From contig CAXXFL010000001.1 of assembly GCA_963674965.2 (NCBI GenBank), forward strand, positions 768,001-832,000: DNA of 64,000 nt, given 5' to 3'. This document shows, in pieces, positions 1-64,000 of this stretch (the first letter of the stretch is position 1; each line of letters starts with the position of its first letter). Origin of the DNA: a bacterium (lineage in GTDB: Bacteria > RBG-13-61-14 > DATKZS01). A model generated the notes under the pieces. It was given only the letters and a program-made list of their open reading frames with translations, ran no database searches and was not told the DNA's origin. The translations under genes were made by a program, and so were the position numbers.

Positions 1-872
1 AGGCAGACGGCTAGAAGGCAATCCTCGCGCAGGCTGTTCGAGAAATACTTGGCAATGGAAGAGGCGAAAAGGTTCGAGGGCTCGTGCCCGTAAAACCAGG
101 TGGGAATGGCCAGACTGCGGCCACCGAAAGGATAGGAGCCGATGACCTCCTCGGCCCTCTCGATGTAGCCCCCGTCCTTATAAGACGGTGACTGGGCCAG
201 AATGCCGATGGCCCGCTCGAGGTCATCATCGGACGCCGGGGACATGTAGGCCCCCAGGTTGGCCGCCTCCATCACGCCGGGACCGCCGCCGCTGACCACC
301 ATGTAGCCCTCCCTGGCCAGGAGCTGGGCCGTACGGGCGACCTGGACGTAATCCTTGCCGCCCCTCATGGCGCCGTGACCTCCCATGATCCCGACCAGTT
401 TCTTCTCCGTCATGCCCGAATCGTCGAACTGGAGAAGCTCGCGAAGGGCGTTGTCAATGGCGTGGTCGTGAATCCTTTGCGCCAGGGCCTCGCAAACGTC
501 AGGGTTCGATCTTCCCATTTCCTTGAAGTGAGTATAAATCCTGAGGTCGAGGCTGTTATCCAGGTCCTTCGAGTAGCCCTCCATCAGCTCTCGCCAGGAA
601 TAAAGACTCGAGCGATAGGGGTTGTAAGGAAGACCCTCGAAACGGGGAAAAACGAAGGCCCCCTTGGACCTGAGCAGTAGCTCGTCCTCGACGCTCCTGA
701 ACAGGCAACCCATAAAATAGGAGTTGTCGACCTTAACCGAGTTCCAATCCACGTCCAGGCCGGAAAGGTCCAGCCCCTGAACCAGGCAGTTGCCGAGGGA
801 ATCCCCCATTTTTACGAACTCTTCCAGGTTGTCTATCTCGTGAATGGTACCGCGCGTTTTTCTTTTGACCAT
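1..872 (-). CDS. LOG-family / Rossmann-fold nucleotide-binding protein (3' end outside the window; absent from the ORF track)
   Basis: Hand translation from ATG 872 (RBS GGAGGAG): MVKRKTRG...VGIMGGH...VVSGGGPGVMEAANLGA...SLAIPTWFYGHEP..FASSIAKYFSNSLRED. The SGGGPGxMEAAN motif is typical of the LOG family. Frame stays open to position 1. Confidence 0.85.
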   Translation of the reverse strand, partial: MVKRKTRGTIHEIDNLEEFVKMGDSLGNCLVQGLDLSGLDVDWNSVKVDNSYFMGCLFRSVEDELLLRSKGAFVFPRFEGLPYNPYRSSLYSWRELMEGYSKDLDNSLDLRIYTHFKEMGRSNPDVCEALAQRIHDHAIDNALRELLQFDDSGMTEKKLVGIMGGHGAMRGGKDYVQVARTAQLLAREGYMVVSGGGPGVMEAANLGAYMSPASDDDLERAIGILAQSPSYKDGGYIERAEEVIGSYPFGGRSLAIPTWFYGHEPSNLFASSIAKYFSNSLREDCLLAVC

Positions 873-972
873 TTACTCCTCCAGAGGCGATAGTAGCACG
901 GATTGACCCGTCGGCAAGATTAGTTGGCCAGGGATACCGGCCAAACGCCGGCAAGCGCGTTTAAATAGGTTG

Positions 973-1644
973 TTAACCGCGCTTGCCGGAAAGACCGTAA
1001 ATGATAAGCTCGGTCAAACCCTTGGCCGCCTCATCGAGATCGGGGTCCTCGGACTCGAGGAGGTTGGTCGTGATGTAAAAAAGGATCGTGCCAAGGGGAA
1101 GGAAAGCCGCCAGCCGAACGTCGGAGACGCCGATAAGGCCCAGCCGCCTGGCCAGGGATATGTCCGTCTGGGCCTGGATCAACATGATCTTGCCGATCCT
1201 TTTCAAAATCTCGTCCACCTCGGCGTCAAGCCCGCTCCACTCCCGCGTGAGCACCATGAAAACGTCGGCGTTTTCGCTCACCGCCTCGAGAACTCTCTTG
1301 GTCCTTTGCTCGATGAAATTCTCGAGGCTGAAACTTCCAAGATTACTCAGGCCCTCCTCACTGGGCTGGACCGGCTCGAGCATGGTCTGGATTTTATCCA
1401 CCGCGTCGAAGATGACCTCACGGAAAACCTCGCGCTTGTTCTTGAAATGCGCGTACAGCGTGCCCTGGGCTATGCCGCAGGCGGAGCAAAGGTCCTCCAC
1501 AGTGGTCCCCCGATATCCCTTTTCCGCGAAGATACCCCGCGCCCGCCTGATAACCTGGGCCCGGCGCTCGGACCTTTTCATGTAGTTGTACGTTCCCGGA
1601 CCGGACGCCACGGTAGCACGTTTTCTCAGTCTTACTTTTGGCAT
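973..1644 (-). CDS. TetR/AcrR family transcriptional regulator
   Basis: N-terminal HTH FAEKGYRGTTVEDLCSACGIAQGTLYAHFKNK. Confidence 0.92.
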   Translation of the reverse strand: MPKVRLRKRATVASGPGTYNYMKRSERRAQVIRRARGIFAEKGYRGTTVEDLCSACGIAQGTLYAHFKNKREVFREVIFDAVDKIQTMLEPVQPSEEGLSNLGSFSLENFIEQRTKRVLEAVSENADVFMVLTREWSGLDAEVDEILKRIGKIMLIQAQTDISLARRLGLIGVSDVRLAAFLPLGTILFYITTNLLESEDPDLDEAAKGLTELIIYGLSGKRG

Positions 1645-1661
1645 GTCCTTCTATCTTTTCC

Positions 1662-2855
1662 TTAGGGCTTGGGAGCGGTCATCTCCATGAGCTTTTCCTT
1701 GATCCCGAGGGAAACGGTTTCATTGACGTCGGAAAAGGATAGCCGGGGAGGCCCGCCGGACAACTGGAAAGCCCGGGCCAGGACCCTGTCGTCCCAAATC
1801 GTGTTTAAGTCGTTTACCGTCAGCTTCTCGGACCTTGCCGCCTCGGCGGGACCTCCTAAAAGGGTGACCACGCCCTTGTTGAAGGAATTGGCCATGGTCC
1901 TCGAGGAGTAGGGGTCCCTGGTGATCTTCTTCTCGGACTCGGGGGTTTCATCTCTTCCCATCAGTAGCCAGGAAAGGGACGTCATATCGTGGGCCGTAAC
2001 GGAGGATGAGGCTATCACCAGTCCCGTTTCCGGCTCGACCACGTAACCCTTGTCCGGTCCCAGGGTGGTCAGGACCCTGGTGGCAATGGTGAGAGTGAGC
2101 CTTTGCTTTTCCAAAAGCACCTCGGCCCAGTTGGCCTCGGCGGTCTTCTCCTGGAATGAGCTCGCGTCGCGGTGATACTCGAGACGGGTGTCGGTCCGCC
2201 ACCATCCCACCGCGGCCTTGAGCCCGAGCGAGCTACCGGCCAGAAGATGCCGGCCGCAGCGGGGCATGAGGACGATATGATCGACCTCCCTGGTCTTTTT
2301 CGGCATCATGACCCCGCCTTTCCAGCTCGAGCCTGCCTTGATTCCGACCTCATCAAAGGCCTCCCAGCCGTCCTCCTCGGGGAAGTAAAGCACGGCGCCC
2401 GACTCGAGGGCCGCGCGGGCCAGGCCCGATCGCTCCATCAACTCGCGGCTCGAGCCCCGGAGCTTGTCGGGACTCAGCTTGACGTGCTCGACGCCGGAAG
2501 TGTCGGACACGATAACCTTGCCCGCGCCCTTTTCCCTCAATATCTTTATCATCGCCGCCAGGCCCTCGGGACTGGTCGTGGCCGGATAGGGGTTGCCCGA
2601 GTTCACCACCGGCTTGATCAGCACCGAGTCGCCTTTCGAGAGCCACGAAAAACCGCCCGCCCCCTCGGCGGCGCTCCGCGCCGCCGACTCGATCACGGCC
2701 GCGTCGGCTCCCCTGGGCACGCCCGCCAGTCCCACGTCCGCGGTCTTGTCGCTCGCTCGAGCCGCGCCGGCTGAGGCCAACGCCGCGGCCGCTCCCGCGC
2801 CCACGAGAGAGTTGAACTCACGGCGTCCCATTTCCGAGCTTTTAAAGCGCTTCAT
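1662..2855 (-). CDS. DUF362-family protein with twin-arginine (Tat) signal
   Basis: GRREF plus Ala-rich h-region and AxA; DUF362-like motifs GDSVLIKP, TTSP, PRCGRH, LGLKAAVG. Confidence 0.75.
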   Translation of the reverse strand: MKRFKSSEMGRREFNSLVGAGAAAALASAGAARASDKTADVGLAGVPRGADAAVIESAARSAAEGAGGFSWLSKGDSVLIKPVVNSGNPYPATTSPEGLAAMIKILREKGAGKVIVSDTSGVEHVKLSPDKLRGSSRELMERSGLARAALESGAVLYFPEEDGWEAFDEVGIKAGSSWKGGVMMPKKTREVDHIVLMPRCGRHLLAGSSLGLKAAVGWWRTDTRLEYHRDASSFQEKTAEANWAEVLLEKQRLTLTIATRVLTTLGPDKGYVVEPETGLVIASSSVTAHDMTSLSWLLMGRDETPESEKKITRDPYSSRTMANSFNKGVVTLLGGPAEAARSEKLTVNDLNTIWDDRVLARAFQLSGGPPRLSFSDVNETVSLGIKEKLMEMTAPKP

Positions 2856-2879
2856 TTTTTCCTCCCCATAACGAGCCGC

Positions 2880-3632
2880 TCATGTCGAAAGAAGTTTCGA
2901 GGCCATCTCCTCCCCCCATTTGCCTATGGCCTCCCAGTCGCGCCAGTCGCCCTCCACGAAGCGAAGGGACTTCATCATGGTCTTGTCCGAGCGGCTAAGC
3001 TTATCGAAGTCGATGGCCCCGGCGAAAAGAGTCATGTCCGCGGGCTTCACCTCCGGATACTTTTTAAGGACGGGATCGAAATACTCCATTACCCGCGATC
3101 TTCGCTCCTCCTTCGACTCGTTCTTGGGCGGAAGCGTGCCCGGCTTGCCAATGGCGGGCTGCTCGGGCACTATCTGGAGGCAGGTCATAAAATAGGCGAC
3201 CCTGGTCCGGGAAAGCGCCGACTGGTTCTTCTTGATAAAGTCCACCGCGCCCGGCATCCACCCGAAGTTTCTGGCGGCCCCCCCGACGATCACGGCCTTG
3301 TAGGGCGCAAGGTCCTTGACCTCGTCGGACGGAAGAACGTCGCAGGCCGCGCCGGCGGCGCAAAGCTTTTTCCCTATGGCCTCGGCCACCTCTCCCGTGG
3401 TCCCGTACTTGCTGGCGTAGGTTACCAGCGCCCTCGTTACCTCGTCCTTTTTCTCGCCGCAACTGGACCTTGCGAAGTCGGCATTATCCGCCGCCAGGGC
3501 GCGCGAAAGAGGCGAGACGGTCAAAGCCGCGGCGGCGGCCGCACCCGCGACCTCGATAAACACTCGGCGGTCGGCGCGGCATATCTTTTCTTTTTCGTTT
3601 TTCTTAAAGAGTTCCGGTTTTTTCCTTTCCAT
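2880..3632 (-). CDS. Flavodoxin-like (HemG/Flavodoxin_5 type) protein with Tat-like signal
   Basis: DRRVF...ALA signal; FMN loop YASKYGTTGEVAEAI; C-terminal GDWRDWEAI. Start moved to ATG 3632 (RBS GGAGG). Confidence 0.8.
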   Translation of the reverse strand: MERKKPELFKKNEKEKICRADRRVFIEVAGAAAAAALTVSPLSRALAADNADFARSSCGEKKDEVTRALVTYASKYGTTGEVAEAIGKKLCAAGAACDVLPSDEVKDLAPYKAVIVGGAARNFGWMPGAVDFIKKNQSALSRTRVAYFMTCLQIVPEQPAIGKPGTLPPKNESKEERRSRVMEYFDPVLKKYPEVKPADMTLFAGAIDFDKLSRSDKTMMKSLRFVEGDWRDWEAIGKWGEEMASKLLST

Positions 3633-3730
3633 GTCATTGCCTCCTTTTTTCGTCCAAAACCAGTCGGCCATGATTTTAATTCGATTTTATTGCAAGATAA
3701 ATCCTTTATAATTCATCTAATTAAAATATA

Positions 3731-3744
3731 ATATGAATACATAT
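3731..3744. promoter_or_regulatory. Candidate TetR operator
   Basis: Imperfect palindrome ATATGAATACATAT (12/14) in the AT-rich region upstream of the flavodoxin-DUF362-TetR operon. Confidence 0.4.
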
Positions 3745-3841
3745 CACAACAATAAGGTCATATGCAAAAAAGGGAGACGACGCCAACGCGCTAACAAATA
3801 TTACAAGGACAATCCCGTCGCCTTATATAAGACGCCGTCCG

Positions 3842-4675
3842 CTAATAGAATTTTTCCCTGGCCGTAACGTCTCCCAGCCATCTTTCGAAAAAGATATTGT
3901 AGAAAACTTGGGACATGAGGTTTCCGAGCCGGATATCCGCGGCCAGGGCCTTTTGGGGACATCCGTTGAAGCAGTGATAACAGCGAAGGCACGTCTCGCC
4001 GAAGGAAGGGAGCGGATTAAGGGTAATGGCCCCGGCCGGGCAGGCGGCCTCGCACCATCCGCAGGAGTTGCATTTTTCCGGGTCGGGGACCGGAGGCGGA
4101 AGCAGGGCCCGAAGTTGTTCGTCCGTGTTGAGGATGGCCACCAGGTCGTAAAAACCCCGGCCCGGCTCGAGCGCGTCCACGCGGCTGGAAGGGACCGGGC
4201 CCGGCAGCCCCTTTTCGATAAGCGCCTTGGCCTCGGCGCCGAAGGCCCTGGCCAGGGCCAGGTCATCCTTATCGGGCCGGCCGGGGAAGCGGCCGTTGAT
4301 GGCGGGGAAGGGATGGAAGCACTCGCCCCGAATCAATATCCCTCCCCTGGCGCGGCCGCCTTTTTTTTGGAGGGCGTCGGTCATTTCGTAAAGGACCCGG
4401 CCCGGTCCTCCTCCGCTGGTGGCGAAGACGAGGACCTCGCGTCCGGCCAGGTCCGGAAGAGCCCGGATGAAGTCGAGGACCGGCTGAGGGGCCCGGCTCG
4501 AGAAACATGGCGAGCCCACGGCCACAAGGTTCGAATCCCAAACGCTCCGGGTCTTGGCCTTTTTCAGTGAAAGCAGTTGGATGGACGCTCCGGCCGACTC
4601 GAGGCCCTCGGCCAAGGCCCGTCCCACCTTCCTGGTGTTTCCGGTCTGGGAGAAATAGACCACCGAGGCTTTCAT
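3842..4675 (-). CDS. EFR1-type flavodoxin-ferredoxin fusion
   Basis: YFSQTGNT flavodoxin loop; two CxxCxxCxxxCP motifs (CNSCGWCEAACP, CLRCYHCFNGCP). Confidence 0.88.
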   Translation of the reverse strand: MKASVVYFSQTGNTRKVGRALAEGLESAGASIQLLSLKKAKTRSVWDSNLVAVGSPCFSSRAPQPVLDFIRALPDLAGREVLVFATSGGGPGRVLYEMTDALQKKGGRARGGILIRGECFHPFPAINGRFPGRPDKDDLALARAFGAEAKALIEKGLPGPVPSSRVDALEPGRGFYDLVAILNTDEQLRALLPPPVPDPEKCNSCGWCEAACPAGAITLNPLPSFGETCLRCYHCFNGCPQKALAADIRLGNLMSQVFYNIFFERWLGDVTAREKFY

Positions 4676-4681
4676 GACCGC

Positions 4682-5464
4682 TCAGCCCGCCTTGGGTGTC
4701 TCTTTGGTTTTATACAGGGAATCGAGGACGTTGCGGATGTACTGCTCGTCGGTGAGGCCGAAGGTCGCCTCCTCGGGGAACTCGGCTACGGAGCGGAAGT
4801 AATCGGCCAGTTCCTTGTTCAACTCGACTCGACGCTCATCCTCGAGCTGGTCCCGCCTGAGGATGACCCGGGTGGCGAGGGCGGCCTCCTCGGCGCTCAC
4901 CCGCTGGCGGAGCCGGGCCTCGAGGTGAGGATAGTCTCGAAAGGAATTGTATTTGCCCGCGGTCACGTCGGCCAGGACGTGGTCGAAAGTGGGACGGCTT
5001 CTTATAACCGCGGTATTGGCGGCGTAATCGCCCAGCCGCTGTGATTTCCGGCTGAAAAAACAGGCCAGCCCCCCGAGAAGATAGAAAGCCGGCAGGGCGT
5101 CCACGAAGCGAAGCAGGTTGCGGATGACTATCTGTGAGAACTTGAGCCTCAGTCCTCCCTCGTCCACCACCCTGAGTTTAAAGACCCTCTTGCCGATGGT
5201 CTGGCCTCGCCAGTGCCACTCGAGGGCCATGCCGTATCCGATGGAAACGACGAAGTACATGACGATCATGGCGGCCGACATCAGGTCCGGGCTGATAATG
5301 CCCAGAAAACCGATGAGCACGTTGGCCAGGGTGGTCAGCGCGCCGATCACGAGAAGATCGATGAAGAAGGCGAAGAACCTGGTCACGGGCCCGGCCAGGG
5401 GGAGGGTAAAGGACACGCCCTCCGGCGTCCTTATCACGAGCGCGTTGGTCCTTGCCTCGCTCAT
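4682..5464 (-). CDS. RDD family membrane protein
   Basis: TPEGV..LAGPVTRFFAFFID; GQTIGKRVFKLRVV; RNLLRFVD; QRLGDYAANTAVI. Confidence 0.9.
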   Translation of the reverse strand: MSEARTNALVIRTPEGVSFTLPLAGPVTRFFAFFIDLLVIGALTTLANVLIGFLGIISPDLMSAAMIVMYFVVSIGYGMALEWHWRGQTIGKRVFKLRVVDEGGLRLKFSQIVIRNLLRFVDALPAFYLLGGLACFFSRKSQRLGDYAANTAVIRSRPTFDHVLADVTAGKYNSFRDYPHLEARLRQRVSAEEAALATRVILRRDQLEDERRVELNKELADYFRSVAEFPEEATFGLTDEQYIRNVLDSLYKTKETPKAG

Positions 5465-6480
5465 GACCTTGTTTTCTCCTCGGCCAGGGATTCCCCCTTA
5501 CCCCGGCCGGTAAAGCCAAGGTAGAGGAAAAGCATGAAAAGCTCGCATAGCCCGAAGAATATCTTGACCGAGTAAGGCAGGACGGGCTCGTGGTACTGGC
5601 TGAAGAAGGCCTCGACGAACCCCGCCCATACAAGCAGGATCGCCACGCCGGCGATGAGCGTAACCAGGTCGGGACCGATCTGGCGCAGTCTCGTCTTCAC
5701 GCTTTCCGAGGCGCCCCATCCGATCAGGGCCCTGGCCAGCACCAGTCCCGCCTGTCCCGCTATCAGAATGCAGGGTATCTCGACCGACCCGTGAGGCAAT
5801 AGCCAGCCGGCCAGGAACTTGCCCTCCCCGGCGAGAACGTAATCCAGGCCGACCACCCCCAGGATAACTCCGTTGTGAAAAAGCAGCAGGATGGTCCCGA
5901 TCCCGTAGGTCATGCCCAGGGCCAGGGCCATAATGGAAACCCTGGTGTTGTTGGTCCACAAGGAAGCGGAGAAACCTCCCATGTGCCCGGCGAGCCGTTC
6001 GCCGCCCTCCTTCTCCTCGTGCTTGACCCGCTCGGACGGGTCGCCGTGGAGGTGGGGAAAAGGCGCGAGTATCGTGCTCTTTACGCCCGGCTCGATATAG
6101 AGTACGAATGCCCCGAAGGATGAGCCCGCCAAAGTGACGGCCAGGGACAGGGCGAAGGCCCAGGCGTGCCGCCTGAAGGTTTGGGGAAAGGTCCTGGTTA
6201 TCCAGACGAGGGGGGCCAGGCGGGTCCTTTTATCGCGGCTCTCGTGTATCTCCGCGTAGGCCCGGGCCACCAGGGACTCGAGGTCACGTCTTACCCGGGG
6301 CTCAGCCGGAAAGGACGACAATTTGGCCAGGTCGGCCTGGGCCCTCTGATAAAGGTAATGGAACCGCTTGGCGGACCTCAGGTCCAGGACCCTCTCGACC
6401 TCCTGTTCCATGTTGGAGATCATGGCCTCGAGCTCGTTCCAATAAGGGCGCTCGGCCGCCAGAAATCTTTGCAGGTCCAT
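5461..6480 (-). CDS. SpoIIM / DUF95 family membrane protein
   Basis: LYQRAQADLA, WTNNTRVS, NGVILG, LPHGSVEI, AGFVEAFFS motifs. Start taken at ATG 6480. Confidence 0.88.
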   Translation of the reverse strand: MDLQRFLAAERPYWNELEAMISNMEQEVERVLDLRSAKRFHYLYQRAQADLAKLSSFPAEPRVRRDLESLVARAYAEIHESRDKRTRLAPLVWITRTFPQTFRRHAWAFALSLAVTLAGSSFGAFVLYIEPGVKSTILAPFPHLHGDPSERVKHEEKEGGERLAGHMGGFSASLWTNNTRVSIMALALGMTYGIGTILLLFHNGVILGVVGLDYVLAGEGKFLAGWLLPHGSVEIPCILIAGQAGLVLARALIGWGASESVKTRLRQIGPDLVTLIAGVAILLVWAGFVEAFFSQYHEPVLPYSVKIFFGLCELFMLFLYLGFTGRGKGESLAEEKTRS

Positions 6481-6482
6481 TA

Positions 6483-7826
6483 TCAAAGGAGTTGCCTCCT
6501 CTTTACTCCGATGTATTGCGATACCAGCTCGGGGCAAAGGCCCTCGTTGGCGATCATGCTCATGGGAGCTCCCCTCCGGTTGAGGGCGCCTTCCAGTTCC
6601 TTGAGCCTCTGCCAGACCAGGTGGCCGCCGAGTTTCTCGTAAACGCCGTCAATATTGGCCACGTCGGGCGAGCTGAAAAGCGGCGCCACGCCGGGGGCCG
6701 TGAGCATGTTGACAAGGACCAGGTGGCTTCCGCTGAGCACGGGAAGCTTGTCCACGAAGTTTTCCGCCAGCACCGGGTCGTCGAGGTTGGTAAGAAAAAT
6801 AAGCAGCGCCCTCCTTCTCATCCTCGTCTTGATAAAGGAGAAGACCTCGCCGAAATCCGGGTTGACCGGGTCGGGCTCGAGGGCGTACAGGGCGTCGCGA
6901 ACCGCTCCGTAGTGGGCCTTGCCGTTCCTGGCCCTGACGAACCGGTTGACCTTGTCCGAGAAGGCGACCACGCCGAAGAGGTCTCCTTGCTTCTCCGCCA
7001 CCAGGCCCAGCACCATGGCCGCCGTGATGAAGCGCTCGAGCTGGGTGGTCTCGCCGCTCCCGTTGCCGACGGACTCGACCGTCCTGGCGCTGAGGCGGGA
7101 CGAGTCGATGACCACGTAAATCTCCTGGGTGCGCTCGATCTGGAAGACCTTGGTCACGGGAAAGCCGCGCTTGGCCGTGGCCTTCCAGTGGACGTCCTCA
7201 TATCCGTCGCCGGGAACGTATTCCCGCAGCTTCTCGAACTCCCTTCCCTTCCCGACCTGGCGCTGGGCGTGGACGCCGAACATGCCGCGGTTGAGGAAAA
7301 GGGCCGCCAGGTTCTTTTGCTCGTGAAGAGTGTTCGGATAGGCTCGGACCTCGCCCCGCGCGGCCGAGGTCTTTCGCGTGGACCACAGTCCCAGGGCCGA
7401 GGCCGTCTCGAGGTAGACGTTCTCGAGATGGAATACGCCTCTCCTCAAAGGGGTGACGGGTATCTGGATACGGGAGAGGGCGGCCCCCTCCGGCAGGACC
7501 ACGTCCAATTCCCGGCCGTTCATTGCCAGGTCGCGGGGAGGAAGAAGGCCCAGCCTTATATTGATGGACTTTTGCTTTTCGTTTTTGATCTCCAGCTCGA
7601 GCGGGCCTTCCCGGTCCTTGGTCAGACGCGTTACCGGGGGAAAGGAAGCCTCGACCCCATCCAGTCGCCCGAGGGAGAAGGCCGCGTCCGCCGCGGCTAT
7701 GGCGGCCAGGGCCGCGCAGGCCAGGGCAACCACGCCGATCATGCCCGGCTCGATGGCGTAACCGACGGCGAGCGCCAGTCCGAGAAAGGCGGTCCAGAAA
7801 ACAAGCCTGTCGCGTGGGACGATCAT
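6483..7826 (-). CDS. DUF58 (vWA-like) protein with N-terminal TM segments
   Basis: GREFEKLREYVPGD..VHWKATAK; MIDAS-like VIDSSRLS; coupled to moxR. Confidence 0.9.
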   Translation of the reverse strand: MIVPRDRLVFWTAFLGLALAVGYAIEPGMIGVVALACAALAAIAAADAAFSLGRLDGVEASFPPVTRLTKDREGPLELEIKNEKQKSINIRLGLLPPRDLAMNGRELDVVLPEGAALSRIQIPVTPLRRGVFHLENVYLETASALGLWSTRKTSAARGEVRAYPNTLHEQKNLAALFLNRGMFGVHAQRQVGKGREFEKLREYVPGDGYEDVHWKATAKRGFPVTKVFQIERTQEIYVVIDSSRLSARTVESVGNGSGETTQLERFITAAMVLGLVAEKQGDLFGVVAFSDKVNRFVRARNGKAHYGAVRDALYALEPDPVNPDFGEVFSFIKTRMRRRALLIFLTNLDDPVLAENFVDKLPVLSGSHLVLVNMLTAPGVAPLFSSPDVANIDGVYEKLGGHLVWQRLKELEGALNRRGAPMSMIANEGLCPELVSQYIGVKRRQLL

Positions 7827-8800
7827 CTCGGGACGGCCACCTCCTGGAGCACGCGATTGACTACCTCGGGAACCGTCAGGCCCTCGATCTCGTACTCGGG
7901 ACGGAGTATAAGACGATGCTCGAGCACGGGCAGGGCCATGCTCTTAACGTCGTCGGGAGAGACAAAGTCTCGTCCCTCCAGCGCCGCCCGGACCCGGCTG
8001 GACAAAAGAAGCGCCTGGGTGGCGCGGGGACCGGCGCCCACCAGAACGCTTTCGTTCGAGCGCGTCCTTCTTACGATCTCGACCATATAGGCCACCAGTT
8101 CGGCCCTTACCGTGACGAGCTGGAATATCTGACGCAGCTTCCCGAGTTGTTCCGCCGTCATGACGGGGTTGACCTCGCCCCTCTCGAGGATGGCCTCGGG
8201 AGAGTTCTGACCCAGCATGCGCTCGGCAAGCCCTATCTCCTCTTCCCTGCCGGGAAAGCCCATGCTGATCTTGAGCATGAACCTGTCCTTTTGGGCCTCG
8301 GGAAGAGGATAGGTACCCTCGTACTCGATGGGGTTCTGAGTGGCGAACACGGTGAAATTGGGCGAGAGCTTGTGGGTGGCCACGTCTATGGTCACGGCCC
8401 GCTCCTGCATGGCCTGCAAGAGGGCGGACTGGGTCTTGGCCGGGGCTCGGTTGATCTCGTCGGCCAACAGGAACGTGGTGAAGACGGGTCCCTTTACCAG
8501 GGTGAACTCGTTCATCTTCATGTTGAAGACGTTGGTCCCCGTGATGTCGGCCGGCATGAGGTCGGGAGTGAACTGGATGCGGGCGAAATCTACCCCCAGC
8601 ACTTTGGCCAGGGTCCTGACCAGGAGGGTCTTGGCCACGCCGGGCACTCCCTCGATAAGAGCGTGCTGGTTGGTGAATATGGCGATAAGGGCCTTGTCCG
8701 TCGCGTCGGTCTGGCCGATTATCACCTTGCCTATCTCCTGGCGGGCCTTTTGCAGGGCGTTCTTGAGATAGTCGAGATACTCCTGGTTCCTGTTGGACAT
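7823..8800 (-). CDS. moxR: MoxR family AAA+ ATPase
   Basis: Walker A GVPGVAKT, RIQFTPDLMPADITG, Walker B LLADEINRAPAKTQSALL, ATQNPIEYEGTYPLPEAQKDRF. Confidence 0.96.
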   Translation of the reverse strand: MSNRNQEYLDYLKNALQKARQEIGKVIIGQTDATDKALIAIFTNQHALIEGVPGVAKTLLVRTLAKVLGVDFARIQFTPDLMPADITGTNVFNMKMNEFTLVKGPVFTTFLLADEINRAPAKTQSALLQAMQERAVTIDVATHKLSPNFTVFATQNPIEYEGTYPLPEAQKDRFMLKISMGFPGREEEIGLAERMLGQNSPEAILERGEVNPVMTAEQLGKLRQIFQLVTVRAELVAYMVEIVRRTRSNESVLVGAGPRATQALLLSSRVRAALEGRDFVSPDDVKSMALPVLEHRLILRPEYEIEGLTVPEVVNRVLQEVAVPR

Positions 8801-8801
8801 G

Positions 8802-10160
8802 CTATTTCCTTTCAGCCACAATCCGGCATATTCTCACGTAGGCCCGGGCGAGATTCCCGTCGCCCAGGGGCCTGTTCCTCTCCTCGGCCACCACTTGCTC
8901 GACGGCGCGGGTCTTCCTGACCGTCCGCTCGTTGGGCCTGCCCAGCGACCGTTTCCACTCGTCCAGGCAGACCGTAAGGAGAGTGGACGCGGGCACGCTT
9001 CTTTTAAGAAGGTTGACCAGTCCGGCGGTCGCGTCCTTTCCCGTCTCGACGTTTTCCTCGGCCGGGTCCCGCTTGGGAGTGAGGCTCGAGGCGTTCTTCC
9101 ATATATACAGGACCGCCGCGATTATTAGGGCGATAAGGAGGGCGTGTATCCTGTACTTTCTCATCAGGGTCATGGTTCCCTCCTTGCGCGCTATCCCGAA
9201 ATGGAACTCGTCGAATATGACGTCGCTGGAGGGGCCGACCATCCAGGCCAGAAGATGGGGACGTCTTTCCGTCCTCATGGCCTCGTTGCTGATGAAGTAT
9301 GAATCCGAGGAAAGGACTATCGTGCCTTGGCCGAAATCTCTCTCCATTATCACCGGGTCGCCTTCCCGCTCGTACAGGACGCGCCAGGCGGGGGCCGGGT
9401 CCCCAAAGTAAAGAGCGGAGTGCCAGGAAAGCTTCGGCGGCAGCCAGTCCTTGTCGAGGTCGCTTAAGAGGGCCTTGCCCTCCCCGAAGGACTCGGTCGT
9501 GTCTCCGGACAGGGGCTTGTATTGAAAGGAGAAGCCCCACCTGTCATCCACCGAGACCAAATTGGGCGTAAACGGAAATAACTCGGCGCCGTCCTCCCCT
9601 TCGTCGTCTTCGCTTTTTTCTTCCCGGGCTTCTTGATTTTCCTTTTTGGGAGGCGGTTTGGAGGCTTCTTCTTTTCCCTCCTTCTCTTCCTCCTCCTTGA
9701 TCGGCTCGTCCGGCTCGTCCTGGCTTTTCTTGGATTCCTCGGCCAGCTCGTCGATCTTTTTCTTGAAGTCCTCGTTAACGTTTTCCAGGCAGCACGGTCC
9801 GGACCCCACCGGGAAGAAGGCTATCACCAGCCGGCCGCCCTCCGCCACGAAGGCCTCGAGTCGCTCGATCACGTCCTCCGGGTCCCGGCTTAAATTGGCT
9901 CCCGTGAAAATCAGCGTCCTTCCGTTGCCGCTTTCCAGCTCGGTAAAGGGCCGTATATTTCGTCTCGTCGATACTCCTTGCAGGTCGTCGAGAGACTCGT
10001 AAAGGGCGCGCGCTCCAAGGGGATCGCTTCGATATGAGGAGTAAGGCGGGTAGACGTCGCCGGTCTCGAAGGACAGGTCGAAGAGGGCCACTATCCCGCC
10101 GGCGAAGGCCACAAGGATGACGCCGAGCATCAGCGCGATATATTTATTGTCTCGCGCCAT
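8802..10160 (-). CDS. DUF4350-like membrane-anchored protein
   Basis: N-terminal TM, YSSYRSDPLGARAL, FVAEGGRLV, GQGTIVL, FDEFHFG, second TM; conserved position upstream of moxR. Confidence 0.75.
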   Translation of the reverse strand: MARDNKYIALMLGVILVAFAGGIVALFDLSFETGDVYPPYSSYRSDPLGARALYESLDDLQGVSTRRNIRPFTELESGNGRTLIFTGANLSRDPEDVIERLEAFVAEGGRLVIAFFPVGSGPCCLENVNEDFKKKIDELAEESKKSQDEPDEPIKEEEEKEGKEEASKPPPKKENQEAREEKSEDDEGEDGAELFPFTPNLVSVDDRWGFSFQYKPLSGDTTESFGEGKALLSDLDKDWLPPKLSWHSALYFGDPAPAWRVLYEREGDPVIMERDFGQGTIVLSSDSYFISNEAMRTERRPHLLAWMVGPSSDVIFDEFHFGIARKEGTMTLMRKYRIHALLIALIIAAVLYIWKNASSLTPKRDPAEENVETGKDATAGLVNLLKRSVPASTLLTVCLDEWKRSLGRPNERTVRKTRAVEQVVAEERNRPLGDGNLARAYVRICRIVAERK

Positions 10161-11964
10161 TGATCCTGAGCCTTTGCCGCCTGGCCAATATTTCGTCCAC
10201 CGCGGCGCGGTCCGCCGGGTGGGTCCCGTACCATACCGACTCGAAAACCCTGGCCGACTCGGAAAAGGTCTCTAGAAGCTCGGGGGCCTCGTGGGACCGC
10301 CTGGCCAGCTCGAGCATGTAGTCGCGGTTGGATTTGAACTTGGCGATGAATACAAGACCGTCCCTGGACAACTGGGCCAGGGTCGCCAAAAAGACGGCCC
10401 GGAGGGCCAGCCGGAACTCCGCTTTTTCCATGAGCTCCCTGGCCAGGGCTATCCACTCGTCCTCGGGCAGGTCGGCGGCCGTGGTTCGCTCGTCCTCCAG
10501 GTCGGGGGGCGCCGCCATGGCCTCGGCCTCGATTTGATGCGTCTCTCCCTCCCCGCGCTTTTGCCAAAGCCGGAGGAGAAAAATAGCCGCCACGCAAAGA
10601 ACGACGGCCACGAGTACGTAGAAAAGCACCTGAATAAAGCCGCTGAAATCCGGCATGGAGAAAGAGCCGTCATGATTGAGCGGGACTTGTCGCTGGGGGA
10701 ACAGGTCCCGGAACCAATCTCGGATATCCTTCAGCCATTCCCCCGCGGTCTTGCCCCATTTCTTGATCGTTTCCGACAGGCCCCGTAAAAAGGAACTTAT
10801 GATGCCTTCCCGTTCCTCGGGCGCGATACGGGGCATGCGCCATTTGTATCTTCTTTCCTCAAGCTCGGACGCGATGGCCCGGTCCAGTTCCTCGGCCCTC
10901 GAGCCGGCCGCGACTTTTTCTCCCGGCTGGTCATTGTCTTGCGCCAGGGAAAGGGAGGGAGAAAAAAGAGTTGAAGCGGTTAGGGCGAACAAGACCGCGG
11001 CCAGGGTGGCCCGGGTCCTCTTGTGGGACAGGCGCTTAATCTCGATCTTCAGGTCCTCCCCCGTTTTAAGGGAGCTTCCATAAAAGCACCTCAGCACGTA
11101 TGCGGCCTTGATGAAGGGGTCCATGCAAAGATAGGTGACGCCGCAGGTGACCGCGTAAAAGGAAGCGTTATACAAGGCCCCGGGGTTCTCGTGGTAGGGA
11201 GTGCTCACGCCCAGGAGCATGTGGAGAAGAGTCGGCATGATGGATATGGCGACCCCCACGTTGACGGCGACCAGTATTCCAAAGGGGCTTAGTAGAACGA
11301 ACATCACGCCGAAAATAAAGCTGAACAGGCCGATGAAAACGTCGGCCCAGTCCGGCGAGGCGGCGGCCGTCGAGGGAATGAGAACAAGGAATACTCCCGC
11401 CGCCGCGACCACTAATATCGGGCTCAGCACCCAGATGATCACGGCGTTTTGCCGCTTCCACAAGGAAGCCTGATACAGGGCGCGGCCGACCAGGTCGCGG
11501 ATCGTCCCCTTTTCTCCGTCGTCCATTACCGTGAAGTTCTGAAAAAAGGCGTAGGCGCCGGGAAAGAATATGACGAAGGGAAGCGTGATGGTCATGGCGA
11601 ACAGGCCGATGGGCTGGATGGCCGCCTGCCTCGCGGCCAGGCGCATGAACCTTATCAGGCTGGGCCTGGGAGGCTCGTCTCCCAGCAACTGCCTTCTTAG
11701 GTCTCCCGCGTAAATCGACTGCCACGTCTTCATCCAGGGGAACAGGATGGCCAGGGCAATGGCGGCCCGGGGCAGCGTAATATGGGCGTCGGCGCTTTTG
11801 CCCATGTCGGCCCAGAAAAATAATAGCGCCAGCACGAAGGGAGCCGAGCCTATGAAATAGGCCAGCAGCGCCCGGGGCGGAGAAAGACGGACGAGATGGA
11901 AGGCCTCCTCGATAATGTCGAAGGGCGGCATGCCGTCGAAAAATTTCTTCCTCGGCCTCAGCAT
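10144..11964 (-). CDS. Multi-pass membrane protein with C-terminal DUF4129-like domain
   Basis: Many TM segments; C-terminal FRLALRAVFLATL...KSNRDY...FESVWYG; TAATG overlap with the upstream gene. Confidence 0.78.
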   Translation of the reverse strand: MLRPRKKFFDGMPPFDIIEEAFHLVRLSPPRALLAYFIGSAPFVLALLFFWADMGKSADAHITLPRAAIALAILFPWMKTWQSIYAGDLRRQLLGDEPPRPSLIRFMRLAARQAAIQPIGLFAMTITLPFVIFFPGAYAFFQNFTVMDDGEKGTIRDLVGRALYQASLWKRQNAVIIWVLSPILVVAAAGVFLVLIPSTAAASPDWADVFIGLFSFIFGVMFVLLSPFGILVAVNVGVAISIMPTLLHMLLGVSTPYHENPGALYNASFYAVTCGVTYLCMDPFIKAAYVLRCFYGSSLKTGEDLKIEIKRLSHKRTRATLAAVLFALTASTLFSPSLSLAQDNDQPGEKVAAGSRAEELDRAIASELEERRYKWRMPRIAPEEREGIISSFLRGLSETIKKWGKTAGEWLKDIRDWFRDLFPQRQVPLNHDGSFSMPDFSGFIQVLFYVLVAVVLCVAAIFLLRLWQKRGEGETHQIEAEAMAAPPDLEDERTTAADLPEDEWIALARELMEKAEFRLALRAVFLATLAQLSRDGLVFIAKFKSNRDYMLELARRSHEAPELLETFSESARVFESVWYGTHPADRAAVDEILARRQRLRINGARQ

Positions 11965-12287
11965 TATTCCATGAATCCCTTTTTCCATACCTGTCCCTCA
12001 TGGAAGGACGAGGGAAGGTTTAAAAGCGACTGGCCAACCAGCAGGAAGAAAAGCCAGGCCAGGATAACGCCAAGGGCCATCTGAAGAGCGGCCGCGGCGA
12101 AGCCAAATCTGGAGAAGCGGCGAGACTTGCCCTCCGCGATCTTGGCCAGGCAGGCGGCGCACACCATGCGGTGCTCGTGCTCGGTCACGCACTCGCGGCA
12201 GAAATAGTTGCCGCACTCGAGGCATTGGGCGGCGGCTTCCCTATCCGCGTGGTTGAAGCACCGCTGGCCGGCAAGGACTCGCTCCAT
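11964..12287 (-). CDS. B-box-type zinc finger protein with C-terminal TM
   Basis: CFNH..REAAAQCLECGNYFCRECV...VCAAC followed by a hydrophobic helix. Confidence 0.8.
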   Translation of the reverse strand: MERVLAGQRCFNHADREAAAQCLECGNYFCRECVTEHEHRMVCAACLAKIAEGKSRRFSRFGFAAAALQMALGVILAWLFFLLVGQSLLNLPSSFHEGQVWKKGFME

Positions 12288-13075
12288 TATTCCTCCTCCT
12301 TGCCGGGCGCGGGATTGGACGGACCGGGAACCGCGCCGGTCCCGCCGTCCGTCCGGTAATAGTCGTCAAGCGACGGCCGCGCCGGGGCCCCCGTCTGGGC
12401 CTGGGGCCATCCACCCGGGGGCGGGGCCGCGGTAGTCTGGGGGCCTTGCCACGCCGGTCCTTGCGCCTGGCCCGGGTAAGAGGGCTGAGCCGCCTGGTTA
12501 GTCTGGCGAGGCTGATAGCCGTAAAAGGCGAAAGGCGAGGCCATAACGTCGATCCTGACGTCAGGATACCGGTCCAAAACGTCGCTCGCCAGCCGGCCCT
12601 GCGAGCGCTCGATGAGCGGAACCAGAATGGCCAGGGTCTTCTCGGCCATCCTCACGCGGGAGAGGGAATAGAGCCTCTCGACCTGGACCGCCGTGTGCAC
12701 CCGCGTCACGCAGGTCGGTCCCATGGCCGCGGTTGCAAGGGCCATGATAAGCGGCACAAACGCGATTATGCTGAAGATGGCCCCGGGGACCGCGTTGGTT
12801 TTGATGGCGGCGAAAAAGATCATGGCCAAAAAGGCGAAGAAGGCGGCCGCGACGACAAGCCCGATGATGACGTAAAGGTTGGTCCGTGTCCGGGTCACGG
12901 TAATGGCCTGCACGTCGTTAAAATAAAACCTCTTGCACTCCTCGGTGAACTGGTTCCTTTTGAGGAAAACCAAATGATCGCTAGCCATCCACAGTTCGTA
13001 CCGAGCGGAGTTTATAAGATAGAAAAACTCGCGAGGCTTGCCGGGCAGCTTCTTCAGTTTTATATCCTTGGCCAT
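12287..13075 (-). CDS. Hypothetical 2-TM protein with PH-like N-terminus and Pro/Gln-rich tail
   Basis: Tight operon spacing; KRFYFNDVQAITV; two TM helices; P/Q/G-rich C-terminus. Confidence 0.72.
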   Translation of the reverse strand: MAKDIKLKKLPGKPREFFYLINSARYELWMASDHLVFLKRNQFTEECKRFYFNDVQAITVTRTRTNLYVIIGLVVAAAFFAFLAMIFFAAIKTNAVPGAIFSIIAFVPLIMALATAAMGPTCVTRVHTAVQVERLYSLSRVRMAEKTLAILVPLIERSQGRLASDVLDRYPDVRIDVMASPFAFYGYQPRQTNQAAQPSYPGQAQGPAWQGPQTTAAPPPGGWPQAQTGAPARPSLDDYYRTDGGTGAVPGPSNPAPGKEEE

Positions 13076-13077
13076 GG

Positions 13078-13650
13078 TTAGACCCCAAAAACCCTTATGG
13101 CGTAAACGCCCCAAAGAGCCAGGGTAAGAAGGGCGATGGCCATGGCCGCCACGAACCTTATTTTAGTCCTGCCCACGAAGCTGTCCTGCTTTTTCCAGTA
13201 CCTTATGCAGATATATATTACGACGGGCGCCGTTAAAAAGGATACGATCCAGAAAAACATGGATATCAGAGCAATGAACAGGGCTATCGAGTCGTAATAA
13301 TAGTGCTTGGCGGCGGTTTCCTCGATTTTACCGCTTCCCACTCCGCCGCTCACGCAGGAGGGGCAAAGACGGCGTCCGCTCCAGTCGATGCTGCAAAGGT
13401 CGCAAAGGAACCTGCCGCAACCGTCGCAGGCGACGACCGCCTTTTTATTGGGATGGTAAAAGCAGCCGCTTTCGCCGTCTACCACCACGTCCTGTCCCTT
13501 CTTGCCCACCTCGACCTTGAGGAGGGCGGGAAAGGCGTTGGCCGAGACGGCGGACTTGCAGCGCGGACACTCGCCCGACGGACTCGAGTCGATCAGGGGC
13601 AAAGTCATCCAGGTCGAGCAGTTGCCGCAATGTGAGCCTAAATAATACAA
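13078..13650 (-). CDS. Zn-ribbon + B-box zinc finger membrane protein
   Basis: CGNC..CPRC; CFYHPNKKAVVACDGCGRFLCDLC...CPSC; C-terminal TM segments; TTG start. Confidence 0.78.
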   Translation of the reverse strand: MYYLGSHCGNCSTWMTLPLIDSSPSGECPRCKSAVSANAFPALLKVEVGKKGQDVVVDGESGCFYHPNKKAVVACDGCGRFLCDLCSIDWSGRRLCPSCVSGGVGSGKIEETAAKHYYYDSIALFIALISMFFWIVSFLTAPVVIYICIRYWKKQDSFVGRTKIRFVAAMAIALLTLALWGVYAIRVFGV

Positions 13651-13656
13651 GGTTTC

Positions 13657-14694
13657 TTAATACCTCCTGATCACCCTGGTGTTCACGATGAAGTCGTGCA
13701 GGGTCCTTTTTTGCTCGTCGAACAGGGGAATGAAGTATCCCAGGTAACAAGTCATCATGCTGACGAACTCGGAAAGGGTCCGCAGGAAAGCCTTAAGGTA
13801 GGACAACCGGGACCAGTCCGCGTTCACCGCCACCATGCCAAGGGCCATTTTTCCCGGCGTGGCCGCGTACTTGCCGAGAAACAAGGTGTTGTATACGAGG
13901 GGGGTGGCGATCTGGAAGAAATACATGAAGACCATCATGACGATAAAGGCCGGCTCGGGTTTGTCTCCGCTTCCCACCGTGTCGGACACTCCGACTATGG
14001 CGAACATCATCATCATGATTACGACCTGGAACAAGGCGTAGATCATGTAGATAATAAAGGCGTCGATGATCTTGGCCAGGGCCCTTCTCCAGAACTCGGC
14101 GTAGATGGGGACCGCCTGGAGGGGAACGCCCTCCCGGAGTCTCTGGAAAAAGATGGGCTTACACTCGGCGCAAACGTAGTTGTCCTCGTACCTTATCATT
14201 TCCTCGGGGGCAAAGCCCCGGCCGCAGGAGACGCAGGTCGGAAGGCCCCAATTAGCCTGGGGCGAGGCTTGGCCGTGAGCGAGGGAATCGTAGCGTTGCC
14301 AGTTGGCCATGCCGGGGGTCCAGACGAGGGAGTCGCCGCCCACGCGGCCTGACGCGACCAGACGGCCGATCTCCTTCCTCGAGACGGGACCGTTTCTTTG
14401 CTGGCCCACGGCGTAATACCAGTTTGCCGCCTCGTCCTGTTTTTGCTCCGCCTCGGAAGGCGCGGCCCGGGCCGCTATCGGCCTGGCCGGTTCCGCCGGC
14501 GCCTGTACGGGGGCGGCGGGCGCGGCGGGCGCGGCGGAGGAGGGACCGGCCTCGGACCATTTTTTCCAGCCGGCCATTCCCTTTCGCCATACCAGGGTAT
14601 CGGGAGCGATCACTCCCGTCTCGACCAGGGCGTCGAACTCCAGGTCGTCCACCGGGCCCATCCTCTCGTTATTTTTGGCGTAATACCAGGCCAA
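13657..14694 (-). CDS. 2x GYF_2 (DUF4339) - Zn finger - RDD protein (array copy 4)
   Basis: WYY...GPV...I..DTLVW..GM..W twice; CVSC..CAEC; RRALAKIID, ATPGKM, RTLHD. Confidence 0.9.
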   Translation of the reverse strand: MAWYYAKNNERMGPVDDLEFDALVETGVIAPDTLVWRKGMAGWKKWSEAGPSSAAPAAPAAPVQAPAEPARPIAARAAPSEAEQKQDEAANWYYAVGQQRNGPVSRKEIGRLVASGRVGGDSLVWTPGMANWQRYDSLAHGQASPQANWGLPTCVSCGRGFAPEEMIRYEDNYVCAECKPIFFQRLREGVPLQAVPIYAEFWRRALAKIIDAFIIYMIYALFQVVIMMMMFAIVGVSDTVGSGDKPEPAFIVMMVFMYFFQIATPLVYNTLFLGKYAATPGKMALGMVAVNADWSRLSYLKAFLRTLSEFVSMMTCYLGYFIPLFDEQKRTLHDFIVNTRVIRRY

Positions 14695-14853
14695 TAATAG
14701 GTTTCCTCCTTAGGGCTTTAAAGCCCGCGCTCCAGATTACAAATTATAGCCCATGGATACAAGGCCGTCACCCCCGAGGGGCTGTTTTTATTAACGCCTA
14801 TTGGAGCTTAACCTTTTCCCATGCGCTTTATTTTATCCCGTGCTTATAATCCC

Positions 14854-15594
14854 TCAAGGTTTCCGGATAACCCTTGTATCGAGGATTCTATCGTGCAGGG
14901 CTCTTTTTTCGACGTCGAAAGCGGCCATAAAGTATCCGATCATTAAAGTCATCTGACTTACCAGTTCGCCGAATTGCCTTCCAAAGGCGTCCATATAGTC
15001 TATTCTTCCGCCGCCACGTTTTATTACGATCAGACCAAAGAGCATTTTCCCGGGGGTCGCGGAAAATATGCCCAAAAAGAATGTAGTATAGACAAGACCT
15101 AGCGCGAAATAAGGAATATATAAAAAGGCCATATTTAAACCTAAAAGGACAACTGGTCCAAATCCTGTAAATTTTGGTCTTAAGTAGAAAGTGTAAAAAG
15201 ACAGCAGAACGCTAACAATAACAAGGTCCACAATCTTGGCCGCGCCCCGAATCCAGAACCCGGCATAGGAGAAAAAAACCTTCTCTCTTTGCACGCCCTC
15301 CCTGACGCGCTGGAAAAAGACGTTCTTGCATTCGGCGCAAAGGAAAATCCCCTCGTATCGGACCATCTCCTCGGGATTTGCCAGGCGCCCGCATTCGGCG
15401 CAGGGGACGTTCCCCGCGGCGTCGCGTCCGGTAAGGAAGCCGTATGGTCTCCATTGACTCATGCCCGGCCGCCAGACCATAGTGTCATCGGCTATCCTGC
15501 CTTTTTCCACCAGGGCCATGAACTCCCTCTCCTCAACCGGTCCCATCTTCTTGTGCGCTCTCGCGTAATACCAGGCCACGAAAAAACTCTCCAT
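14854..15594 (-). CDS. GYF_2 - Zn finger - RDD protein (array copy 3)
   Basis: WYYA..GPV..DDTMVWRPGMSQW; CAEC..CAEC; RGAAKIVD, ATPGKM, RALHD. Confidence 0.88.
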   Translation of the reverse strand: MESFFVAWYYARAHKKMGPVEEREFMALVEKGRIADDTMVWRPGMSQWRPYGFLTGRDAAGNVPCAECGRLANPEEMVRYEGIFLCAECKNVFFQRVREGVQREKVFFSYAGFWIRGAAKIVDLVIVSVLLSFYTFYLRPKFTGFGPVVLLGLNMAFLYIPYFALGLVYTTFFLGIFSATPGKMLFGLIVIKRGGGRIDYMDAFGRQFGELVSQMTLMIGYFMAAFDVEKRALHDRILDTRVIRKP

Positions 15595-15665
15595 TCAGCC
15601 AAGAGGAGGACAATCCCGGATAGGCAAGATTATTGTTTCTCGATATGCCAAGTAATGGCCACTCC

Positions 15666-16439
15666 TTACCTCTTAATGAACACCCTGGTGTCGCAAAGAC
15701 GATCGTGCAGGGTCCTTTTCTCGTCGTCGAAAATAGCGACGGCGTATCCCGCCAGGCCGCTTAATAAACTTAGATTCTCCGTAAGGACCCTGAAAAAAGC
15801 ACGCCCATAGGTAAGCTTTGTGCCGTCGGACCTAAGGACGATGAGGCCCGAAAACATCTTGCCGGGGGTCGCGGAGTATCTGCCCAGGAAAAACGAGGGA
15901 TACATGATATATGCAATGCTTGCCAGCGCGAAAAGACCGTAATAAAAAACACCGTAACCCCAAATGCCGGTTACAATCTGCCTCAGAAAGAAAAAAGGAA
16001 AGAATAGCAATATAAGATCGGCTAATTTCGCTCCGGCCCTGGATGCAAAATCCGCGTAAGGGGATGAATTAACGGAAATGGAAAAAAAGTACTCCCATCC
16101 ACCTACCCCTTCCCTGGCGCGCTGGAAAAAGGCGGGCTTGCATCCGATGCACACGAATATATCCCGATATGCCAGAGTTTCCTCGCGAGGGATGAAGCGC
16201 CCGCACATGGAACAAAAGACTTCATCGGACTCCGGGTTTTGCGCTTTATAGGCCCCGTAAGTTTGCCATCGATTCATTCCCGGGCGCCAGACCACGGCGT
16301 TAGCTTTTATTCTTCCCTCCGCCGCCATGGCCTTGAATTCCTCATCGCTCAGGGGTCCCCATCTTTGACCCTTGTCCATGAGATACCAGCCATCCCCGGA
16401 AGAGGCGTTTTCATCGGTCAGCTTCTCTTGGGACTCCAT
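15666..16439 (-). CDS. GYF_2 - Zn finger - RDD protein (array copy 2)
   Basis: WYL..WGPL..VVWRPGMNRW; CSMC..CIGC; RAGAKLAD, ATPGKM, RTLHD. Start at ATG 16439. Confidence 0.88.
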   Translation of the reverse strand: MESQEKLTDENASSGDGWYLMDKGQRWGPLSDEEFKAMAAEGRIKANAVVWRPGMNRWQTYGAYKAQNPESDEVFCSMCGRFIPREETLAYRDIFVCIGCKPAFFQRAREGVGGWEYFFSISVNSSPYADFASRAGAKLADLILLFFPFFFLRQIVTGIWGYGVFYYGLFALASIAYIMYPSFFLGRYSATPGKMFSGLIVLRSDGTKLTYGRAFFRVLTENLSLLSGLAGYAVAIFDDEKRTLHDRLCDTRVFIKR

Positions 16440-16453
16440 ATCCAGCTCTTTCC

Positions 16454-17419
16454 CTACTTCTTGTAAAACACCCTGGTGTCGCAAATGTGGTCGTGCAGGG
16501 TCCTTTTTTCGTCGTCGAAGGCGGCGATGATGTATCCGATAAAGCAGGTGATCTGGCTAAGCATTTCGGCGAAATGCCTGCCCAGGGCGCGCCAGTAGGT
16601 GATCCGGATCCCGTCGGGCCGCAGGACTATCAGGCCGCAGGCCATTTTGCCCGGCGTGGCGGCGTATTTGCCCAGGAAGAAGGTGGTGTACGCCGCCGGC
16701 ACGGCAATCTGTAACAGGAAGGAGATCATGAAAAGAAGGATGGGGAAAGGAGCGGGCCCGTTTTCAAGCCCCGAGGAAAAGCTCGTCTGCGCGATTGAAA
16801 AAGGCATCTGTAATAAGAAGTTAACGAAGCCCAGTAGAATATTGTCCAGGAGTTTGGCGGCCACCCTTATCCAGAAGCCGCCATATTTCAGTATTCCCGG
16901 CCGGTCCGCTCCCTCTCGAAGGCGCTGGAAGAAAATGTTCTTGCACTGGGCGCACACGAACTCGCCCTGGTAATTAATCGTCTCGTCGGCGGGAAAGGGA
17001 CATCCGCACTCGGCGCAGAAGACGTCATCTTTCGAGGCCGTTCCCGCCAGTACGCCGTAAGCTTGCCATTGGCTCATGCCCGGGCGCCAGACCAGGTCGC
17101 CGGCCTTGATTTTTCCCGCCGCGACCATGGCCTGAAATTCGCGGTCGCTTACGGGCCCCTTTTTCAGGCCCTGGGACACGTAATACCACTCATCCCGGGC
17201 GGTCGGACCCGCCGGCTCTTCGACCTTGCTTTCGGAAGGGGTCCCCGATGGGGCGGCCTCTTTGGGGGCTTTGACCTCGGAGTACTCCTTCCATCCGTCC
17301 ATGCCCTTGGACCAAACCAGGGTGTCGGGCGCGATGGTCCCCTCGTTGACCAAAAGCTCGAACTCGACTTCGTCAACGGGACCTTGTCTTTTGCCATCCT
17401 TGGCGTAATACCAGTTCAC
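16454..17419 (-). CDS. 2x GYF_2 - Zn finger - RDD protein (array copy 1)
   Basis: Two WYY..GPV..VW..GM..W repeats; CAEC..CAQC; RVAAKLLD, ATPGKM, RTLHD. Confidence 0.9.
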   Translation of the reverse strand: MNWYYAKDGKRQGPVDEVEFELLVNEGTIAPDTLVWSKGMDGWKEYSEVKAPKEAAPSGTPSESKVEEPAGPTARDEWYYVSQGLKKGPVSDREFQAMVAAGKIKAGDLVWRPGMSQWQAYGVLAGTASKDDVFCAECGCPFPADETINYQGEFVCAQCKNIFFQRLREGADRPGILKYGGFWIRVAAKLLDNILLGFVNFLLQMPFSIAQTSFSSGLENGPAPFPILLFMISFLLQIAVPAAYTTFFLGKYAATPGKMACGLIVLRPDGIRITYWRALGRHFAEMLSQITCFIGYIIAAFDDEKRTLHDHICDTRVFYKK

Positions 17420-17532
17420 CGCCGTTTCCCTTTCCTCTTTGGATTAGCGGGCCCCTCGGGGAGATTCGGTTCCGATCGGACTATATCGCCTTCGCCGCGG
17501 CGCGGCTTTTTCAGCCGCTTATTTCGCGGCGC

Positions 17533-18204
17533 TTACTGGACCCACTTGTCCGAGTTTTCCTGGACGCAGAAAGCCTTCATCTGGGAGCACGGCTCCCCAT
17601 GAATGTAATCGTACATCGCCTTGACCTGGGGCCGGAGGACCGGGTCGAACAATGGCATGAGCAGGCCGTTATAGTCCATCACCATGATGGCCTCCCCCGC
17701 GGTAAGCCCCTGGTACTTCATCTGGTAATAAGCGGCCGTCCGGCCCGCCCTGTGGCTGCCGGTGGTGCAGCGGAAAAGAAGACCCGCCTGGTCGTTCCTG
17801 GCCCGCTCGATTTGTTGGTCGAAGTACTCGAGGAAGCCGTCGCTCACGGGCTTGTTGTGGTTTTGCTTGACGTTGTAAATGACCTCGATATCCGGGCACA
17901 CTCCCTCTTTCTGATAGGCCAGCTCGTGTTTCTCGGCCGTGCCCGCCATGACAATGACCCTGTCGATCTGGTAGACCGAGCACCACTTGGAAAAGGTCTC
18001 CTTGTCCGGTTCCCCGCTCCGGTAGAGGCGGAAAGCCTGGCCCTCGCCCGGCGGCGGTCCGTCGATCTGGTGAAGGTTGCCCTCGACCTTGGTGTAACCA
18101 GGGCCGTCCAGAAGCTCGGGCCGGGCCGGGGCCTTGGCGGCGCAGGCCGCGCCCACCAGGGCGGCTATGAAAATGGCGCACAAGATTACGCGAATATTTC
18201 TCAT
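17533..18204 (-). CDS. Putative lipoprotein with Cys-based (CX5R) phosphatase domain
   Basis: Lipobox-like VGAAC after a hydrophobic signal; LYRSGEP; P-loop FRCTTGSHRAG. Confidence 0.75.
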   Translation of the reverse strand: MRNIRVILCAIFIAALVGAACAAKAPARPELLDGPGYTKVEGNLHQIDGPPPGEGQAFRLYRSGEPDKETFSKWCSVYQIDRVIVMAGTAEKHELAYQKEGVCPDIEVIYNVKQNHNKPVSDGFLEYFDQQIERARNDQAGLLFRCTTGSHRAGRTAAYYQMKYQGLTAGEAIMVMDYNGLLMPLFDPVLRPQVKAMYDYIHGEPCSQMKAFCVQENSDKWVQ

Positions 18205-18240
18205 TTTTATTCCTCCGGGAATGACGGCTATTTATCATCA

Positions 18241-18273
18241 GCGGCGAACGACTCTGGGAAAGCCGTTCGCCGC
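18241..18273 (-). terminator. Stem-loop between co-oriented genes (terminator/stabiliser)
   Basis: GCGGCGAACG...CGTTCGCCGC 10-bp perfect stem, extendable with GU pairs on the minus strand; no strong U tract. Confidence 0.4.
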
Positions 18274-18303
18274 ATTTTCTCTCCCCTTCGTCGCTTTATC
18301 AGG

Positions 18304-19206
18304 TTACAGCTTTTTGACGGCCTCGGCAAGCTTTTCAGGCAGCTCGCCTTTCCCGCACTTGTGGACCTCGCTGACCGTCTTTTCCGTCACCCCCGAGAGG
18401 GAGTCCACCAGTTGGAGACTGATAGTATAAGAATCGCCTATCCTTCCTATCTGGCCCACCACCGCCTTCTGGGCGCCCACATCGCGGGCGATGGCGGCCG
18501 CCGTAGCGGGATTGGCCATGTCCTCCTTCTTAATCTTCTTTCGCTTTGCCGCCGCCTCGACCTGACCCTGGTCCACCACGATGTAGTTGCCCGTTGCCCC
18601 GAGCTGGCCCCTAATCGTTATACTCAGCACCTGGGCCTCGTCCTCGGGAACGTTTATTGCCGCCAGGTCCATGACCGCCGTCAACGCCGGCGACTTCTTA
18701 TCCGGCGAGTCAACGGAAACCACGCGCACGGTTATATTGAAGTGGCCCAGGTCGTCGAACCGAAGGGAGTCAAGCTCATTGACGTGAAAACCCAGGTTTC
18801 CGCCCTCGATCACCTCGAAGGTCCCGGCCGACCCCACGCAAAAGGGAGAGGCGTCGCCGATCCTTCCCAGGAGCGCCATGTAGTTGCAGTCCCGCACCAT
18901 CTCCTTGAGAGGGTCGCGGCCCTGGCCGTCGGGACCCCTCGAGAGACGCACGCCGGGGTCTACCAGGCCGTCGGCCGTTATGTTGACCAGGTCGCCCTCT
19001 TTGAGGAATATGCCCGAGTTGATCCAGCCCTGAGTCGGATTAAGATACACCTCGGTCGTGGCCGGCTCCTTGCCGCTCTTGGCCATGACCTCGTAGGACA
19101 CGCTGCGTACCCCGCTGGCGCTTTTGGCCTGAACGACGCTCGAGAAAAGCGCCGCCAAGACGAATGACAATATCAGACCCACCAATGCCTTGCCTTTCAT
19201 ACTCAT
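18304..19206 (-). CDS. Secreted protein: lectin-like beta-sandwich plus CsgG/TolB-N-like C-terminal domain
   Basis: Signal peptide; GWINSGIFLKEGDLVNITADG..ALLGRIG..FHVNE; AAAIARDVGAQKAVVGQIGRIGDSYTISLQLVD. Confidence 0.65.
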   Translation of the reverse strand: MSMKGKALVGLILSFVLAALFSSVVQAKSASGVRSVSYEVMAKSGKEPATTEVYLNPTQGWINSGIFLKEGDLVNITADGLVDPGVRLSRGPDGQGRDPLKEMVRDCNYMALLGRIGDASPFCVGSAGTFEVIEGGNLGFHVNELDSLRFDDLGHFNITVRVVSVDSPDKKSPALTAVMDLAAINVPEDEAQVLSITIRGQLGATGNYIVVDQGQVEAAAKRKKIKKEDMANPATAAAIARDVGAQKAVVGQIGRIGDSYTISLQLVDSLSGVTEKTVSEVHKCGKGELPEKLAEAVKKL

Positions 19207-19549
19207 GATAAGTACCTCCTTTTGTTGACTTTCTTTTTGCTACCGCCGCTCTGCCCAGCGGCTTTGGCCATGATAAAGGCAACATCGGCGCCAAACGTAT
19301 TTGGCGGCGGACCGCGGTCCCCGCAAGGCCCTATAAACAAAGGGCGAGCGGGGAAGGGCGGATAGATGAAAGGGTCGATGAAAAAATTCCTTACTGAAAT
19401 CAAATAATCCTCTAATATAAGAAATGGCGAAAGAAAAACATGCGGCGGCCATATTAAATGGACCGGATATTTGTAACCTTTTATTCCGGACGGCCTCATA
19501 AGACGGATAGGCAAAACGCGATTAACCAATAAATGAAAAGGAGGAGACC

Positions 19550-20065
19550 ATGAGCGAGAGGAAAGGCATAGTGACGATGATGGGAAACCCGGTGACCCTG
19601 GTTGGGGATGAGGTATCGGTCGGTGACAAGGCCCCGGATTTCACGGCCCTCGACAATGGGCTTAAGGAGAAGAAGCTTTCCGATTTCAAGGGAAAGGTGG
19701 TAATAATCGCGGCGGTCCCGTCCCTTGATACTCCCGTTTGCGAGCTCGAGACCCTTCGTTTCAATACCGAGGCCGGGGCATTGGGAGAGGCGGTCCAGGT
19801 TTTGACCGTCAGCATGGACCTTCCCTTTGCCCAGAAAAGATGGTGCGCGGCCAAGGGCATCGGCAACCTGATGACCGTCTCGGACCACCGCGACGCGGAC
19901 TTCGGTCAAAAGTACGGCGTCCTGATGAAGGAGTCGCGCCTGCTTGCGCGGTCCATCTTCGTTCTGGACAGGGAGGGAGTAGTCAAATACAGGGAGATCG
20001 TGCCCGAGATAGCCAAGGAACCCAATTACGACGCCGTGCTCGACGCGGCCAAATCCCTGATATAA
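19550..20065 (+). CDS. tpx: Thiol peroxidase (Tpx-type peroxiredoxin)
   Basis: VPSLDTPVC, SMDLPFAQKRWC, LLARSIFV, EPNYD; RBS AGGAGG. Confidence 0.95.
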   Translation: MSERKGIVTMMGNPVTLVGDEVSVGDKAPDFTALDNGLKEKKLSDFKGKVVIIAAVPSLDTPVCELETLRFNTEAGALGEAVQVLTVSMDLPFAQKRWCAAKGIGNLMTVSDHRDADFGQKYGVLMKESRLLARSIFVLDREGVVKYREIVPEIAKEPNYDAVLDAAKSLI

Positions 20066-20092
20066 CGGCGTAAATGTATTTCGATTTAAAGC

Positions 20093-20128
20093 GCGGACGG
20101 GCGGCTTAAAAGGCCCGTCCGCCCTTTT
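20093..20128 (+). terminator. Intrinsic terminator after tpx
   Basis: GCGGACGGGC / GCCCGTCCGC stem followed by CCTTTT. Confidence 0.75.
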
Positions 20129-20141
20129 GTTGTATCCCGGG

Positions 20142-20160
20142 CAATTGTTATTTACAATTG
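20142..20160. promoter_or_regulatory. 7-5-7 inverted repeat, candidate operator
   Basis: CAATTGT-TATTT-ACAATTG perfect arms about 45 bp upstream of the 20205 ORF. Confidence 0.4.
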
Positions 20161-20204
20161 AAACATGATCTTCTCACTGGGACTTCGGGGGTTTTCCCTG
20201 CCAA

Positions 20205-21077
20205 ATGATTAAATCTTTGCGTGAAGTGATTCTTTTCACCGGGTGCATGGATTCCACGCTGGTGGGCGTGGACGGCTCCGGCCGTTTTCACGTGGTTGGC
20301 GAGACGCCCGACCCTGGCCGTCGTCCGACCGTTCTTTTCATGACCTTTTCTCCGGAGGGGATTCTCGAGCGGTCCGAGGAGCGGAGCCTGGCCGAGGTCA
20401 TCCTTATTACCGGCGAGGACCCGATATGGGACAACATGGGTTGGCCCCTGCTCCAGAAGCAGCTCGGGGTCTTTCCCGCCCAGGGCGAGATGTACTACGA
20501 GATGGGTCCTCCCACGATCCCCTATTTCCAGCCCAAGTATACGGACTATCTTTACGAGGGACCGCTTGACCTGGTCGAGGCCCAGGCCTTTTTAAGCGAC
20601 CTTATAAGGGTGGGGCCGGGCGAGGTGGACGCGATCATCGAGCAGGCCAACTATATAAACGAGCTCGACGAGTTCATCGACTGCGACGGCGATTTCAACT
20701 ATAAGACCGTCTTCGGATACGGCGCCGACGGCATAATAGCTGGGGCCAAGCTCGCCCCGGACCTTTTCGTGATGGTCCGGTCGAGAAAGTATCTTCTCGA
20801 GACCGAGCAGCGGGAGAGGATCGTGATGGACCTCAATTCGCTGGAGGCCGTCCTCGAGACGGGACCCGATTCCTATAACGTCATCACCCTTCCCTGGATG
20901 GATCACCCCTGGATACACCACGTGGACGCCATGATTAAAACCAAATCCGGACTCTACGCCCGGGACTACGGATTTGACGAGTTCTACGATCTTCAGATTA
21001 CCGAGCTCGAGTTCGACGAGAAGGCGCTTCGCAAAGCCCTGGCCGCCCCGAGCGCCGCCCGGGCCGTGCCCGCCTAG
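20205..21077 (+). CDS. Hypothetical acidic protein
   Basis: 290-aa ORF with native-looking GC3 codon bias filling the gap; no family recognised. Confidence 0.7.
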   Translation: MIKSLREVILFTGCMDSTLVGVDGSGRFHVVGETPDPGRRPTVLFMTFSPEGILERSEERSLAEVILITGEDPIWDNMGWPLLQKQLGVFPAQGEMYYEMGPPTIPYFQPKYTDYLYEGPLDLVEAQAFLSDLIRVGPGEVDAIIEQANYINELDEFIDCDGDFNYKTVFGYGADGIIAGAKLAPDLFVMVRSRKYLLETEQRERIVMDLNSLEAVLETGPDSYNVITLPWMDHPWIHHVDAMIKTKSGLYARDYGFDEFYDLQITELEFDEKALRKALAAPSAARAVPA

Positions 21078-21167
21078 GGCCTTTTATCATCCCGCTCTCG
21101 CCCTTACCATCCGGGCGGCCGTCTCCTTGTCTTGAGCCGAAAGCCCGCCTTATGCGATACTTATCAA

Positions 21168-21938
21168 ATGTCGGAAGCTAATAAAACTAACGGCCCCGCG
21201 ACTCGGATGAAACCGGCCGAGATAAAAAGCAGGCTCCAGAACTCCATACTCATGGCCGGCGGCGCGGCCATCGTGTCCTTTCCCCTTTACTACTACAACT
21301 TCGGAAGGCTGGTGGGACGCATAGCGGACGCGGACCCAACGCCGGGACAGGTTTTTTCCCTCGCGGTAGGTCAAGCCATAATCATATTCCTTACTTCCTT
21401 CCTGTGCGCCCTGGTGGGCTTTCTTTATTACGAGCGGCTTTCCTTGCCGGGACCGGGCAAGGCCCGCGACGCGCGAAGATGGCTTCCACTCGGGCTGGCC
21501 GCCGGGCTAATACTGGCGCCGGCGATTTATTTTCTGGGCGAGCGCTCGGCCATGGCCAAGGTCCCCGGTCTTTTTCCTTCCGATCCGGTTTGGTCCCTGG
21601 CCCTGGTGGTTGGAAGCTCGGTGACTGACGAGGTGGTGGCCCGCTTCGGATTGGTCACGATCATGGTTTATCTGCTCCGCTGGCGGGGAATGAAGGGTCA
21701 TCCCTGGCCCGCGTCCCTTGCCGTGTCCCTGTTCGGGGCGCTCTCGTCGTTCTTGTTCCTGACTCGACTTAACATCGACGTGGACCTCACCTACCTCGAG
21801 CTGGCGGCGACCATGGCCTTCAAGGTCCTGGTCAACTACATACTTTGCGAGGTCTACCTGAGGAAGGGACTAGTCGCGTCATTATGCCTTCACCTGGGAC
21901 TACAGGTCAGGCTCGTCGCCTACGCGCTGCTATTATAA
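21168..21938 (+). CDS. CPBP/Abi (CAAX protease)-like membrane protein, motifs degenerate
   Basis: Multi-TM; TDEVVARFG (EExxxR-like) and LHLGLQ (HxxxN-like). Confidence 0.6.
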   Translation: MSEANKTNGPATRMKPAEIKSRLQNSILMAGGAAIVSFPLYYYNFGRLVGRIADADPTPGQVFSLAVGQAIIIFLTSFLCALVGFLYYERLSLPGPGKARDARRWLPLGLAAGLILAPAIYFLGERSAMAKVPGLFPSDPVWSLALVVGSSVTDEVVARFGLVTIMVYLLRWRGMKGHPWPASLAVSLFGALSSFLFLTRLNIDVDLTYLELAATMAFKVLVNYILCEVYLRKGLVASLCLHLGLQVRLVAYALLL

Positions 21939-23147
21939 ATCGTCCCTTTTTTCGACGTCCCGGGTTTTTAAAATAAGGACCATTCCCAGCGCCGCGGCGA
22001 TTAGCAGACAAAGGGCGAAGACCGCGAAAATTCCCTGCAAGGAATGCCGGCTCTCACCGATATAGCCCCCAATATAGGCCATTGCCGAGCCGACGCCGAA
22101 GTTCATGAAGAAATACAGGCCGAACACGAGTCCCCTCACCCGAGCGGGCGTGTAAGTAGGCAGCAGGCTGTTTCCCACCGGCTGCCCGGAAAAATAAATG
22201 AAGGCGAAAAGGGCGGAGGCGGCCACCAGGGCCATGTCCTCGAGTCTTCCCAACATGAAAAGCGCGGGACAGGCGAGGACGTAGACGAAGGTGAACAGTT
22301 TTTCCTTTTTGAATTTATCCGCCAGGTTTCCCCCCGTCATCTGTCCAACTATCCCGATGAAAAGCACGGCCGTGGTGATGGCCCCGCCGAGGGTCACCGC
22401 GTCGATATCGATTCCTTTCAGGCTTACCCGCTCGGAGAAGTAAGCCGGCAGGAAGGTCATGCATCCCCGATAGGCCATCCCGTTAAACACGCCCATGGCG
22501 AAGAGCAGGAGAAGGGGAGTCAAGCGGACGGCCCGCGGTCCGGCCGTCGCGGCCGGTTCACTCTTTTCTTCCTCCGACCTCCGAGCCCCGGCGTCCACTC
22601 CGGAAAAAAACACGATCAGCCCGATGGCCAAAGGAATGAGGGCCACCGCGGCGTAGGCCGTTCTCCATCCGCCCAGGGCCTCGGCCAGGGCCGCGGCGAA
22701 AAAGGGGGTCAGGGCCAGGCCCAGGTTGCCGCCCATGCCGTGGGCGCCCATGGCTTTTCCCTGTTTCTCGACGCTAAGAGATATGAGGGTCAGGCCGGCC
22801 GGGTGATAAAGGCCGGCGAAGAAACCTAAAAGGGCCAGAACGGCGGTGAAGGCCACGTAGCCTGGAACGATGGAAAGAGTGAATAGAGACGCGGCCGTCC
22901 CGAAAAGATAGATAAGAAGCACGCGCCTCGCGCCCAGCCAATCCACCAGCGGCCCGGACGGAAGGGCCGCCAGCCCGAATAAAAAGGACGAGATGGAAGT
23001 GGCCAGCCCCACCTTCTCGTAGTCCTTGACCCCGAAGAACTCGGCCGAGACGAGAAGGGCCGTGGCCGGGAAGATAAGCTCCGCCACGTGGGTGGCGGCG
23101 TGCGAGCTGATGGTGACCGCCAGCACGGTCTTTTCGCTGGAGCGCAT
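21933..23147 (-). CDS. MFS transporter
   Basis: About 12 TM; motif A GPLVDWLGARR; AGLYHPAG, GKAMGAHGMGGNLG (Fsr-like). Confidence 0.9.
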   Translation of the reverse strand: MRSSEKTVLAVTISSHAATHVAELIFPATALLVSAEFFGVKDYEKVGLATSISSFLFGLAALPSGPLVDWLGARRVLLIYLFGTAASLFTLSIVPGYVAFTAVLALLGFFAGLYHPAGLTLISLSVEKQGKAMGAHGMGGNLGLALTPFFAAALAEALGGWRTAYAAVALIPLAIGLIVFFSGVDAGARRSEEEKSEPAATAGPRAVRLTPLLLLFAMGVFNGMAYRGCMTFLPAYFSERVSLKGIDIDAVTLGGAITTAVLFIGIVGQMTGGNLADKFKKEKLFTFVYVLACPALFMLGRLEDMALVAASALFAFIYFSGQPVGNSLLPTYTPARVRGLVFGLYFFMNFGVGSAMAYIGGYIGESRHSLQGIFAVFALCLLIAAALGMVLILKTRDVEKRDDL

Positions 23148-23188
23148 TGCTTTATCCCACCCGGCCCTCGGGCGCCGGCGGGGCGGCG

Positions 23189-23701
23189 TCAGTCACGCGA
23201 GTGGCCGTCGTCGTCGTGATGGTGGTGACGTCCTTCTCCCGAGTGGGAATGGGTATGGGGATGCGAGTGCTCGCCTTGGTTCCTCTTAAAGGTCGTCCCG
23301 ACGGTCGAGCCGATGAGCTTTCCGTGCAGCACGCCGCGGGAGGCCGTCATCTTATCGGCCAGGGCCTTGATCTGGTTGGCCTTGCCCTTGGCCACGATGA
23401 CCTCCATGCAGTTGTCGTGGTCAAGATGAACGTGCATCGAGGAGATGACGTTGCCCTCGAACTGGTGCTGGTAATCGTTGAGCTTGCGGCTAAGGTCGGG
23501 AACGTGGTGGTCGTACACGATGTTGATGGCGCCCACCGTCTCCCGGTCCTCGGCCCACTCCTCGTCCACCAGCGCCCGCCGGATGAGGTCCCGGATCGCC
23601 TCCGACCGGTTGGTGTAGCCGTGGTCGCGGATGTAGCGGTCGAACCGCTCGAGAAGAGCGGCGTCCATCGATACTCCAAAGCGCTTGAGTTCCTCGTCCA
23701 T
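23189..23701 (-). CDS. nikR: Nickel-responsive regulator NikR with His-rich C-terminal tail
   Basis: RHH RFGVSM...NRSEAIRDLIR; VYDHH; Ni ligands QH..MHVHLDHDNCMEV. Start ATG 23701 (RBS AAGGAGG). Confidence 0.93.
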   Translation of the reverse strand: MDEELKRFGVSMDAALLERFDRYIRDHGYTNRSEAIRDLIRRALVDEEWAEDRETVGAINIVYDHHVPDLSRKLNDYQHQFEGNVISSMHVHLDHDNCMEVIVAKGKANQIKALADKMTASRGVLHGKLIGSTVGTTFKRNQGEHSHPHTHSHSGEGRHHHHDDDGHSRD

Positions 23702-23755
23702 GGGACCCTCCTTCACCGCCATTATAGCAGATCGGCCTTAAAGGAAAACCGGTCC

Positions 23756-24931
23756 CTATTTGCCGCCCCGGTCGGGACGCGACTCGCGCCTCTTACGGCG
23801 GGCCTCCTCCAGGGCCGCCCGCCTTTGCTCGGGCGTGAGATTTCTTCCTCCACCCTCGAGCCCGTACTTCTCCGCCGCCGCCCGCATGGCCGTCACGTTG
23901 CGGTCGATGATCTTCTTGTTTTGCTCGTGGACCCCGGCCACGTCCAGTTCGGCCAGCTCCCGGTCGGCCTTCTTTACCGTCTCGATGAACTCGGGCGAGT
24001 AGTCGCCGGAATTGTTCTCGACTTCCTGGACAAGACGGACGACCAACTGGTACCTCGCCATCATGCGCCTGTCCGCCCGAGCCAGATCGGCCGTCGTCTT
24101 ATAAACCGCCCTCATCCGCCGCGCGGCGGCCATCTTTTTTTGCCTCTCGGCTTTTTCCGTTTGTCCCCTTTGCTCGAGTTTATTGAAGTGTTCCTTGAGC
24201 CGCTCGGAATTCTCGGCCATGACCTTTTGCGTGGTCGCCGCGTTTTGCCGGCTTCGCTTTACGTCGCTTACGACCCAGGGCACGATCTTGTCGCCGTTCT
24301 GGACCAGCCGCTCCTGTCTTTTCTGGACCCAGTCCCGCCAGGCCTCTTCATTCCGGTCGTAGCGTCCGGGCCTTTGGGGAGGGGCGTTCCACTCGACCGT
24401 GGTCTCCTTTCCGGCGCCCACCTCCACCGAGCCCACGTCCGAGCCGACCTCGACCAGGCCGTCGTCCACCCCCACCCGGGTGGCCCCGTCTATCCCGACT
24501 CCCACCGAAAAGGCCGTGCCCCGAACGCCCGCCACGGCCGTGGGCGTCTCGACCTCGAAAACGCGCTCGCCCGACTCCACGCCCTCGATCTCGAGCCAGA
24601 GCCTGCCGATGTAAAGGATGACCGCGCTCATGGTCCCTTCCGCCGCCCGGGTGTCGGCGACCTCGACGCGAGAGCCGGACTGGACCTCGAGGGCGGACCC
24701 GTCGGCAAAGAGGACCCTGCAAAAGGAATCCTTCCCCGTCTGGATCTCCTCGCCGGAAAGAACGTAGTCGTCCTCCTTGGCCGGGCGGGACTTGCCGCCG
24801 TTGTCAACGATCTTAACGTCGCCTTTTACCATGTCGATCACGCCCTCCTCGGCCGGGTCGGCCGAGGCCGAAAGGGCCAGAGGCAAAAGAACAAGGAATG
24901 AAAGAACAATAACGCGGATCGATCGAGTCAT
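23756..24931 (-). CDS. Secreted FecR-domain protein with coiled-coil C-terminus
   Basis: Signal peptide; IQTGKDS..LFADGS..FEVETPTAVAGVRGTAF..VDDGLVEV. Confidence 0.85.
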   Translation of the reverse strand: MTRSIRVIVLSFLVLLPLALSASADPAEEGVIDMVKGDVKIVDNGGKSRPAKEDDYVLSGEEIQTGKDSFCRVLFADGSALEVQSGSRVEVADTRAAEGTMSAVILYIGRLWLEIEGVESGERVFEVETPTAVAGVRGTAFSVGVGIDGATRVGVDDGLVEVGSDVGSVEVGAGKETTVEWNAPPQRPGRYDRNEEAWRDWVQKRQERLVQNGDKIVPWVVSDVKRSRQNAATTQKVMAENSERLKEHFNKLEQRGQTEKAERQKKMAAARRMRAVYKTTADLARADRRMMARYQLVVRLVQEVENNSGDYSPEFIETVKKADRELAELDVAGVHEQNKKIIDRNVTAMRAAAEKYGLEGGGRNLTPEQRRAALEEARRKRRESRPDRGGK

Positions 24932-25028
24932 TTTTTCCTCCCGGGAAAAACGGAGCTTGGGGCGACCATTTTATTCTTTATACGTTCTTCTCGATAATTT
25001 ATTGTAGCCCACCTGGCCGAGACGGCAC

Positions 25029-25057
25029 AAAAAAGCGCGACTCGGGGCCGCGCTTTT
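25029..25057 (-). terminator. Intrinsic terminator (possibly bidirectional)
   Basis: AAAAAAGCGCG-ACTCGGGGC-CGCGCTTTT downstream of the SHOCT gene. Confidence 0.7.
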
Positions 25058-25076
25058 ATCGTCGAAAAGGTTACCG

Positions 25077-25841
25077 TCAGATTTCGCTGAGGATTTCCTC
25101 TCTCTTTTTCTGGTACTCCTCCTCGGTGATGAGTCCCTCGTCGTAGAGCTTTTGGAGCTCGGTAAGCCTCTCCTTGGCCGTCTTCTCCGGCTCCCGATCG
25201 GTCGGCTTGTCCGAGGCCCCCATGTCGCGGGGAGGAGGCTTGGGTATGTTCTTGGCGTCCACCACGATCCAATTGTCGTCCTTCAGTTCCTGGCCCTTCT
25301 GGGCCACCAGCTTGAAGCTGGACCTGTATCCCTTGGTCGGGTCGAACTTGTTCATCTCCTGGTCCGGGGCCTTTTTCTGGTAGATGTTGCGGAAGGCCAC
25401 GTTGAGCTTTCCGTCCTTGACGAACATAACCCCGTCGGTCAGGCGGAAGCTTCCCACCAGCGACTGCCCCTTGAAGGTCATGATCGAGAAATCGACCCAG
25501 CTCTCGGAGTCGGCCGTGGCGAAGGCCTTGGCCAGGTGCGGCGCCAACTGTTTGGCTTCATCATCGCTGAACACCTGGATATCGGTCCCCTTGGCCCCGT
25601 CCAGGGAAAACGCGCCGGGCTTGAACAGGGTCACGCCAAGAAGCAACTTCTCCATGTCCTCCGCGCCGAACTCGTGCGGGTGCGCGAGAGGCTGCATTTT
25701 TTTATTGGCCGTCTTGACCTTGACCCAGGTGTCCTGGCCCTTGGAATAGATGGTCTTGGTTTTGGGCCATGTAAAACCATAGCCCGCCGAAGCGATTAAT
25801 AACGCCGCCAATATGGACGCGGCAATGATTGTCTTCCTCAT
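25077..25841 (-). CDS. Secreted protein with C-terminal SHOCT domain
   Basis: Signal peptide; ERLTELQKLYDEGLITEEEYQKKREEIL. Confidence 0.85.
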   Translation of the reverse strand: MRKTIIAASILAALLIASAGYGFTWPKTKTIYSKGQDTWVKVKTANKKMQPLAHPHEFGAEDMEKLLLGVTLFKPGAFSLDGAKGTDIQVFSDDEAKQLAPHLAKAFATADSESWVDFSIMTFKGQSLVGSFRLTDGVMFVKDGKLNVAFRNIYQKKAPDQEMNKFDPTKGYRSSFKLVAQKGQELKDDNWIVVDAKNIPKPPPRDMGASDKPTDREPEKTAKERLTELQKLYDEGLITEEEYQKKREEILSEI

Positions 25842-25922
25842 TCCCCAATTCCTCCTTTTAGGAAGGATACCACTCGGCCGCTTTCAGGACAAGGCTGTTT
25901 CATCGGGCCTTTCATCGCGGTA

Positions 25923-26939
25923 TCACTTCGATAAATAGCAAACGACCTTGCCGTCGTTCATCATGGGTAGAAACACCCTCGTCATTTCCTTTACTTGATC
26001 TTCGCCCTTCTCGCCGGCCAGATAGAACGCGGTGCCAAACCGGTAATGCATTACCTTTACTTGGTCTTCGCCCTTCTCGCCGGCGGGACCGGCCTTTGGC
26101 TTCCTGACAAAACCCGGGATTACCTCGAGGTCCGCGCTGCCGGAGTTAATATCCAGTAAAAGCTCGAACTCCCCGGAGGGCTGGATAAGATAAAGGGCGC
26201 CCTTTACCCAGTCGGTGGCCAGATACGCCCCCGCCCCGTCGGACTCGAGCCCGTCCAGATTGCCTACCGGAGTTTTATTGCCCAGGCTCTTTATGGTTTT
26301 ATCCTTCAAGGATACCACCTTCAAATGGCCGGGCGTGCTGGTGGCGAACCCCTTGGTCCTGTCGCCCCAGCTCGCGACGATAAGGGAGTCCCCCTCGGCG
26401 AGAAGCCCGTTCGGCGACTGAAGCGCCGGGTCCTTCAGCCATAGCTCGAACCCGTCGGGACCAAGGCGGTAAATCGCGTCGTCCAGCATGTCCGACACGT
26501 ATACCCAGCCGTTCGAGTCGGCCGTCACGTCGTTTAGAAACTTCGCGTCCTTCGCGGGGTAGCGCTTGGATATCTTTCCTTCCCAGGCGTGTATTTCAAC
26601 CAACTCGTCAATGTTGGAGACGTAGAGCCTGTTTTGTACCAGAGCCATGCCCTTGGGAGCGTCCAGGCCCGTAACCCATTCAAGTTCCTCTATTTTGCCG
26701 TCGATTCCGAGTTTTGAAATAAAACCGTTTCCGTCCTTTTCATTGGGGACCCCGTTAACGTTGGAAACGAAAAGCCAAGAACCCTCCTCCCTGTAAATAA
26801 CCGATTCGGGGTTCTTGAAACCATCGGCTTCCCACAGTACTTCAAGTTTTAGGGGGGTTTTGCCCTTGTCCTGGCCGGCCGCGGCCGCCGCGCAAATCAA
26901 GCCGGCGACAATCAAAATAGTCGCTACTCTTCCTTTCAT
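25923..26939 (-). CDS. Secreted SMP-30/gluconolactonase-like beta-propeller
   Basis: Signal peptide; PESV, DGNGFISK, APKGM, FLNDV, SPNGL, LDGLE, SADL blade motifs. Confidence 0.85.
   Translation of the reverse strand: MKGRVATILIVAGLICAAAAAGQDKGKTPLKLEVLWEADGFKNPESVIYREEGSWLFVSNVNGVPNEKDGNGFISKLGIDGKIEELEWVTGLDAPKGMALVQNRLYVSNIDELVEIHAWEGKISKRYPAKDAKFLNDVTADSNGWVYVSDMLDDAIYRLGPDGFELWLKDPALQSPNGLLAEGDSLIVASWGDRTKGFATSTPGHLKVVSLKDKTIKSLGNKTPVGNLDGLESDGAGAYLATDWVKGALYLIQPSGEFELLLDINSGSADLEVIPGFVRKPKAGPAGEKGEDQVKVMHYRFGTAFYLAGEKGEDQVKEMTRVFLPMMNDGKVVCYLSK
25983..26084. repeat. 36-bp direct repeat pair (2 mismatches) with a 30-bp spacer, in frame inside the propeller gene
   Basis: CATTTCCTTTACTTGATCTTCGCCCTTCTCGCCGGC (25983-26018) vs CATTACCTTTACTTGGTCTTCGCCCTTCTCGCCGGC (26049-26084); encodes AGEKGEDQVK(V/E)M twice. 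Confidence 0.9.
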
Positions 26940-26978
26940 TTCGATCCCTCCTTTTCCGGGTCCAGGCCAGTGGGCTTT

Positions 26979-27809
26979 TCATTCAACGAAGACCATTTTA
27001 TGGTCCTTGATCATGGTCATCTTCTTGGCCATCCTTACGATCTTCTCCGCCTTTTCTATGTCCGCCACCAGGGCCCCGTTCTTACAGTTGAGAAGGCACT
27101 GGCCGCACTTGATGCAGCCGGCGCCTCTTACGGCTTTCTTATCCACCACCTTGACCGCTCCAGCGGGGCAGACCTTTTCGCATGTCCCGCACCCGGCGCA
27201 GAGGTCGGCCTTGAACTCGATCTTGGGCATGGCGTCGATCTTGGTCTGCAGGGGAAGGAGTGAGTCCATAAAATTGAGGAGCTTCTTCCGGTTATGGAAT
27301 CGGTCGAGCGCGAGCTTGAGGTCCGGGTCCCGCTCGATCCGGCCGATCATTCTACCGGCGAATTCCTTGACCTTTGCCAGCTCGTCCTCGCCGGGCTTGC
27401 CCGCGCCGAACTCGGGGACCGTACGAAGCGGCGGCAGGTTGTGCATGGAGGGGACCTGCACTCCCCCAACCGAGCGGTATCCGAGCCCGCCCAGCTTGCC
27501 CGCCATATCGTGCAGGACGTTGCCCCCGAACACGTGCCCGTAGGTGGTGAAGACGTAAGCGGGCCGGTCCTTGCCCGCGGGAAGCCGGTCCATCCATTTA
27601 GCCGCCGGGGTGGGAATCTTCCAGTACATGACCGGTACGCCCACGCCGATGACGTCGGCCTCGGACAAAAGAGCCGGGTCGTCCCTCGGTATACTTACTA
27701 TGGCCGAGTCCCAGCCCGCGTCCATAAAGGCCGACGAAATGGCCTCGGCCACCTTCATGGTGTTGCCCGTCTGCGAGAATACCGCCGCTCGATGAATCTT
27801 TTTTTCCAT
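26979..27809 (-). CDS. EFR1-type flavodoxin-ferredoxin fusion (paralog of 3842..4675)
   Basis: [19 protein letters not shown] and [11 protein letters not shown]. Confidence 0.88.
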
Positions 27810-28035
27810 GCCTTACCTCCATGGAGATTTTAGCGCCTCGGGGCGCGGGCTGAAAAGCCGACAAGCCGCCCCGCTCGCTCGGTCTATTCTATTACTTCGC
27901 CGTCCATTTTGCATGCCCGCGAAAAACGCGGGATTGGAGTCCCCTATTTTTGTTGACCGGCGCTTGCCGGCGCGTTAAGCTTTGCCTGTGGATGGCCGCC
28001 CGCTTTGGCGGCGAGACCCGTTACAAGGTGATAAT

Positions 28036-30657
28036 ATGGCTGACTCGAAAGACCTGGTTTTCGCGAGGGACAGAAACCTTTTGCTCGGCGTTATCGCGGT
28101 GCAGCTGAGTTTTATCTCTCCGTCTCAATTGGCCTCGGCCGCGGCCATGTGGGCCAATGACGGCGCGTCGGACCTGGGCAAGATACTTCTCGAGCTTTCC
28201 TTCCTCTCTCCCAAAAATCTCGAGGTCATCGAGAAGCTCCTCGAGAACCGGCTCGAGGCCCATGGGGAGGACCCGGCCAAGGCCCTGGCCTCCATCGGCG
28301 GCGACGGCGCGGTGCGGGCGTCCTTCGCTGGGGCCGAGGAAAAAATCCTCGGACGCGAGACCGCCCGGGAACGAAGCGGCGGCTCGCCGACCGCCTCGAT
28401 AGATAAGACTGACAATATCACCATCGAGCACCCGGGAAGGTACTCGATAAAAGGAGAACACGCGAGGGGGGCCATCGGCCGGATACTGATCGCCTTTGAC
28501 GAGCACGTGGGCAGGGAGGTGGCGCTCAAGGAATTATTGGCCGGAGACAACGCGGCCGGTTCCTCGGAGGGCCGCTCTCCTTCCCGGGCCTCGGTCGAGG
28601 CCGAGGCCAGGTTCCTGCGGGAGGGAAGGATCACCGGGCAGCTCGAGCACCCCGGCATCGTTCCCGTCTATGAAATAGGAAAAAGGCCGGACGGAGAAGT
28701 CTACTACACCATGAAGATGATGAGGGGGGCCACCCTGGCGGAGGCCCTCAAGTCCTGCGCCTCCCTTTCCGAGAGGCTCCAGCTTCTGCCCAAGTTCCTG
28801 GCCATGTGCCAGGCCATCGCCTTTGCCCACGCCAAGGGCGTGATCCATCGCGATATCAAGCCGGCCAACATGATGATCGGCGAGTTCGGCGAGTGCGTGG
28901 TGCTCGACTGGGGCCTGGCCAAGGTCAAGGGGCTGCGCGACATACAATCGCGGACCCTGGAGAAAGGGTACACCCTCCTTCAGGACGGCGACATAGTGGC
29001 CACGGTGGCGGGCTCTCCGATCGGCACTCCCGCCTACATGAGTCCCGAGCAGGCGGACGGCCGCATCGAGGACATCGACGCCAGGAGCGACGTCTGGGGT
29101 CTGGGCGCCATTCTTTTCGAGCTACTGACGGGTCGGTATCCCTACACGGGCCGGACGGCCCACGAGGTGATGATGAAGGTGGCCACCGAGCCGCTCGACG
29201 ATATCTCGAGGATCGAGCCGCACGCCCCGGCCGAGTTGAAAGAAATCTGCGAGAAGTGCCTTAACAAGGACCGCGACGAAAGGTACCAGGACGCGGGCGA
29301 CCTGGCCCGCGAGGTGGAGAAGGTGGTGGTGGTCATCTTCGGCGCGGGTTCCTTCGTCGAGGTTCGGGAGGAGAAGAACTACGCCCTCGAGCAGATGCGC
29401 ATCGCTGAGGAACAGCGCGCCATCGCCGAGGCCAAGGAGCGGGAGGCGAGGGAGAACCTGGCCGAGGCTTATCTGCAATACGGACTGGGAGCGGAAAAGG
29501 AGGGGGACTGGAGTCGCGCCAAGATATATTTCGCCAAGTCCCTGGCGCTCACGGGCCGGACCGACGCGAGGAAGGCCATCTGCCGTGAGCCTATTAAGGC
29601 GGCGAGCAAATTCTCGGTCATGTCCTATTCCGAGGCGGGCGAGTCCATTACCGCCGTTTATCTTTCGAGGGAAGGCAAATACGCCCTAACCGCCGGCGGC
29701 GATTACAGCCTCTCGCTGTGGTCCATCGAGGGCGGCGAGTACATGCGGACCTATACGGGCCACTCCAACGAGGTCCGGGCCATCGGCCTTTCGATGGACG
29801 GAAAGCTCGTGCTGGGGGCGGGCGACGACTCGAAGATCAACGTGTGGCGGACCAACAGCACCAATTTCGAGCGGGAGTTTATTGGCCACCAGGGGACGGT
29901 CAAGGCCGCCTGCTTTTCTCCGTCGGCCAAGTACGTGATCTCGTCGGGGGCCGACTCGACCATCCGCATGTGGTCCATGGAGAACGGCCAGTGCCTCTTC
30001 GTCTTCCAGGGCCACAAGGGACCGGTCAACTCGGTGGAAATCTCGCCGGACGGAAAGCACCTTATCTCGGCCGGAAGCGATAAGACGGTCAAGCTCTGGT
30101 CGCTTCAGAGCGGCAAATGCATCCATACCTACGAGGGCCACCGGGGACCGGCGCTGGGCGCGCATTTCGACCCCCGCCGCGAGTACGCCGTGTCCTTTGG
30201 CCGTCGGGTGATACTGTGGTCTCTTAAATCCGGGAAGAGGGAGAGGACCTTCGAGGGTCACGCCGAGGGCGTGGTGGCGGCGTCTTTCTCTCCCGACGGC
30301 ACGCACGTGGTCACCGCCGGCTGCGCCGAGCGGGAGCACTTCGGCACCTGCGTGGCCGGGGACTTGAGGCTCTGGTCCATCAAAAGCGGCGAGCTGCTTC
30401 GCGCCATCGTGGCTCACGACCGGCAGGCCATGGCCGTGAGGTTCATGCCCAGCGGAAACCTGCTGGTCTCGGCCGGGGCCGACAGCACAATCAAGACCTG
30501 GCCCATCGACTGGGAAGTGTTCGGCCTGGAAGGGGACCAGATTCTCGCCCGTGCCCAGCGGGAGGCGGGTCTTGTCCTTGACGGCTTCAAGCTCGAGTCA
30601 CTCGTGCACGAGCCCGTGGAGGATGAGTCCGCTCCCGATCTGCCGCCGTCCATATAA
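28036..30657 (+). CDS. Hanks-type Ser/Thr protein kinase with C-terminal WD40 repeats
   Basis: VALK, LEHPGIVPVY, IHRDIKPAN, DWGLAK, GTPAYMSPEQ, SDVWGLG; repeated GH...D..IxxW units. Start ATG 28036. Confidence 0.95.
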   Translation: MADSKDLVFARDRNLLLGVIAVQLSFISPSQLASAAAMWANDGASDLGKILLELSFLSPKNLEVIEKLLENRLEAHGEDPAKALASIGGDGAVRASFAGAEEKILGRETARERSGGSPTASIDKTDNITIEHPGRYSIKGEHARGAIGRILIAFDEHVGREVALKELLAGDNAAGSSEGRSPSRASVEAEARFLREGRITGQLEHPGIVPVYEIGKRPDGEVYYTMKMMRGATLAEALKSCASLSERLQLLPKFLAMCQAIAFAHAKGVIHRDIKPANMMIGEFGECVVLDWGLAKVKGLRDIQSRTLEKGYTLLQDGDIVATVAGSPIGTPAYMSPEQADGRIEDIDARSDVWGLGAILFELLTGRYPYTGRTAHEVMMKVATEPLDDISRIEPHAPAELKEICEKCLNKDRDERYQDAGDLAREVEKVVVVIFGAGSFVEVREEKNYALEQMRIAEEQRAIAEAKEREARENLAEAYLQYGLGAEKEGDWSRAKIYFAKSLALTGRTDARKAICREPIKAASKFSVMSYSEAGESITAVYLSREGKYALTAGGDYSLSLWSIEGGEYMRTYTGHSNEVRAIGLSMDGKLVLGAGDDSKINVWRTNSTNFEREFIGHQGTVKAACFSPSAKYVISSGADSTIRMWSMENGQCLFVFQGHKGPVNSVEISPDGKHLISAGSDKTVKLWSLQSGKCIHTYEGHRGPALGAHFDPRREYAVSFGRRVILWSLKSGKRERTFEGHAEGVVAASFSPDGTHVVTAGCAEREHFGTCVAGDLRLWSIKSGELLRAIVAHDRQAMAVRFMPSGNLLVSAGADSTIKTWPIDWEVFGLEGDQILARAQREAGLVLDGFKLESLVHEPVEDESAPDLPPSI

Positions 30658-30680
30658 AGGAAGTCACCCGGATTCATGGC

Positions 30681-30944
30681 TTACTGGACGCTCCGAAAAA
30701 ATCCGATCAGCATGTAAATGGAAGGGACCAGTAAAATAAAGCCCACCCAATAGAGCCAGAAGTAAAGTCCTACTTGACCTTTCTCGCTTCTCGTTTCCTT
30801 TATATAGTCCCGCATTATCAAAATGGGAAGACCGCGTCTCAGGCTCCAGTGGCCGGGACCCTTAAGATAAACCTGCATTTTATAGTCGCTTACCAGGGAA
30901 AGAACCAGACCCGCGATAAACAAAACCAGCCATAACCACGTCAA
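30681..30944 (-). CDS. Small 2-TM hypothetical protein
   Basis: TTG start with RBS GGAGG; two hydrophobic segments. Confidence 0.6.
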   Translation of the reverse strand: MTWLWLVLFIAGLVLSLVSDYKMQVYLKGPGHWSLRRGLPILIMRDYIKETRSEKGQVGLYFWLYWVGFILLVPSIYMLIGFFRSVQ

Positions 30945-30993
30945 AGCACGCCTCCTCGAGAAATCCGAATTTTTTATACGGCATTTTTCATCA

Positions 30994-31009
30994 CGGCATA
31001 TGGATTGCT
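30994..31009 (+). promoter_or_regulatory. Candidate sigma-54 (-24/-12) promoter
   Basis: CGGCATATGGATTGCT has exact GG-N10-GC spacing and TTGCT, in the AT-rich region upstream of the desulfurase/V4R operon. Confidence 0.4.
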
Positions 31010-31247
31010 CTTGTAACGTCTAAAACAAATGACTTTTCTCCATACAGTATCGCCAAACCCAGGAAAATCGTCAATGAAGAAATCAAAAAAATAAATTTTT
31101 CAAGTAATTGCGCCGGACAAGACGCAAATAAGGTCAATAAGAAAAAAAAGGGCTTTCTCAATCTGAATAAAAACGCGAGTCGTTTTCGCAATATTGGCAA
31201 GAGGGTTTTCATATGTACTCCCGAAATTATCTATTAAGGCGATAACC

Positions 31248-32393
31248 ATGGGTCAAGACTTAAGATCGGTTTTCATGAATAACGCCGCCGGCTCATGGCC
31301 CAAGGCGCCGGGCGTGGTCGAGGCGGTGAATTCCGCTTTGAGCCGAAGACCGGAGCACCCGGGCCGGACGTCCCTGCAAAAAGACGATCTGGCCGGCCGC
31401 TGTCGGGAGCTTTTAGCCGGGATCATGGGCGTTGAAGATAAAACCCGCGTGGCCATAACCTTTAACGCCACCCACTCGCTCAACATAGCCATCATGGGCA
31501 TGGGGCTTCAAAGGGGAGACGTGGTGGTGACCACCGTGACCGAGCACAATTCCGTGCTAAGGCCCCTGGCCCATCTGGCCGAGCGCCAGGGAGTCGAGGT
31601 CATTGAAATCGGGCTCGATGACAATAACCTCTTGGACTTTGCCGCCTTTTGTCGCGCGCTCGAGAGAAGGCCGAAGCTGGTGGCCATAAACCACGCCTCG
31701 AACGTGACGGGCAGAATCCAGGACGCGGCCCGATATTTCGCGGCGGCCAAAAAGGCGGGGGCCGTGACTCTTCTTGACGCCTCGCAGACGATGGGCCACG
31801 CTCGGGTCAATCCCGACGAGCTTTTTGCCGACATGGTGGCCTTCACGGGTCATAAAGGACTCCTCGGCCCGCCCGGCATAGGAGGACTATACGTGAGGCC
31901 GGGAATCGAGCTCGAGCAATGGATGGTCGGCGGGACCGGCGTTCGCAGCGATCTCACCCTGCACCCCGAGGACATGCCCACCCGGCTGGAGGCCGGAACG
32001 CCCAACGTTCCCGCCATGGCCGGACTTGCCCTGGCCCTCGAGTGGCTCCAGGAGAAGGGCCATGATTTCGCGCGCAAGGAAATGGACCTGGCCCGAGGCC
32101 TTCGAGAGGGGCTCTCGCAAATAGGCCGCGTCAACCTTATGGACTACGATCCCGCGGCGGAGAGGGTGGGCATCGTTTCCTTTACGGTCGAGGGCTGGGA
32201 GGTCGAGGAGGCGGGCTACGTCCTGCAGGAAAGCTTCGGCATAGTCTGTCGTACGGGCCTTCATTGCGCTCCCCACATCCACGCGCCTCTGGGCTCGGCC
32301 CCGGATGGGACCATACGTTTGAGTCTCTCCGGGTTTAACGTCGAGCGGGACGTTGAATACGCCGTCCAGTCGATCAAGGGTCTGGCGGCATGA
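31248..32393 (+). CDS. Cysteine desulfurase / selenocysteine lyase family (aminotransferase class V)
   Basis: NNAAGSWPK, TEHNSV, HASNVTG, DASQ, PLP-Lys FTGHKGLLGP, catalytic-Cys loop RTGLHCAP. Confidence 0.93.
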   Translation: MGQDLRSVFMNNAAGSWPKAPGVVEAVNSALSRRPEHPGRTSLQKDDLAGRCRELLAGIMGVEDKTRVAITFNATHSLNIAIMGMGLQRGDVVVTTVTEHNSVLRPLAHLAERQGVEVIEIGLDDNNLLDFAAFCRALERRPKLVAINHASNVTGRIQDAARYFAAAKKAGAVTLLDASQTMGHARVNPDELFADMVAFTGHKGLLGPPGIGGLYVRPGIELEQWMVGGTGVRSDLTLHPEDMPTRLEAGTPNVPAMAGLALALEWLQEKGHDFARKEMDLARGLREGLSQIGRVNLMDYDPAAERVGIVSFTVEGWEVEEAGYVLQESFGIVCRTGLHCAPHIHAPLGSAPDGTIRLSLSGFNVERDVEYAVQSIKGLAA

Positions 32394-32677
32394 ATATCGC
32401 GAGCGTGAAAAAGGTCGAGGACTGCTTCGACGGCGGCTCGGTGTTCAGCTACGAAATGGACGAAGAGGTAACCGAGGCTTCGATAAAGAGGTTGGGCGTT
32501 CTTGGCCGCCTGGATTATTTTCCACATTTTCCGAGGCCATTTTACCGTCTGATCACGGATGATGGTCTTCAGATAAAAGGAGTCGAGGGAGAGCGAGACT
32601 TTCAAGTGATCTTTCCCAGAAAGGAGAAGGAAAAGATTAAGGAGGAGTTTGAAAGGTTTATCACCACTCACAATTGA
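32390..32677 (+). CDS. Small hypothetical protein (single Cys, EDCFDG)
   Basis: ATGA overlap with the desulfurase stop codon; 95 aa. Confidence 0.75.
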   Translation: MNIASVKKVEDCFDGGSVFSYEMDEEVTEASIKRLGVLGRLDYFPHFPRPFYRLITDDGLQIKGVEGERDFQVIFPRKEKEKIKEEFERFITTHN

Positions 32678-32708
32678 CAAGACGACATATTGAAAGGAGG
32701 TATCCGAC

Positions 32709-32897
32709 ATGGGAGCCAAACTGGTAAAACTTTACGAGTTCGCCAAGCAAAACGGCGGACTTCAATTGACGATGAGGATCGCCGTCAAGACCGGCGTTCC
32801 CTCGAAGAACGCGGCCGGCGTTCCCGACACGCCCGATCTGATCGAGAAGGCGAAAGCGGTAATCAAGGACGCCACGGGCCAGGCGCCGCCCGTATAG
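32709..32897 (+). CDS. 62-aa hypothetical protein
   Basis: Strong RBS AAAGGAGG; GC3-rich codons; fills the operon gap. Confidence 0.8.
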   Translation: MGAKLVKLYEFAKQNGGLQLTMRIAVKTGVPSKNAAGVPDTPDLIEKAKAVIKDATGQAPPV

Positions 32898-32932
32898 CGG
32901 CCTCATAGGAAAGGAAAACAAGGAGGAACATC

Positions 32933-33469
32933 ATGACCGTTATTAAAAAGACAGAACTCGAGCTGGACCACCGGTTCGATCCGGCGTCGTGCCGTCATTC
33001 TCTAAACGGCTTCACCTCGGTCCTGCATTGCCACCATTACAGCGCCCTTTACACTCAGTTGGCCGACGACTGCGGCATGCTTGACGGTAGAAAGCTCCTG
33101 TCCGAGTGCGCGGAGGATTCATTTTTCGAGGTCCTTTCCGCGTATTTCAAGGCCAAGGGCATGGAGTGCATCGAGGACAGGATCGCCATAGCCGAGCAGT
33201 ACTATGCCGCCGTGGGTCTTGGCGGGATGAAGGTCGTTTGCGCGGGCCTGGACTCGGGCAAGGTCGAGTTGAGCCACAGTCACGTGGACGAGGGATGGAT
33301 GAAGAAGTGGGGCAAGCGCGACAAGCCGGTCAACTTTATCACTCAAGGATACGTGGCCGCCCTGTTCTCGGCCGTGTTCGGCCGTCCGCCCCGGACCTAT
33401 CGCGTCGATGAGACCGAGGGCATAGTCACGGGCGCGGAGAAATCGACCTTTACCGTGGTCGTCCGCTAA
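32933..33469 (+). CDS. V4R-like domain protein (HCHHY motif)
   Basis: RBS AAGGAGG; AVGLG..V..SH...KPVNFITQGYVAA...VDETEGIVTG..STF follows the V4R pattern, with canonical Cys replaced. Confidence 0.75.
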   Translation: MTVIKKTELELDHRFDPASCRHSLNGFTSVLHCHHYSALYTQLADDCGMLDGRKLLSECAEDSFFEVLSAYFKAKGMECIEDRIAIAEQYYAAVGLGGMKVVCAGLDSGKVELSHSHVDEGWMKKWGKRDKPVNFITQGYVAALFSAVFGRPPRTYRVDETEGIVTGAEKSTFTVVVR

Positions 33470-33488
33470 GGAAAAAAGGAGAATTAAA

Positions 33489-34100
33489 ATGGCGATCGAT
33501 AGAAAACGCATCATCGAGGCCATGTCTCAGATCGAGATCGTGGGAAATGAGGATGGACTTATCCCGGCCTTTGGGGTTTTCGTGCAGCAGCTTCCGGCTT
33601 CCTTTTGGAACGGCTTCGCGGAAAGGCTGACCTCGCGGGTCGACGCCGACACCCTCGAGGCCGCCGAGTGGCTCCTGGTTAACGCCGCTCACGAGTGCGG
33701 CTACCATACGGGATACGGTATCATCACCTCCGAGGAATGGAAGGCCGTGGTCGAGCCGATGATCGAGAACGCGCCCGAGGACGTGCTCCACGGCGCCTTC
33801 GCCATCTTCACCGCCTGGGGATGGGCCAAGGCCGAGATAGTCGAGCTGGTCCCGGGCGAGAAAATGGTGGTCAGGGCCTACGATTATTACGAGTCGGACG
33901 TGGTCAAGTACGGAAGGTCGAACAAGCACAGCGCCTACATGATCAGGGGCGTGTCGGCCGCCTTCATGGACCTGGCCTACGGCGGGGAATACGATTCCAC
34001 CGGCGAGACCGGTCTTCGGACCTTCAAGTGCGACCAGGTCAAGGGGATCGAGTGCGGCGACGACTATGGAGAGTTCGTGGTGGTCAAAGCCGAGGAATAA
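33489..34100 (+). CDS. V4R-like domain protein (HECGYH motif)
   Basis: RBS AAGGAG; AWGWAK.EIV..MVVRAYDYYES...YMIRGVSAA..KCDQVKGIECGDDYGEF. Confidence 0.8.
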   Translation: MAIDRKRIIEAMSQIEIVGNEDGLIPAFGVFVQQLPASFWNGFAERLTSRVDADTLEAAEWLLVNAAHECGYHTGYGIITSEEWKAVVEPMIENAPEDVLHGAFAIFTAWGWAKAEIVELVPGEKMVVRAYDYYESDVVKYGRSNKHSAYMIRGVSAAFMDLAYGGEYDSTGETGLRTFKCDQVKGIECGDDYGEFVVVKAEE

Positions 34101-34117
34101 AAAACCCCCGACGAAAA

Positions 34118-34160
34118 TCCCGGCGTGGACCGCCGCCAGAGTTACGGCGTCCCGCCGGGA
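34118..34160. terminator. Long GC hairpin between convergent operons
   Basis: TCCCGGCG.GGA.CGCCG / CGGCG.TCC.CGCCGGGA. Confidence 0.55.
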
Positions 34161-34182
34161 GACTTGCCTTCAGGCGTTAATT

Positions 34183-34959
34183 CTATCCGGGTTCCTTCTC
34201 GGCCGTGACCGGGTTTTTAAGCTCGCCCACGCCCTCGACGGACACGACGATCTCGTCGCCCGGCTCCATGGGCCCGATGCCGGGAGGTGTGCCGGTGGCG
34301 ATAACGTCTCCGGGAAAAAGAGTCATCACCCGGGAGATATGCTCGATAATTTTAGGGACGTCGAATATAAGCTCCCTGGTGGTCGAGTCCTGGACCGTCT
34401 TTCCGTTAAGCACGGCCATTACCCGCAAGTTGGCCGGGTCGAGCTCGGTCTCGATCCAGGGGCCGATGGGGCAGAACCCGTCGAATCCCTTGGCCCGGGA
34501 CCACTGCCCGTCCTTAACCTGCAGGTCCCTGGCCGTTACGTCGTTCACGCAAGTGAAGCCGAGAATATAATCATTCGCTTCTCCGGCTTTCACGTGTCTG
34601 GCCTTTCGCCCGATGACTATTCCCAGTTCCGCCTCGTAGTCGACCCGCCTGGTCAATCCCCCGTAAGGATAGGGGATGGGATCGCCCGGGCCTATGACCG
34701 TCGCGCTGGGCTTTAAAAAGATGATGGGCTCCTCGGGAACGGGCACGCCCATCTCCCTGGCGTGGTCCCGGTAATTAAGCCCCAGGGCCACCACCTTGGA
34801 GGGACAAACCGGGGCCAAAAGATCGACCTCGACCGCGCTCGCCGCCGATCCGGTCCTTGCCAGGCCGCCGAAAAGGTCGCCCTCGATAAACTCCACCTCC
34901 GAGGCGGAGAGTATTCCGTATTTAATCGAGCCGCCGAGGCGGCATCTTATCAGTTTCAT
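34183..34959 (-). CDS. Fumarylacetoacetate hydrolase (FAH) family protein
   Basis: GLNYRDHA, FLKP, DYEAELG, NDVTARDLQ, RAKGFD, PGDVIATGTP. Confidence 0.95.
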   Translation of the reverse strand: MKLIRCRLGGSIKYGILSASEVEFIEGDLFGGLARTGSAASAVEVDLLAPVCPSKVVALGLNYRDHAREMGVPVPEEPIIFLKPSATVIGPGDPIPYPYGGLTRRVDYEAELGIVIGRKARHVKAGEANDYILGFTCVNDVTARDLQVKDGQWSRAKGFDGFCPIGPWIETELDPANLRVMAVLNGKTVQDSTTRELIFDVPKIIEHISRVMTLFPGDVIATGTPPGIGPMEPGDEIVVSVEGVGELKNPVTAEKEPG

Positions 34960-34980
34960 GCCATCTCCTTTCCGGCGCGG

Positions 34981-35514
34981 CTACTTGCCGTTGAATTTCA
35001 GACCGGGCACCGCCGCGTCCTCGCCCCATTCCTCGAGGCTCCAATAAGCGGTGTGCGCGAAATAAAGAAACATGAGGACGTTGGAGGCGTCCCATAAAAA
35101 GACCCCCATGAATACGGGGAACCCATAGGCGAAGAGATAGGCCGTGAGAAAACCTATCGAGGCGTAGGCCTTCATCAGGCAAAGGGGGACCAGGACAATG
35201 TAAAAGCGCCTGACGTTGGACTGGATCATGAAGCACATGAAGGCCAGGGTGAAAACGTTTCCCGCCCCCAGAATCCGCCATATAAATCCGTCCTCCGCGA
35301 AGGGGTAGGAATCGGCCCCCAGAAGCCTTCCCATCAAGGTGAACTGGGAAATTGCTGACTGAGGACTGAAGGCGTAGGTAAAGGAGGGCAAAAGGAAATG
35401 CACCCCCAGCAGGAAGAAGGCCATCTGGAAATTCCGGTAAGCCTTGTTCGGCTGGTTCCAAAACCTCCTCCACCAGTCCTTTACGTCGTCCTTGATATGG
35501 CCGTATACGTCCAT
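34981..35514 (-). CDS. Hypothetical 4-TM membrane protein
   Basis: RBS GGAGG; four hydrophobic segments; sits between the ThDP and FAH genes. Confidence 0.75.
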   Translation of the reverse strand: MDVYGHIKDDVKDWWRRFWNQPNKAYRNFQMAFFLLGVHFLLPSFTYAFSPQSAISQFTLMGRLLGADSYPFAEDGFIWRILGAGNVFTLAFMCFMIQSNVRRFYIVLVPLCLMKAYASIGFLTAYLFAYGFPVFMGVFLWDASNVLMFLYFAHTAYWSLEEWGEDAAVPGLKFNGK

Positions 35515-35562
35515 GTTTTCCTCCGCCGCGGCGACCGCGCTCGTTATCGCCGCGAAATATGG

Positions 35563-37365
35563 TTAGAGCTTTTCCCCGCTTTTCTCTTTCTCGTATCTTG
35601 CCCGCCGGGCCTTTAAATAAGCCGGGATGGGAACGTCCCACCAACCCACGGCCGGGCTGCCCGAATGGGGATATTGCCGATTTACGATGACCTCGACCAG
35701 CGCCGGTCCGCCGGCCCTGATGGCCCGCTTGATGGCCGGGCCTACCTCCCCCGGCTTTTGCACCCGCCTCGAGTTCCATCCAAAGGCCTTGGCCGCGGCG
35801 GCGAAATCGGGGGAATAGAGCTTACCCGACGGGTCCGTGAAGTCCGTGCCTATGGCCCTTCCCTCGCCAAAGGCCGCCATTTGCAGGTCCTTGATGGCTA
35901 TCCACCCCTGGTTGTTGTAAACCACGGCCACCACGTCCGCGCCGATCTGTTTGGCCGTTGCCATTTCCTGCATGGTCATCATGAAGTCGCCGTCCCCCAC
36001 CAGAGCGGCCACCACCCGGCCGGGCCGGGCCAGCTTCACCCCGATGGCCGCGGGCAAGGCGAAGCCCATGGTCGAGAAACCGGCCGCGCTTATGCAGGTC
36101 CCGGGCTCGTCGAAGGGAAACTCCTGAAGCACCTGGGCCTGGACGTTGCCCGAGCTGGTCACCACGAAGGCGTCCATGGGCAGGGCCTCCCGCGTCTCCC
36201 TCAAGGCGCGCGAGATGGTGACGGGCGACTTCCTCGAGGACTGGAGCCTGGCAACGTGCTTTGACCACTTGTCCTTATGCTTTTTCAGCTCCTTGACGTA
36301 ATCGAGTTTCCGGTAATCTCGATCCGACAAGGACTCCGTGAGGCTTTCCAAAAGGGACGCAAGGGTGGACTTGGCGTCTCCCACGATCCCCACCTGGACG
36401 GGATAGTTCTTTCCTATCTCCTGCGGGTCTATGTCCACGTGGATGAGCTTGGTGGGGGGAATGGAAAAGGTGGCGCCGTCCTTGTAGCTGGAGGAAGTCT
36501 CGTCGGCGAAGCGGCATCCCACGGCCAGGATCACGTCGGCGGTCCGGGCCATGGCGTTGCCCACGGTCGTTCCCTTTGACCCGCCCAGCCAGGCGGAAAG
36601 AGGATGGGTCTCGGGGAACGATCCCTTTCCCATCAGGGTCGTGATAACCGCCGCGCCCAGGACCTCGGCCAGGGCCTTCAATTCGGGCTCGGCGCCCGCG
36701 GACCTTATTCCGCCGCCCACCAGGATGAGCGGCCTTTTCGCCTTGGCCAAAAGCGCGGCGGCGGCCTCGATCTGGTCCGGGTCTCCCATCACCCTGCCGC
36801 CGGGAAGGCGGGTAGCCGGGTCGGGAATCTCGACGTCGGCGGCCCCGGCCTGGACGTCCATGGGCAGGTCGATAAGGACCGGTCCCCTCCTGCCCGTCAT
36901 CATGAGGTTAAAGGCCCGGTGCATGATGGTGGGTAGCTGGGCGGTCGAGTCGGCCACCCAATAGCGCTTGACCAGGGGCTCGAGCACTCGAGAGAACTCG
37001 TGGTCGTGCCGCCGCTCGATCTCCTGCAACAGGCCTTTTCCCCGCATGTGGACGTGGGCGCCTCCGGTTACGATAAGCACCGGGATGGAATCGACGTAGG
37101 CGTTGCCGGCCCCGATGGCGGTGTTGATGGCGCCCGGTCCGATCGAGGTGAACACGGCCAGGGGCTTGCCGCTTGCCCGGAAGTAGCCGTCCGCCATGTG
37201 GACCCCGGCCATTTCCTGCATGCAGGGAAGCACGCGGATTTTCTTTCGCCCTATAAAGGCGTCGCACAGGCTGAGGTTGCCGTGTCCGGGTATGGCTATG
37301 ACGTAAGGGACACCCTGCTTTACCAGGTATTCGGCCACTATTTGTCCGCCGGTTAGTTTCATCAT
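35563..37365 (-). CDS. ThDP-dependent enzyme, acetolactate-synthase superfamily, IolD-like
   Basis: AIPGHGN, QE, TSIGPG, LQEIE, GDGDF..YNN, and C-terminal WWDVP as in IolD-type ring hydrolases. Confidence 0.9.
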   Translation of the reverse strand: MMKLTGGQIVAEYLVKQGVPYVIAIPGHGNLSLCDAFIGRKKIRVLPCMQEMAGVHMADGYFRASGKPLAVFTSIGPGAINTAIGAGNAYVDSIPVLIVTGGAHVHMRGKGLLQEIERRHDHEFSRVLEPLVKRYWVADSTAQLPTIMHRAFNLMMTGRRGPVLIDLPMDVQAGAADVEIPDPATRLPGGRVMGDPDQIEAAAALLAKAKRPLILVGGGIRSAGAEPELKALAEVLGAAVITTLMGKGSFPETHPLSAWLGGSKGTTVGNAMARTADVILAVGCRFADETSSSYKDGATFSIPPTKLIHVDIDPQEIGKNYPVQVGIVGDAKSTLASLLESLTESLSDRDYRKLDYVKELKKHKDKWSKHVARLQSSRKSPVTISRALRETREALPMDAFVVTSSGNVQAQVLQEFPFDEPGTCISAAGFSTMGFALPAAIGVKLARPGRVVAALVGDGDFMMTMQEMATAKQIGADVVAVVYNNQGWIAIKDLQMAAFGEGRAIGTDFTDPSGKLYSPDFAAAAKAFGWNSRRVQKPGEVGPAIKRAIRAGGPALVEVIVNRQYPHSGSPAVGWWDVPIPAYLKARRARYEKEKSGEKL

Positions 37366-37529
37366 ATCCCCCATCATTCGAGTCTCGCGGCGCAAGTCGC
37401 GGGTCTCCTCCCGCCTTGCGTCGCCCGGTCATTTTATAGTATGGATTAGGAGCGGGCAAGGCGGCGAGGACGTCTTTGCCGTTTTCGGCCGGCTTCTAGT
37501 TCGGCGCCGTCGCAAGTAGTGGAAGCAAA

Positions 37530-38402
37530 ATGAGAAGACCTGGAACAAAACGCCATATCAAGCCGATTTTAGTTTATATCGCGGCGCTTTCTTTATTTTT
37601 TCCCGCTTTCGCCTCGTCGCGTTGGGTGGAGATGGTGGGTCACGGATGCCGCGTCATGGTAAGCGACAACTGGAGCGTCGACCGCCACGAGGCGGATAAG
37701 GACATTATCTATGAATTCGCCTCGCCGGATGGCCGGTCCATAGCGCGGCTCCGGTCCTTTCCCGTGAGCGAATCGGTTGACCTCGCGACCCTGGTGGCGA
37801 CTTTCGAGTACCATTTCTTACGGTCATGCCAAAGAAAGTCGCTCGCCGACCACGAGATTAACGGTACGAAAGGAAAGCTGGCCAAGTACGAGGGAGATTA
37901 CAACGGCGAGCAAATAGCCGCACGGGTGTTTTACGTCCTCCGGGGAGGGAGAGCGTATATTTTGTGGAGCAAGGTACCTCTCGAACTGGGCGACTATGAC
38001 CAACTCGAGGCCAATAAAATTATTGAAAGCTTCACGCTCGAGCAAAAAACCATCTCTTCCTCGGGCGTAGTCGTCACCAGCCTGCTGACCGGGGAAGGCG
38101 CCGTGGGCGAGGCCGGGGTGCGCGACGTTAAGTATTCCTTCTCTCACGAGGTCTCATCTATCCTGGCGTCATTTTCCTGGACGGGCGACGCCTCGGGAGG
38201 TGGTTTTACGGTCAAATGGTCAGGGCCCGCGGGGGGCAAAGTGGAAAAGCAAGAGAAGCTGAAGGTAGCTCGGGGACCGGAGGGGGGAAGAATAAGGGTG
38301 GAGTTTCCCGCTCCGAGCGAGGGTTTCAAGCCCGGCAATTATAAGGTCGAGGTCTGGCAAAAGGACATGAGGCTTAAGGCGGTCAATTTTTCTATCGAGT
38401 GA
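37530..38402 (+). CDS. Secreted hypothetical protein (PsbP-like plus Ig-like domains)
   Basis: Signal peptide; INGTKG..YVLRGGRAY; C-terminal PGNYKVEVW..NFSIE. Confidence 0.65.
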   Translation: MRRPGTKRHIKPILVYIAALSLFFPAFASSRWVEMVGHGCRVMVSDNWSVDRHEADKDIIYEFASPDGRSIARLRSFPVSESVDLATLVATFEYHFLRSCQRKSLADHEINGTKGKLAKYEGDYNGEQIAARVFYVLRGGRAYILWSKVPLELGDYDQLEANKIIESFTLEQKTISSSGVVVTSLLTGEGAVGEAGVRDVKYSFSHEVSSILASFSWTGDASGGGFTVKWSGPAGGKVEKQEKLKVARGPEGGRIRVEFPAPSEGFKPGNYKVEVWQKDMRLKAVNFSIE

Positions 38403-41400
38403 CTCCTTCATCAGCCACCACCCCCTCGATGGCCTCGGCCAGCTCGGAGGTCAAGAAGGGTTTTACGATGGCGGCCTTGAAGCCATAGTCCTTATGGTTG
38501 GCGATAACCGGGTCGTTCGAGTACCCGCTGGCCACCATGACCCTGGCCTTCGGGTCTATGGACAGTACCGCCTTGACGGCCTCCTTGCCTCCCATGCCTC
38601 CCGGTATGGTCAGGTCCATAATCACAACCTTATAAGGATCGCCTTTTGAAAACGCGCTTTGATATTTCCGCGCGGCCTCTTCGCCGTCCGCGGCCGTATC
38701 CACCTCCATGCCCAGGGACCTCAGCATTTCCGCCGCGGTTATCCTGACCATTTCCTCGTCATCCATGATCAGCGCCTTGCCGCCGATCCTGGACGCTGGC
38801 TTCCCGGCCTTGTCAGTTCGGGTCGGACCGGCCTCCGAGGCCTGAAGGAAAACGCAAAAGGTCGAGCCTTCCCCTAACTTGGAAGTCACGGTAATGGCTC
38901 CGCCGTGTTTCTTGACGATCGAGTAAGTCACCGCCAGTCCCAAACCGCTTCCTTTTTGCTTGGTTGTGAAATAGGGATCGAAAACGCGGGGAAGGCATTT
39001 CTGGCTTATACCTATTCCCTCGTCCTCGAAGCCTAGTTTCAGGTAGCGTCCTTCTGGCAGGGCCTCGGGCGAGCCCGGCCCGACGCTCAGGTTCTCCGCG
39101 GTTATTTTCAGGGTACCGCCCGCGGGCATGGCCTGGTCCGCGTTGATGACCAGGTTTTGTACCACCTGGCTTATCTGGCCCTCGTCCACCTCCGCCGGCC
39201 ACAGGCCGTCGCTGAAATCGAAAAGGGGCTTCACGTTGGACCCGCGCAGGGCGAACTCCGTCGAGTTCCTTATGATTTCCCCGATGGACACGGATTTCTT
39301 TACCGGCGCTCCCCCGCGGGAGAAGGTCAGAAGCTGTTGGGTCAGGTCCCTGGACCGGGCGCAGGCGCTTTCGGCCATTTCCAGAAATTTTTCCCTCTTG
39401 TCCTTTTCCTCCTCCATCCTGGCCAGGGTCACGTTTCCCAGGATTACGGTGATCAGATTGTTGAAATCATGGGCGATCCCCCCAGCCAGCACGCCCACCG
39501 ACTCGAGCTTGTGGGCCTTTCTCAGTTCCTCTTCAATCATGCGGGCGTGGGTCACGTCCTTGACGAAGGACCCTATCTTCTCGACGCCGCCCTCCTCGTC
39601 CTGGATAAGCCATCCTAATACGTGAACGGGGAAAACCGTCCCGTCCTTTTTAATGTACTCCTTCTCGATTCCTATGCCGCCTCGTCCGTCCAATATCCTC
39701 TTGACCGCTCTTTCGTCATCCTCGCTCCACTTATCAGGAGTAATGTCGCGATACGTCTTTTCCCTTATTTCCTCGGCCGTGTACCCGAGCATTTCCCGGA
39801 AGGCTTTGTTGGCCTCGAGCAGGCGTCCGTCCGGCGCGCAAATAACTATTCCATCCGGCGAGGTCTCGAAGATGCTCTGATAGTTCCTTTCCGACACCCG
39901 CGCCATTTCCAGTGCCCGTTTTCTGTCGGTAACGTCGATGGCTAGACCGAGGGCCCCGATCACTTCTCCCCGCTCGTCGCAAAGGGGGGCAACGTGGCCG
40001 TCAAACCAGTTTCCGTCCCTTTCATGCTCGAAGCTGACGCTCTTCTTTTGAAAGGCCTCATACTGGACGGCGATGGGATAAAATTTTTCGTCGCTTGTAT
40101 TGAAGTACTCGAACAGCGTCGTTCCCAGTACTCGGCTCGGGTCCACTCCCAATTTGTCAAGGGACGAGCCCATCAGGCAGGTGAACCGGCAATCGAGGTC
40201 CACGGTCCAGAAAAGTCCCGGTATCTGGCCGATGGCAAAGTCGAACCTTTGCTCGCTTTTTCGAAGTTCCTCCTCGGCCAGCTTGGTTTCCGTTATGTCC
40301 GTGGCGATGGCCCAGCTCTCGATGACTTCCCCCTTCTCGTTGAAAACGGGACGCACGTAAAGTCTCGTCCAGAGGGAAGAGCCGTCGGACTTTATCATCT
40401 CGAGCTCCTCTCCATGCACTTCCCGCCCGGAGACGAAAGTCTCGATGACCCTTTGCACCTTGGGCTTGCCGTCTGGCGTGTCCGGATAAAGGTCGATGGC
40501 ATTGGAGCCGATGAGTTCCTCGAGCGTCATGTTGAGCTGATCCGCGGCCTTGCGGTTGGCGTTCCTGACGATGCCCCCCGCGTCCACCGTCACGTAGGCG
40601 TTGGGCGCCTCCTCATAAAGCTCCCGGTATTTCCGCTCGCTCTCCTTTAACGCTTCCTCCGCCTTTTTCTGCTCGCTTATATCGATGACCGAGATTAGGT
40701 CGGCGAACCGGCCCATAAGCGTAACCGGCTTGGAAAAGGAATCCAGCCATTTGATCCTCCCAGACCTGGACACGATCTTATATGAGTAATGTGGAACGGC
40801 GTCCTTGTCTCCCGCCTGTTTCTTTCTGGCCTGATCGAGCACGAACTCCTTGTGGTCCGGATGAACGACCTTGATGAATTCCTCGGCCCTCCAGGCCTGC
40901 ATTTCCTCGACGGTATACTCGGTGATCTCGGCCAATGACTGGTTGGCGTATTTGACCAGGCCGTCCTGCAGGATGATAAGGCCCATCATGGACCGTTCCG
41001 AAAGGGCCTTGAAGTTTTCCACCATTTCCTCCAAGGCTCGCTTCTGGAAGATATTATCCGTGACCTCGCGGTTGAAGATGAGAACGGACTCGACCAAGCC
41101 ATCGGCCCCGAACTCCGGGACCATCCTGGCCTCGTAATATCTCGTCTCTCCGGCCCCGTATTCCTCGGTCTCGGAGGCGGAGGGGGCCTGGAAATCGAGC
41201 ACCGGACTGGGCTTGCCCGTCCGGAAAACCTCGTCTATCCATCTGCCTTGAAGCTCGGCCACGGCCGCGGGCATTCCCGCTTCTTCGAGGGTCTTGCCCA
41301 GATAGTACTCCGGGGGGAAACCTCCCCTGGTCCGAACGCTGGGGCTGATATAAATATGGCGTTTTTCTTTATCGAAGCGGGCGATTATATCCTGGGTATT

Positions 41401-41523
41401 CTCGACGATGGAAAAAAGATTTGAGGCGGACCCGCCAAGGACCCGCTCCAACTCCTTTTCCAACTGGGCCACTCTTCTTTGAAGCTCGAGGATTTTATCC
41501 GCGCCCGATCTTTGGTCTTCCAT
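38392..41523 (-). CDS. Cytoplasmic multi-PAS hybrid sensor histidine kinase
   Basis: About 5 PAS/PAC repeats; H-box AGGIAHDFNNL; N, G1, F, G2 boxes; C-terminal REC (IMDD, IMDL, KP). Confidence 0.96.
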   Translation of the reverse strand: MEDQRSGADKILELQRRVAQLEKELERVLGGSASNLFSIVENTQDIIARFDKEKRHIYISPSVRTRGGFPPEYYLGKTLEEAGMPAAVAELQGRWIDEVFRTGKPSPVLDFQAPSASETEEYGAGETRYYEARMVPEFGADGLVESVLIFNREVTDNIFQKRALEEMVENFKALSERSMMGLIILQDGLVKYANQSLAEITEYTVEEMQAWRAEEFIKVVHPDHKEFVLDQARKKQAGDKDAVPHYSYKIVSRSGRIKWLDSFSKPVTLMGRFADLISVIDISEQKKAEEALKESERKYRELYEEAPNAYVTVDAGGIVRNANRKAADQLNMTLEELIGSNAIDLYPDTPDGKPKVQRVIETFVSGREVHGEELEMIKSDGSSLWTRLYVRPVFNEKGEVIESWAIATDITETKLAEEELRKSEQRFDFAIGQIPGLFWTVDLDCRFTCLMGSSLDKLGVDPSRVLGTTLFEYFNTSDEKFYPIAVQYEAFQKKSVSFEHERDGNWFDGHVAPLCDERGEVIGALGLAIDVTDRKRALEMARVSERNYQSIFETSPDGIVICAPDGRLLEANKAFREMLGYTAEEIREKTYRDITPDKWSEDDERAVKRILDGRGGIGIEKEYIKKDGTVFPVHVLGWLIQDEEGGVEKIGSFVKDVTHARMIEEELRKAHKLESVGVLAGGIAHDFNNLITVILGNVTLARMEEEKDKREKFLEMAESACARSRDLTQQLLTFSRGGAPVKKSVSIGEIIRNSTEFALRGSNVKPLFDFSDGLWPAEVDEGQISQVVQNLVINADQAMPAGGTLKITAENLSVGPGSPEALPEGRYLKLGFEDEGIGISQKCLPRVFDPYFTTKQKGSGLGLAVTYSIVKKHGGAITVTSKLGEGSTFCVFLQASEAGPTRTDKAGKPASRIGGKALIMDDEEMVRITAAEMLRSLGMEVDTAADGEEAARKYQSAFSKGDPYKVVIMDLTIPGGMGGKEAVKAVLSIDPKARVMVASGYSNDPVIANHKDYGFKAAIVKPFLTSELAEAIEGVVADEGVTR

Positions 41524-41605
41524 ATTTAGCCCCCGCTCAGGTTGCGATTACTTTAACAGTAAATAAAAATTGGTATATAGCAAGATCGTGAAATTTATTG
41601 AAAAG

Positions 41606-42106
41606 CTAATCATCCCTCTTTGAAGAGCCGGTATAAAGGTCTCCCAGAATGTCCCGAAGCTGAATCTCCACCCGGTCGCGGTGGGTTGCCTTCCAGTAAA
41701 CTTTATTGCATTTTCCGCATCGAGTGAAATTCTCCCGCGTGGCGAACACGAACGGCGGGACCTGGTCTTTAACTTTTTCTTTTTCCTCCGGGCAAACCTC
41801 GCCGTTGCATGAAACGCAGCGGGAAAAAACGTCGATTTCAATCCGGTCCTGAAACATATCCACCACCTCGCGAAGCTGAAGGGCGGGATAATTTTCCCTA
41901 AGGCGGATTACCTTTACGCAGCCGGCCTTTTCCTCGAGCCTCGAGTCGCGAGTCAGGATAATGCCTCCTTCCTCCCCGGCCCGCCCGATCAGGACCTCGT
42001 CGTCTATGGACCCGTAATATTCCGCGAAAAGCCCGATAATACGGAGCCAGCGGGCAAGCTTGCCCAATTGCTCGTCGCAGATGAATTTTAGCGGCGCTTC
42101 TTTCAC
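41606..42106 (-). CDS. Mut7-C RNase (PIN + Zn ribbon) domain protein
   Basis: ICDEQLGKLARWLR, ILTRD, SRCVSCN..CGKCNKVYW..TH. Confidence 0.9.
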   Translation of the reverse strand: MKEAPLKFICDEQLGKLARWLRIIGLFAEYYGSIDDEVLIGRAGEEGGIILTRDSRLEEKAGCVKVIRLRENYPALQLREVVDMFQDRIEIDVFSRCVSCNGEVCPEEKEKVKDQVPPFVFATRENFTRCGKCNKVYWKATHRDRVEIQLRDILGDLYTGSSKRDD

Positions 42107-42131
42107 TATCTTCTCCGTATGCTTTCCCGCC

Positions 42132-43895
42132 TTATTCGGTCAGTATTCTCATGCCGCCGGGTCTGGGGTCCTTATGAGTCTTCCTTTTCTCCAGCCTTTC
42201 GGAGAGCGCGTCCAGTTCGCCGGGTATGTCTTCCGCGCCGGGTAAAAGTCGGGCCCGGTTAATTTCATTTTCAATCAGCGCAATATCGGCCCCTGAATGG
42301 AAAAGCAGCCAGGCGTAATCCAGGGTCGAGCCGGCGTCGCCTTTGGCGTTGGCTTTTTCTCGCGCAACTCGCCGTCCCTCTTCAATAAAGGCCCTGGCCT
42401 TCTCGGGCTTCTTGGCCAGCAAGTATTGTCTAACAACGTTATTATAATCGATTATCCTGATCTTTTCCCCGGAAGCCCAAAAGGACGCGGCGCTTATTGA
42501 AATAATAAAAAACACAATAATACAGGCATATACGCGCCTTCCTTCTTTGGCCGCCCTGACCGTTTCGATTAAACCGGCTCCAGCGAATATACAAAGACAC
42601 GGCACGAGCGGAAGCCGGAACCGGCCCAGAACGTAAAAAGCTATCGTGGCCGCCGAATAAGAGAAAAGATAATAATATAGAATAGACCATCTTTTTACGT
42701 TCCTTCTCATCAGCCAGGCCCCGGCCAGAGCGGGACCGATTAATATGGGCCATGAAACGGGCGCGAACTGGAAAAAAGGAACCAGCTTCTTTTCAACGTG
42801 ATAATTCAGGTTGTTGGGCGCCTCGTTGCCGGCGAAAAAAGCGGCCGTCTTATAAAGCTGTTTTTTGACGAAGCCTGAAGGATCGTCCCTATAAAGGCTC
42901 ATGATTTCCAAGGCCGCTTTCCCCAGTTTTCGGTCGCTTTTCAAAAGGAGATCGAACACCATTGAATCGGGGGCCCAGGCGTCAGGGGGAGAATCAGGCG
43001 CGTTTCCGGCGATGAACTCGAGGGCGCCCCGCCTGGTCATGGAAAAAAGCGGGGCCTCGGCCTTATGGTTCCTGTATGCGAGAGGACCAAAGACCATGAC
43101 AAGTCCCAGGGCCATGCCCAAGGCGGACCGCGAGCGGCTTGAGAATATGCTTTTCTTCAGGGCGGGTGAATCGGACTCGCCAACTTCCTTTTCGCTTTCC
43201 ATATGTTCGCTATCGAGTTCGTTTTCGTTTTCATCCATTTCAGGGCGCCGGGCGAATACAATCCAAACCAGGGCCGGGAGCATCACCGCCGCGTTGGGCT
43301 TGGCCAGGAGGGCCAGCCCGAAGAGAAGGCCGCTAAAAAATCCGCGCCGCGCTCCGGGTTTTCTCCAGGCCTCGTAAAGCGAGAATATAAGCGCCAAATT
43401 GAGAAAGGTTATCAGCCCGGTCCGGAGGAAATGTCCCTCGAAAAATATCAGCGGACCGTAAAAGGCAAGCATCAGTCCGGAAACGACGCCGGCGCCAAGG
43501 CCGTGAATTCTTCTCGCCAGCTCGAAAGTCATAAGGCAGGTAAGCGCGCCCAGGACAAGCTGAACGGCCCGGGCGAAATAAAGCCCGGGTCCGCCGGAAA
43601 TGGAAAACAGGAAACCGAGGAAATAAGGGTAGAGCGGGGATTGATAGAACGTCCCCTTCCCGACGAGGTCGCCGCCCGCTATGTCCTGGGCCCAGAAAAA
43701 ATAAGCGTAACAATCGGAGCCCTTCATCAGCCGGGCGTCGAAATATGGGCCGTCTCCTATCCACGCCAGATACGAAAGCCTCAAGGACAACGAACAGGCA
43801 AAGACCAGCGCCGCGCCCATCCAGGGACGAAAACGGCCCGGCCCGGTCCCGCTCGCGCCGGTATCTTTATCGTCGGAAATATTCGTCAATATCAA
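42132..43895 (-). CDS. GT-C fold (ArnT/PMT, GT39/83-like) membrane glycosyltransferase
   Basis: D..AY..WA, YQSPLYPYFLG, LAKPN, RFRLP; many TM segments. Start uncertain (TTG 43895 after GAGG); the ORF-track start at 44075 looks over-extended. Confidence 0.85.
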   Translation of the reverse strand: MILTNISDDKDTGASGTGPGRFRPWMGAALVFACSLSLRLSYLAWIGDGPYFDARLMKGSDCYAYFFWAQDIAGGDLVGKGTFYQSPLYPYFLGFLFSISGGPGLYFARAVQLVLGALTCLMTFELARRIHGLGAGVVSGLMLAFYGPLIFFEGHFLRTGLITFLNLALIFSLYEAWRKPGARRGFFSGLLFGLALLAKPNAAVMLPALVWIVFARRPEMDENENELDSEHMESEKEVGESDSPALKKSIFSSRSRSALGMALGLVMVFGPLAYRNHKAEAPLFSMTRRGALEFIAGNAPDSPPDAWAPDSMVFDLLLKSDRKLGKAALEIMSLYRDDPSGFVKKQLYKTAAFFAGNEAPNNLNYHVEKKLVPFFQFAPVSWPILIGPALAGAWLMRRNVKRWSILYYYLFSYSAATIAFYVLGRFRLPLVPCLCIFAGAGLIETVRAAKEGRRVYACIIVFFIISISAASFWASGEKIRIIDYNNVVRQYLLAKKPEKARAFIEEGRRVAREKANAKGDAGSTLDYAWLLFHSGADIALIENEINRARLLPGAEDIPGELDALSERLEKRKTHKDPRPGGMRILTE

Positions 43896-44141
43896 AATGC
43901 CTCGCCGATTAAATCGTCGGCGTCCGTTTAGTGCCGGATGACAAGCGAAAATATAGCATGTGAAGGAATGATAGGAAAACTCCGTCAAAGGCCATAACCA
44001 GTATCGACAAAAGCATACATAATCAGCGACGTCTATCTGCGCTTTCGAGAAAACTCGCCCCGGCCCTTCCCCCACGTGAAAGTTTCATGCTACAATTCGG
44101 CGCTATAAGTCGGGACGGAAAAAGCGTCCGGGAGGATCGTT

Positions 44142-46301
44142 ATGGAGAAAACCGTTCATACCTATTGCAGGGTTTGCGAGCCCAACTGCGGAATCATCGC
44201 CACGGTAAAAGACGGAAGGCTGGTCAAGGTGCAGGGAGACCCGGCTCATCCCGTGAGCAAGGGATACATTTGCCGGAGGGGCAGGGCCACCCTGGACGTG
44301 CACCTGGACCCGGACAGGCTCGACTATCCTCTCAGGAAAAAGGGAGAGGAATGGAAGCGCGCCGATTATAACGAGGCCGTAAAAGACATAGGGGCCAGGA
44401 TTCGAGCCATCCGGAAAAAGCACGGCGACAACGCGGTGGCCCTTTATTTCGGAAACCCCGTGGCTTTCGATTTTTCCTTTGGGCTCTATCTTCCCATCGC
44501 CATGATGAGCATGCGGTCGAGGAACTTTTACAGCTCGGGCAGCCAGGACTGCAACAACAAGTTCGTGGGGGCCAGGGCCGTTTTCGGCTCGCCCGTTCTT
44601 CATCCCGTTCCTGACGTTGAAAATATCGACTTCCTGATTCTGATGGGATCGAACCCGGCGGTGAGCCAGTCGAGCTTTATCTCCCTGGCCAGGCCGATCG
44701 AGCGGCTGAGGAATATCGAAAAAAGAGGCGGAAGAGTCATCGTCGTCGATCCTCGCTACACCGAGACGGCGAAAATGGTGGGCGAGCACGTGCCCATCCG
44801 TCCCGACTCGGACGCCTTTCTTCTCATGGCCATGTTAAACGTCATTATCGGCGAGGGGCTTTTCGACAGGGACAAGGTGAAAAGGACCTGCCGGGGCCTG
44901 GACGAGTTGGAGCGGTTCACCGGGAAATGGACCCCCGCGTCGGCCGAGAAGATAACGGGCATACCGGCGGACAAGATAGCCGGCCTGGCCCGCGACTTCG
45001 CCGCGGCCAAGAACGCCGGTATCCACGCCAGCCTGGGCCTTAACCTCGGCTCTTTTGGAACGCTATGCTACTGGCTCGTGCAGTGCCTTAACGCGGTGAC
45101 GGGAAGATTGGACCAGCGCGGGTCCATGGTATTTCCGGAGGGCCTGATCGATTTCGCGTCCCTTTATTCCAGGACACCCAAGCGGGTCAGCGTGGGCAAA
45201 AACTCCCGGGTGGGAGGATACCCCTCGGTCCTGGGAACGTGGCCCGCGGGAGTGATGGCGGACGAGATGCTTACGCCCGGCCCGGGACAAGTCAAGGCCC
45301 TTATTGTCGTGGCCGGAAACCCCATGCTCACCGTGCAGGACCCGCGAAAGCTCGAGAAAGCCATGAAAGGTCTCGAGCTTACTGTCAGCCTCGATTTGTA
45401 TCGAAACGAGACGGCGGAGCTTTGCGAATACGTTTTTCCCTGCACGGACATGTACGAGAGATGGGACTTCGGCATGATCGCCCTTAACTTCAACCCCTTG
45501 AGGCATATCAACTATACGGAGGCCGCGGTCAAACCCAAGGCCGAAAGGCGGGACACGTGGCGGATCATGCACGATATCATCCGGGCCTCGGGTTACGACT
45601 TCGGCGGCAACAAGGCGCTTTCCATAACTGCCGGCCTGCTTGACGGCGCGGCCAAGGCCCTGGGGCGGCCCGGGCCCTGGAGCTTTTCACCCCATCTCAT
45701 GATGCGCGCCCAGCTTTTGGCGGGCAAACGCTCTTGGCAGAGCTTGAAGGACGGCCCGCAGGGACTCCTTCTCGGCGAGCACCTGGTAGGCCGTTTCTTT
45801 AGCGGTAGGATAAGGACCCCGGACGGCAAGGCCAACCTTGCTCCCGAGCCTTTTATCGGCTCGGCGTCTGAGCTGGATGAATTTTACAGGCGGGAAAAAG
45901 ACGCCGCCGGTTTTCAGTTAATCGGCCTTAGACAACGGATAACACATAACTCCTGGTTTCATAACGCCGAATCGCTGGTCAAGGACGTCCTGACCAACAA
46001 GGCGATCTTAAACCCGGAAGACGCTGACGCGCTGAAGATTAATGATGGAGATATAGTCAGGGTAAGCACGGATTTCGGATCGATCGAGCTGCCCGCTACA
46101 GTTAGTGAAGAAGTCCCGCCGGGAGTCGTAGCCGTGCCCCACGGGTGGGGACACGGAATTAAAAGCGGTCTTTCCGCGGCGAAAAAGCGCCCGGGAGTAA
46201 ACGTCAACCTGCTCTTGCCTTCCGGCCCCGGGACCATGGAAAAACTCGCCGGCATGGCCAAAATGACCGGCGTTCGGGTGAAGATCGAGAAGGCCTCCTG
46301 A
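44142..46301 (+). CDS. Molybdopterin (bis-MGD) oxidoreductase with N-terminal [4Fe-4S], uncharacterised subfamily
   Basis: CRVCEPNC..GYIC; GSNPAVS; VVDPRYTETA; PDSDA; C-terminal HNSWFHN..LNPEDA..VPHGWGH; no Tat signal. Confidence 0.93.
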   Translation: MEKTVHTYCRVCEPNCGIIATVKDGRLVKVQGDPAHPVSKGYICRRGRATLDVHLDPDRLDYPLRKKGEEWKRADYNEAVKDIGARIRAIRKKHGDNAVALYFGNPVAFDFSFGLYLPIAMMSMRSRNFYSSGSQDCNNKFVGARAVFGSPVLHPVPDVENIDFLILMGSNPAVSQSSFISLARPIERLRNIEKRGGRVIVVDPRYTETAKMVGEHVPIRPDSDAFLLMAMLNVIIGEGLFDRDKVKRTCRGLDELERFTGKWTPASAEKITGIPADKIAGLARDFAAAKNAGIHASLGLNLGSFGTLCYWLVQCLNAVTGRLDQRGSMVFPEGLIDFASLYSRTPKRVSVGKNSRVGGYPSVLGTWPAGVMADEMLTPGPGQVKALIVVAGNPMLTVQDPRKLEKAMKGLELTVSLDLYRNETAELCEYVFPCTDMYERWDFGMIALNFNPLRHINYTEAAVKPKAERRDTWRIMHDIIRASGYDFGGNKALSITAGLLDGAAKALGRPGPWSFSPHLMMRAQLLAGKRSWQSLKDGPQGLLLGEHLVGRFFSGRIRTPDGKANLAPEPFIGSASELDEFYRREKDAAGFQLIGLRQRITHNSWFHNAESLVKDVLTNKAILNPEDADALKINDGDIVRVSTDFGSIELPATVSEEVPPGVVAVPHGWGHGIKSGLSAAKKRPGVNVNLLLPSGPGTMEKLAGMAKMTGVRVKIEKAS

Positions 46302-46476
46302 CCTTAGCCTTACTTTCGCGGCTTTGTCTTCTCCGCCTGCCGAGGCGCTTTCTTCGCCCATGGAAATAATTCATATAAAATCATTGTGTCCGGGCTATAA
46401 AATCCAGCCTTTGAAAATAGTCTATTTTCTTTTGGAGATTTCCCTTAAGTATGATAACCTATTGAATTTAAAGAGG

Positions 46477-46560
<84 letters not shown>

Positions 46561-46641
46561 GCGCTTGGTAAGGGAACTAAATAAATAGAGTTAAAGCGCT
46601 TTATTGGCGCTTGAATAGTATAATGAGGAAGGATTCAGGCA

Positions 46642-47961
46642 ATGAAGGTTGAAGTACAAGACGTCTCGGCGTCTCAAAAGCGGATCGAGGTCCAGATACC
46701 GGCCGACCGCGTGAACGACGAGATCGAGGAACAGTTCGTGGAACTCCAGAAGAAGGCCCAGGTAAAGGGCTTTCGTCCCGGCAAGGCCCCCAGAAAGCTC
46801 GTCGAGCGGATGTTCAAAAAGTACGTTTACGCCGAGGTGGCGGAGAAGCTGATCAAGGAGAGCATGGAGCCGGCTTTCGCCCGCAAGAACATCGAGCCGT
46901 TGGTCGACCCGGTGGTCGATCCCTCCGAGCTCGAGGCTGACAAGGACTACGCTTACACCATTCACGTCGAGGTCAAGCCCGAGATCGAACTGGCCGAGTA
47001 CAAGGGCATCGACGTGGTCCATAAAGACGAGGACGTGGATGAGGAGACGGTCGAGAAGTCGCTCGAGGCCCTCCGCGAGAACGCGGCCATGCTCAAGGCG
47101 CCCGAGGAGCCAAGGCCCATCAAGAAGGGCGACGAGGTCCTGGCCGAGTTTAAGATACTCGAGGGCGACGAGACGCTCTATGAGGAGGCGGAGGAGTCTC
47201 TTCCTCTTTATCGCGAAACCTGGATACCCGGGATGACCGAAAAGCTGGAGGGAAGGTCCGAGGGCGACGAGATCGAGTACTCGGCGGCCGTGGCCGAGGA
47301 CGACGAGAAGGCGCCCTCCCAGTTCAAGGGCAAGACCTTGAAGTTCACGGTCAAGGTCAAGGGAATTATGGAAAGAATCCTGCCCGAGTTGAACGACGAC
47401 TTCGCCAAGGAGTACTCCCGCTCCGACACCCTCGAGGACTTAAAAGACGCCATACGGGAAAGGCTCATCGAGCAGGTGACCTATGAGAACAAGAACCGTC
47501 TCGAGTACTCGATCATGGAAGCGCTGGTCGGCCTCAACGACTTCGAGGTCCCGCCCACGGTGGTGAAAAGAGAGGCCGCCAGGATGGCCGAGAACTTCGT
47601 CGAGCGGGCCACCGGACGCAAGGCCGACGCCGCTGGCGTCGAGCGTTTCATCCCTCTTTTCGAGGAGGAGGCGAAAAAGGGCGTCAAGGCCAACTTCATC
47701 CTCGAGGCCATCTCGAATAAGGAGGAAATCGAGGCGAGCGACGAGGACGTCGACAACAAGCTTAAAGAGGAAGCCGAGCGTATGAACATGCATCCGGACA
47801 AGCTTCGGGACCGCTTCGAGGAGGCGGGCATGGACGTGCTGAAGGGACAGATCGTTCTCGAGAAGACCCTTGATTTTCTGGCCTCTCACGCTAACATTAA
47901 AGATGAAGCGCCCAAGGAAGACAAAAGCGAAAAAGAGGGCGGGGCGGCCGAGTCCGAATAG
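46642..47961 (+). CDS. tig: Trigger factor
   Basis: GFRPGKAP signature; synteny with clpP-clpX-lon. Confidence 0.97.
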   Translation: MKVEVQDVSASQKRIEVQIPADRVNDEIEEQFVELQKKAQVKGFRPGKAPRKLVERMFKKYVYAEVAEKLIKESMEPAFARKNIEPLVDPVVDPSELEADKDYAYTIHVEVKPEIELAEYKGIDVVHKDEDVDEETVEKSLEALRENAAMLKAPEEPRPIKKGDEVLAEFKILEGDETLYEEAEESLPLYRETWIPGMTEKLEGRSEGDEIEYSAAVAEDDEKAPSQFKGKTLKFTVKVKGIMERILPELNDDFAKEYSRSDTLEDLKDAIRERLIEQVTYENKNRLEYSIMEALVGLNDFEVPPTVVKREAARMAENFVERATGRKADAAGVERFIPLFEEEAKKGVKANFILEAISNKEEIEASDEDVDNKLKEEAERMNMHPDKLRDRFEEAGMDVLKGQIVLEKTLDFLASHANIKDEAPKEDKSEKEGGAAESE

Positions 47962-48001
47962 TGAAGACAAACATTACGCGCGGGGCGGGGGAGACAAATA
48001 A

Positions 48002-48601
48002 ATGACATTGATTCCGATAGTGGTAGAACAGACGCCAAGAGGCGAGAGGGCTTACGATATTTACTCGAGGCTGTTAAAGGACAGGATTATCTTTATCGGT
48101 ACTCCCATCAACGACGACATCGCCAACCTGGTCATCGCCCAGCTCCTTTTCCTCGAGTCGGAGGACCCCGACAGGGACATACACATGTATATCAACTCGC
48201 CCGGCGGCGTGGTCACGGCCGGCATGGCCATCTACGACACCATGCAGTACGTCAAGCCCGGCGTCAGCACTCTTTGCATGGGCCAGGCCTCGAGCATGGC
48301 CGCCCTTCTTTTGGCCGCCGGGGCCAAGGGCAAAAGATACGCCCTTCCTCACTCGAGGATAATGATCCACCAGCCCATGGGGGGTTTTCAGGGGCAGGCC
48401 TCGGAGATTGAGATACACGCCCGGGAAATCCTCAAACTGAGGGAAAAGCTGAACGAGGTCCTGGCCAGGCACACGGGGCAGAAAATCGATACCATCGCCA
48501 AGGACACGGACCGGGACAATTTCATGGACGCCAAGGAGGCCAAGGATTACGGCTTGGTCGATGAAGTCATGGTCATGAGGAAAACGGCTAAAGATAAATA
48601 A
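48002..48601 (+). CDS. clpP: ATP-dependent Clp protease proteolytic subunit
   Basis: [38 protein letters not shown]. Confidence 0.99.
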
Positions 48602-48736
48602 ACGCGCCGGCGGCCCTCCGGCTTAATTTGGGGTAAAAAACGCCGATAATACTGGCGGAGCCGGAAAGGGGCCTTATAATATATATTGTAGATCGTCACC
48701 GTAACGATTATCGAGAACGGGTGAGGAGTAATCGCT

Positions 48737-50005
48737 TTGGCCAAAAAAAACAACAACGAGGGCGTTAGCGGCGGTAACAACCTTTGCTGTTCCTTTTGCG
48801 GAAGGAGTCAGCGGGAGGTTAAAAAGCTCATTGCCGGACCCACCGTGTACATCTGCAACGAATGCATAGAACTGTGCAACGACATCATCGCCGAGGAAAA
48901 GGAAAAAGAAAGGGAATATTACACCGGCAGGGGTAAGCTTCCCACGCCAAGGGAAATCAGCGACTTTCTTGACCAGTACGTGATTGGCCAGGAAATCGCC
49001 AAGAAGACCCTTTCCGTGGCCGTGTACAACCACTATAAACGCATATATTCCATGGGGACCGGAGGAGATATCGAGCTTCAGAAGTCGAATATTCTTCTTA
49101 TCGGTCCCACCGGCGTGGGCAAGACCCTTCTGGCCCAGACCCTGGCCAAGTTCCTCGACGTTCCTTTTACCATCGCCGACGCCACCTGCCTCACCGAGGC
49201 CGGATACGTGGGCGAGGACGTCGAGAATATAATCGTCAACCTGCTTCGCGACGCCGACGATAACGTCGAGCGCGCCGAGCGGGGCATCGTCTACGTGGAC
49301 GAGGTGGACAAGCTCTCGCGAAAAAGCGAGAACCCCTCGATCACCCGCGACGTGTCCGGCGAGGGCGTCCAGCAGGCCCTGCTTAAAATCATCGAGGGGA
49401 CCGTGGCCAACGTGCCGCCAAAGGGCGGAAGGAAACACCCCCAGCAGGAATTCCTGCAGGTGGACACGACCAATATACTCTTCATATGCGGCGGCGCCTT
49501 CGTGGGGCTCGATAAAATCATCGAGGAAAGGATCGGCCACAAATGCATGGGCTTTGGCGCCGACGTGCCCACCAAGGACGAGCGGTGCATTGGCGATCTT
49601 TTAAGCCGCGTGCAGCCCGACGACCTTATAAAATACGGGATGATACCCGAGTTCGTGGGAAGGTTGCCGGTGGTGGCCGGGCTCCATGAACTTAAGGAGG
49701 AAGACCTGGTCAAAATCCTGGTCGAGCCGAAAAACTCCTTAACCAAGCAATATAAAAAGCTGTTCGACCTCGAGAACGTAAACCTCAAGTTTACCGAGGG
49801 CGCCATGCGGGCGGTGGCCACCGAGGCCATCAAAAGGAACACCGGCGCCAGGGGACTTCGGGCCATCCTCGAGAGGGCCATGCTTGACGTGATGTACCGC
49901 ATTCCCAACGAAAGGAACGTGAAGGGATGCGTCATTAACGAGGAAGTTATACTGAAAGGAGAAGAGCCAATCCTCGAGTTGGAAAAAGAGGCCGAGATCG
50001 CCTGA
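48737..50005 (+). CDS. clpX: Clp protease ATP-binding subunit ClpX
   Basis: CSFC..CNEC zinc domain; [29 protein letters not shown]. Confidence 0.99.
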
Positions 50006-50052
50006 AGGGCGGTCGTATCAAATAGTTAGATCAACCTGTAACGAGGGGATCC

Positions 50053-52518
<2,466 letters not shown>

Positions 52519-52690
52519 AGACAATTTATCATTTCATCCCGCTTTCGGACCTTGATTCCGAAAGCGGGATTGTTTTGGGTATTACAAACCCGAGGCTTAT
52601 ATATAACCGCATGTTTCCCAGTACTGAACTCGGTTTTACCAGTGACGATCAAAGCCGCAACGTGATGAAGAGACGACTTATCTCGCCAAT

Positions 52691-52719
52691 TTGACATCAT
52701 TGGCCCGCGGTAATAGGAT
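52691..52719 (+). promoter_or_regulatory. Sigma-70 promoter for the TetR gene
   Basis: TTGACA-N17-TAGGAT. Confidence 0.7.
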
Positions 52720-52745
52720 TGAGCAAACCATAAAAGAGGTAATCA

Positions 52746-53402
52746 ATGAGCAACGAAGATTCGGGCAACAACAACAACGATAAAAGCGCCAAACAGAGGA
52801 TTCTTGACGCGGCGGTCAAGACCTTTGCCCAGCTTCCCTATCAGTCGGCCAGCACGCGGATGATCGCCAAAGAGGCCGGCGTCGATCATCCCCTTATCCA
52901 TTACTATTTCGGCACCAAAATGAACCTTTTAATGGCCGCCAGCGCCGTGGTTCACGAGGAATTCCAGAGTCAGCACCTCAAATGGCTCGAGGGCTTGAGC
53001 GTGGTTCATCCGCGAGACGGGCTGTCCACCTACCTTGACCGCCTCCTGGATTATGGATTCACCCGTCCCGAGCCGGTCCAGATAGTCATCCTCAATATGG
53101 TCCAGATAGGAAAACGAGGGTCAGAATCCATCCGCTCCGATTATATTATCAAGCACATCCAGATGACCGCCGACACCCTGCGTGAAAAACTGCCTCTAAA
53201 AGGCGACCCCGAGGAAATTACCGCTTTTCTTCAGTGCTTCCATAACCTGGTTATCAACTTCCTGGGCAGCAGGGAATGCCAGGCCGCTTCCCTTGGCATG
53301 GACCCCGACTCGGACCAATATAAAAAATGGGTCAAATCCGCCCTTATGCTCGCCTTTTTGCCCTGGCTGGAAAAGCTGGTGTTCGTAACCGATAATGATT
53401 GA
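52746..53402 (+). CDS. TetR/AcrR family regulator
   Basis: RILDAAVKTFA..STRMIAKEAGVDHPLIHYYFGTK. Confidence 0.93.
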   Translation: MSNEDSGNNNNDKSAKQRILDAAVKTFAQLPYQSASTRMIAKEAGVDHPLIHYYFGTKMNLLMAASAVVHEEFQSQHLKWLEGLSVVHPRDGLSTYLDRLLDYGFTRPEPVQIVILNMVQIGKRGSESIRSDYIIKHIQMTADTLREKLPLKGDPEEITAFLQCFHNLVINFLGSRECQAASLGMDPDSDQYKKWVKSALMLAFLPWLEKLVFVTDND

Positions 53403-53417
53403 TTATTCCGACGGTAC

Positions 53418-53446
53418 TTGACTTAACTCCCACCCGCCGATAGGAT
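53418..53446 (+). promoter_or_regulatory. Sigma-70 promoter for the flavoprotein operon, overlapping an imperfect palindrome
   Basis: TTGACT-N17-TAGGAT; TCCCACCCGCCGATAGGA (53428-53445, 12/18 palindromic) overlaps the spacer and -10. Confidence 0.65.
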
Positions 53447-53540
53447 TAAGCGTCGCCCCACCCCATCTCGAGCGGCCGCTTTTTGGCCAACTTCACCACT
53501 TTCGCCAGGCGCGACGACATTTCAAGCTGGAGTTCAGGCA

Positions 53541-55190
53541 ATGAAACACGATTACCCCGTTATTGACGCCGACGTCCTTATCATCGGCGGTGGAAGCGCC
53601 GGCGCCATGGCCGCCATCCGCGCCAAGGAGGTCGATCCCCACCAGGAGGTGGTGGTTTTCGAGAAGGGCCACGTCAAGTACTCGGGCTGCATCGCCCGGG
53701 GCATGGACGCCCTCAATATCGTGGCCATACCCGGCCTGGACACTCCCGAATTGTACGTCGAGTCCAACGGCATCGCCTGCCACGGGGTCATGGACGAGCC
53801 CCAGGCCCTGGTCATGGCCCAGAGGAGCTTTGCCCTTCTTAAAAAACTCGAGTCCTGGGACGTGTGCTTTCCCCTCGATGAAAAGGGCAATTACGAGGTG
53901 CTCCAGGTCCATCCCAAAGGCAAGTTCTGCGTTACCATGAAGGAACCCGAGCTGAAAACCATCCTTGCCAAAAGGTGCCTCGAGCTGGGAGTTCGGGTGG
54001 TCAACCGCACCATGGGCATGCGTCTCATCAAGAACGGCGGGGCCGTCACCGGCGCCATCGGCATGAACGCCCGCACGGGCGAGGTAATGGTATGCCGGGC
54101 CAAGTCGGTCATACTCAGCTCGGGAGGAACGGCAAGGTTCGGCCTGCCCAACAACGGATACCTCTACGGCGTGTACGACTTCCCCGGCAACACCGGCGAC
54201 GGGTACGTCATGGCCTACAAGGCGGGGGCCGAGCTCTCGGGCTTCGAGTACACCTGTATTTACTACATCGTCAAGGACATTAACGCGCCCCTTCTTTACA
54301 TCACCCTCACCAGGGGCGCCCACCTGTTCAACGCCTTTGACCAGGCCTTCCACGAGGAACACCCTGGGATTCCCATGATGCACGACGAGCACCAGGCCAA
54401 CAGGGGCCCCATGCGCATCCGCCTGGACCATCTGCCCGAGGACAAGATACGCGAGGTGGAGGAGCTGCTCTTCTCCACGGAAAGGCCGGTGCAGGAAAGG
54501 TTCTACGAGGGCCGGGGCGTGAATTTCAGGTCGGGCGAGATCGAGCTTTGGCCCACCGAGTGCTTCCTGTGCGGCGGCCACGGCCAGACCGGCGTTCGCG
54601 TTAACGTGAAGGCCGAGACCACCGTGCCCGGCCTATACGCCGCGGGCGACACTTCCCTGGTGGCAAGGGGACACTTGACGGGGGCCTTCGTCTACGGCGA
54701 GATAGCCGCCGAGAACGCCACCGAGTACGCGGCGTCAAAAGGCCGCGTCGAGATCGACCATGGCCAGGTCGAGGATTTCATCCGGGACCGCGACTCCCGT
54801 CTCGGCTCGGGCGCGGGTCCCATTCCCATCGAGGAGTTCGAGTACAAGGTCCGCCGCATGATCAACGATTACATCGTTCCTCCCAAGAACGACTACAAGC
54901 TGAACCGGGCGCTTTGGTGGATGGACCGCTTCAGAAAGGAGCTTTTCGAGGTGGTCAAGGTCAAAGACAGGCACGACCTGTTCAAGACTTATGAGGTTGA
55001 GAACATCATTCAATGCGCCCTTATGAGCGCCCTGGCCTCGCGCGAGCGCAAGGAGAGCAGGTGGGGCCTTTGGCACTACCGCTCGGACTACCCGAAAATG
55101 GACGAAGCCTGGAGAAAGCATATCGTGTTGACCATGGGCGCCTCGCCCGAGGACGTCAAAATAGCCCACGCTCCCGTGGTCACGCTGTGA
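53541..55190 (+). CDS. SdhA/FrdA/AprA-superfamily flavoprotein (AsfA/AprA-like clade)
   Basis: IIGGGSAG, EK..VKYSGCIARGMDALN, PGNTGDG, GLYAAGD, RKESRWG..HYRSDYP. Confidence 0.9.
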   Translation: MKHDYPVIDADVLIIGGGSAGAMAAIRAKEVDPHQEVVVFEKGHVKYSGCIARGMDALNIVAIPGLDTPELYVESNGIACHGVMDEPQALVMAQRSFALLKKLESWDVCFPLDEKGNYEVLQVHPKGKFCVTMKEPELKTILAKRCLELGVRVVNRTMGMRLIKNGGAVTGAIGMNARTGEVMVCRAKSVILSSGGTARFGLPNNGYLYGVYDFPGNTGDGYVMAYKAGAELSGFEYTCIYYIVKDINAPLLYITLTRGAHLFNAFDQAFHEEHPGIPMMHDEHQANRGPMRIRLDHLPEDKIREVEELLFSTERPVQERFYEGRGVNFRSGEIELWPTECFLCGGHGQTGVRVNVKAETTVPGLYAAGDTSLVARGHLTGAFVYGEIAAENATEYAASKGRVEIDHGQVEDFIRDRDSRLGSGAGPIPIEEFEYKVRRMINDYIVPPKNDYKLNRALWWMDRFRKELFEVVKVKDRHDLFKTYEVENIIQCALMSALASRERKESRWGLWHYRSDYPKMDEAWRKHIVLTMGASPEDVKIAHAPVVTL

Positions 55191-55200
55191 GGAAACCGAC

Positions 55201-56808
55201 ATGAGCCGACTCAACCTTCTCGAAGCCCTTACCGACAATATAGTCATCGATCCCGCCAAGTGCATTTTCTGCGGCGAGTGCGTCGAGGTCTGCGTCCTGG
55301 ACAACCTCCGCATGAAGCTCGCGCCCTGCCGCGCCGCCTGCCCCCTCGGGGTCAACTGCCAGGGGTACGTCCAACTGGTCAACAGGGGAGAAGACGCCAA
55401 GGCCCTGGCCGAGCTGATGAAGGTCCTGCCCTTTCCCGGGACCTTGTCCCGCGTGTGCACGGCCCCCTGCGAGAACGCCTGCCACCGCAAGGAGCGGACC
55501 GGCGAGGCCGTTTCCATTCGGGGAATAAAAAGGTACCTGGCCGATTTGGACGACTTCATCGAGAGGCCTTTGCCCGAGATGGCGGAGGCATCGGGCCAGT
55601 CCGTCGCCATTATCGGTTCCGGACCGGCCGGCATGATGGCGACTTACGATCTGAGAAGAAAAGGGCACGCGGTCACCGTCATCGAGGCCGAAAGAGAGGC
55701 GGGAGGAATGCTCAGGTGGGCCATCCCGGCCTTTAACCTGCCCGCCAAGGTCGTGGCCGCCGAGATCGAAAGCCTCCAACAAATGGGCGCGTCCTTTCAG
55801 CTCGGGACCAGGGTGGGCAAGGACCTCACCCTCGAGGAAATAAAAGACCGGCACGACGCGGTTATCGTGGCCGTCGGGTGCGGCGGACACCTGAAGCTGA
55901 ACCTCGAGGGCGAAGACCTTGGCGGCGTGTATCACGGGCTGCCCTTTTTGCGGGACGTGAGGGCGGGAAAGCCGCCTCAAATGGGCGGCAAGGTCGTGGT
56001 CATAGGAGGCGGCAACGCCGCCGTGGACGCGGCCCGGACGGCCCTTCGGCTGGGGGCCGACTCGGTTACGCTCGTGTCCCTGGAAAACGAGGACGAGTTG
56101 CCGGCTTTCGCTGAGACGGTCGATATAGCCCGCGAAGAAGGCGTTGTCCTCGAGCACTCGTGGGGGACCCTCGAAATAGCCGGCAAAAACGGCAAGGCCG
56201 TAGCGGTACGTCTGCAAAGGTGTCTTTGCGTCTTTGACGGGGAGGGAAAGTTCAATCCTTCATTCGACGCCTGCCAGATAATGGACCTTCCGGCCGACCA
56301 GGTTATCGTGGCCATTGGCCAGCGACGCGACGCGTCCTGCCTCGAGGGCATGGGGATCGAGCCGGCCGAGGCCGATCCCGTGACCAAAGCCACTTCCGAT
56401 GAAAAGGTCTTCCTCGCGGGCGACTTTATCGGCGGACCGTCCTCGATTATCGAGGCCATGGCCTCGGGACGCGCCGCCGCCGAGTCGGTGGACCTGTTCC
56501 TGAAAGGGGAACACCTGAAATACGGGCGCTCCTATCCCGGTCCCATCGAGCTCGAGTTCGAGATCGACGAGTCGCGAGGATCGGGCCTTTCCCGAATCAA
56601 GCCCAAGCACAAAATTTGCAAAGGGAAAGGCGACTTCAAGGAAACGGCCGCGGCCATGACCACGAAGCAGGCCAGGGACGAGGCCTCCCGCTGCTACTCG
56701 TGCGGTTCACCCTTCGGCAAGTACCGCACCTGCTGGTTCTGCCTCCCCTGCGAGGTCGAGTGCCCCGAGCAGGCACTATACGTCGAGATCCCTTATTTGC
56801 TGAGGTGA
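55201..56808 (+). CDS. GltD/NfnB-like FAD/NAD(P)H Fe-S oxidoreductase nested inside a split 2[4Fe-4S] ferredoxin
   Basis: N-terminal CIFCGECVEVC; APCRAACP..RVCTAPCENAC; GSGPAG; GGGNAA; EASRCYSC; C-terminal CWFCLPCEVECP..IPYLLR. Confidence 0.9.
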   Translation: MSRLNLLEALTDNIVIDPAKCIFCGECVEVCVLDNLRMKLAPCRAACPLGVNCQGYVQLVNRGEDAKALAELMKVLPFPGTLSRVCTAPCENACHRKERTGEAVSIRGIKRYLADLDDFIERPLPEMAEASGQSVAIIGSGPAGMMATYDLRRKGHAVTVIEAEREAGGMLRWAIPAFNLPAKVVAAEIESLQQMGASFQLGTRVGKDLTLEEIKDRHDAVIVAVGCGGHLKLNLEGEDLGGVYHGLPFLRDVRAGKPPQMGGKVVVIGGGNAAVDAARTALRLGADSVTLVSLENEDELPAFAETVDIAREEGVVLEHSWGTLEIAGKNGKAVAVRLQRCLCVFDGEGKFNPSFDACQIMDLPADQVIVAIGQRRDASCLEGMGIEPAEADPVTKATSDEKVFLAGDFIGGPSSIIEAMASGRAAAESVDLFLKGEHLKYGRSYPGPIELEFEIDESRGSGLSRIKPKHKICKGKGDFKETAAAMTTKQARDEASRCYSCGSPFGKYRTCWFCLPCEVECPEQALYVEIPYLLR

Positions 56809-56889
56809 TGAAATATTAAAATTAAAGGCGCTTCCATCCAGATAAATATATCGCTTCCATAATTTCAGAGAGGTCTAGCGTCGGCGGTT

Positions 56890-57345
56890 TCAATCCACGT
56901 CCACCTCCTCTTTACATTGTCTGCACCTTTTGGCGCCGCGGAAGAGGGGGTAGCCGCAGCTTGGGCAGTGGTATCTTTTTTCCTCAGCCTTGACCCAGGC
57001 CTCGGTCCCCATCTCGCGCCACTCGGGAATGGCCCGGAGCATGACCCTCTTGCCCACGGGCATGGGAAACTTCCGGATATGCTCGCAAGGGAAGTCGTCG
57101 CACTGGTGACATCCCTCGATGCCCTTGGCCTGGACGCAGCTCTTGATGGCGCAGACCTTGCAGAAGCCGAAGACGTCGTCCGACAGGCAGCCCTTGCAAT
57201 GAAGGTCCTCGGGCCTGGTACCGTACACCGTGCAAAGACGCTCCTTGAATTTCTCGTTGCCGTCCCTGTCCGCGATCAGGATTCCGCAGACGCCGCAATA
57301 GAGCCCGCATGGAGCGAGCAGGTCTTTATTAATCGTCATATCCAT
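56890..57345 (-). CDS. DUF3795 Cys-rich protein
   Basis: APCGLYCGVC, CKGC, CAIKSC, CHQCDDFPC, CPSCG..CRQC. Confidence 0.88.
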   Translation of the reverse strand: MDMTINKDLLAPCGLYCGVCGILIADRDGNEKFKERLCTVYGTRPEDLHCKGCLSDDVFGFCKVCAIKSCVQAKGIEGCHQCDDFPCEHIRKFPMPVGKRVMLRAIPEWREMGTEAWVKAEEKRYHCPSCGYPLFRGAKRCRQCKEEVDVD

Positions 57346-57362
57346 CTCCTTGTCCGAAAGCT

Positions 57363-58910
57363 CTACGATTGTTTGACCAGCCAGAACGAGGGCCGGGACT
57401 TCTCCCCATCCCCCGGCGCCTCGCCCGGCGTTAGTGAATTCACGGAGCAGCCCAGCCCGCGGAGCACGGCCTCGAGCCGATCATGGGCCGCTCCTTCCCC
57501 GGGACCCACCACGATCACGCGCATATTCAGGCCCAGGCCCACCGCCGTCTGCAGTTCCTGAAGGTGTCTTAATAGCGCGTCCCTGTCCGTGACCAGGGTG
57601 GTCCGGTAGCCCGGAGAGGCCAGCCGAGCGCCGATGGCAAAGGGAAGGCCCGGCCCGGACAGGTACTTTCCGTTCATGATATGCAGACCCTTGTTGGCGG
57701 ACGCGCTGAAAAAGGCGCCGGCCATGGCCCGAGGCTCCACTCCGTCAACAACTATCCTGTCTTTGTTTGTAAAGGAGTCGGCAAGACCCTCAAACAGGCG
57801 CGCGTGCTTGGGGTCCGCCGCTGTTATTTTTTCGCGGGCCGATTTTCCCGCCCCCTTTACCTTGTTCATCCAGTCGGGCCAGGACGCCTCTTGCAAGTCG
57901 ATTTCATCGAGAAAGGAAATAGGGTCGGCGTTAACGCGGACGCCGGCTGGGATGAGTCCGTTCAAGGCGGATGGATCCAGCTCGACCTGCACGATATCTC
58001 CGGAAAAGGCGCCCATTGATTCGATCAGGTCCATGATCTCGGGGTCCACGCCGATCACCAGCAAGAGGTCGGCCTCGGCCAGGATTGCCATGCCGTCCTC
58101 ATCGCCGGCATAGGTGGCGATCAAGCCGCAATAGGCCGGGTCGGCGCCGCTCATGGCGGCGGAACTGGTGATGGACGCCAGAGCGGGCAGGCCCAGCCGG
58201 TTAAGCCGGTCCCGAAGTTTCTCATGCCGGCCAGGCCTTCCCATGCCCTGACCGATCAAGGCGACGGGCCTTTGGGCGGCCGCGATCGATCGCGATCCCG
58301 CCTCGACCTTTTCCTTTTCTCCGGGCACGCCTCCGCGGGACCTGGTGTTCCTGGCCGGCGGCGTTATTTTGGCCGCCTTTTCCTGCGTCAGCTTTCCCGT
58401 CTTGAACAGGACGTCCACGGGGACGTCCAGGTGGACGGGACCGGGCGCGTCGGCCAGGGCCTCGCGCAGGGCCCGGTTTATCATCTGAGGGACCCGGTCC
58501 CAATGATAGACGATGGCGTGCCACTTGGTGATGGGCGCGAAGATTTCGTCCTGGTTGCATCCCTGCAGGTTCTCCTGGTGCGGCTTCATCTTCCAGCTTT
58601 GCACCTGAGGAGCGACGGATATGACGGGCAGATAGTTGAACCATGCGTCCATCAGGCCCGCCACCTCGTAAACCACGCCCGCGCCCACCGTGCACATCGA
58701 GACGGCCGGAACGCCCGAGGCCGCCGCGTAGCCGCTCGCCATGATGGGGACCGCCGTCTCGTTCCTGAGCGTGACCAGCTCGAGATCCGGACGCTCGCTA
58801 ACCGCGTCGTAGACCGAGCACATCTGCCCTCCGATGATGGAGAAGACGTAACGCGCGCCCTGGTCCGCCAGGGCCTTAACCAATAACTCGCCTCCCGTCA
58901 GCCTGGCCAT
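57363..58910 (-). CDS. ThDP-enzyme paralog with intact Pyr domain but degenerate diphosphate-binding domain
   Basis: LTGGELLV, IIGG, RNE, TVGAG, PGPVHLDVPVD; the GDG..NN motif is replaced by DRD..VG; short C-terminus. Confidence 0.85.
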   Translation of the reverse strand: MARLTGGELLVKALADQGARYVFSIIGGQMCSVYDAVSERPDLELVTLRNETAVPIMASGYAAASGVPAVSMCTVGAGVVYEVAGLMDAWFNYLPVISVAPQVQSWKMKPHQENLQGCNQDEIFAPITKWHAIVYHWDRVPQMINRALREALADAPGPVHLDVPVDVLFKTGKLTQEKAAKITPPARNTRSRGGVPGEKEKVEAGSRSIAAAQRPVALIGQGMGRPGRHEKLRDRLNRLGLPALASITSSAAMSGADPAYCGLIATYAGDEDGMAILAEADLLLVIGVDPEIMDLIESMGAFSGDIVQVELDPSALNGLIPAGVRVNADPISFLDEIDLQEASWPDWMNKVKGAGKSAREKITAADPKHARLFEGLADSFTNKDRIVVDGVEPRAMAGAFFSASANKGLHIMNGKYLSGPGLPFAIGARLASPGYRTTLVTDRDALLRHLQELQTAVGLGLNMRVIVVGPGEGAAHDRLEAVLRGLGCSVNSLTPGEAPGDGEKSRPSFWLVKQS

Positions 58911-58920
58911 GCCCGCCTCC

Positions 58921-60756
58921 TCATCCCTGGATAAAGCTTCTGTAGATGTAGCCGCCGCGCTCGACCGCTCGATGGAACCCGTCGGACCGGCTCTTCCAGG
59001 TCCCGGCCATAACGTTCAGCGGACTAAGCTCGACCCCGTCGAACTCGACCAGGGCGAAGGATATGATCGCGTCTGGATAGTTGGTCTTGTCGGTGATCAC
59101 GTTGAGAAGGGCCGGCTTGCCCGATTTGGCGGCCCTGTCGTAGGCGGGCACTATATCGTCCGCTTTTGTTACCGTCTCCGAGTAAAAGCCGAAGCCCCTG
59201 GCTATACCCGCGTAGTCGATCTCGGGCAGGTCGGTCCCGACGTAATTGCAGGCGTACATCGAGGTCTGGGCGCAGCGGATCATGTTCCAGGCCGAGTCGT
59301 TGTTGATCACGATGATGATGGGAAGTCCCCGTTCGGCGATGGTCTCGAGTTCCTGCACGTTATAAAGCATGCTGCCGTCGCCCGTGCAGAGCATGACCCG
59401 CCGGTCCGGGTTGGCCAGTTGCATGCCCACGGCCGCCGGCACGCCCGCCCCGAGGGCCGCCATTCCGAAGGGGAAATACATCTGTCCGGGCTCGAGACTG
59501 GGCGCGTACATGGCCGCGTAAAGGGCCGTGTTGCCGCCGTCGATCACCATGAGCACCTTATCCGCGAGGACCCTCTCGCCCAGGGCGTGAGCCAGCCGGC
59601 CCTGGTGGATTTGAGGCCAATCCCGGTAGGCTTCCTTTAACAGCCGCGCCCTCCTGGCCTTTTTCATGGATACAAGTTTCTCCCTCCAATCCTTCCAGGC
59701 GGAAGGCGGTGTGAAACCCCGCCGGTCCATTTCCTCCCCAAGCTGGGTCAAGAAGGTCCTAACGTCCGCCCTGACCGGCACGCTCGGGCTGACGTTAAGC
59801 CCGATCTGGAGAGGGTCCGTATCCACGTGTATGAACTTGATCTTGCCCGACCAAAGCGGCGGAAGCCCGAAGCCCTCGAGCCCGCCAAAGGCCGTGCCCA
59901 GGGCCAGCACAAGGTCGGCCTTGCGGATGGCTCGGTGGAAGACCTCCCCCGCCGCGTAGCTGGGACCGCCTATGTAACACTCGTGTTCCGAGGATATACA
60001 ACCCATGCCCGCCATGGTGTGAGTCACGGGAATCCCGGACCTGGAAAGAAAAGACGCCAGCTCTTCCTCGGCCTCGGATCGCTTCGAGCCGGCGCCGCAA
60101 AAACATAAAGGCCGCTTTGCCTTGGCCAGGAGGTCCATCGCCTCCCTTACCGCGTCCGGCTCGGCCCTCATGCGGGGGGGCTTGAACGCGGGGGGCGTCA
60201 GCCGGGAGAGGAGCGAGGCGGGGTCCGTCTCGGCCGCCTCGGAAAGGAGTCTCTCCGGCACGTCGATATGGACCGGACCGGTCCGTCCCGTCACGCTCTC
60301 GGCCGCTCCCCTGGCCAGGAGACGAGGAATATCCTCGGCCGTCTCGGCCCGGGCGCTCCATTTTGTGACCGGCTTGAAGACCGCCGTCTGGTCGAACCTT
60401 CGCCTGTCCACCCCCTTGTTGGCGTCGGGAAGACGGCCGTCGCAAAGGGAGATCGAGATAAGCGGAATCTTGTCGGCCCAGGCGTTGGTCACCGCGCTCA
60501 CCTGCGCCAGCGAGCGGCCGCCCGAGCCGGTGACCACCGCGCTTAAGGCCCTCGAGCTATAGGTATAGGCGTTAGCCATGGCTGCCGCGGCGGTCTCGTC
60601 CCTGGCCTTGACCAGCTGGAGGTCGTCGCCCGAGGCCGAGTCGATGACCTGGCCCAGGCGTCCGGTCCGGTTGTCGTCCACCGTAAAAACGTGGTCCACC
60701 CCCAGGTGAAGCAGGGTCTGTAAGACCAGTTCCGCTCCGATTACGGGTCCACCCAT
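58921..60756 (-). CDS. ThDP-enzyme paralog with intact PP domain and divergent Pyr domain
   Basis: TGDGS..INNDSAW intact; N-terminal TVDDNR and RRRFDQ replace the usual G-rich loop and QExDQ. Confidence 0.88.
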   Translation of the reverse strand: MGGPVIGAELVLQTLLHLGVDHVFTVDDNRTGRLGQVIDSASGDDLQLVKARDETAAAAMANAYTYSSRALSAVVTGSGGRSLAQVSAVTNAWADKIPLISISLCDGRLPDANKGVDRRRFDQTAVFKPVTKWSARAETAEDIPRLLARGAAESVTGRTGPVHIDVPERLLSEAAETDPASLLSRLTPPAFKPPRMRAEPDAVREAMDLLAKAKRPLCFCGAGSKRSEAEEELASFLSRSGIPVTHTMAGMGCISSEHECYIGGPSYAAGEVFHRAIRKADLVLALGTAFGGLEGFGLPPLWSGKIKFIHVDTDPLQIGLNVSPSVPVRADVRTFLTQLGEEMDRRGFTPPSAWKDWREKLVSMKKARRARLLKEAYRDWPQIHQGRLAHALGERVLADKVLMVIDGGNTALYAAMYAPSLEPGQMYFPFGMAALGAGVPAAVGMQLANPDRRVMLCTGDGSMLYNVQELETIAERGLPIIIVINNDSAWNMIRCAQTSMYACNYVGTDLPEIDYAGIARGFGFYSETVTKADDIVPAYDRAAKSGKPALLNVITDKTNYPDAIISFALVEFDGVELSPLNVMAGTWKSRSDGFHRAVERGGYIYRSFIQG

Positions 60757-60789
60757 TTTCCTCTCCTTTCCGGCGGCGGGGTGGCTGGA

Positions 60790-61376
60790 TCAGGCCCCGT
60801 CCATTCCTACTGATTTGATCAACAAGTCTATGGATTCCATGTATTCCTCGAGAGTAAGGTAGTCGTATTCCAAAGAAAGGTTGACGGCCATGCCCACCAC
60901 CAGGCCGACCAGCACCCGGCCGATGCCTTTGACCGGCAGGTGCTCGGGGACCCTTCCCTCCTCCTTGGCCCGCTCGAGGAGCCGGGCGATCAGTTCCATG
61001 ATGGCCTTATCGTAAATCTGGAGCTCGGCCCGCATGTCCGCGTCCCGGGTCATGATGGGTATGAGCATGCACTTGACCAGATGGGGGTACTGGGCGTTGA
61101 TGAAATGATAGTGCAGCTCGACCACCTTGCGTACTCCCTGGTAGGGGTCGTCGTAAAGCTCCATGGTCCTCTCGACCAGGTTGATGGCCAGGCGGCGCGC
61201 CTCCCGGAGAATCTCGATAAAAAGTTCCTTCTTTCCGCTGAAGTGGAGGTATATGGTCGCCTCGCTCACTCCCGCGGCCCTGGCGATCCTGGCGGTGGTC
61301 GCTCCTCGTAACCCTCCTGGGCGAACACGTGGGCGGCCACCTCGAGTATCTGATTTTTCCTGTCCTCGCCGCTCAT
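60790..61376 (-). pseudogene. TetR regulator with a 1-bp frameshift in the HTH (or sequencing error)
   Basis: One frame gives MSGEDRKNQILEVAAHVFAQEGYE; adding one base at ~61305 continues GATTARIARAAGVSEATIYLHFSGK into ORF 60790..61269. Confidence 0.85.
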
Positions 61377-61452
61377 TCTTTTCGCGGTTTTTTTGATTTT
61401 TTCTGGCAATATAATTCGGTCCTTTGTCTCGTATTGTTCCCGCATTTTATTT

Positions 61453-61493
61453 GTGAGCAATTACTCACTAACATAGGGAAAAAAGAATGTCAA
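61453..61493 (-). promoter_or_regulatory. Candidate TetR operator and -35 box
   Basis: GTGAGCAATTACTCAC (61453-61468; 14/16 palindrome); TTGACA on the minus strand at 61488-61493. Confidence 0.6.
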
Positions 61494-62448
61494 GCCAAAA
61501 ATTTGTGATATCGGTCCGTTCATTGCTTATGTCGGCGGTATAACCGATCATTCCAATGGAGCCTCCTCCACCTGGAAAGGCCATATAGCCGCGCTGGTAA
61601 TTCGCGTCCAAGTAGGCTTTTGCTCTAAGGTCCTCCACGCCGCACGCCTCATTCGACTCTTCCGCGCTATAACAACCGCTGTCGGCTATGTCCAGGAAAT
61701 TTATATCATGGAGTTTATAATACCAATTTTGCATTTGTATTCGATCGTTTTCGCTGATGCCATAGGCATAGGGCATGAGCGTGATATCCCTGTCCAGGTA
61801 TTCCAGTCCATGCCAAAGATAACCGTAAGCCGACATAACTGCATTATATTGGCCCCAGTGCCATGGGTTAAGCATGTTGTCGTCATGAAGCACGACTACT
61901 TCCGACGTCGCGTTTCTTTTTATCAGGCTCGCCTTTTTATTTACGTAATTTATCCAGGCCTGGTAATTTGACAAACCTCTTCGTCTTCCTCTTCCATCCC
62001 TGTTGCCGTGAGTATGTTCTTCATCAATCATTATTACATAATCTGGCTCAAAGACGTCCATTGTCGGCTTTATCAATACGTTCTCGAACTCATCGAAAAA
62101 CGTGGGGTCGCTCCATGAAGTTTTACCCTTTAAGTCGTACTCGACAAGGGTCCTTAAGTAATAGTTATAGGATAGGATGAGGGTGCTTCCAGCCTGAATA
62201 TCTCCACCCGGCAGCCGCCTTATGCGGAGGTCGGCCGGGTACTTTTCCGGCTCGGGATCGTATGAATAATCCACTCCCCGACGATAGATCGTGTTTCCAT
62301 TTAGAGATTTAACAATTAGTTTTGACGTTGGGTCATCCGTCTCGATAATGCCCTGGAGTTCGAAACCGCCGTCTTCCCGGCGAAGGAAAGCCGGAGCATA
62401 GAAGCCGAAACCGTCGATTTCAAGGGACAAGCCGTCTGGCGCCTCCAC
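61468..62448 (-). pseudogene. N-truncated fragment resembling a GH20-like glycoside hydrolase
   Basis: Lower GC; no RBS and an in-frame stop just upstream of the GTG; motifs YRRGVDY, IRRLPGG, IMIDEE..NRD, DNMLNPWH, NWYY; adjacent to the IS. Confidence 0.5.
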
Positions 62449-62537
62449 GCTTTTAATGATCAGCGTAATTTTCTATTAATTATCGGTCTTTTTTAAAGAT
62501 CGATAGTAATCTGATTTTATTAATAATATAATATCTT

Positions 62538-63971
62538 CTGAACTTTAGAACTTTTCGTCATGGTTTGCACCTATAACCATCAAGCAGCCTCCTTGAGGGG
62601 CGCAATTTCGTCGGGTTTGGGGTCGGAATGGAAACCGGGAGAAATTCGCAAAGCCTTGTAGAAAGCGCGTCGGAGCCTGCCCACCGCCGGCGGCCCGGCG
62701 GGGATCCACCACGGCTCGGCCTCGATCTTTTCCGCGTCCGGGACGCTCAGCGCGAGCATGCCCAACAGGCTGTATGCGACCAGGCACAGGTTGGCGTGCC
62801 GCTTGATCGCGGTGAAGGACCTCTGACGGTAGTCGCCGAACCCGCCGGTGGTCTTCACTTCGCGGAACAACTCCTCGATCTTCCAGCGACCCGAATAAAT
62901 CTCCAGGCCCCGGGCCGGGTCCATTTCGACGTCGGTGGTGAAGAACACGTTCATCTTTTTACCGGAGCGTTGCGGAAAGATGATCACAAGGATGGGCCTG
63001 TCTCCGAGGGTGACGCTGGGGATCATGACCGACACGAAGGCCTCGACGGTCACGGTCTTGCCGTAAATACTGGCCTTGATCTTTTCGCGCTTCGATCTTT
63101 TCAACCACAGTTGTTGGGGGCTGAACTTCTTGCCGCGCTTGGGCGGCCTTCCCGGACCATTCTTCCTTTTGGGCAATTCGTAAAGGGCGGCGTTGGAGCG
63201 GAGGCGGCTGATCAGGACCACCTCTTTGCCGTCGAACTCGAGACCGGCCAGCTTGGCCTCGGCGTAGAGGTTGTCCACCACCAGGACCAGTCTTCGAGCG
63301 GGCCAGGAGAGTCTCTTTATCATCATGGCGGCCAACTCGATCTTGGTTTTGAACTCCCATCCCTTCTCGCAAGCCTTTTGCGGCACGAACAAGAGCGCCG
63401 AGAGCGGGAAGGCGAACCACTTGCCCCCGCGCTCCCAAAGCAGCGCCATCGCCACCCAGCAGTGTCCGAGCACGCGTCGCTTTTGATGGCCGGGGTTCTT
63501 GTCCGTCGGGTCCGGGTAGTAGCCAAGTCCGAAGAACTTCTTGCCCCATTTCTTGACCAGGGCGTCGTCGATGGCGACGACGATCTCGTCCATGATTTCG
63601 AGGCGTTCGGACAAAAGGTCGAGCAGGGTCTGGGATACTTGCTTGCACGACCACCGGCCCTTGCGAAGGAATGCGTAAGGCGTGGTCCAGTGCATGATGG
63701 CGTGGACCTGGGTGAGGCGCATGACCTCGGTGACGCGGTGCTGGAGACCGAACAGCGCCGCGTGGGCAATGATGAAGGTCTGGAAGTGCTCGAAACCCGG
63801 CCCGGTGAAACAGTTGACAAACACGAGCAAGAGCGGCAACATAAAAGCCTGAGCGTTCATCGGCATTCACTCCCGCGTAATGACCAAGCCACACACTTAT
63901 CATTATACGGGAAAAACTGATGAACGCTATTTTTGTTTGGCTGAACATGGTCAAAAAGTTCTAAAGTTCAG
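62538..63971 (-). mobile_element. Insertion sequence, IS701-like (DDE)
   Basis: 18-bp perfect terminal inverted repeats CTGAACTTTAGAACTTTT (62538-62555; 63954-63971) around one transposase ORF; no target duplication seen. Confidence 0.92.
62580..63866 (-). CDS. DDE transposase (IS701/IS4-superfamily type)
   Basis: VVAIDD, VVDNLYA, SRLRSN, YSGRWKIEELFREVK. Confidence 0.93.
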   Translation of the reverse strand: MPMNAQAFMLPLLLVFVNCFTGPGFEHFQTFIIAHAALFGLQHRVTEVMRLTQVHAIMHWTTPYAFLRKGRWSCKQVSQTLLDLLSERLEIMDEIVVAIDDALVKKWGKKFFGLGYYPDPTDKNPGHQKRRVLGHCWVAMALLWERGGKWFAFPLSALLFVPQKACEKGWEFKTKIELAAMMIKRLSWPARRLVLVVDNLYAEAKLAGLEFDGKEVVLISRLRSNAALYELPKRKNGPGRPPKRGKKFSPQQLWLKRSKREKIKASIYGKTVTVEAFVSVMIPSVTLGDRPILVIIFPQRSGKKMNVFFTTDVEMDPARGLEIYSGRWKIEELFREVKTTGGFGDYRQRSFTAIKRHANLCLVAYSLLGMLALSVPDAEKIEAEPWWIPAGPPAVGRLRRAFYKALRISPGFHSDPKPDEIAPLKEAA

Positions 63972-64000
63972 CAATGATAACAGATGGATGAATTGTCTAC

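Follow-up and report, generated by a model that had tools for sequence, protein, structure and literature searches.

Adjacent ThDP-enzyme paralogues with reciprocal motif losses as probable subunits of a single-site heteromeric enzyme

Results

Organization of the locus

The window, a 64,000-nucleotide stretch of contig CAXXFL010000001.1, carries two neighboring genes, L and S, whose products both resemble ThDP-dependent enzymes (Table 1). A preliminary description of this DNA had placed the two genes 10 nt apart, which the list of open reading frames bears out, and the GGAGG within so short a spacer makes translational coupling of L and S likely at this locus. The spacing falls between -8 and +24 nt in 37 of 39 related loci. 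The gene for a DUF3795 protein begins 17 nt beyond the stop codon of S on the same strand and is probably co-transcribed with S in the window. At the other end of the locus, the TetR-family reading frame begins inside the HTH; the frame stays open upstream of this point, with no start codon, and the translation of that open stretch is unlike TetR helix 1.

Table 1 Features of the L–S locus (positions within the window)
Feature	Position	Strand	Basis
L, 611 aa, proposed PP-donating subunit	58921..60756	minus	ORF, Pfam
L–S spacer, 10 nt from L stop to S start, with GGAGG	58911..58920	minus	
S, 515 aa, proposed Pyr-donating subunit	57363..58910	minus	ORF, Pfam, AF2 model
DUF3795 Cys-rich protein, 151 aa	56890..57345	minus	Pfam, 64.4 bits
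TetR-family gene, upstream of L, same strand	60790..61269	minus	Pfam TetR_N, positions 28-47 only

Reciprocal motif losses in L and S

In decarboxylase-like ThDP enzymes, each ThDP lies at a subunit interface, where one chain contributes its PP domain and the other its Pyr domain. All three Pfam TPP_enzyme domains (N, M, and C; gathering cut-offs 26.8, 30.4, and 21.9 bits) are recognized above cut-off in L (54.7, 113.9, and 124.6 bits) and in S (82.6, 62.4, and 25.6 bits), the C match of S being partial (profile positions 13–80 of 151). No NCBIfam model is reached at its cut-off (L 267 vs 539, S 169 vs 538). The acetolactate synthase large subunit model TIGR00118 gives 265.3 for L and 169.2 for S against a cut-off of 538.35, other ALS models also stay below theirs, and the 2-hydroxyacyl-CoA lyase/oxalyl-CoA decarboxylase models score 226.6 (NF058623, cut-off 600) and 197.7 (NF006721, cut-off 557) with L.

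The preliminary description had read L as a protein with an intact GDG..NN region and altered Pyr loops, and its translation agrees, showing TGDGS and INNDSAWNM in the former and VFTVDDNRTG, TGSGGRS, and DRRRFDQ in the latter. The ThDP-diphosphate/Mg site of L (G459-D460-G461 with N486-D487) is invariant in 29 orthologues, where it belongs to 70 invariant columns, and GDG and N-D are present in 39 of 39 assessable L proteins from 40 related loci and the window. The middle domain of L is highly conserved, as is its C-terminal tail (TD..N.PD...SF..VEF.G), and its Pyr domain is relaxed.

S shows the opposite pattern, again as first described. Its Pyr domain looks canonical (SIIGGQ, LRNET, TVGAGVVYE), its GDG is replaced by DRD (VTDRDAL), IVVGPGE stands where NN is lost, and the protein ends ~95 residues earlier, with no C-terminal tail. 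In a residue alignment, TDRDA of S sits under SGDGS of E. coli AHAS I. Neither GDG nor NN was found in any of the 36 assessable S proteins from the 40 related loci and the window, and the G-M loop is likewise absent from the S PP domain. The segment in place of GDG differs by clade (DKD, EQN, ETD, DTV, DGE, and others), as does the NN position, and many S proteins have K or R in the column of the GDG Asp. The catalytic Glu51 and TVGAG are retained in all 41 S proteins of the same set; very strongly conserved in the Pyr domain are Glu51, TVGAGVVYE, and PQVQSWKMKPHQENLQ, and 38 of the 45 invariant S columns fall within residues 1–166. The AF2 model of S (mean pLDDT 88.3) retains a complete PP fold. 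An early caveat, that the catalytic Glu persists in both proteins, also holds: Glu54 of L, within ARDET, aligns with the BAL Glu, and its column is Glu in 33 and Asp in 6 of 39 sequences. Given this residue, an L homodimer could conceivably have some activity.

Co-occurrence of L and S

Of 40 related loci, drawn from several phyla, 38 carry both genes, with L directly before S and no frame break; some of these loci are cut by contig ends. Searching with an S profile returned 31 loci, in each of which an L match lies immediately upstream in the same orientation; an L profile returned 34, with S directly downstream in 32 and contig ends cutting off the other 2. The pair is also present in 6/6 further Geothermincolia loci. 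Hosts include Desulfatibacillum, Smithella, Syntrophaceae, anammox bacteria, and Geothermincolia. Most of these loci come from MAGs and are mutually related, and the locus counts are for that reason not independent. The two exceptions are L031, where L is spread over two reading frames, and L001 (genome G004), where S is intact and L is a C-terminal remnant (127 aa by tblastn, ~80 aa by reading the DNA); no other L orthologue was found in the G004 genome. Among 12 genomes of the same class, 7 have S orthologues and 4 have neither gene. L and S form the same subclades in their respective trees and co-diverge with r = 0.97 over 496 pairs, a value matched in none of 2000 permutations.

Mirror-image conservation and selection

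The domains of the two proteins are conserved in mirror image. Over 300 locus pairs, mean identity is 0.615 for the Pyr domain of S versus 0.416 for that of L (S higher in 300/300), 0.546 for the PP domain of L versus 0.390 for that of S (L higher in 286/300), and 0.528 versus 0.325 for the middle domains of L and S. No other part of either protein matches the conservation of the S Pyr domain (61.5%). dN/dS was estimated for ten pairs and is at most 0.49 in every domain with a computable value, three cells of the pair L026–L027 giving none; it ranges from 0.02 to 0.18 for S-Pyr and from 0.06 to 0.39 for S-PP. In the least saturated pair, L016–L018, it is 0.108 for L, 0.228 for S, 0.06 for S-Pyr, and 0.33 for S-PP. 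Homologous pairs with the same reciprocal losses co-occur under purifying selection (38/40 loci; dN/dS < 0.5 in every domain that gave a value).

Model of the L–S complex

A complex of L (1–611) with S residues 1–385 was modeled with a score of 0.91 in 3/3 runs, compared with 0.00 for the best of three controls. Among solved complexes, 116 of 157 reach this mark, and among mismatched pairs 2 of 215; the calibration is rough here because our own alignments were used, and the high score may itself come from solved ThDP homodimers that the predictor had memorized. At least 98% of contacts are shared between runs, with partner pLDDT of at least 87. In the model, whose geometry is canonical, residues 431–436, 461, 464–465, 490–508, and 571–578 of L contact residues 25–28, 49–52, 76–85, and 112–127 of S. 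The modeled interface is enriched in invariant residues on both sides (S 15/41, p = 1.2e-4; L 17/70, p = 2.9e-4). By hand count, the conserved residues of the L Pyr domain show no clear enrichment at the dimer interface.

An unsplit relative

A single 619-aa gene (G007:C125, L079:6196-8055, minus strand) encodes a protein with a Pyr domain of the S type and a middle domain, PP domain, and tail of the L type. Its Pyr domain is 49% identical to S vs 31% to L, its middle domain 47% to L vs 21% to S, and its PP domain 40% to L vs 21% to S; its motifs divide in the same way, TVGAG and QVQSWKM being S-type and GGPSY, GDG, ND..YNMIR, and SFAKVEFDG L-type. Whereas L and S are two genes, no second ThDP gene was found near this one. 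A protein search within a length window returned five more clusters of the unsplit type (P0241–P0245). The unsplit form groups with L and S in both domain trees (support 90 for Pyr and 86 for PP), where the three form a polytomy, so it may either predate the duplication or have arisen later by re-fusion.

Its best solved match is BbmA (PDB 8x3x, depositor's name), at 278.5 bits vs 233.5 for the next. BbmA reaches 253 bits with the L profile and appears homo-oligomeric, with one sequence in four chains of the PDB listing; a literature search for its function found none. The best solved matches of L are formolase/BAL (198/196 bits), HACL (175), and CDH (170), and that of S is E. coli AHAS I (134 bits).

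Discussion

L and S are probably the two subunits of one ThDP enzyme with a single shared active site that arose by reciprocal loss. Comparative evidence lends this reading strong support: co-occurrence and tight gene coupling, reciprocal motifs, mirror-image conservation, purifying selection, the unsplit relative, and the complex model all agree with it. The proposed enzyme would be a ThDP-dependent C–C lyase or carboligase of the decarboxylase-like (AHAS/BAL/HACL) superfamily, whose homodimeric ancestor would have undergone gene duplication and then complementary loss. Its sole complete site would form between the L PP domain, anchoring the diphosphate and Mg through GDG...N-D, and the S Pyr domain, where Glu51, beside the TVGAG loop, would activate the aminopyrimidine. 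The middle domain and C-terminal tail of L would probably bind substrate and form a lid. The mirror site, composed of L-Pyr and S-PP, is predicted to be unable to anchor ThDP and to survive as a scaffold, giving one active site per L–S pair, possibly within a dimer of pairs. The preliminary description had likewise proposed complementary degeneration into a heteromer with one working site, and with that core of its proposal all comparative tests are in line. Its further suggestion of DUF3795 as a metal/Fe-S partner finds no support, and DUF3795 is rejected as a general partner: tblastn (E < 0.05) placed a homologue beside the pair in 0 of 40 related loci, and no PF12675 was seen among their scanned neighbor genes.

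The principal alternative is that L is the real enzyme, either as a homodimer or within a heteromer through its own Glu54, and that S is a non-catalytic pseudoenzyme that stabilizes or regulates it. L does carry all three Pfam domains above cut-off and mostly keeps the Glu (33/39), and pairs of a dead and an active paralogue are known, such as AdoMetDC and its prozyme (described in the available text of PMC5201418). We nonetheless judge this unlikely, as the Pyr domain that would be idle is the most conserved one (Glu and TVGAG in 41/41, dN/dS 0.02–0.18), while that of L evolves fastest among the cofactor-binding domains, no longer has a G-x-G loop, and in six loci carries Asp in place of Glu; moreover, in the unsplit relative the Pyr domain is S-type and the PP domain L-type.

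Less probable still is that both sites work, with the S PP domain binding ThDP or another phosphorylated ligand non-canonically and independently of metal, Lys or Arg replacing the Mg-binding Asp, so that the pair would have one catalytic and one allosteric site or two catalytic ones. The retained PP fold of S in the AF2 model, its dN/dS of 0.06–0.39, the frequent K or R under the GDG Asp, and the mostly retained L Glu fit such a scheme, but the segment replacing GDG and the NN position vary by clade, unlike a ligand site, and S lacks the G-M loop, which holds the V shape of the ThDP cofactor. That S is merely a decaying duplicate without function seems scarcely credible. Its lost GDG and NN and weak Pfam C-domain score would suit decay, and L001 shows the pair breaking up, though there the lost partner is L; S nevertheless keeps a frame open to ~510–540 aa in loci of several phyla wherever the contig covers it, with dN/dS well below 1, 45 invariant columns, and orthologues in 7 of 12 same-class genomes.

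The single-site heteromer we favor differs in architecture from known ThDP systems. Benzaldehyde lyase/formolase, AHAS/ALS, 2-hydroxyacyl-CoA lyase/oxalyl-CoA decarboxylase, and cyclohexane-1,2-dione hydrolase share with L and S the Pyr-Mid-PP fold and, as proposed here, the placing of the cofactor site between subunits, but in these homo-oligomeric enzymes all chains are identical and each dimer has two equivalent sites, whereas L and S are diverged paralogues, each with one half-site degraded. The Pyr and PP functions also reside on separate polypeptides in the 2-oxoacid dehydrogenase E1 alpha/beta enzymes. The same holds for ComD/ComE sulfopyruvate decarboxylase and RhiE/RhiF phosphonopyruvate decarboxylase, encoded by adjacent genes according to the available text of PMC12141560. 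Chains of the ComDE, RhiEF, and E1 type have one domain each and symmetric sites in a heterotetramer; L and S, by contrast, are full length, with all three domains, each retaining in vestigial form the domain supplied by its partner; from this, one live site and one dead one are predicted for each pair. The trypanosome AdoMetDC/prozyme heterodimer of paralogues, in which the degenerate copy is indispensable (PMC5201418, available text), has one dead partner and one complete one, whereas in L and S each would be half dead, with the site across the interface. Our literature search for a full-length heteromeric ThDP paralogue pair, with subscription journals mostly outside its reach, returned only the split-domain enzymes RhiEF and ComDE. 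Desulfococcus biacutus and Desulfosarcina cetonica have an acetone-activating TDP enzyme, which was rejected as a counterpart; in the available text of PMC4103992 and PMC7888143 it is a single 77.6-kDa protein encoded in a B12-mutase cluster.

Gene neighbors differ between loci. Recurring SDR and acyl-CoA genes near the pair hint at a C–C lyase of the 2-hydroxyacyl/acyloin type; as to the substrate, a 2-hydroxyacyl-(CoA), acyloin, or 1,2-dicarbonyl compound is our best guess. SDR and enoyl-CoA hydratase genes lie next to the pair in Smithella/Syntrophaceae and in Desulfatibacillum alkenivorans DSM 16219, a cultured host (L013). The flavoprotein pair at 53541–56808 of the window (AprA/FrdA-like and GltD-like) was discarded as a pathway partner, since next to L–S at other loci it matched only two chance-level GltD fragments (31 bits). 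A more speculative and rather doubtful extension is that the pocket of L-Pyr, with its Glu, and the S pseudo-PP domain, with Lys/Arg for the Mg-binding Asp, has become a regulatory or co-substrate (nucleotide/CoA) site in this asymmetric one-site enzyme, whose reaction, on acyl-CoA or acyloin substrates, may be an uncharacterised anaerobic C–C cleavage or formylation.

As judged from sequence comparison, the L–S arrangement is conserved in many anaerobic bacteria, where its reaction seems to be linked with SDR and acyl-CoA genes. Current annotation labels the two genes "acetolactate synthase large subunit" or "thiamine pyrophosphate-binding protein", naming that is wrong for S and would mislead anyone expressing L or S alone. 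Textbooks describe decarboxylase-like ThDP enzymes as homodimers with two equivalent sites, and it has long been debated whether these sites must communicate (half-of-the-sites or alternating-sites). If only one site can form, L–S would be a natural single-site enzyme with the unsplit relative as a built-in control, and together they would directly test the need for two-site communication in ThDP catalysis. L–S would also, if the proposal is true, be a clean case of a homomer turned into an obligate heteromer by reciprocal loss.

Organization and domain make-up of the paralogue pair

The genes for L (the proposed PP-donating subunit), its shorter paralogue S (the proposed Pyr-donating subunit) and a DUF3795 protein are arranged head-to-tail in the window. 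A 10-nt spacer containing GGAGG lies between the L stop codon and the S start, and 17 nt separate the S stop from the start of the DUF3795 ORF.

Coordinates of the L-S pair, its surroundings and the unsplit relative (window positions except for U)
Feature	Position	Strand	Remarks
L	58921-60756	minus	ORF, 611 aa
S	57363-58910	minus	ORF, 515 aa
DUF3795 protein	56890-57345	minus	ORF, 151 aa; Pfam 64.4 bits
TetR-family gene upstream of L	60790-61467 region	minus	ORF starts within HTH
AprA/FrdA-like flavoprotein and adjacent GltD-like Fe-S NAD(P)-binding protein	53541-56808	plus	
Second TetR gene, ahead of flavoprotein pair	52746-53402	plus	
DDE-family transposase	62580-63866	minus	~1.8 kb past the operon's upstream end; adjoined by a 326-aa ORF without Pfam match; lower-GC stretch (0.47-0.50)
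Second ThDP enzyme	35563-37395	minus	610 aa, canonical-looking, three strong Pfam domains; unrelated to the L-S pair
FAA-hydrolase-family gene	34183-34959		Adjoins the 610-aa ThDP enzyme
Four tandem paralogues	13657-17419	minus	GYF_2 and RDD domains in each
Additional RDD gene	4682-5464		
Ser/Thr protein kinase fused to WD40 beta-propeller	27982-30657	plus	891 aa
U, unsplit relative	L079:6196-8055 (G007:C125)	minus	619 aa

Both proteins contain the three ThDP-enzyme Pfam domains (TPP_enzyme_N, M and C for Pyr, middle and PP), with mirrored strengths: 54.7, 113.9 and 124.6 bits in L, and 82.6, 62.4 and 25.6 bits in S, where the C match (cut-off 21.9) is limited to profile positions 13-80 of 151. 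Neither protein reaches an NCBIfam equivalog, the best scores being 267 for L (cut-off 539) and 169 for S (538); L scores 265 against the ALS model TIGR00118 (cut-off 538) and 227 against actinobacterial HACL (600). Among solved structures, L is closest to formolase and benzaldehyde lyase (198 and 196 bits), followed by 2-hydroxyacyl-CoA lyase (175) and cyclohexane-1,2-dione hydrolase (170). S is closest to E. coli AHAS I (134 bits), with its TDRDA aligned to SGDGS.

Co-occurrence of L and S

Loci were searched with profiles for S and for L, the latter built from 29 sequences. The S profile identified 31 loci in one-genome-per-species contigs, and an L match lies directly upstream on the same strand in all of them (tblastn; 36-72% identity to the window's L). 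The L profile identified 34, of which 32 have S directly downstream and two (L045 and L062) reach the contig end first. A distant L-like group from Geothermincolia is followed by an S-like gene at 6/6 loci; contig ends truncate two of these loci. The non-redundant set comprises 40 loci and the window. In 37 of 39 loci, L and S are separated by -8 to +24 nt, and in the remaining two by 121 and 175 nt. Going by record titles, the hosts include Desulfatibacillum alkenivorans DSM 16219, Smithella, Syntrophaceae, Desulfobacterales, Brocadia and Anammoxibacter, as well as Actinomycetota, Bacillota and Spirochaetes MAGs. One MAG (G002) carries two L-S pairs on separate contigs (L003 and L004).

Two loci are exceptions. 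At L031, L is spread over two reading frames (tblastn). At L001 (L001:2700-4813 = G004:C162), a 517-aa S is intact and L persists only as a C-terminal remnant behind unrelated AT-rich sequence, 127 aa long by tblastn match or ~80 residues when the DNA is read directly. No other L orthologue was found in this 97% complete genome, where the best match (247 bits, 31% identity) has two internal TGA stops; the locus represents either a pair that broke up recently or a join made in assembling the MAG. Across 12 same-class genomes, S orthologues (≥491 bits to the profile) are found in seven, an unsplit form in one and neither in four, and no S-profile score exceeds 254 bits in 28 more distant genomes. 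The window's own genome has one S and seven other ThDP-family frames.

Reciprocal motif loss under purifying selection

The motifs quoted for L and S in the preliminary description are all present in the window's proteins. Co-occurrence of homologue pairs with the same reciprocal losses, a check that it proposed, is seen across the 40 loci and the window. The Pyr Glu and TVGAG are retained in 41/41 S sequences, while GDG and NN are retained in 0/36 of those assessable; the residues replacing GDG differ by clade (DKD, DRD, EQN, ETD, DTV, DGE and others). Conversely, GDG and N-D are present in 39/39 assessable L sequences. S also no longer has the G-M loop that precedes the GDG region, and L no longer has the G-x-G loop, which persists in canonical enzymes, in the unsplit form and in S. 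The Pyr Glu position of L is Glu in 33 sequences and Asp in six, all of the Geothermincolia clade. At these loci (L064-L069, Geothermincolia / Actinomycetota MAGs) the Asp lies in PLGDIAG or PRGDISG and S retains Glu; the organisms additionally carry a stand-alone complete relative of ~575 aa (P0118 type).

A protein search with S returned 92 other clusters at ≥232 bits, mostly of 480-540 aa, about two thirds of them without a precomputed PP-domain hit (counted from the table); the next matches, at ≤214 bits, are proteins of 564-583 aa that carry the full set of three domains. Aligning 40 members of the S family yields 45 invariant columns, 38 of them in residues 1-166 (the Pyr domain), including Glu51, T74-V-G-A-G78, Y81, E82 and the PQVQS..K.PHQE.LQ loop. 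Only four fall in the PP domain, and GDG or NN is absent from all 40 members. Judged from these alignments, S is a conserved family and not a wreck.

Conservation is mirrored between the two proteins. Over 300 pairs of loci, mean Pyr identity is 0.615 for S and 0.416 for L (S higher in 300/300), mean PP identity is 0.390 for S and 0.546 for L (L higher in 286/300), and middle-domain identity is 0.325 and 0.528, respectively. Nei-Gojobori dN/dS values for 10 pairs, most of them saturated (dS >1), are ≤0.49 in every computable domain (three cells of L026-L027 are without a value), and both genes are therefore under purifying selection, a check named in the preliminary description. Pair L016-L018, which is the least saturated (dS ~0.43), has a dN/dS of 0.108 for L and 0.228 for S, with values of 0.06 for S-Pyr, 0.33 for S-PP, 0.14 for L-Pyr and 0.05 for L-PP. 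On these estimates, selection is relaxed, yet not absent, in precisely the motif-losing halves (S-PP and L-Pyr). L-L and S-S divergences are correlated (r = 0.97, 496 pairs; 0/2000 permutations as high), which is the expected pattern of co-inherited neighbours.

Structure models

The AlphaFold2 model of S (mean pLDDT 88.3) has a complete PP-domain fold and no C-terminal lid. Modeling of L 1-611 with S 1-385, using a custom alignment for each chain, gave a complex score of 0.91 in 3/3 runs and 0.00 for the best of three controls. The mark applied is reached by 116/157 solved complexes and 2/215 mismatched pairs, a calibration that is only rough here because custom alignments were used. The runs agree in ≥98% of contacts with partner pLDDT ≥87, and place L 431-436, 461, 464-465, 490-508 and 571-578 against S 25-28, 49-52, 76-85 and 112-127. 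As modeled, this is the canonical PP-to-Pyr geometry with the L tail on S. Invariant residues are enriched at the predicted interface, where 15 of the 41 invariants in S lie within the 55 residues that make contact (385 modeled; p = 1.2e-4) and 17 of the 70 in L lie within 64 (611 modeled; p = 2.9e-4). The score may reflect memory, because solved homodimers of the superfamily exist, and we read the model as evidence of likeness, not of binding.

Gene neighborhood and putative reaction

The window's neighbors of the pair (a TetR gene and DUF3795, with a flavoprotein pair and second TetR on the opposite strand) differ from those at other loci. DUF3795 had been proposed as a metal/Fe-S partner; it is co-oriented and close in the window, yet a homologue adjoins the L-S pair in 0/40 loci, leaving the proposal without comparative support. 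Upstream of the TetR-family ORF beside L, ~60 further codons are open without a start codon and their translation is unlike TetR; this gene may be a damaged regulator. The flavoprotein (PRK08275, 546 bits, slightly below the cut-off of 587) and its GltD-like neighbor (PRK12771, 423 bits) were not found beside the pair at other loci; a homologue of the second TetR gene (38% identity) adjoins the pair in L004.

Neighbor genes recur only in subsets of loci: SDR in 10, enoyl-CoA hydratase in seven, VOC/glyoxalase-like and CMD in four each, and acyl-CoA dehydrogenases, MaoC dehydratase, a CoA ligase, 4HBT thioesterases and ApbA-type reductases in a few each, with TetR, AraC or GntR regulators. Together, these genes and the nearest solved enzymes (BAL, HACL/OXC, CDH and BbmA) tentatively point to a putative C-C cleavage or formation beside a carbonyl or hydroxyl group, and the substrate may be a CoA thioester.

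A probable single-site heteromer and its unsplit relative

Taken with the modeled interface, the sequence comparisons make an obligate heteromer of L and S with a single site the probable reading. Its sole ThDP site would combine L-PP with S-Pyr; substrate binding would fall to the middle domain and tail of L, and L-Pyr and S-PP would be retained as scaffold. The obligate heteromer of the preliminary description gains support from co-occurrence, reciprocal motif loss, mirrored conservation, purifying selection and the unsplit relative U; the physical complex is predicted by the model. E1 alpha/beta is a heteromeric ThDP enzyme with split domains. The L-S pair differs from it, and from ComDE and RhiEF, in consisting of full-length paralogues with reciprocal loss. 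ComDE and RhiEF are known as heteromeric ThDP enzymes of split domains (PMC12141560). No description of full-length ThDP paralogues with reciprocal loss was found in a literature search that lay mostly outside subscription journals.

U occurs in G007, which belongs to the same order as the window's genome. One and the same gene there is matched by the S profile at 409 bits and by L at 403 bits (38% identity); no second ThDP gene lies between locus positions 3000 and 12000. Its Pyr domain has a mean identity of 49% to S and 31% to L, its middle domain is 47% identical to L and 21% to S, its PP domain 40% and 21%, respectively, and its C-terminal tail is L-type. Its nearest match among solved structures is BbmA (278.5 bits), and five further clusters of this type (P0241-P0245) are 68-91% identical and 606-607 aa long.

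Quick maximum-likelihood trees, built separately for Pyr and PP from 93 sequences, place U, S and L in one group that excludes stand-alone archaeal/actinobacterial relatives (SH-aLRT 90 for Pyr, 86 for PP). The Pyr tree has a long stem on L (0.55, S having 0.13). The PP tree has its long stem on S (0.73; internal branches 0.9-1.4), with L on short branches that do not resolve. U is either the pre-duplication form or a re-fusion. Whichever its origin, its sequence shows that an S-type Pyr with an L-type PP, middle domain and tail makes one coherent enzyme. U would provide a naturally occurring control for the heteromer hypothesis.
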